Positions 1 to 24,000 of a stretch of 24,000 nt of DNA are shown here, piece by piece. This DNA comes from an uncultured archaeon (lineage in GTDB: Archaea > Nanobdellota > Nanobdellia > Pacearchaeales > GW2011-AR1). Under the pieces are notes generated by a model. That model did not search any database and was not told the origin of the DNA. It saw only the letters and a list, made by a program, of their open reading frames with translations. Location: the NCBI GenBank assembly GCA_902386025.1, contig CABMHR010000002.1:127596-151595 (forward strand), given 5' to 3'. Position 1 is the stretch's first letter. The number at the start of each line of letters is the position of its first letter. Made by a program: the position numbers and the translations under genes.

Positions 1-26
1 AAAGGAATGCAAATGACATTCCCATT

Positions 27-725
27 ATGCAGAAAAATTTAACAATTGACAGGTTTGAAATACTGCTTGAATCAGCAGTTCAATTTGGAGAAGGAAATAG
101 AATAAGGCATCTCGCAGATATTATTGCAAAATCTTACAGCAAAAAGCCAGAAGAATTAATCTCTTTTTTCAGCAATGACAACAAGCATATTGCAGGAATT
201 GCCACTTCGGCATATTATTCAATTACAGAGGATATTGAACCTGCCCTGTCAATTGAGTATGGGGGGCTTGGAGCAGTTGTAGCAAGCACAAAAATCAGAT
301 TAAAAATAGGACAGTCCCAGTTTTTGTTTTCGAGAAACAGCGGAAATGCATTTTGGTTTTCAGAGAACAGCGGAAATGCATTTGGATATTCTGAAAACAG
401 CGGAGATTCATTCAGAAGTTCAATGAATAGGGGAGAATCTTTTAAGAATTCCATAAATCAAGGGGAATCTTTTCAGGACTCTGAAAACTGCTGGAATTCA
501 TTTGAAAAATCAACAAACAAAGGATATTCTCTATGGGGTTCAAGGAACAATGAACATTCTTTTTATTATTCTGACAACAGCGAAAATGCAGCAAGGGGTT
601 CAACAAATGATAATTATTCTTTTTGCCGCGCGAAAATCAGAGATAATGCCCTAAAAGGAGCAAAAAAGTTTGGAAATTCTTTTTGGCGTTTAGAGGGAAC
701 AAAAGAACCTATTCTTTCGCAATGA
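27..725 (+). CDS. decapeptide tandem-repeat protein, function unknown (C-terminal half possibly beta-solenoid-like)
   Basis: 232-aa ORF. Residues 101-220 form 12 in-register 10-residue units with consensus x-S-x-N-x-G-x-S/A-F-x (FSRNSGNAFW, FSENSGNAFG, YSENSGDSFR, SSMNRGESFK and so on). The frame stays open upstream to nt 3, so the true start may lie outside the window. Confidence 0.6.
   Translation: MQKNLTIDRFEILLESAVQFGEGNRIRHLADIIAKSYSKKPEELISFFSNDNKHIAGIATSAYYSITEDIEPALSIEYGGLGAVVASTKIRLKIGQSQFLFSRNSGNAFWFSENSGNAFGYSENSGDSFRSSMNRGESFKNSINQGESFQDSENCWNSFEKSTNKGYSLWGSRNNEHSFYYSDNSENAARGSTNDNYSFCRAKIRDNALKGAKKFGNSFWRLEGTKEPILSQ
327..686 (+). repeat. coding tandem repeat, 30-bp period, about 12 units
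   Basis: The first units are nearly identical at DNA level (agcggaaatgcatttgg / agcggaaatgcattttgg / agcggagattcattcag) and later units degenerate. The periodicity is exact in the translated frame. Confidence 0.85.
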
Positions 726-1302
726 ATTTGTCTCTTCCTGTCTGTTTCGCGTGATAAAGAGCCTTGTCTGCCCGCTCTTTAAACCTCTTTTTCTTTTCAT
801 TTGGTTTGTATTCTGTTACTCCACCGCTCACAGTCAGATGATGCTTCTTAAGAATGCTGTTTGAATGAATTGCAGTTCCAAGACGCGCTGCAAAATGGAT
901 TGCCTTTTTCAAGTTTGTCTCTGGCAGAAGAATCACAAATTCTTCTCCGCCAAATCTCGCTGCAATATCAGAACGCCTGATTGTCTTTTTCAGAACATTT
1001 GCAAGAACTTTCAAAAGTTCGTCTGCCTTTATGTGTCCGTAAGTATCATTTATCTTTTTGAAAAAATCAATGTCTATCAGAATAAGCGAAAGCTTCTCCT
1101 GCTCTCTTTTTGCCTTTTCTATTTCCATATCAAGTATTGTCTCAAAGAACTTGTTGTTTGATAGCCCGGTTTTCTCGTCGTGAGTAGCAACCTCATAAAG
1201 CATTGAAACAGATTCATTTATTGATTCAAACAAATCCTGAATTTTTTTTCTGAATCTTGGATCAAGAGCGTGAAGTTTATCCTCTATTTTTTTATCCCCC
1301 AT
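709..1302 (-). CDS. stand-alone GGDEF-domain protein (putative diguanylate cyclase)
   Basis: 197 aa carrying GGDEF-domain landmarks: DEKTGLSNNKFF, IDIDFFKKINDTYGH and RFGGEEFVILLPET (intact GGEEF A-site). RRSD (RxxD) lies five residues before GGEEF, at the I-site position. No sensor or TM domain is present. Confidence 0.85.
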   Translation of the reverse strand: MGDKKIEDKLHALDPRFRKKIQDLFESINESVSMLYEVATHDEKTGLSNNKFFETILDMEIEKAKREQEKLSLILIDIDFFKKINDTYGHIKADELLKVLANVLKKTIRRSDIAARFGGEEFVILLPETNLKKAIHFAARLGTAIHSNSILKKHHLTVSGGVTEYKPNEKKKRFKERADKALYHAKQTGRDKFIAKE

Positions 1303-1322
1303 AAAATTATTAAAGAAATCAG

Positions 1323-1334
1323 ATATTTAAATTT
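1323..1334 (-). promoter_or_regulatory. TATA-like box for the GGDEF gene
   Basis: atatttaaattt is centred about 26 bp upstream of the ATG at 1302 (minus strand). The same spacing recurs at most genes in the window. Confidence 0.4.
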
Positions 1335-1346
1335 AGCCCTAAGAAA

Positions 1347-2138
1347 TTATTTTGAAATTTCACTTGTCTTTTTTTTCTGGATATAAAATTTGTTCACAAC
1401 ATCAAGAGCCTGCTTTCTCTGCTCTGAATTTCCCAACCCTTTCCAGTCAAGAAGAATCAAATCCAAATCCTCTTCTGTTCCTGCAATTGCCTCCCGAACC
1501 ATTTCTTCGGTTATTGGAAGGGCATATTGGGGAATTATATGAGCAAGTGCAATGTTTGAGTTTAGCTGAATTTTGTTGAAATTCGGGCAGTAGTGGGGCC
1601 CGCCTATGCCTATTGCAATTTCTCTGTAAGTATTTACCTTAAAGTCGCTTATTGCTTCGGCAATGGATTTGGCTACTACAAATCCTGCTTTCCTGTCTTT
1701 CCATTCTGTCTCTGTTGCTCCAATCTCTACAAATATGCACGGCTTGTTTATCAAAGGGCCGTGATGAGTGCATTCAAGAGTAAGCTTGTATTCTTTTAGG
1801 TGAAAAAATTCAATATTCTTATCCAGCTTTTCAAAAATATGCTTTTGAAACAATGCAGAAGATTTGCATACTCTTTCTGAAGTTCCTCCGAATTCTGCTT
1901 TTCTCCAGTTTCCGGGAGCGTGAATTGAAATTGTCTTGTCTCCTTTTTCTGACTGATGCTTTGAAGCAAAAATAATAAAATCATAGCTGTTTATTTTGGT
2001 TAAATCAATATTTTCTGTATGAATAATGTCTTCATCAGCCAGATAAAAATTAAATTCTCCAAATTGGCTTAATTGAGTTGTTATGTTTATTCCTGCCTTG
2101 TCAAGCTTGCTCGCAATTATCAAATAATTTTTGTACAT
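1347..2138 (-). CDS. dtdA: D-aminoacyl-tRNA deacylase, archaeal DTD2 type
   Basis: 263 aa. Blocks typical of the archaeal DtdA family as I recall it from Pyrococcus DTD2: ASKHQSEKG...HAPGNW, ECTHHGP, FVEIGATETEW, GIGGPHYCP, AHIIPQYA, LDWKG. Confidence 0.85.
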   Translation of the reverse strand: MYKNYLIIASKLDKAGINITTQLSQFGEFNFYLADEDIIHTENIDLTKINSYDFIIFASKHQSEKGDKTISIHAPGNWRKAEFGGTSERVCKSSALFQKHIFEKLDKNIEFFHLKEYKLTLECTHHGPLINKPCIFVEIGATETEWKDRKAGFVVAKSIAEAISDFKVNTYREIAIGIGGPHYCPNFNKIQLNSNIALAHIIPQYALPITEEMVREAIAGTEEDLDLILLDWKGLGNSEQRKQALDVVNKFYIQKKKTSEISK

Positions 2139-2225
2139 AAATTAGATAAAAAGAAGAATATTTTAAAGATTGCTGTTTCGTATTTCTTTAGGTAAATATA
2201 AAAACAATATTTCTTGATTATTATT

Positions 2226-2480
2226 ATGCAAGAGGTGTATCAGATAATTACAGGAATAATTCTTTTAATTTTAGGATTTCCGATAGGAAATCTTCTTGCA
2301 AGAGCAACAAAAGAAGAGCTGAAAAACGGGCAGAAATATTTCAGAATTTTGATAATTTTAAGCTTGATTGGGGCAGCTGCCTTTCTTATATTCAGCAATG
2401 ATGCACTTATGTTTGCATTTTTATTTATCGCCATTGTCGCAAGCAGAAGCCTTAGAAATTCAAAGAAGAAGAATGATTAA
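2226..2480 (+). CDS. small integral membrane protein, hypothetical
   Basis: 84 aa from the ATG at 2226, with hydrophobic segments IITGIILLILGFPIGNLL, ILIILSLIGAAAFLIF and MFAFLFIAIVA. A TATA-like aaatataaaa at 2194-2203 favours ATG 2226 over the TTG at 2214 used by the ORF track. Confidence 0.5.
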   Translation: MQEVYQIITGIILLILGFPIGNLLARATKEELKNGQKYFRILIILSLIGAAAFLIFSNDALMFAFLFIAIVASRSLRNSKKKND

Positions 2481-2515
2481 GAAAGTTTATAAATGCTGAA
2501 TTTCTGGGGGGGATT

Positions 2516-2773
2516 ATGAAAGAAGAATCCTATTCGGAAAGAGTAAGAGGAAACAAAAACGAATATGAGAAGATAAAGAACACAATTCTGCATTCAGGAA
2601 GATATAATCTTTCCCCTGAACAGAAGCTGAAAATCACAGAGAAACTGGCTTCTATTGAATCAAACTGCTTTGAAAAAGGCATTGGCATTTGGGATGAAAG
2701 ATTCTGGGAAAATAAAACTGCTTTTTTAATTGAAATAAGAGACTCGCTGGAAGCAAGAGCTTCTGCGATATAA
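2516..2773 (+). CDS. hypothetical protein
   Basis: 85-aa ORF with a TATA-like tttataaat (2486-2494) about 26 bp upstream of the ATG. I recognise no family. Confidence 0.45.
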   Translation: MKEESYSERVRGNKNEYEKIKNTILHSGRYNLSPEQKLKITEKLASIESNCFEKGIGIWDERFWENKTAFLIEIRDSLEARASAI

Positions 2774-2801
2774 TTTTAAATAAATAATTCTTTCTTTAAT
2801 T

Positions 2802-3512
2802 ATGTTATATCTTATTGGGCTTGGGCTTGATGAATCTGGAATTTCAAAAAGCGGGCTGGAAGCTGTGAAGAAATGCAGAAAAGTTTATCTTGAAAATTAT
2901 ACTGTAAATTTTCCTTATCCTGAAAAGAAGATTGAAAAAACAATCGGAAAGAAAATTATTTCTGTTGGGAGAGAGATTGTTGAAGGGAATGAGTTAATTA
3001 AAGAGGCAAAAAAAGGAAATATCTGCCTGCTTGTTTATGGAAGCCCTCTGACAGCAACCACGCATATTTCTCTTATTCAGGAAGCAAAGAAGAATAAAGT
3101 CAAATGCAAAATTATTTGCAATGCTTCAATATTTGACGCAATTGCAGAAACAGGACTGCAGATTTACAAATTCGGGAAAATTGCGAGTATGCCTAAATGG
3201 AGCAAAAGCTACAAGCCCACAAGCTTTATGGAAATTGTAAAACAGAATAAGGAAATTGATGCGCATAGTTTAATTTTAATTGATATCGGGCTTGATTTGA
3301 AAGATGCTCTTGAAGAGCTTGAAAAATCTGCAGAGGAATACGGAATAAAACCAGAAAAAATTCTTGTATGTTCAAGGCTTGGAGCAAAAGACAGCAGAAT
3401 AATATACAAAGAAATCAGCCAGTTAAAGAATGCAGAAATCAAAAAACCATACTGCATAATTATTCCTTCAAGGCTTCACTTTATGGAAAGCGAGGTTTTG
3501 GAAAAATTTTAG
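2802..3512 (+). CDS. dphB: diphthine synthase
   Basis: 236 aa. The N-terminus MLYLIGLGL...GLEAVKKCRKVYLENYT and the later GSPLTATTH are typical of the tetrapyrrole-methylase-fold diphthine synthase found in archaea and eukaryotes. Confidence 0.88.
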   Translation: MLYLIGLGLDESGISKSGLEAVKKCRKVYLENYTVNFPYPEKKIEKTIGKKIISVGREIVEGNELIKEAKKGNICLLVYGSPLTATTHISLIQEAKKNKVKCKIICNASIFDAIAETGLQIYKFGKIASMPKWSKSYKPTSFMEIVKQNKEIDAHSLILIDIGLDLKDALEELEKSAEEYGIKPEKILVCSRLGAKDSRIIYKEISQLKNAEIKKPYCIIIPSRLHFMESEVLEKF

Positions 3513-3549
3513 AGGAATTATTTAAAAAGTTCGCTGTTTAGAATATAAT

Positions 3550-6360
3550 ATGTATGAATTTAAGAAGATTGAAGAAGAAACCAGAAAAATCTGGAAAAAA
3601 CAGAATAAGGAAATTGACAAATCAATACAGGACAATCTGAAAAAACCGCTGTTTTCTTTTCTTGAAGGCCCGCCAACTGCAAATGCCCCTCCTGCACTGC
3701 ATCATCTTGAAGTCAGAACTTTCAAGGATATAATCTGCAAATTCAAATATATGAACGGATTTGCTGTTCCAAGAAAAGGCGGATGGGACTGCCACGGACT
3801 GCCTGTTGAAGTTCAAGTTGAAAAAAAACTAAAGCTTGAATCAAAAAAAGATGTTGAAAAATACGGAGCAGACAAATTTATTGAACATTGCAGAAAAGAT
3901 GTTTTCTCAAATATTGAAGAATGGAATAAATCCACAGAGGAATTAAATTACCTTATTGACTTGAAAAATCCCTATGTTACTCTTGAAAATAATTATATTG
4001 AAAGCGTCTGGTGGAGTTTGAAGGAGCTTTACAATAAAAAAATGCTGTATGAAGGGCATAAAGTTGTTCCATTCTGTCCAAGATGCGGAACACCATTATC
4101 AAGCCACGAAGTCGCTCTTGGATATCAGGATGTCACAGAAGAATCTGTTTATATTGCGTTCAAAGCAAAGGGGAAGAACAGAGAATATATTCTGGCGTGG
4201 ACTACGACTCCCTGGACATTGCCTGGAAATGTAGCTCTTGCAGTCAATCCAATAATTGATTATGTGAAAGTCAGGCTTGACGACGGAGACAGCTTAATTC
4301 TTGGGAAAGAAAAAATCGGGCTGCTGAAAGGAAATTACAAAATTGAAAAAGAACTCAAGGGAAAAGATTTGGTTGGAATAGAATATGAGCCTTTGTATGA
4401 CATAAAAGAACTGCAGGACGGGAAATCCTACAAAGTGATTCCTGCTGATTTTGTAACAACAGAAGAAGGAACAGGAATTGTCCACACTGCAGTAATGTAT
4501 GGGGAAGATGATTACAATCTTGGGAAAAAATTCGGGCTTCCGCAGATTCATACTGTCGGGCAGGACGGAAAATTTCTGGATATTGCGCCTGAATTTTTAA
4601 GAGGAAGGTTTGTCAAGGATGCAGAAAAAGACATTAAGGAAGATTTGAAAAAAAGAAATCTGCTCTTTAAAGTAGAAAAAATAACACACGCTTATCCTTT
4701 CTGCTGGAGATGCAATTCTCTTTTGATTTATTACGGAGTAAACTCTTGGTTTATCAAAGTCAGCGAAGCAAGGGACAAGATGACTAAGCTGAACAGCAAA
4801 ATAAACTGGGAGCCGGAACATATCAAAGACGGAAGATTTGGAAAATGGCTTGAAGGTGCAAAAGACTGGGCTCTTTCAAGATTCAAATTCTGGGGGACTC
4901 CTCTTCCAATATGGAAATGCTATTCGTGCGGGGAGAAAAAAATAATAGGCAGTGTTGAAGAGCTCAAAAAAAATTCCACAAAGAAAATTTCAGGAAATAT
5001 TGATTTGCACAAGCCGTGGATTGACAGAGTGAAATTAAAATGCAAATGCGGAAAAGAAATGACAAGAATTCCTGATGTAATTGACTGCTGGTATGATTCT
5101 GGAAGCGCAAGCTTCGCGCAGTTTCATTATCCATTTGAAAACAAGAAAGAATTTGAAAGAAGATTTCCCTATGATTTCATTTCTGAAGCAATAGATCAGA
5201 CAAGGGGATGGTTCTACACTCTTCACGTGCTGGGAACACTGCTATTTGACAAGCCAGCATACAAAAATGTAATCTGCGCAGGGCATATTGTAGACGAGAA
5301 AGGCGAGAAAATGTCAAAATCAAAGGGAAATGTGATAAAGCCCACAGAAATAATTGAAAAAACAGGAGTTGATGCAGTAAGACTGCAGTTCTGCACAAGC
5401 GAAGCAGGAAACCAGAAAAGATTTTCATTTGAACTTATGAAAGAGGAAGTAATTCCTTTGCTGAATGTCTTGTACAACTGCTACAATTATTACAAACAGC
5501 TTGAAAATAAAAAAACAAAACTTCGCGTTGAAGATAAATGGATTTTAAGCAGATTAAATTCAGTTATTGAAGAGGTTACAGATGGATTAAACAATTTTTT
5601 GCTGAACAAGCCGTTTGAAGCAATCTCAAATTTTGTTGTAAATGACTTTTCAAGGCAGTATATCAAGCTGACAAGAGACAGGGAAGACACAAAAGAAGTT
5701 GTGGGGGAAGTTCTGGAAAAAATTTCGCTGATACTTGCTCCATTTGCTCCTTACATTTCGGAATATATCCATTCTGAATTTTCAAAAGAATCTGTTCATC
5801 TTTCAAAATGGGCAAAAGCAGACAAAAAGAAAATAGACAAGAAGCTGGAGGAAGAATTCAAATTTGTTTTTGAAATAATTGAAAAAGGGCTTTCTCAAAG
5901 AGACAAAGTGCAGATTGGGCTGAAGTGGCCTTTGGGAAAAGCAGTTGTTTATTCAAAAGAAAAAAAATTATCAAAAGAACTTGAAGAAATTGCAAAGAAT
6001 CAGCTTAATGTAAAATTAATTGAATTAAAAATTGGAAAAGAATTTTCTGTTGAACTTGATGTGAAGCAGACTCCTGAACTTGAAGCAGAAGGATATGCAA
6101 GAGAAATGTCAAGGCAGGTGCAGGCATTCAGAAAAGAGCTTGGATTGAACAAGAACAACACAATTGAACTTTCAATTTTCTGCGATGATGAACTTAAAAA
6201 AATTCTTGAGAAGTGGAAAACTTTTATTATGAATAGGACAAATTCCAAAAAATTGGAATTTTTTTCGGAAAATGTTACAACTGACAAGGAAAGATTTAAA
6301 AAGAATATTGAATTTAAAATCAAAGATAAAAGAGGAAAGATAGCAATTATAAAAAAATAG
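3550..6360 (+). CDS. ileS: isoleucyl-tRNA synthetase (type 2-like, short C-terminus)
   Basis: 936 aa with GPPTAN..., GWDCHGLPVE, the editing-domain block WTTTPWTLPGN, Zn-knuckle motifs CPRCGT and CWRCNS, DQTRGWFYTL and KMSKSKGN. The HIGH position reads ALHH (see findings). Confidence 0.93.
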   Translation: MYEFKKIEEETRKIWKKQNKEIDKSIQDNLKKPLFSFLEGPPTANAPPALHHLEVRTFKDIICKFKYMNGFAVPRKGGWDCHGLPVEVQVEKKLKLESKKDVEKYGADKFIEHCRKDVFSNIEEWNKSTEELNYLIDLKNPYVTLENNYIESVWWSLKELYNKKMLYEGHKVVPFCPRCGTPLSSHEVALGYQDVTEESVYIAFKAKGKNREYILAWTTTPWTLPGNVALAVNPIIDYVKVRLDDGDSLILGKEKIGLLKGNYKIEKELKGKDLVGIEYEPLYDIKELQDGKSYKVIPADFVTTEEGTGIVHTAVMYGEDDYNLGKKFGLPQIHTVGQDGKFLDIAPEFLRGRFVKDAEKDIKEDLKKRNLLFKVEKITHAYPFCWRCNSLLIYYGVNSWFIKVSEARDKMTKLNSKINWEPEHIKDGRFGKWLEGAKDWALSRFKFWGTPLPIWKCYSCGEKKIIGSVEELKKNSTKKISGNIDLHKPWIDRVKLKCKCGKEMTRIPDVIDCWYDSGSASFAQFHYPFENKKEFERRFPYDFISEAIDQTRGWFYTLHVLGTLLFDKPAYKNVICAGHIVDEKGEKMSKSKGNVIKPTEIIEKTGVDAVRLQFCTSEAGNQKRFSFELMKEEVIPLLNVLYNCYNYYKQLENKKTKLRVEDKWILSRLNSVIEEVTDGLNNFLLNKPFEAISNFVVNDFSRQYIKLTRDREDTKEVVGEVLEKISLILAPFAPYISEYIHSEFSKESVHLSKWAKADKKKIDKKLEEEFKFVFEIIEKGLSQRDKVQIGLKWPLGKAVVYSKEKKLSKELEEIAKNQLNVKLIELKIGKEFSVELDVKQTPELEAEGYAREMSRQVQAFRKELGLNKNNTIELSIFCDDELKKILEKWKTFIMNRTNSKKLEFFSENVTTDKERFKKNIEFKIKDKRGKIAIIKK

Positions 6361-6435
6361 TCCCTATATGGTGATTCATAATATTTGCTCTTTTATCATA
6401 ACAATATTTAAAAACAAAAACAAACCCACATAAAT

Positions 6436-7242
6436 ATGATAGTTAAGGACGAATTTTTAAGCAGATTAAGAAAAATTTTCGATTTGAATCTGTATGAAGT
6501 TAAGGTTTGGGCTGCTTTGCTTTCAAGGGGGACAAGCACTGCAGGAGAATTAAGCAATATTTCTGATGTTCCAAGAAGCAGAGCATATGATATTCTTGAA
6601 AGTTTGGAGAAAAAAGGATTTATTCTGATGAAACTTGGAAAGCCAATCAAGTTTGTTGCATTAAAGCCAGAAGAAGTAATTGAAAGAGTAAAGAAAAATC
6701 TTGTAAAATATGCAAAAGAGAAAACAGAAAGGCTTGAAAATCTTAGAGATGATGAAGTTCTTGAAGAATTAAATTCATTATTCACAAAAGGAATAAAATT
6801 TGTGGAGCCTTCTGACTTGTCAGGAAGCTTGAGAGGAAGGCAGAATCTTTACAATCATCTTGATATGATGCTTAGAGATGCAGAAAAGTCAATAACAATC
6901 GTAACAACAAAAGAAGGGCTGAACAGAAAGTTTGAAGCAATAATGCCTACATTAGACAGATGCAAAAAAAGAGGAGTGAAAATAAGAATCGCTGCTCCTG
7001 TTGACAGCAGCAATATAAAATTCGCAAGAGAATTCAAGAAAGTTGCAGAAGTAAGGGACTTGGACAAAATGAAGGCAAGATTTGTAATCATTGACGAAAA
7101 TCAGCTGATGTTTATGCTTCTTGATGATGAGAAATTCCATCCAAACTATGATGTTGGAATATGGGTTAATACAGAATTTTTTGCTCAAGCGTTGGAGCAA
7201 TTGTTTGAACTTGCCTGGAAGGATATGAAGGCAGTAAAGTAA
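6436..7242 (+). CDS. TrmB-family transcriptional regulator
   Basis: 268 aa. The N-terminal winged-HTH LYEVKVWAALLSRGTSTAGELSNISDVPRSRAYDILESLEKKGFI matches the TrmB pattern, and the C-terminal domain has the length expected for a TrmB effector domain. Confidence 0.8.
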   Translation: MIVKDEFLSRLRKIFDLNLYEVKVWAALLSRGTSTAGELSNISDVPRSRAYDILESLEKKGFILMKLGKPIKFVALKPEEVIERVKKNLVKYAKEKTERLENLRDDEVLEELNSLFTKGIKFVEPSDLSGSLRGRQNLYNHLDMMLRDAEKSITIVTTKEGLNRKFEAIMPTLDRCKKRGVKIRIAAPVDSSNIKFAREFKKVAEVRDLDKMKARFVIIDENQLMFMLLDDEKFHPNYDVGIWVNTEFFAQALEQLFELAWKDMKAVK

Positions 7243-7317
7243 TATCTTTAATTAGTTCTTAAAAAATTAATGCAAGAAATATAAAAGTAATAAAAAAATA
7301 AAATAAAAAGAGTATTT

Positions 7318-7515
7318 TTATTGTTTAAGCACAGCAAGCACTACACTTAACAATGTTGTTACAACTACAATCCATCCTGCTATCATTGTAACAATTGATG
7401 GAATCCATGGAACAGTCAAAGAACCGCCTGTCATAGCAAAACCTACTGCTAATGAGACGAGAACTCCTGTAAGCCACGCAACAAAGTTTAGTACACCTTT
7501 AACTTTCTTTCCCAT
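7318..7515 (-). CDS. small two-TM membrane protein, hypothetical
   Basis: 65 aa, strongly hydrophobic (VAWLTGVLVSLAVGFAM, IVTMIAGWIVVVTTLLSVVLAVL). It is preceded on its strand by GGAGGT (complement of 7521-7526) 6 nt before the ATG, and by a TATA-like box at 7556-7567. Confidence 0.6.
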   Translation of the reverse strand: MGKKVKGVLNFVAWLTGVLVSLAVGFAMTGGSLTVPWIPSIVTMIAGWIVVVTTLLSVVLAVLKQ

Positions 7516-7576
7516 ATCCTACCTCCTTTTTCCTGTAAGATATAGAAGGAAAAATGCTTTAAATAAGTTTTGCCGG

Positions 7577-9277
7577 CTACATTTCTTCTATTGCTTCAAT
7601 TCCAAGAAGATAGAGGGAATTTTTCAGAACCTGCCTGAAAGAATTTATCAAAGACAGGCGGAAATCTTCCCTGTCTGAATTTATGACAGGACAGGCGTGA
7701 TAAAATTCATTGAACAGCTGGGAAAGCTGATAGGAATAATTTGCAATTGCTGCAGGATTCCTGTTTGAAAAAGAATTAAGAACAATATCCTTGAATTGAA
7801 GCAGTTTTTTTATCAGTTCAAATTCTGCAGATTCCAGTTTTCCTTTTTCAAGATTTTTTTTGAAATTCTTTCCTGCTTTTTTTATTATTGAACTTGCTCT
7901 TGCATAGCTGTAAAGAATATATGCTCCTGAATCGCCTTCAAAATTTAAAGCATCTTCTTTGCTGAAAATTATAACCCTGTTTGAACTTTGTTTCAGCATA
8001 AAATATTTTATTGAAGCTATTGAAATTTTCAATGCCCTATTTTCCAATTCTTTTTCTGATATTAAAGGCTGTCTTTTTTTTATTTCTTCCTTGGAGTAAT
8101 CTGTCATTTCTTTCAAAAAATCAGAATATAAAATGTTCTCGCCTGTTCTTGAAGACATTTTTCCTGTAGGCAGGCGGACTTCAGAGAACGGAACAAATTC
8201 GCAATTGCCTGCCTTTTTGAATTTCATAAGTTCAAGCGTCTTGAACAGCTGAGCCATATGCAAAGACTGCGCTGCACCTATAACATAAATATTTTTATCC
8301 AGTTTGAATTTTTTGAATTTTTCTTCAGCCAAAGCCAAATCTTTTGCAGAATACAAAACTGTCTTGTCTTTTCTAAGCAAAACCCAAACCCCAAGATTAT
8401 ATTTCTTCAAATCCACAATAATCGCATCATCGCTGATTTCAGCAATTCTTTTTTTCAATAATTCTTCTGTAATTTTCTTTCCACTCTTCTCAACTTTGCT
8501 TTCAAAAAAATAAACATCAAAATGCGTGTTTAATTCTTTGTATATTTTTACAAATGAATCCAAGCTTAGCTTTCTTGTTTTTTTCCAGAGAGAAACCAGT
8601 GATTTGTCTTTTCCTTCTGACAATTTCCTGTTTATGACATCAACTTCTTTCTGCAATAATTCATTTTCTGCCAGATGTTTTACAGAATCAACATAAATTG
8701 AAGCAATCCACGATTCGTCTTTTCTTAATTTTTCTTTTGAATGATATTTTTTGTAGCACCATATCCATTTTGCAACGTGCATCCCAGAATCCCCCTGATA
8801 GTTTGCCCTCAAAACTTTTTCTCCTGAAAATTCAAAAATTCTGGCTAAACTTTCTCCTATGCTTGTCCCTCTGATATGCCCAACGTGAAATGCCTTGTGT
8901 GTATTTGCCTGCGAGAATTCAATCATTATTTTCTCCTTCTTTTTTGCATCCGGCTTTCCGAAATTATCTTTTTCTTTTAATATTTCTTTGATTAAATTGC
9001 CTGCAATTTTTTCCCTGTTCAAAAAGAAATTTATGTAAGCCCCCTTTGCCTGAATTGATTCAAAGTTTTCTGAAGAATTAATTTTGTTTTTTATTTCAGA
9101 TGCAATCTTGACAGGATTGTCCTTTAATTTTTCCTTTAATGAAAAGCACGGAAAAGAATAATCGCCCAAATCAGAAGAAGGCGGAATTTCCAAACTGCCC
9201 TCAATTTCCTCTTCTTTTAATTCAATTCCCTTTTCTGCAAGAGCTTTTTTCAAAATTTTTGCAATCAGCTTCTTCAT
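7577..9277 (-). CDS. argS: arginyl-tRNA synthetase
   Basis: FSQANTHKAFHVGHIRGTSIGESL (HVGH), GKMSSRTGENI, and the family-typical C-terminal ...EEM. Start is set at ATG 9277 (MKKLIAKIL) because a TATA-like box (complement of 9300-9307) lies about 26 bp upstream. The ORF-track start at 9295 would leave no promoter space. Confidence 0.92.
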   Translation of the reverse strand: MKKLIAKILKKALAEKGIELKEEEIEGSLEIPPSSDLGDYSFPCFSLKEKLKDNPVKIASEIKNKINSSENFESIQAKGAYINFFLNREKIAGNLIKEILKEKDNFGKPDAKKKEKIMIEFSQANTHKAFHVGHIRGTSIGESLARIFEFSGEKVLRANYQGDSGMHVAKWIWCYKKYHSKEKLRKDESWIASIYVDSVKHLAENELLQKEVDVINRKLSEGKDKSLVSLWKKTRKLSLDSFVKIYKELNTHFDVYFFESKVEKSGKKITEELLKKRIAEISDDAIIVDLKKYNLGVWVLLRKDKTVLYSAKDLALAEEKFKKFKLDKNIYVIGAAQSLHMAQLFKTLELMKFKKAGNCEFVPFSEVRLPTGKMSSRTGENILYSDFLKEMTDYSKEEIKKRQPLISEKELENRALKISIASIKYFMLKQSSNRVIIFSKEDALNFEGDSGAYILYSYARASSIIKKAGKNFKKNLEKGKLESAEFELIKKLLQFKDIVLNSFSNRNPAAIANYSYQLSQLFNEFYHACPVINSDREDFRLSLINSFRQVLKNSLYLLGIEAIEEM

Positions 9278-9281
9278 AAAG

Positions 9282-9307
9282 TTTATAACCCGCATTTGTT
9301 TTTATAT
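9282..9307. promoter_or_regulatory. two crossed TATA boxes in the 33-bp argS / FTR-like divergent spacer
   Basis: tttataa (9282-9288) lies 26 bp before the plus-strand ATG at 9311. atataaaa on the minus strand (9300-9307) lies 26 bp before the minus-strand ATG at 9277. Confidence 0.45.
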
Positions 9308-9310
9308 CTT

Positions 9311-9601
9311 ATGAAAAGCTGGGATGAATTCAAGTCAAAAGATGCAGAAGAATTCAGGAAAGATGCAGAAACGCACGCAAAAAATACAGGAATAAAAGTT
9401 AATCCAGACAAAAGTGCAGTAGACACAATAATAAAAGGAATGTTCAAAAACAAAAAAGAAAAAGGCGAGCTTTACTGCCCGTGCAGAATTGTCACAGGAG
9501 ACAAGAAAAAAGACAGCGAGATTATCTGCCCGTGCGTTTTCCACAGAGGGGAAGTGGAGCTTGAGGGGCATTGCAGATGCTTTTTGTTTGTTTCAAAATA
9601 A
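9311..9601 (+). CDS. ferredoxin:thioredoxin reductase catalytic-subunit-like Fe-S protein
   Basis: 96 aa from ATG 9311 with a CPC...CPC...HCRC cysteine pattern (YCPCRIVTG...IICPCVFHRG...GHCRCFLF). This resembles the CPC/CPC/CHC signature of FTR catalytic subunits, though the spacing differs from the plant enzyme. Confidence 0.7.
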   Translation: MKSWDEFKSKDAEEFRKDAETHAKNTGIKVNPDKSAVDTIIKGMFKNKKEKGELYCPCRIVTGDKKKDSEIICPCVFHRGEVELEGHCRCFLFVSK

Positions 9602-9667
9602 TTCAGTTTTAATAAATAGATAAAAAAATGCATAAAAGTTTATTAACTTCTAATAAGGGGTAAATGA

Positions 9668-9886
9668 ATGAATTATGCTCAAATTCCGCAGGATAGTTTT
9701 TGTCTGGAATACAAAGCAAAATGCGAGTGGCATGAAAACTGCCCTGAAAAAGAAAACTGCGACGGAATATTAGGCTCAAATATAAACAGCAGATGCATGA
9801 TATTTATAGAAAAAGTGCATCAAGAGCAGATTCTGGCTTCCACAACAATTGACGATGTTGTTTCTGCTTCAAATTTTCCAAACTAA
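9668..9886 (+). CDS. small cysteine-rich hypothetical protein
   Basis: 72-aa ORF with five Cys (C..C....C.....C...C) and AAGGGG about 8 nt upstream of the ATG. No family recognised. Confidence 0.4.
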   Translation: MNYAQIPQDSFCLEYKAKCEWHENCPEKENCDGILGSNINSRCMIFIEKVHQEQILASTTIDDVVSASNFPN

Positions 9887-9962
9887 AAAATAGGAAAGTA
9901 AAACAAAATGCGGGTGAAAGTAAAATTGGAAATTTTACAATCATCCTTTTTTTAGAAAATAT

Positions 9963-10121
9963 TGCGGGTGAAAGGGTTCGAACCTTCGCAGGCACTAAGC
10001 CACAGGATTTCTTATCTCCTTCCCTAAAGGATTATCTCAAGGGAAAGTTGACTGTCAAGAAAACCGTTAGGTTGTCTTCCAATCTTAAGTCCTGCCCATT
10101 TGACCACTCTGGCACACCCGC
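9963..10121 (-). tRNA. tRNA-Leu (anticodon UAA) with a 75-nt intron at the canonical 37/38 position; CCA not encoded
   Basis: Manual fold of the reverse complement gives the following. Acceptor GCGGGTG/CACCCGC with discriminator A. D arm CCA(G)-AGTGGTCAA-(A)TGG. Anticodon stem CAGGA/TCCTG with loop CTTAAG|intron|A. Long variable arm TGGCTTAGTGCCTGC. T arm GAAGG-TTCGAAC-CCTTT. Confidence 0.9.
10009..10083 (-). other. tRNA intron (about 75 nt) in a bulge-helix-bulge-like context
   Basis: Anticodon-loop CUUA pairs with UAAG near the intron 3' end, forming a 4-bp central helix. It is flanked by the 3-nt bulges AG|A and AA|A that carry the predicted splice sites. The outer helix is weak (2 bp). 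An internal hairpin TTCCCT...AGGGAA is present. Boundaries are ambiguous by 1 nt because of A runs. Confidence 0.75.
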
Positions 10122-10144
10122 ATATGATAATACCAAAAAGAAAC

Positions 10145-10153
10145 TATATAAAA
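10145..10153 (-). promoter_or_regulatory. TATA box for tRNA-Leu
   Basis: The minus strand reads TTTTATATA, centred about 28 bp upstream of tRNA position 1 (10121). Confidence 0.5.
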
Positions 10154-10170
10154 ACCTTTAGAATTTAATA

Positions 10171-11166
10171 TTAATCAAACAAGCTGGAGATAGAAAGCCC
10201 GTTTTGAGCCCTGTAAATCGCCTCTGCAAACAAGGAAGTTACATCAAGAATTTCAACTCCCTGAAGCTCGTCTTCTCTCCTGTAATGAGTGTTGCTTGTC
10301 ATTATCACATCAAATTTCTGCTTGATGTTTTCTGTTCCTTCTGTAAACAATCCGTGTGCTGCATAGCAGAATAATTTTTCGGCCCCGTTTTCTTTCAGCA
10401 AATCTGCTGCTTTTAGCAAAGTTTTTCCAGAATCAAGAATATCATCAACAATTAAAACATTTTTCCCCTTGACATCTCCCACAAGCTCCATTGAATTTAC
10501 TTCTCCTGCCTCCAATCTTTCCTTGCTGATAAGCGCTTGAGTGTAATTATGTTTTTCTGAATCCCCAAAATTTGCTTTTCTTAATCTTTTTGTGAATGCT
10601 CTAACCCTGTCAACTCCGCCTGTATCCGGAGAAACCACAACCAAATTTTCCAAATCACTGAAATATTTTTTTCTCAAATGAGAAACAGCAATAGGGAAGC
10701 TGTAAAGATTATCCAAAGGCATATTTTCTGGGTAAAATCCCTGAATCTGCGGAGCGTGCAAATCCATTGTGATTATCCTCTTCAGGTTTGGGGAAATTGT
10801 TCTTGCCACTGTTCTTGCTGAAATGGGAACGCGGGACTTGTCTTTTCTGTCTTTTCTTGAATAAAACATATCTGGGAGAACAAAACTGACTGATTCTGCA
10901 GAAGCGCTTAGCAACAAGTCCTTAACCAGCATAAGTTCAACCCACCAGTTTTGGGGGGCTTTTGTTGAGTCCTGTATATAAAAAATTTCTTTTCTTCTTA
11001 TGTTTTCAGGAGTGTATAAGTCCTCTTCTTTATTCCTAAAATAAGACAAAGACAGCTCTTTTAAAAGAACATCTTCTCCTTTTTCATTCTGTATATAATC
11101 CCTAATCTTATTTGAAAATTCCCAAGATTTTGATTTCGGGTCTGCAAGCAAGACAACTCCATCCAT
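10171..11166 (-). CDS. prs: ribose-phosphate pyrophosphokinase (PRPP synthetase)
   Basis: 331 aa with YSRKDRK...RVPISA, MDLHAPQIQGF, VVSPDTGGVDRVRAF, and the PRPP-binding loop VLIVDDILDSGKTL. Confidence 0.9.
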   Translation of the reverse strand: MDGVVLLADPKSKSWEFSNKIRDYIQNEKGEDVLLKELSLSYFRNKEEDLYTPENIRRKEIFYIQDSTKAPQNWWVELMLVKDLLLSASAESVSFVLPDMFYSRKDRKDKSRVPISARTVARTISPNLKRIITMDLHAPQIQGFYPENMPLDNLYSFPIAVSHLRKKYFSDLENLVVVSPDTGGVDRVRAFTKRLRKANFGDSEKHNYTQALISKERLEAGEVNSMELVGDVKGKNVLIVDDILDSGKTLLKAADLLKENGAEKLFCYAAHGLFTEGTENIKQKFDVIMTSNTHYRREDELQGVEILDVTSLFAEAIYRAQNGLSISSLFD

Positions 11167-11186
11167 AAAAAAAATTGCAAAAATTT

Positions 11187-11194
11187 ATTTAAAT
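11187..11194. promoter_or_regulatory. palindromic TATA box ATTTAAAT centred in the prs / nuclease divergent spacer
   Basis: The spacer 11167-11214 is 48 bp. The palindrome centre (11190.5) is 24.5 bp from both the minus-strand ATG (11166) and the plus-strand ATG (11215). Confidence 0.5.
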
Positions 11195-11214
11195 TAATTG
11201 CGGTATTAAAAGAT

Positions 11215-12003
11215 ATGAATAGAAAAAGGGGAATTTTTCTGCTGATTTTTTTGATACTGGTTCTTTTTGCTGTCAATTACAAGTTTCTCGACGAAAAGAT
11301 TAAAGAGTTTTTGTATGAAAGTGATTCAGCAGTCGCTGAAAGGATAATTGACGGAGACACAATTGTCATAAATAACAATACTCACATAAGGCTGCTGGGG
11401 ATTAATACTCCTGAAAAAAAAGAATATTATCACTACGAAGCAATGAATTTTCTTTCGGGATTAATTCTTAATAAAACAATAAAACTGGAATACGGAAAAG
11501 AAAGGACAGACTTGTATGGAAGGACGCTTGCATATGTAATTCTAAACGGGGAAAATATTAATATTGAACAAGTAAGAAATGGATTTGCAAATTTTTACAT
11601 TTATGACAGAGACAAATATACTTCTGAACTTGAAAATGCATGGAATGAGTGCATTTCCAGCGGAAAAAATCTGTGCGAAAAGTCAAAAGATGAATGTGCA
11701 AATTGCATTGAATTAAAAAAGCTGGATGCAAAAAATCAGGAGATTATTCTCTACAATAACTGCAACTTTAACTGCAATCTTGCAGGTTGGAGCATCAAGG
11801 ATGAAGGAAGAAAAAATTTCTTTTTCCAAAAATTTGTTCTTGAACAAAACAAGGAAATAAAAATAATCACAGGAAATGAAACAGACAGCAGGGATATTTT
11901 GTTTTGGAGGGGGGAAGATTATGTCTGGACAGAAACAGGAGATAGTTTATTCTTAAGAGACGATAAAGGAAAGCTTGTGCTTTGGAAAGAAATTAACAGA
12001 TAA
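11215..12003 (+). CDS. membrane-anchored staphylococcal-nuclease-like (SNase) nuclease with C-terminal lamin-tail-like domain
   Basis: 262 aa with an N-terminal TM (GIFLLIFLILVLFAV). The SNase core reads IIDGDTIVI, IRLLGINTPE, ERTDLYGRTLAYV, QVRNGFA. The C-terminal region CIELKKLD...EIILYNN...LAGWSIKDEG...FFFQKFVLEQNKEIKIITG has the LTD pattern. Confidence 0.82.
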   Translation: MNRKRGIFLLIFLILVLFAVNYKFLDEKIKEFLYESDSAVAERIIDGDTIVINNNTHIRLLGINTPEKKEYYHYEAMNFLSGLILNKTIKLEYGKERTDLYGRTLAYVILNGENINIEQVRNGFANFYIYDRDKYTSELENAWNECISSGKNLCEKSKDECANCIELKKLDAKNQEIILYNNCNFNCNLAGWSIKDEGRKNFFFQKFVLEQNKEIKIITGNETDSRDILFWRGEDYVWTETGDSLFLRDDKGKLVLWKEINR

Positions 12004-12038
12004 AGAAAATTTTTAAAGAATGCCTGATGGATAATCAG

Positions 12039-13193
12039 ATGAAGAAATGGATATATGCTGGAATTTTTTCTTTAAGTGCATTTATTGCTGGATGCAAACC
12101 AAATCCTGCAATTCCAACTGTGAGTCCAAATATAGATATTGCCCCTGTAACTAACCTGTATGTCAATCCATCTTCTGGAGAAGAGCCTCTTTCTGTAAAT
12201 ATTAAAGTTAATGGAACAGACACAAATGGGAATGATGACATAAAAAAATATGATGCTTATATTGATATTGGAAATGACAAAATAATTGACGAGACAATTT
12301 CGCAGTCAGTTCCTATTGATGCAACAAGAACTTTTGACAAAGGAAATGTAATGATTTACGGGCAATGCACAGATTCTGGGGGATTGAAAGATAAAAAAGG
12401 GCTGGAAATAATTGTCTCTGAAAAAATTCCATTAAATCCGCCTGAAGCAATTCTTGATATTAATCCTCTTTCAGGGGAGCGTCTGCTTGAGGTGAATATA
12501 AAACTTAATGGAACAGGCAAAGATGGAAAGGACATAAAGTTATATCAAATTGAGATAGATGCAAAAGAAGACGGAATAATCGATGAAATAATTTCGCAGT
12601 CAGTTCCTATTGATGCAACAAGAACTTTTGACAAAGGAAATGTAATGATTTACGGGCAATGCACAGATTCTGGAAATTTAATTTCAGAAAGAGCAAATAA
12701 AGAAGTAGTTGTTTCAGAAAGAGCAGATTTGACTGCAAACATAACTCTTAATTTCAGCACAGATATAGGATATAAAATAGGAGACAAGTTAAATTTTTCA
12801 GGAATAGTGCAGAATAATACTTCAAATGAGATAATAGTTGATAATTCAAAAAAAGACAGCTTGGAATACAAACTTTTGAAAAATGGAGTAGAATTAATAC
12901 ACGAAAAGATGAATGAAGACGCACTTCTCAAACTGCGTCCTGAAGGAACAATAAAAGTTGAATACAACAATGATTTATTAACATTCACAGTAACAAATGC
13001 AAAAATAAATTACAAAGGGCTGGAAATAGATACAGACTGGCTTGATAACGAGAAATATCAATATTCTTCAAATCAAAGCAGCTACAAATTTGCAGAGAGC
13101 GGAAATTATTTGATTGAAACAGATTTAAAATATTCTGTGAATAACAATGCTTATTCAGTAAAGTTTACAAAAGATTTTATTGTTGAGGAATAG
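12039..13193 (+). CDS. putative surface lipoprotein with two PKD-like repeats
   Basis: Signal peptide with lipobox (MKKWIYAGIFSLSAFIAGC). Two repeats of about 98 aa (NPSSGEEPLSVNIKVNGT... and NPLSGERLLEVNIKLNGT...) share an identical 28-aa core. Start is set at ATG 12039 because ttttaaag (12011-12018) lies about 25 bp upstream; the ORF track starts at 12027. Confidence 0.72.
   Translation: MKKWIYAGIFSLSAFIAGCKPNPAIPTVSPNIDIAPVTNLYVNPSSGEEPLSVNIKVNGTDTNGNDDIKKYDAYIDIGNDKIIDETISQSVPIDATRTFDKGNVMIYGQCTDSGGLKDKKGLEIIVSEKIPLNPPEAILDINPLSGERLLEVNIKLNGTGKDGKDIKLYQIEIDAKEDGIIDEIISQSVPIDATRTFDKGNVMIYGQCTDSGNLISERANKEVVVSERADLTANITLNFSTDIGYKIGDKLNFSGIVQNNTSNEIIVDNSKKDSLEYKLLKNGVELIHEKMNEDALLKLRPEGTIKVEYNNDLLTFTVTNAKINYKGLEIDTDWLDNEKYQYSSNQSSYKFAESGNYLIETDLKYSVNNNAYSVKFTKDFIVEE
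12296..12379 (+). repeat. 84-bp perfect direct repeat, copy 1 (inside PKD-like repeat 1)
   Basis: aatttcgcagtcagttcctattgatgcaacaagaacttttgacaaaggaaatgtaatgatttacgggcaatgcacagattctgg is identical to 12590-12673 (offset 294 bp). Confidence 0.9.
12590..12673 (+). repeat. 84-bp perfect direct repeat, copy 2 (inside PKD-like repeat 2)
   Basis: Identical to 12296-12379. The flanking parts of the 294-bp repeat unit are clearly diverged. Confidence 0.9.
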
Positions 13194-13234
13194 TTAGATT
13201 TAAATATTACAATAGACAAATTTTAACAAGAAAA

Positions 13235-14788
13235 ATGAGGAAATTAATTTTCACATTAATGTCTGCAGTTCTTTTAATTAGTTTTATAAGCGCCTGCACT
13301 CCGCTTGAGAATTTTATGTCTCCAGAAGCGACAAATATGACAATAATAATCACGCAGGATACAACAACAGATTTATTTTCTATGAATACTGCAGGATTCA
13401 GCTGGGATACTCAAAGTATTGCTATTCCTGATTTTGCTACAATTAGTATTCCAATATCAAAAATATTAGAAGGGGTGAATTTAAGGGCAGATTTAAAGGA
13501 CGGAGAATCACTGCCTGTATTTTCAAATGTCCAGCTTTCAAATGAACAATTCCCTATAAAGGTAGGAAAAGGAGATAGTTCTATTTCTGATGTTGCATTA
13601 TTGAATCTTCTTGGAGGAGATTTTACAGGGGAAATATCCCAAGATACAAACGAGCTTAATTTACTTGTGCAAAAAGCTCCATCTCTTACAACAAAAGCAG
13701 ACGGAAATTATTATTTCATTAAAGACGGAACAGATTATACTTTTGGATATGACAAAGGATTTGGAGACATACCAAGCGAATACAAGAATAATATAGCTAA
13801 AGCAATTGAAGATGGGGTTAATTCAATTAATCTTCAAACACTTATAGAAAACAACCTTTTCCCATCATTAAATCTTGATAGCCAATTATCTTTTCTTCAG
13901 CAGTTAGGATTTACTTCATCCGTTGATTTTGAAAATGCTGTCCTTGAAGGCACAGATTCTGAAGTAAGCGTTGATTTGTCAAGTGTTGAGTTTCAGGACG
14001 GAACTTATCACATACCTGTAACAATAACTCCTTCATCTGGAGAAAGCCCTGTAACAAAAAACATAACTGTGATATTAAATGGGATAGTTAATGAAGGGAG
14101 CGATAAAACAACCAGCGACATATACATCCCTTCAGGATTTGGAATTAAAGATTTAATAAACCAAATAAAAGGGCTTCCTGTAGGAACAACAATACAAATT
14201 AGTGTATCTGATATTCAGCCTTCTGGATTAAGCAATCTTGGACACACTAATATGCTGAAATATTTTGTAATAAATGTCAGCCAAGAGCCAAGTTCTGATG
14301 CGCAAATAGATTTCACAATTCTAAAATCTTACATAAATGATGCTGACAAAATCAGTTTATATGTATGGGGGCCTGCAAGTTCTTCTTGGACTAAGCTTTC
14401 AACAACTTTTTCAGGCTCAACTGCAGACGGATTGTCTTATTCATTTTATGCAATAACACCTCACTTCTCAACATTTATGGTTGGAGAAGACACAAGCTCT
14501 ACAAATACAGTGCATCATCATATAGGAATGACTACTTTGATATCTTCGCCAGAAAATAATAATGCTTCTGCTAAACCAGAAGAGAGCCCAATAACTCTTG
14601 AAAACCCTCCAGCAAAAGAAGGATTATTTGCAAGAATAGGGAAATTTCTGACAGGTGCAGTAACAGGAGTTGGAAATGCAGTGAAGCAGAATCCAGTAAT
14701 GGGAGTTGCAGCATTGCTTACTTTCTTTATAGCAGTTGTTGGAGTAACAATTACTTCTATAAAGTTCAGAAGAAGAGCCAGAAAGTAA
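13235..14788 (+). CDS. large secreted or surface-anchored protein (lipobox N-terminus, C-terminal TM anchor)
   Basis: 517 aa. N-terminus MRKLIFTLMSAVLLISFISAC (lipobox ISAC). The segment ...WTKLSTTF...YSFYAITPHFSTFMVGE resembles the PGF-pre-PGF type surface-protein domain. The C-terminus is a hydrophobic helix plus basic tail (VAALLTFFIAVVGVTITSIKFRRRARK). Confidence 0.68.
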   Translation: MRKLIFTLMSAVLLISFISACTPLENFMSPEATNMTIIITQDTTTDLFSMNTAGFSWDTQSIAIPDFATISIPISKILEGVNLRADLKDGESLPVFSNVQLSNEQFPIKVGKGDSSISDVALLNLLGGDFTGEISQDTNELNLLVQKAPSLTTKADGNYYFIKDGTDYTFGYDKGFGDIPSEYKNNIAKAIEDGVNSINLQTLIENNLFPSLNLDSQLSFLQQLGFTSSVDFENAVLEGTDSEVSVDLSSVEFQDGTYHIPVTITPSSGESPVTKNITVILNGIVNEGSDKTTSDIYIPSGFGIKDLINQIKGLPVGTTIQISVSDIQPSGLSNLGHTNMLKYFVINVSQEPSSDAQIDFTILKSYINDADKISLYVWGPASSSWTKLSTTFSGSTADGLSYSFYAITPHFSTFMVGEDTSSTNTVHHHIGMTTLISSPENNNASAKPEESPITLENPPAKEGLFARIGKFLTGAVTGVGNAVKQNPVMGVAALLTFFIAVVGVTITSIKFRRRARK

Positions 14789-14846
14789 GATTTCTAAACA
14801 GAAGCTAAATAGGAAGAATTTTAAACCTGTTAATAATTAAAAAAAG

Positions 14847-15263
14847 ATGAAATATCCTTACCAAGATGAAGATTCTTTCTTTAAAGAACAGAAGAGGATG
14901 ATAGACGAATTAGAAACATCTAAAGAAGAAAAAGAAAGACTTTATTCTCTTCTTGATGAAACTGTTAAGAATAATGAATATATGAAAAGTATGCAAATGA
15001 GAGATGAATACCTTAATTTTACAGAGAAACTAGCATATTTAGTAAGCGAAGCAGCAAGAATAGTGGAAATTAACTCAAAAACAAGGCAATCATTGAAAAT
15101 AGCATCTATAAATGCAAAGATTAATGCAATAAAGATAAATGAAGCATCCAGACAAATTACAGAATTAAGCGATAGGATTGTGGAAAGCGTTAAAGGAGAA
15201 GAGAGAAGAAGAGTTCTTAATGAAATAACAAACGGAATGATTAATCAGTATAATAAAGATTAG
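14847..15263 (+). CDS. hypothetical coiled-coil protein
   Basis: 138-aa charged, heptad-rich ORF without a signal peptide. TATA-like attttaaacc (14818-14827) lies about 25 bp upstream. Confidence 0.5.
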   Translation: MKYPYQDEDSFFKEQKRMIDELETSKEEKERLYSLLDETVKNNEYMKSMQMRDEYLNFTEKLAYLVSEAARIVEINSKTRQSLKIASINAKINAIKINEASRQITELSDRIVESVKGEERRRVLNEITNGMINQYNKD

Positions 15264-15315
15264 ATATAATTCTAATACATATAAATTAATAAATAACTCT
15301 TTATGGGGGTTAGAC

Positions 15316-15768
15316 ATGAATAAACTGACAACTTTGTTGTGTTCAGTAGCATTAACGGCAACAGCTTTTGCTTCTCCCCCAGAATCAATAATTCCTAAAA
15401 GTGATCCTTATTTTTACATCCCCCGTGAAGTATGGGAGGCAACAGGCCCAGTTTATGTAATAGAAGAAGCTGATAAAAACAGAAGCTCTGGGATATATTG
15501 GTGGGATAAAAATTTAAACAGGGAAATAGATGAATACGAGATATACCCTTATATTCCTCTTGAACCTTACGAAAAAAATCAGCTTTACATTTTTGATTAT
15601 AGCGAAAAAGGATTATTTGAAACTTATTGGTGGGATAAAAATTCAGATAATGAACAGCAGGAAGATGAAATTTTTGTAGATATTAATGGGGACGGAATTC
15701 CAGATTGCAATTTTCTTGAATATTGCAGAGCTATTGAAGCAGAAAAAAGAGCCGCAAATATAGTTTAA
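15316..15768 (+). CDS. secreted hypothetical protein with internal YWWDKN repeat and a DxNGDGxxD calcium-loop-like motif
   Basis: 150 aa with a Sec-type signal (MNKLTTLLCSVALTATAFA). The motif YWWDKN occurs twice, and DINGDGIPD is present. GGGGG lies 6 nt upstream of the ATG. Confidence 0.6.
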   Translation: MNKLTTLLCSVALTATAFASPPESIIPKSDPYFYIPREVWEATGPVYVIEEADKNRSSGIYWWDKNLNREIDEYEIYPYIPLEPYEKNQLYIFDYSEKGLFETYWWDKNSDNEQQEDEIFVDINGDGIPDCNFLEYCRAIEAEKRAANIV

Positions 15769-15809
15769 TACCAGATAAAGTTTAAATATTCATTTTAATT
15801 ATTACAGTT

Positions 15810-15944
15810 ATGACAGGGGTGATTGAAAAATTCCAAATTTGGGTTCTGCCGGTAACTTTAATCCTATTCCCAATTGAAGTTTTTTTGTTCTTTATGGGAA
15901 TTAATGGTATTGTTAGATTCAGGGAAATCATCAGATTGCTGTAA
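15810..15944 (+). CDS. possible 44-aa hydrophobic micro-protein (below the ORF-track cutoff)
   Basis: ATG..TAA ORF translating to MTGVIEKFQIWVLPVTLILFPIEVFLFFMGINGIVRFREIIRLL, with one predicted TM. It sits between a secreted-protein gene and the SRP RNA promoter. No other support. Confidence 0.25.
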   Translation: MTGVIEKFQIWVLPVTLILFPIEVFLFFMGINGIVRFREIIRLL

Positions 15945-15952
15945 CAAAACAC

Positions 15953-15959
15953 TTATATA
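15953..15959 (+). promoter_or_regulatory. TATA box for the SRP RNA gene
   Basis: TTATATA is centred about 25 bp upstream of the first nucleotide of the terminal helix (15981). Confidence 0.55.
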
Positions 15960-15980
15960 GACTTATTTTATCATATTTCT

Positions 15981-16236
15981 GTAGACTAGGTTGGCGGGTT
16001 AGCCCTCCGCTGTTTGCAAGCGGGCTTTATGCAGACTGCAAGAAGGCGAGTGATTGAATGTCAAAAAGTCTTTATTCGGACGTTGACGCTTTGCCTGTTT
16101 TGATCTTGCAGATGCGAAACGGGTCAGGTCTTGATCGAAGCAGCCCTAAACATTTGTTGAGATGCTTGACAGAAAACAAAGCAGAGAAAGAATAGAGGAA
16201 GCTTTTTGGTTTTTATGAGCAAACCTTCGAGTCTAC
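15981..16236 (+). ncRNA. signal recognition particle RNA (7S / SRP RNA)
   Basis: A locally GC-rich island with no credible ORF. The helix-8 signature GGGUCAGGUC...GAAGCAGCCC (16121-16146) matches the conserved CAGG / AGCA symmetric-loop context. The 5' GTAGACTAGGTT pairs with the 3' AACCT(tcg)AGTCTAC as a closing helix. Alu-like hairpins GGCGG-GTTAGCCCT-CCGCT and GCA-AGCGGGCTTTA-TGC have loops that can kiss (GCCC/GGGC). The gene is followed by a T5 run. Ends are approximate. Confidence 0.75.
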
Positions 16237-16238
16237 AC

Positions 16239-16243
16239 TTTTT
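16239..16243 (+). terminator. oligo-T terminator after SRP RNA
   Basis: TTTTT lies immediately 3' of the closing helix. Confidence 0.4.
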
Positions 16244-16300
16244 AAAAAAAATTTTCTTTATTCTCAAAAAGTTAATAAACTCTTTTTGCATTTTTATTGA

Positions 16301-17173
16301 ATGAATAAAAAGAAAGTGATGGACAAAAACGGACAATTTTTTCTTATAGGGGCAATTGTTATAATCGTTGTTATTGTCAGTATTGTTACAATTTCAAATT
16401 ACACGCAGAAAAAAGACATAGTCAAGCTTTATGACTTGGGGCAGGAGCTTGGAATTGAAAGCCAGCAGGTTTTGGATTATGGAACATACAGCCAGCTTGA
16501 TGATGCGCAGATGAAAGTGCTGATGCAAAATTTTATCCAGAATTATGTAAATTATGTGAAAGAAGAAAAAAATATTTATTTTGTATACGGAAACAAGAAT
16601 GAAGTCAATGCAATTGGATATCAGCAGTTGAGCAGCGAACCTGTTTGCATAAAGTTAAATGCTGAAGCAAAGAGCCCTGTATGCGGAGACGGAATTGTCA
16701 ATCAAAACAGCGAAGAATGCGACGACGGAAATTCTGACAGCCTTGACGGATGCTCTTCTGAATGCAAGCTTGAAAAATACAATGCTTATTCTTCTTCAGA
16801 AGAAAATGACAATAACAAATGCGGGGATGGAATTATTGACAAAAGCGACGGAGAATACTGCGATACAAAGGAGTTAAACCTCAAAACATGCATTTCACTT
16901 GGATTTGCTTCTGGGACATTAAAATGCGTTGACTGCGGATTTGATGCAACTAACTGTATCAAACCAGAAGAGCCAGAATGTGTAAGCTTAACGATAGGAG
17001 AAACACAAACATTCCCTGCAGGAACTTCTGAAGGAATAAGCACAGTAGTAATAAGAATAGATGTAACAGAATACCAATTCAGATTAAAGGAAGGTGAAAA
17101 TTTCTATTTTATAATATGGCAGAAGATTGGAGGAGAAAAACACGTTGTCACCAGTGAAGAGACTCAACCTTAA
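16301..17173 (+). CDS. prepilin-like protein with cysteine-rich CGDG repeats (candidate adhesin or minor pilin)
   Basis: 290 aa. The N-terminus MNKKKVMDKNG|QFFLIGAIVIIVVIVSIV looks like a class III signal peptide. The middle holds two Cys-rich units (CGDGIVNQNSEECDDGNSDSLDGCSSEC and CGDGIIDKSDGEYCD...C...CVDCGFDATNC) of the Myxococcus-type cysteine-rich repeat pattern. Confidence 0.68.
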   Translation: MNKKKVMDKNGQFFLIGAIVIIVVIVSIVTISNYTQKKDIVKLYDLGQELGIESQQVLDYGTYSQLDDAQMKVLMQNFIQNYVNYVKEEKNIYFVYGNKNEVNAIGYQQLSSEPVCIKLNAEAKSPVCGDGIVNQNSEECDDGNSDSLDGCSSECKLEKYNAYSSSEENDNNKCGDGIIDKSDGEYCDTKELNLKTCISLGFASGTLKCVDCGFDATNCIKPEEPECVSLTIGETQTFPAGTSEGISTVVIRIDVTEYQFRLKEGENFYFIIWQKIGGEKHVVTSEETQP

Positions 17174-17720
17174 TAAGAAAGGGCTGAGCGTAGTAATCGG
17201 ATATGTCTTGCTGATGGCAATTTCAATAGTGATGAGCCTTTTAGTCTATCAGTGGATAAAAACATATGTTCCAAAAGAAGCTTTAGCCTGCTCTGACGGA
17301 ACTTCTCTTTTTATAAAATCTGTAAGCTATAACTGCGATTCAAGAATCCTGCAGATAACCTTAAAAAACAACGGAAAATTTGGAATTGACGGCTATTTCA
17401 TTTATGCTTCAAATAAAGAAGGAGATGAACTGGCAACAATAGATTTATCTTCTAATCTCCAGACTTCAAGCGACAAGGAAAAAGCAATAAAACTTTCTGC
17501 AAATTCTATCAGATTTGTCGGATTGGAAAATCCTGCTCTGGAAAATTTCCTGCTTCCTGGAAACAGCCAGGCAAATTCATTCAGCATACCTGCAGAATAT
17601 GGAACGCTTAAAAAAATAGAAATAGTCCCAACAAGAATACAGGAATCAGACAATCAAAAGAGAACTGTAAGCTGTTCGGATTCAAAAGTCAGCGAGGTAT
17701 TAACCTGCAGCACAAATTAA
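17145..17720 (+). CDS. archaeal type IV pilin-like protein
   Basis: Class III signal ...KRLNLNKKG|LSVVIGYVLLMAISIVMSLLVY. The start is uncertain. TTG 17145 lies 11 nt after GGAGG (17129-17133), and TTG 17127 or GTG 17154 are alternatives. The ORF overlaps the 3' end of the upstream gene. Confidence 0.68.
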   Translation: MSPVKRLNLNKKGLSVVIGYVLLMAISIVMSLLVYQWIKTYVPKEALACSDGTSLFIKSVSYNCDSRILQITLKNNGKFGIDGYFIYASNKEGDELATIDLSSNLQTSSDKEKAIKLSANSIRFVGLENPALENFLLPGNSQANSFSIPAEYGTLKKIEIVPTRIQESDNQKRTVSCSDSKVSEVLTCSTN

Positions 17721-17765
17721 ACAAAGAGTTTAAAAATAATATTAACATAGATATCCTATAAAAAG

Positions 17766-18242
17766 ATGGTGGAAAAGATGAGAATTAAAAAAGGGAAAAA
17801 AGGGCTGTCTCCTATAATTACAACTGTCCTGCTTATCACGCTTACAATTGTTATTATTGCAATAGTATTTTTATGGTTTAGGGGGATGGTTCAGGAAGGA
17901 ATTACAAAATTCGGAAAGAATATTCAGCTGGTATGCAACGATGTGCAGTTTGATGCAAGCTACAGCAGCGGAACAGTAAATATAGTAAATAATGGGAATG
18001 TCCCCCTTTACAGAATTAACATAAAAACCTCGTCGAGCGGAGGAAGTTATCTTACAAAAGATATAAAGGATTTGAGTGATTCTTGGCCAACTACTGGACT
18101 TAAGCAGGGAGGAACTTTCTCTGCTGCATTAAATCTTGAAAACCCAACAAAGATAACATTATTCCCTGTTTTAATCGGAACGTCAACAAGCGGAAAAAAG
18201 ACTTTTGTATGCGAGGGGCAGTATGGCAAGGATGTTTTATAA
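17766..18242 (+). CDS. archaeal type IV pilin-like protein
   Basis: 158 aa. RIKKGKKG|LSPIITTVLLITLTIVIIAIVFLWF matches the archaeal pilin N-terminal pattern (G-x-S-P-[VI]-I...). Confidence 0.75.
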   Translation: MVEKMRIKKGKKGLSPIITTVLLITLTIVIIAIVFLWFRGMVQEGITKFGKNIQLVCNDVQFDASYSSGTVNIVNNGNVPLYRINIKTSSSGGSYLTKDIKDLSDSWPTTGLKQGGTFSAALNLENPTKITLFPVLIGTSTSGKKTFVCEGQYGKDVL

Positions 18243-18750
18243 AAGAAAAAACGGGCTTTCCACAATTGTTGTCACAATGATTCTTATTGCTTTAAGCCTT
18301 GCAGCAATTGCCCTCGTATGGGGATTTGTCAGCAATATGATAAACGGGCAGATTAAAAACAGCGAAGCCTGCTTTGGAAATTACAACAAAGTCCAGATTA
18401 ATCCCCAATATACCTGCTATGAAACAACAAACAATGTGAATTACAATTTGAGATTCTCCTTGAGCGTCGGAGATGTCAGTGTTGACAAAATAATTGTTTC
18501 TGTATCTTCTGCAAGTGCAACAAAAAGCTACACAATAACTAATTCCGCAAGTTCTGTAAGCGGACTTGAAATGTATCCAAATGCAGGAGATGGAAAAGTT
18601 ATTGCCCCAGATAAAAATTCAGGATTGACTTACAAGGCAACAGGATTTGGAAGCATAGATTCCATAAAAATCGCCCCTGTTCTTGGAGGAACCCAGTGTG
18701 ATGTTTCTGATTCAATTACTGAAATAGGAGATTGTTCCCTTATGGTTTAA
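18223..18750 (+). CDS. archaeal type IV pilin-like protein
   Basis: MARMFYKRKNG|LSTIVVTMILIALSLAAIALVWGFV. ATG 18223 is preceded by GAGGGG 5 nt upstream, and ATG 18232 is an alternative. The ORF overlaps the upstream gene's stop codon. Confidence 0.7.
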   Translation: MARMFYKRKNGLSTIVVTMILIALSLAAIALVWGFVSNMINGQIKNSEACFGNYNKVQINPQYTCYETTNNVNYNLRFSLSVGDVSVDKIIVSVSSASATKSYTITNSASSVSGLEMYPNAGDGKVIAPDKNSGLTYKATGFGSIDSIKIAPVLGGTQCDVSDSITEIGDCSLMV

Positions 18751-18756
18751 GTCAGC

Positions 18757-18776
18757 ATTAGTTATTTAAATTAAAA
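18757..18776 (+). repeat. 20-bp perfect direct repeat, left copy
   Basis: cattagttatttaaattaaa is identical to 19900-19919. It lies 6 nt after the stop codon of the fourth pilin gene. Confidence 0.9.
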
Positions 18777-18817
18777 CTTTAGAAAAAGTTAAATTTAATA
18801 TAAAAATATTTTATTGT

Positions 18818-19792
18818 TTAAAATAACCTTATATTCTGATAACTAACTTTTTCTCCGTCTACTGTAAGAATACCAGTATGCCCGATATCAAGATAACCTG
18901 AATTCCAAAATAATTCATTAACTAATTCTCCTTCATTAACATGATTTCCCTTTCTGTCATTAGCTCTGTGACTTGATTCATGAAAATGCCCTGTAACTGA
19001 TTTTCTAATTCCTAATTCTTCATATAAATTTTTTAAATCTTCATTACCCCTATTTTCTTTTTTAAGTTGAACTGGATAACCTGCTTTAACTATCTGTGGA
19101 GCAATCTGGATGGGGTAAACTGAACCTTTCCTTACTGTTTCTCCTTTGTAATTGAAATCTTCCATTGCTTCTCCAAATTCAGCCATATCAACGCAAGTTT
19201 CTAATCCGCTAAATTTTCTTGGAACATGACAGATTACTATTGTTTTTTCAGGAGCAGTTACTAATCTCTTTAAGTCATTTATATTTGAATATTGCATTGC
19301 AACCTTGACTAATTTTTGATTGATTGCAGAAACATATTGCTCAAGGTTATCAAATCTTAATAATCCTTTTTCTGTTTGGATATATCTTCCACTAGATATT
19401 TCTTCATTACTTCCTATTTGATATTCTCCCCCACAAAGAAAATCAGAACCGGGTAAAAATACCAACTGATGTCCATTCTGATTAACCTGAGAGATTCTTT
19501 GAGTATCAAATATATTATTATATTCTTCTGCAAAATAATCTATAACGGGTCCATATGCCAATAAAGTTTCATGGCTTCCTGGTTGGACAAATGATTCCAA
19601 GCCACTTTTTCCGATTGAATCAAGAATAAATGAAATATAATTTTGACTATCCTGAAGAGTTCTTTGCTGATTTCCAATATCTCCATTAACTAAGAGTTTT
19701 TGTGCACCTTGTTTTTTTAATGCTTCAATTGCAAGAGGAACAATTCTAGGGTCTTGATGAACATCTGAAATTACTCCATATTTTGTTTTCAT
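18818..19792 (-). CDS. calcineurin-like metallophosphoesterase
   Basis: 324 aa with metallophosphoesterase motifs in order: GVISDVHQD (DxH), LLVNGDIGN (GD), PGSHE (GNHE-like), VICHVP, TGHFHES (GHxH). The palindromic TATA atttaaat (19815-19822) lies about 26 bp upstream of its ATG. Confidence 0.8.
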   Translation of the reverse strand: MKTKYGVISDVHQDPRIVPLAIEALKKQGAQKLLVNGDIGNQQRTLQDSQNYISFILDSIGKSGLESFVQPGSHETLLAYGPVIDYFAEEYNNIFDTQRISQVNQNGHQLVFLPGSDFLCGGEYQIGSNEEISSGRYIQTEKGLLRFDNLEQYVSAINQKLVKVAMQYSNINDLKRLVTAPEKTIVICHVPRKFSGLETCVDMAEFGEAMEDFNYKGETVRKGSVYPIQIAPQIVKAGYPVQLKKENRGNEDLKNLYEELGIRKSVTGHFHESSHRANDRKGNHVNEGELVNELFWNSGYLDIGHTGILTVDGEKVSYQNIRLF

Positions 19793-19899
19793 AATAAGAA
19801 ATAAAAATAAGATTATTTAAATATTCCTATTAGTGTGTAATTTAATAGTGATTACATCTGATAAATAGAACTTTTGGGATTTAAGATAATTAACTATTA

Positions 19900-19919
19900 C
19901 ATTAGTTATTTAAATTAAA
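19900..19919 (+). repeat. 20-bp perfect direct repeat, right copy; contains the TATA box of the fifth pilin gene
   Basis: cattagttatttaaattaaa. Its ttatttaaat core is centred about 25 bp upstream of the ATG at 19936. Confidence 0.9.
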
Positions 19920-19935
19920 TTTTACTTGTTATTCT

Positions 19936-20478
19936 ATGAAAAAAAAGGTGATGAAAAATAGATTTGGACAGGTGTGGATAGAAACAGTAATTTACACTCT
20001 TATTGCATTTGTTATGATTGGGCTCGTGCTGTCTTTTGCACAGCCGAAAATTCAGGAGCTTCAGGATAGGGCAATTCTCCAGCAGTCTACTGATATGATG
20101 AAGCAGATAGATTCAACAATCTTGACAATGGGAGCAACAGGAAACCAGAGAATATTTGAGATAGGAATGAAAAAAGGAAATTTAATAATAGACGGCGTGC
20201 ACGAAAAGATTATTTTTGAGATGGACAGCAAAAGCGTATACAGCGAACCTGGAAAAGTTGTTGAAGACGGGAGCATAGATGTCCTTACTGAAAAAAAAAG
20301 CGGGGGCAATTTTGTTACATTAACAAGAGATTACAGCGAAAGCTACAATCTGGAATTTAACGGAGTTGACAATCAAATGAAGACAATAACTCCTGCATCA
20401 AATTCCTACAAATTATCAATAGAAAATAAAGGGCAGGATGCGAATGGAAAAATAATCCTTGACATAACCCTTGAATAA
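19936..20478 (+). CDS. prepilin-like protein (first gene of the ATPase/platform operon)
   Basis: 180 aa. MKKKVMKNRFG|QVWIETVIYTLIAFVMIGLVLSF places a Glu at +5 after the putative cleavage Gly. The N-terminus is paralogous to that of the 16301 gene (MNKKKVMDKNGQ). Confidence 0.7.
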   Translation: MKKKVMKNRFGQVWIETVIYTLIAFVMIGLVLSFAQPKIQELQDRAILQQSTDMMKQIDSTILTMGATGNQRIFEIGMKKGNLIIDGVHEKIIFEMDSKSVYSEPGKVVEDGSIDVLTEKKSGGNFVTLTRDYSESYNLEFNGVDNQMKTITPASNSYKLSIENKGQDANGKIILDITLE

Positions 20479-20489
20479 GAGAAATCAAA

Positions 20490-22031
20490 ATGAATATTGA
20501 ACAATATGAAAAAGTAAAAATAGACTTTCATCCGAAAGTTCCGCCACTTGAAAAGGTGAAAGATAAAACGCAGGTGGATGTAAGATACTGCGTCATCTCC
20601 CCATTTGCATTTATCCATATTCACTGGGATGAAAAAATCTACGAGCTTGTCTATGATATAGAAGAGCCGATTTTAAATGACGAAGAAAAATCATACAGGG
20701 AGCAGCTGACAGAAGCAATAGAGGATTTGATAAATTTCGAGGAAGTAATTGACAGGAATGAAGAAAAACTTTTGGAATATATTGACAAAAGGCTGAGGAT
20801 TCTTGCGGTTGAATTTGGAATTGATATGTCATATGATTCTTACAAGAAAATATATTATTATCTGTGCAGGGATTTTCTTGGTGTAAATGAAATAGAGCCA
20901 ATATTGCGCGATTATTTTGTTGAAGATGCAGAATGCAACGGGCTGAACAGCTCTGTTTACATTGTTCACAGAATTTTCAGGAATATAAAGACAAACATAA
21001 TTTTCAGGGATGCTGCAAAACTTGAGAGCCTTGTTGAAAAGCTAGCACAAAGATGCGGAAAGCATATTTCTTATGCGGATCCCATATTGGATGGAACACT
21101 TCCTGACGGGAGCAGAGTAAACGCAACTTATACTGCAGACATAACAAGCAAGGGACCCACATTCACAATAAGAAAATTCACAGCAGAACCCTGGACTCCC
21201 CCACAATTAATTTCGTTTAGAACATTAAGCCCAGAAATGCTTGCTTATTTGTGGATACTCGTTCAGTATAAAATGAATATTTTAATAACAGGAGGAACAG
21301 CATCGGGAAAAACAACCCTTCTGAATGCAATAGCATTTTTCATTCCGCCTGAAGCAAGAGTTGTAAGCATTGAAGATACAAGAGAATTAAATCTCCCAAG
21401 AGACAACTGGCTTCCAAGCGTCGCGAGAGGCTCGACAGGAAATAAGAAAGAAAATGAAGTAACCCTGTTCACATTATTAAGAGCATCTTTCAGGCAAACT
21501 CCCGATTACGTAATTGTTGGTGAAGTAAGAGGAACAGAAGCATCTGTATTATTTCAGGGAATGGCTTCTGGACATTCATCAATCAGCACGATGCACTCTG
21601 ATTCTGTCGACACTTTGATAAAGAGGCTGGAAACTCCTCCGATAGAACTTTCCCCAACTCTTCTAAATGTTCTTGACTGCGTCTGCATTATGACTCACGC
21701 AGTTGTAAACAAGGAAGAGACAAGAAAGTTGAGGGAGATTGTTGAGATAGTAAATGTTGATGCAGAAGGTGTTGCTACAATAAATACTCCTTTCTCGTGG
21801 AACCCAAATGACGACAAATTTTACATTCAAAAAAACAGCAAAGTATTTGACAAGATATCTGGAAGATATGGAATAAAGACAGAAGAGCTGAATGCAGAAT
21901 TAAAAAGAAGAGCGCAGGTAATCTACCAAATGTATAAGAGGAAGATATTAAAATTTGAGGAAGTTCAGGAAATGATAAACAAGTATTATAAAAAACCTGA
22001 TGAAGTATTAAAAGAATTAGGGGTTCAATAG
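20490..22031 (+). CDS. type IV pilus / archaellum-family secretion ATPase (FlaI/ArlI/PilB/VirB11 superfamily)
   Basis: 513 aa with Walker A ITGGTASGKTTLLNA, Asp box SIEDTREL, Walker B PDYVIVGEVRGTEA and His box GHSSISTMHSDS. The N-terminal domain has the typical ...YELVYDIEEPILNDEE... block. Confidence 0.92.
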   Translation: MNIEQYEKVKIDFHPKVPPLEKVKDKTQVDVRYCVISPFAFIHIHWDEKIYELVYDIEEPILNDEEKSYREQLTEAIEDLINFEEVIDRNEEKLLEYIDKRLRILAVEFGIDMSYDSYKKIYYYLCRDFLGVNEIEPILRDYFVEDAECNGLNSSVYIVHRIFRNIKTNIIFRDAAKLESLVEKLAQRCGKHISYADPILDGTLPDGSRVNATYTADITSKGPTFTIRKFTAEPWTPPQLISFRTLSPEMLAYLWILVQYKMNILITGGTASGKTTLLNAIAFFIPPEARVVSIEDTRELNLPRDNWLPSVARGSTGNKKENEVTLFTLLRASFRQTPDYVIVGEVRGTEASVLFQGMASGHSSISTMHSDSVDTLIKRLETPPIELSPTLLNVLDCVCIMTHAVVNKEETRKLREIVEIVNVDAEGVATINTPFSWNPNDDKFYIQKNSKVFDKISGRYGIKTEELNAELKRRAQVIYQMYKRKILKFEEVQEMINKYYKKPDEVLKELGVQ

Positions 22032-22037
22032 TTAAAA

Positions 22038-22202
22038 ATGAACAGGGAAGATATTTTATTTCTTAACCAGCTTATAAAATCGCTGGGCGAATCAGGAGAT
22101 ATGATGGAGCAAAGCTACAAAAAAGGAGATTATGAAAATTTCAACAAATCAAAAAAGATAATGCTCAGAATCCAGAAGGAGATTTCTGATGCAATAAAAT
22201 GA
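22038..22202 (+). CDS. 54-aa helical micro-protein, hypothetical (not in the ORF track)
   Basis: ATG lies 6 nt after the ATPase stop codon. The stop TGA overlaps the next gene's ATG (ATGA at 22199-22202). Translation: MNREDILFLNQLIKSLGESGDMMEQSYKKGDYENFNKSKKIMLRIQKEISDAIK. Confidence 0.5.
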   Translation: MNREDILFLNQLIKSLGESGDMMEQSYKKGDYENFNKSKKIMLRIQKEISDAIK

Positions 22203-23494
22203 CAGAAGAAAATATCAGGAATATAAAAGAATCTGTGTTCAGGGAGAAAAAGATAGCGAATGAATTTGCTTTACTGGTTGCTTCTCTTGAAAATGCAGAC
22301 AGCGAGCAGGAAAAGAAAATGATTAACAGCCAGCTGGAAAAATTGAAAATTTCCTTGAGGAATGCAAACAGCGAACTGCTGAGAAATCTTGAAGAGACAG
22401 GAATGACTGCCCCCTTGACAAGAAGCCAGCCAGAAGCCAGCAAGATTGCTTCAAAACCAGAGAAGATTGCAATAAAATCAAAAGTTAAATCAGAAGATAA
22501 TCTGCCTGAATTGGACAAAGAGGTTTTGAAGAGATTAAGAAAGAAAAAAGGGAAGAAGATTGTTGAGAAAAAAGAAAAGACAAAAAACAAGTATTTTGAA
22601 ATTGCAAGCAACTTGTTTTCCAATACTGCAAAATCTCTGATAAAACAAAAAAGATTCAAGAAACTTGGGGAAGATTTGATTAAATCAAATCTTGATTATA
22701 ATTTAATAAGCTATATTTCAGTAATGCTCCTGAACATTGCTGTTGCACTTGCTATTGCATTTTTCCTTTTTATCTTCCTGTTATTTTTTAATTTAAGCCC
22801 AACTCTCCCGATAATCTCAAGGGCAACAGGAAGCATTGGAATAAGATTTCTTGAAACCTTCTGGCTTTTGCTTGTAGCTCCTGGTGCAACATTTATTTTT
22901 ATGTATTTTTATCCTTCTTTGGAAAAAAAATCAATTGAGGGAAAAATAGAAGCTGAACTTCCCTTTGCAGTAATCCATATGTCTGCTATTTCTGGCTCAA
23001 TGATAGATCCGACAAAAATATTCAGCATAATATCATCCACAAAAGAATATCCTCATCTTGAAAAAGAATTCAATAAACTGATGAATGAAATAAATATTTA
23101 CGGATATGACTTGGTAACTGCATTAAAAGAGTCTGCATTAAACAGCCCGAGCCAAAAACTTGCAGAGTTGTTCAACGGGCTTGCAACAACAATAACTTCA
23201 GGAGGAAATATGTATGAATTTTTTGAAAAAAGAGCGCAGAGTCTTCTGTTCGACTACCGCCTTGACAGAGAGAAAAGCACAAAAACTGCAGAAACATTTA
23301 TGGATATTTATATCAGTGTTGTAATTGCTGCACCTATGATTTTAATGCTTCTTCTAATGATGATGAAGATAAGCGGGCTTGGCGTTTCCTTAAGCACATC
23401 TACAATAACCCTTCTCGTTGTTGGAGGAGTATCTTTGATAAATGTATTATTCCTTGTATTCCTTCAAATAAAACAGCAGTCAACAGGAGGATAA
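22199..23494 (+). CDS. pilus platform membrane protein, single T2SS-F (FlaJ/TadB/TadC-like) domain with a charged N-terminal extension of about 170 aa
   Basis: 431 aa. The Lys/Glu-rich coiled N-terminus is followed by TM helices and the block ELPFAVIHMSAISGSMIDP...YGYDLVTALKESA...GLATTITSGGNM..., typical of FlaJ/TadC-family proteins. Confidence 0.8.
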   Translation: MTEENIRNIKESVFREKKIANEFALLVASLENADSEQEKKMINSQLEKLKISLRNANSELLRNLEETGMTAPLTRSQPEASKIASKPEKIAIKSKVKSEDNLPELDKEVLKRLRKKKGKKIVEKKEKTKNKYFEIASNLFSNTAKSLIKQKRFKKLGEDLIKSNLDYNLISYISVMLLNIAVALAIAFFLFIFLLFFNLSPTLPIISRATGSIGIRFLETFWLLLVAPGATFIFMYFYPSLEKKSIEGKIEAELPFAVIHMSAISGSMIDPTKIFSIISSTKEYPHLEKEFNKLMNEINIYGYDLVTALKESALNSPSQKLAELFNGLATTITSGGNMYEFFEKRAQSLLFDYRLDREKSTKTAETFMDIYISVVIAAPMILMLLLMMMKISGLGVSLSTSTITLLVVGGVSLINVLFLVFLQIKQQSTGG

Positions 23495-23497
23495 AAT

Positions 23498-24000
23498 ATG
23501 GAGTTAAAAAAAATTCACTTTTTTGGAATAATAGCAGGAGTTATAGTTATTGGATTGTCTTTCGCATTTTTAAAAACGCAATTTTTCTTTTTTATAATAT
23601 GGCTTGGAATACTGACAGGAGTTTTTCCCTTTGTGCTGACTACAATTCAAAAAAACAGAATATCGCAGGAGAAAGAAATTATGTTTCTGGAATTCACAAG
23701 AAATCTTGTGGAAAGTGTTGAAACAGGAACATCAATAAGCAAGAGCCTTGTGAATCTTAAGAAAAAATCATTTGGGAGTTTGAGCAAGCATGTAGAAAAG
23801 CTGGCAAATCAAATTTCTATGGGAATCCCCCTTAAAACTGCGCTGGAAATATTTGCAAAAGATGTTGACAATAAAACAGTATCAAGAACAATAACTTTAA
23901 TCGGACAGGCAGAGAGAGCAGGGGGAAACATAGGGCAAATTCTTGAATCTGTAGCAAAAGCAGTAAGCACTACAGACAAGCTGAAAAAAGAAAGAGAGTC
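23498..24000 (+). CDS. second pilus platform membrane protein (FlaJ/TadB/TadC-like), 3'-truncated by the window end
   Basis: ATG 23498 is preceded by GGAGG (23486-23490) and lies 3 nt after the upstream stop. The frame stays open to nt 24000. The sequence MELKKIHFFGIIAGVIVIGLSF...FLEFTRNLVESVETGTSISKSL...MGIPLKTALEIFAK...LIGQAERAGGNIGQILESVA fits the T2SS-F domain pattern. It is absent from the ORF track because no stop codon falls in the window. Confidence 0.75.
   Translation, partial: MELKKIHFFGIIAGVIVIGLSFAFLKTQFFFFIIWLGILTGVFPFVLTTIQKNRISQEKEIMFLEFTRNLVESVETGTSISKSLVNLKKKSFGSLSKHVEKLANQISMGIPLKTALEIFAKDVDNKTVSRTITLIGQAERAGGNIGQILESVAKAVSTTDKLKKERE

Follow-up and report, generated by a model that had tools for sequence, protein, structure and literature searches.

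The c-di-GMP machinery "appears limited to bacteria" (PMC5847659, PMC10249747, PMC10086821, bioRxiv 10.1101/2021.11.05.467447), and detection of c-di-GMP itself has not been reported for any archaeon (PMC10249747, PMC8646023). GGDEF domains have been recorded in archaea before, namely CAJ37382 of Methanocella arvoryzae, a protein of 'Ca. Micrarchaeum' and BLAST matches in Asgard and DPANN genomes (PMC5847659, PMC8646023). The window analysed in this work, which is the whole stretch of 24 kb of DNA, carries a gene for a GGDEF protein of 197 amino acids in the midst of archaeal genes. The questions raised by this locus are whether the gene really belongs to an archaeon and, if so, what its protein does. 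A sequence-only reading of the window had described a GGDEF enzyme that lacks a sensor but keeps its A-site and I-site intact, in archaeal surroundings, and the profile match, the residues and the neighbouring genes all agree with that description. The features of the locus are collected in Table 1.

Table 1. Position and description of the features discussed, numbered along the window.
Feature	Position	Strand	Description
GGDEF gene	709..1302	minus	ORF with ATG start, 197 aa; stalk and GGDEF domain, putative diguanylate cyclase
A-site G118-G-E-E-F122	937..951	minus	reverse complement GGC GGA GAA GAA TTT
I-site R109-R-S-D112 (RxxD)	967..978	minus	reverse complement AGG CGT TCT GAT
D77-I-D-F-F-K-K-I-N85-D-T-Y-G-H-I-K-A93-D94	1021..1074	minus	metal Asp, guanine-binding Asn85 and Asp94, clade-specific Ala93
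'Wide turn' D42-E-K-T-G-L-S-N-N-K-F-F53	1144..1179	minus	clade signature K44 and N50
Helix 15-40	1183..1260	minus	predicted coiled-coil stalk; AlphaFold2 secondary structure H15-40
Motif A12-L-D-P-R-F17	1252..1269	minus	candidate partner-docking or helix-capping site
TATA-box-like element TTTAAATA	1324..1331	minus	starts 29 nt upstream of the GGDEF ATG
DTD2 (archaeal-type D-aminoacyl-tRNA deacylase)	1347..2138	minus	PF04414, E=1e-55; co-directional upstream neighbour
DTD2 in homologous loci			upstream on the same strand in L001-L003, L005-L008, L086, L087, L088 and L090; sometimes one gene between

The protein and its fold

That the ORF really encodes a GGDEF domain, as had been read from the sequence, is confirmed by a full-length profile match which aligns across the A-site. 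Pfam PF00990 matches residues 39-191 (E=4.1e-44) and scores 150.6 bits where 23.8 is the cut-off; of the 161 profile positions the match spans 1-160. TIGR00254 matches with E=4.8e-49 and 166.3 bits (cut-off 37.4). Profile searches with the 197-aa protein gave no further domain, and no transmembrane segment is visible in it. The consensus length of the family is 195-197 aa, clade members ranging from 175 to 233 aa. A public protein of 100% identity, encoded on a 189-kb contig, is named 'Diguanylate cyclase, GGDEF domain [uncultured archaeon]'. The AlphaFold2 model of the protein (pLDDT 88) has the canonical palm fold and a stalk helix. With this model Foldseek returned more than 50 diguanylate cyclase (DGC) chains at E~1e-17 and probability 1.00, the top matches being solved, active DGCs with coiled-coil stalks (3i5c, 7e6g, 6ttr).

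The description as sensor-less holds in that there is no ligand-binding sensor domain, but the N-terminus of about 40 residues is conserved, is predicted to form a helical stalk and contains the motif A-L-D-P-x-F, which is invariant. The stalk is modelled with moderate confidence (pLDDT 55-75 in AlphaFold2, 66-75 for helix 15-40) and has hydrophobic residues at positions 17, 21, 24, 28, 32, 35 and 38, a spacing which by eye is heptad-like; it probably serves dimerisation. Residues A12, L13, D14, P15 and F17 of the motif are invariant in 58/58 aligned members and at least 98% conserved in 121. By analogy with the SiaC-binding motifs on the stalk of SiaD (PMC8457831), A-L-D-P-x-F possibly docks a partner protein.

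Two sensorless enzymes composed of a stalk or coiled coil and a GGDEF domain offer the closest comparison in architecture, namely SiaD of Pseudomonas aeruginosa (PDB 7E6G) and a construct of Caulobacter DgcB (PDB 6TTR). Foldseek gave a TM score of 0.82 to 7e6g_A (query-normalised) and of 0.82/0.84 to 6TTR, which is of nearly the same length. The SiaD profile NF038266 is also the best NCBIfam equivalog match (E=4.8e-49), but its 167 bits fall far short of the equivalog cut-off (290). SiaD is activated by a partner protein which binds conserved motifs of its stalk (PMC8457831). The archaeal protein differs in its shorter stalk, its unrelated A-L-D-P-x-F motif and its hypothetical partner; nor does the gene lie in siaABC-like surroundings or next to a SiaC-like gene, its neighbours being DTD2, Dph5 and IleRS.

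Catalytic and inhibitory residues

All five residues of the GGEEF motif are invariant in 121/121 family members, as are D77, D79, K82, N85, G89, H90 and D94 and likewise R116, K186 and R190, with D77 and D79 at the site of the metal-binding Asp on beta-1. Even clade members of no more than 42% identity keep the motif and all metal, base and phosphate ligands unchanged, and since such conservation is expected only where catalysis is under selection, these ligands argue for selection on catalysis here. The guanine ligands N85 and D94 we take to be the equivalents of PleD N335 and D344, and the phosphate ligands K186 and R190 those of PleD K442 and R446. This correspondence was drawn from the alignment ranges to PDB 2WB4 and from the GacA numbering, and the roles of the residues in the D77-D94 stretch come from the structures of GacA (PMC6456294) and PleD.

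The I-site is equally well preserved. None of the 121 family members departs from R109 or D112, and the spacer from D112 to G118 is five residues long (IAARF). RRSD aligns with the I-site RSSD of WspR (R242xxD245), where R242, D245 and R198 bind c-di-GMP (PMC2270323). The second I-site arginine, WspR R198, is R66 by alignment and is invariant in the 58 aligned members. Both marks of a product-inhibited DGC are therefore found, the RxxD five residues before GGEEF and the second arginine R66.

With WspR and PleD (PDB 3BRE, 3I5C, 1W25, 2V0N) the protein has in common the fold, the GGEEF motif, the Asn and Asp guanine ligands, the metal Asp and Glu, the phosphate Lys and Arg, the RxxD five residues upstream with its second arginine, and a helical stalk before the GGDEF domain. 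It differs from them in having no receiver or other input domain, in the replacement of the DxLT Leu by Lys, of PleD R300 by Asn and of a Gly by Ala, and in belonging to an archaeal host with a putative archaeal promoter of the leaderless type.

Gene neighbourhood and promoter

The neighbours had been called archaeal in type, and the searches bear this out. DTD2 matches PF04414, the diphthine synthase (Dph5) matches the equivalog TIGR00522 above its cut-off, and TrmB is present. The intron-containing tRNA is also there (9963-10121, minus strand), with an insert of 78 nt in the anticodon loop; it was detected by Rfam and missed by ARAGORN. The prepilins are borne out as well: genes with pilin-like N-termini, among which there is one weak Pilin_N match, and FlaI-like and FlaJ-like genes are present.

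In 9 of the 11 homologous loci examined, on contigs of up to 464 kb, the GGDEF gene is located directly or nearly directly downstream of DTD2. The block of ArgRS, TrmB, IleRS, Dph5 and DTD2 followed by GGDEF was found on contigs of 447, 464, 247, 370, 240 and 37 kb and is kept even at 50% protein identity. DTD2 marks this syntenic block and is context, not a functional partner. In some genomes a gene for a c-di-AMP cyclase abuts the GGDEF gene.

The TATA-box-like element upstream of the GGDEF gene recurs as the same box at the same distance in the orthologous loci L001, L003, L005, L006, L086 and L087. The same box is present upstream of Dph5, IleRS, TrmB, PRPP synthase and other genes of the window, in which the TATA-like motif is enriched (14 copies versus 6.95 expected, with 0/100 shuffles reaching 14). 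From this we infer that TTTAAATA would be the archaeal promoter of the GGDEF gene and would give a leaderless or near-leaderless transcript. The supplements of one Pacearchaeota metaproteome paper were searched for expression of the GGDEF protein and none was found in them.

Partners for c-di-GMP signalling had not been seen in the window, and the domain searches in all ORFs gave the same outcome for EAL, HD-GYP and PilZ. None of these domains, nor T2SSE_N/MshEN, is present in the ORFs of the 24-kb window (E<=1 for unannotated ORFs), and EAL, HD-GYP, PilZ and MshEN are equally absent from the called genes within 10 kb on either side of the GGDEF gene in nine homologous loci, L001, L003, L005 and L086-L090 among them. 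A c-di-GMP riboswitch did not turn up either, be it in the window or in these flanks. As no known partner is found near it, the gene can serve as a starting point for finding archaeal receptors. The speculation that the pilus locus of the window could be an output of the cyclase is not borne out, since this locus is absent within 10 kb on either side of the GGDEF gene in the other genomes examined and the pilus ATPase is without an MshEN-like N-terminus; with neither MshEN nor conserved linkage, a functional tie was rejected.

Ancestry of the gene

The protein belongs to a GGDEF clade of more than 120 clusters at 69-82% identity, on contigs of up to 623 kb. The named members are Pacearchaeota or Nanoarchaeota, and labels of 'Woesearchaeota' also occur; in a search from P0257, the most divergent member, only Pacearchaeota were named within the clade. 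A scan of GTDB with the patterns DFFKKIND and FGGEEFVI matched many bacterial GGDEFs as well, and among the matches listed at least four loci (L006-L009) are of the archaeal clade. Across the loci the identities are 64-73% for GGDEF, 62-77% for DTD2, 57-70% for Dph5 and 41-43% for ArgRS, and the GGDEF gene thus diverges no faster than the adjoining housekeeping genes. At a protein identity of ~70% synonymous sites are already saturated. Its GC, GC3 and codon usage are local and native, and the nearest bacterial GGDEFs are at most 45% identical, versus 64-82% inside the clade. In a neighbour-joining tree the archaeal clade had a bootstrap of 55/200 (about 27%), which is weak for monophyly; the case for a single origin of the clade is carried mainly by the Lys signature, the architecture and the synteny that its members share.

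Horizontal acquisition had been suggested, and an isolated or recent one is contradicted by the large clade, the conserved order of DTD2 and GGDEF across Pacearchaeota and Nanoarchaeota genomes, the core-gene-like identity, the native composition and the native archaeal promoter. The gene is genuinely archaeal, long-resident and vertically inherited in Pacearchaeota-type DPANN archaea, and any transfer from bacteria would have been ancient. The objection would be that the gene is a bacterial contaminant, lies in a chimeric assembly or entered this one genome recently: GGDEF is overwhelmingly bacterial, censuses treat matches in archaeal MAGs as possible contamination (PMC5847659; bioRxiv 10.1101/2021.11.05.467447), and of the close homologues one is labelled 'Patescibacteria' (P0007) and another 'Bacillota' (L008), both bacterial names. 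However, the contigs of these two carry the DTD2 and GGDEF block and are therefore mis-binned archaeal contigs. Assemblies made independently of one another and from different samples share the block, which there lies on contigs of 240-464 kb between archaeal markers, and the native GC, GC3 and codon usage, the archaeal TATA promoter and the distance from the nearest bacterial GGDEFs (at most 45% identity against 64-82% within the clade) also speak against a bacterial origin of the segment. As far as the data allow, synteny, composition and the mis-binned homologue contigs lead us to reject contamination or recent transfer, to which we give a next to negligible probability.

Clade-specific substitutions

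The two unusual positions pointed out by the sequence-only reading are confirmed: the protein has N49-N50-K51 where N-R-R is usual and A93-D94 where G-D is usual, and both are fixed characters of the family. N50 is Asn in 116/121 family members and Arg in none, Arg being present in 66/76 of the nearest bacterial GGDEFs; in the wider clade the position is taken by N, H, S, Y, F, M or A and never by Arg. A93, just before the base-binding Asp94, replaces a Gly found in 76/76 bacterial homologues. K44, at the position of the DxLT Leu, is common to 121/121 family members, while Leu is found in 74/76 of the nearest bacterial GGDEFs.

The N-K deviation was worth the attention given to it, as it falls on the position of the cross-dimer arginine which influences product choice in the Hypr enzymes (PMC6456294). 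By the constant spacing of 44 residues to the base-binding Asp, N50 is the equivalent of PleD R300, PadC Arg537 and GacA Tyr304 (PMC6456294). The cross-dimer arginine (PadC Arg537) is present in 94% of DGCs and is thought to favour guanine, in Hypr GGDEFs its place is taken by Tyr, Ser, Ala or Gln, and the exchange Y304R in GacA shifts the product towards c-di-GMP (PMC6456294). The 197-aa protein, with N50, is without this arginine of the N-R turn, which is no absolute mark of a DGC, as 6% of these enzymes do without it. Given the substitutions K44, N50 and A93, the kinetics or the product could differ from those of other DGCs. Among bacterial GGDEFs a residue other than Arg accompanies Lys in 4/4 cases and Leu in 5/189 (Fisher p=2e-6). 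Because Lys and the loss of Arg covary in these unrelated proteins, the pattern suggests that Lys44 may compensate for the missing cross-dimer arginine rather than mark a changed specificity. What the DxLT Leu and the cross-dimer arginine do in GGDEF catalysis can be studied in this clade as a natural experiment.

As to the substrate, Asp94 together with GGEEF argues for GTP. Mutagenesis of GacA and WspR has shown that Asp at the Watson-Crick-face position with GGEEF makes an exclusive diguanylate cyclase; S348D, alone or with GGEEF, makes GacA a pure diguanylate cyclase, and no activity is seen when Ser is combined with GGEEF (PMC6456294). The Hypr cGAMP synthases (GacA, Bd0367; PDB 5VS9/6D9M) share with the archaeal protein a residue other than Arg at the cross-dimer position, but they have Ser at the Watson-Crick face and a GGDEF motif where the archaeal protein has Asp94 and GGEEF (PMC6456294). 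The Hypr combination of Ser or Thr with the GGDEF motif is thus not found in the 197-aa protein.

Proposed function

We consider it likely that the gene encodes a minimal, coiled-coil-dimerised and product-inhibited c-di-GMP synthase native to Pacearchaeota-type DPANN archaea. For such an enzyme we infer that the stalk dimerises it, that it turns GTP into c-di-GMP and that a partner docks on it. The N-terminal helix of about 26 residues would probably form a parallel coiled coil and so bring together two GGDEF domains, each with one Mg-GTP, which would condense the two GTP to c-di-GMP. The product would then bind to the RxxD I-site (R109 and D112, with R66 from the neighbouring domain) and switch the enzyme off, capping the cellular level of c-di-GMP. 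Since the protein has no sensor domain to bind a ligand, we expect it to be controlled by product inhibition, by expression from the putative leaderless promoter of archaeal type and possibly by a docking protein, which could act on A-L-D-P-x-F as SiaC does on SiaD.

An active enzyme with another main product, 3',3'-cGAMP or a mixture, made by a remodelled active-site periphery, would fit N50 at the position of PadC Arg537 and GacA Tyr304, where Y304R moves the product towards c-di-GMP (PMC6456294), the absence of Arg there throughout the wider clade and A93 beside the base-binding Asp in place of the Gly of 76/76 bacterial homologues. We nevertheless hold it unlikely: the primary determinant is Asp94 in 121/121 members and not Ser, GacA with S348D, with or without GGEEF, is a pure diguanylate cyclase while Ser with GGEEF is inactive (PMC6456294), the covariation of Lys44 with the loss of Arg (4/4 versus 5/189, p=2e-6) suggests compensation, and the strictly conserved I-site is one that recognises c-di-GMP. 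The invariant I-site could also be that of a protein acting mainly as a sensor of c-di-GMP or other nucleotides, for example those of a bacterial or archaeal host, or as a scaffold; some GGDEF proteins are receptors by way of RxxD, DPANN archaea depend on hosts, and partners for turnover or reception were not found nearby. Receptor-type GGDEFs, however, normally have degenerate A-sites, whereas here all ligands are invariant down to 42% identity, which makes a sensor very improbable. A cyclase making a signalling nucleotide for antiviral defence, CBASS- or Cas10-like, has in its favour a match to the Cas10/Cmr2 palm2 domain (PF22335, E=0.0018) which at 18.8 bits is below the cut-off of 27 and is explained by the palm fold common to both. 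PADLOC matched neither the protein nor the genes around it, cas genes are lacking, no effector gene is adjacent, the gene has a fixed position among housekeeping genes and not in a variable island, and the protein sequence, unlike those of defence genes, is highly conserved. The absence of a PADLOC match and the Cas10 palm score below cut-off led us to reject a defence cyclase, which we regard as extremely improbable.

A more tentative proposal, which we think rather doubtful, is a native cyclic-dinucleotide pathway of Pacearchaeota-type DPANN archaea, with a remodelled GGDEF (Lys in the turn, the cross-dimer arginine lost, Ala ahead of the base-binding Asp) and with receptors and degraders unlike EAL, HD-GYP and PilZ. 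Its product might be c-di-GMP put to a new use, for example alongside the adjoining c-di-AMP cyclase or in dealings with a host, or else a different dinucleotide.

Retention of the gene in the strongly reduced genomes of Pacearchaeota-type archaea implies an important function, and with a soluble protein of 197 residues the question of archaeal c-di-GMP becomes directly testable. The clade differs from the archaeal cases recorded earlier. CAJ37382 of Methanocella arvoryzae is a single multidomain ORF (REC-PAS-PocR-GGDEF-HD-GYP), the protein of 'Ca. Micrarchaeum' combines REC with a degenerate GGDEF, and those of Asgard and DPANN are unexamined and unverified MAG matches, whereas the Pacearchaeota proteins are single-domain, catalytically intact and syntenically fixed across many genomes. 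The locus and its orthologues provide the contig-level confirmation asked for by the censuses which doubted GGDEFs in archaeal MAGs.

The GGDEF protein, its motifs and predicted fold

The product of the GGDEF gene, to which residue numbers refer unless another protein is named, was matched by PF00990 at residues 39-191 (E=4.1e-44; profile positions 1-160 of 161) and by TIGR00254 (E=4.8e-49), with both scores far beyond the curated cut-offs. Profile searches recognised no further domain beyond a sub-threshold match to the Cas10 palm domain, attributable to the palm fold common to both. Five residues separate the product-inhibition site RRSD from the catalytic GGEEF. The sequence-only reading had described a 197-aa GGDEF protein with both motifs intact at this spacing, and with N-N-K and A-D deviations from the usual residues; all of this was borne out, including by the PF00990 search it had proposed. 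Judged by its sequence, the protein is a genuine, catalytically intact GGDEF cyclase of a kind already known.

Features of the window and of homologous loci
Feature	Position	Strand	Remarks
GGDEF gene	709..1302	minus	ATG start; 197 aa
A-site GGEEF	937-951	minus	residues 118-122; reverse complement GGC GGA GAA GAA TTT
I-site RRSD	967-978	minus	residues 109-112; reverse complement AGG CGT TCT GAT
TATA-like box TTTAAATA	1324-1331	minus	in the 44-nt DTD2-GGDEF gap; starts 29 nt upstream of the ATG
232-aa ORF	27-725	plus	convergent with the GGDEF gene; 17-nt overlap at its 3' end
IleRS gene	3550-6360	plus	
ArgRS gene	7577-9295	minus	
tRNA gene	9963-10121	minus	159 nt; 78-nt insertion in the anticodon loop; long variable arm
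Nuclease/lamin-tail fusion	11215-12003	plus	N-terminal hydrophobic segment
Proteins without family assignment	12027-15768, 16301-20478		
DAC gene, locus L003	10592-11164	minus	
DAC gene, locus L004	884-1456	minus	
DAC gene, locus L087	11106-11696	minus	

In an alignment of 121 members of the family, D77, D79, F81, K82, N85, G89, H90, D94, L97, R109, D112, R116, F117, G118-G-E-E-F122, K186, G189 and R190 are invariant, as is R66 in an alignment of 58 members. Mapping by alignment range to PDB 2WB4 (query = PleD - 250) places N85, D94, R109, D112 and E120 on PleD N335, D344, R359, D362 and E370, and the numbering of GacA is concordant at an offset of +4 from PleD (Asn339, Ser348, Asp374; PMC6456294). 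In the WspR alignment the counterparts of RRSD and R66 are R242xxD245 and R198, the latter being the second arginine which binds I-site c-di-GMP from the neighbouring domain (PMC2270323).

The AlphaFold2 model (pLDDT 88, pTM 0.77) has two N-terminal helices, one short (3-11) and one long (15-40; pLDDT 66-75), followed by the GGDEF fold (pLDDT 86-98). Read by eye, the hydrophobic residues of the long helix (17, 21, 24, 28, 32, 35 and 38) show heptad-like spacing, and A12-L-D-P-x-F17, upstream of this helix, is invariant in the 58-member alignment and at least 98% conserved in the 121-member one. The best PDB matches in Foldseek include a GCN4-zipper-WspR fusion (3I5C), SiaD in complex with SiaC (7E6G), PleD, the phytochrome-linked PadC and a coiled-coil plus GGDEF construct of Caulobacter DgcB (6TTR; TM 0.82/0.84), nearly equal to the query in length.

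Genomic context and distribution

When 5.8 billion proteins were searched, a public entry annotated "Diguanylate cyclase, GGDEF domain [uncultured archaeon]" and lying on a 189-kb contig proved 100% identical. The search also gave more than 120 clusters of 188-206 aa with 69-82% identity, whose named members are Pacearchaeota, Nanoarchaeota or Nanoarchaeia on contigs of up to 623 kb. The clade proteins already carry the GGDEF annotation in public databases. Among the matches listed from GTDB species representatives, identity to the query dropped steeply, from 64-69% for the clade to 52% for L009 (Pacearchaeota UBA73) and at most 45% for bacterial GGDEFs.

Genomic context was compared at eleven homologous loci. 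The block ArgRS, TrmB, IleRS, diphthine synthase (Dph5), small ORFs and DTD2 followed by GGDEF is shared by the window and L001 (447-kb contig), L003 (464 kb), L005 (247 kb), L007, L086 (370 kb) and L087 (240 kb); the short contig of L006 holds the Dph5-DTD2-GGDEF portion, and L088 retains the block with a GGDEF protein that shares just 50% identity with the query. The DTD2-GGDEF pair is also present on two contigs labelled Bacillota (L008, DATKUW010000087.1) and Patescibacteria (L090, DATJQE010000036.1), the latter additionally with Dph5, RNase HII and SMC in Pacearchaeota order; these are therefore archaeal contigs mis-binned into bacterial MAGs. Two divergent copies, L009 and L089 (46%), lie in a second context near TFS and CDC48. 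Between the window and the syntenic loci the GGDEF protein is 64-73% identical, a range similar to those of DTD2 (62-77%) and Dph5 (57-70%); ArgRS is far lower, at 41-43%.

ArgRS occupies a slot common with L001, L003 and L005 at the low identity just given, next to a TrmB which is 87-89% identical, and for IleRS the identity is 80% with the L001 copy but only 41-43% with those of L003, L005 and L007. From these comparisons it looks as if aminoacyl-tRNA synthetase genes were swapped in place for divergent versions inside a conserved block.

Neighbours in the window are archaeal in type, as the sequence-only reading had held: DTD2 (PF04414, E=1e-55), diphthine synthase (TIGR00522 equivalog, over cut-off), TrmB, a FlaI-like pilus-type ATPase with a FlaJ-like membrane protein, and several proteins with class-III-signal-like N-termini, e.g. 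MVEKMRIKKGKKGLSPIITTVLLI with a weak Pilin_N match. The interrupted tRNA gene scored 41.9 bits with Rfam and was missed by ARAGORN. GC content is uniform (0.30-0.39), and the GGDEF gene (GC 0.375, GC3 0.359, codon-usage deviation 0.34) lies inside the range of its neighbours.

No Shine-Dalgarno sequence was found in the 44-nt gap upstream of the GGDEF gene, and a TTTAAATA or TTTATATA box recurs at the same distance in L001, L003, L005, L006, L086 (with a GTG start) and L087. At least seven genes of the window (GGDEF, the 85-aa ORF, Dph5, IleRS, TrmB, PRPP synthase and the metallophosphoesterase) have TATA-like boxes starting 27-30 nt upstream of their start codons, none of them with a Shine-Dalgarno sequence. 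The window contains 14 copies of the motif, where 6.95 are expected, and 0 of 100 shuffles reached that count. In archaea the centre of the TATA box lies some 26-27 nt before the transcription start; a box at the spacing seen here would imply a leaderless GGDEF transcript, and leaderless transcription appears to be the norm for this genome. L008 has a different 5' arrangement from the other orthologues: at about 540-596, a GC-rich hairpin (GCGGGATCGAAAACCCGC) and, after it, a GGAGG 8 nt before the ATG replace the box at the standard distance.

The archaeal Lys-type stalk-GGDEF clade is a new, well-defined member of the GGDEF proteins, vertically inherited in Pacearchaeota-type DPANN archaea. 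A census of HD-GYP proteins stated that c-di-GMP machinery "appears limited to bacteria" (bioRxiv 10.1101/2021.11.05.467447). One sentence in Braun et al. 2021 reports more than 300 archaeal BLAST matches, with Asgard and DPANN accounting for many of them (PMC8646023); Römling 2022 wrote that GGDEF presence "need[s] to be confirmed in archaeal contigs" (PMC10086821), and a 2023 review gives c-di-GMP as undetected in archaea (PMC10249747). DPANN genomics papers matching our literature search do not mention GGDEF. As a type of enzyme it is an ordinary one. An open question becomes directly testable because the gene resides securely in archaea, is strongly conserved in reduced genomes, has a remodelled cross-dimer position and has no known partner nearby.

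A clade signature at the cross-dimer position

The family was compared with the 76 nearest bacterial GGDEF domains among the matches listed from GTDB. All catalytic positions are identical, and three others differ: K44 (Leu in 74 of the 76), N50 (Arg in 66) and A93 (Gly in all 76). Searched exhaustively, 1.84 billion cluster representatives gave 496,388 GGDEF relatives; among the best 150, the short (175-233 aa) single-domain proteins whose N-terminus is intact all carry the D-x-K-T turn, and none has Arg after Asn, even at identities as low as 42%. When the most divergent member served as seed, 26/26 proteins of this length were of the Lys type and 0/26 had the Arg. Long bacterial-type proteins comprised 184 with Leu and Arg, five with Leu and non-Arg, four with Lys and non-Arg, and none with Lys and Arg (Fisher p=2e-6). 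The four Lys-type cases, P0151, P0152, P0168 and P0247 (DTKTGLHNS, DPKTGLPNS, DAKTGLLNA and DSKTGLLNA), are long multidomain proteins of a rare bacterial GGDEF subtype and fall outside the archaeal clade in the tree. This covariation and separate clustering suggest that Lys in DxLT and loss of the Arg form a convergent, compensatory pair, and that the coupling may be general. We know of no earlier description of it in GGDEFs.

The cross-dimer residue lies 44 residues before the base-binding Asp position in PleD (300/344), PadC (537/581), GacA (304/348) and the query (50/94). An arginine at this position is conserved in 94% of diguanylate cyclases and stacks against the guanine bound in the other half-site (Hallberg et al. 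2019, PMC6456294). The cGAMP-producing Hypr GGDEFs have Tyr, Ser, Ala or Gln there (PMC6456294).

Proposed mechanism and alternatives

The most likely mechanism, which we regard as probable, is that of a stalk-dimerised, product-inhibited c-di-GMP synthase. The stalk would dimerise the protein, each GGDEF domain would bind Mg-GTP via D77, E120, N85, D94, K186 and R190, and E121 would act as general base across the dimer, as proposed for GacA Glu375 (PMC6456294). The c-di-GMP formed would then cross-link the domains via R109, D112 and R66 and inhibit the enzyme. GTP specificity is favoured by Asp94 together with GGEEF, a pairing with which GacA and WspR mutants were diguanylate cyclases exclusively (PMC6456294). 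As there is no sensor domain, product level is probably set by expression and product inhibition. A partner could dock on the invariant N-terminal motif, by analogy with SiaC, which binds the SiaD stalk (PMC8457831); no conserved candidate partner gene lies beside the GGDEF gene.

A main product other than c-di-GMP is unlikely. It is favoured by the missing cross-dimer Arg and by Ala93; against it stand Asp94 with GGEEF, the conserved I-site and the covariation of Lys with the lost Arg. Strict conservation of the catalytic residues makes it quite improbable that the domain serves as a sensor or scaffold, and a cyclase of a defence system is less probable again, since PADLOC gave no match and the gene is in a housekeeping position. 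Least credible is contamination or recent horizontal transfer, refuted, as far as these data go, by synteny, composition and promoter; the horizontally acquired cyclase considered in the sequence-only reading is, as a one-off or recent event, contradicted by the conserved syntenic clade and the native composition and promoter.

Partner genes and other genes of the window

No EAL, HD-GYP, PilZ or T2SSE_N/MshEN domain (even at E<=1, in unannotated ORFs) and no c-di-GMP riboswitch was found in the window, in agreement with the earlier observation that EAL, HD-GYP and PilZ partners are missing there, and none was found among called genes within 10 kb on either side at nine homologous loci. A suggested output through the pilus locus at 16.3-23.5 kb found no support: in the other genomes examined this locus is unlinked to the GGDEF gene. 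At three loci a stand-alone diadenylate cyclase gene (DAC, PF02457, 190-196 aa) is convergent with the GGDEF gene, end to end with zero gap in L003 and L004 and with one gene between in L087; some Pacearchaeota genomes thus have a c-di-AMP synthase gene adjoining or close to that of the probable c-di-GMP synthase. The window extends 708 nt past the GGDEF gene, and the equivalent region lies outside it.

The 232-aa ORF has about 12 tandem decapeptide repeats from residue ~96 (consensus roughly G-N/E-S-F-x-x-S-x-N-S), with no Pfam, NCBIfam or PADLOC match, and tblastn against the homologous loci found nothing similar; a faint pentapeptide-repeat protein is at a similar position in L088. The proteins without family assignment form a run that probably represents a cell-surface and pilus gene cluster. 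Among them are an internally duplicated, lipoprotein-like protein of 388 aa, a protein of 517 aa that ends in a membrane anchor and a basic tail, and, upstream of the genes for the FlaI-like and FlaJ-like proteins, five pilin-like proteins. The fusion of staphylococcal-nuclease and lamin-tail domains is probably secreted or at the surface, given its hydrophobic N-terminus. Such a protein also adjoins ArgRS in L088 (1-232), and it would be in keeping with a DPANN archaeon that scavenges nucleotides.
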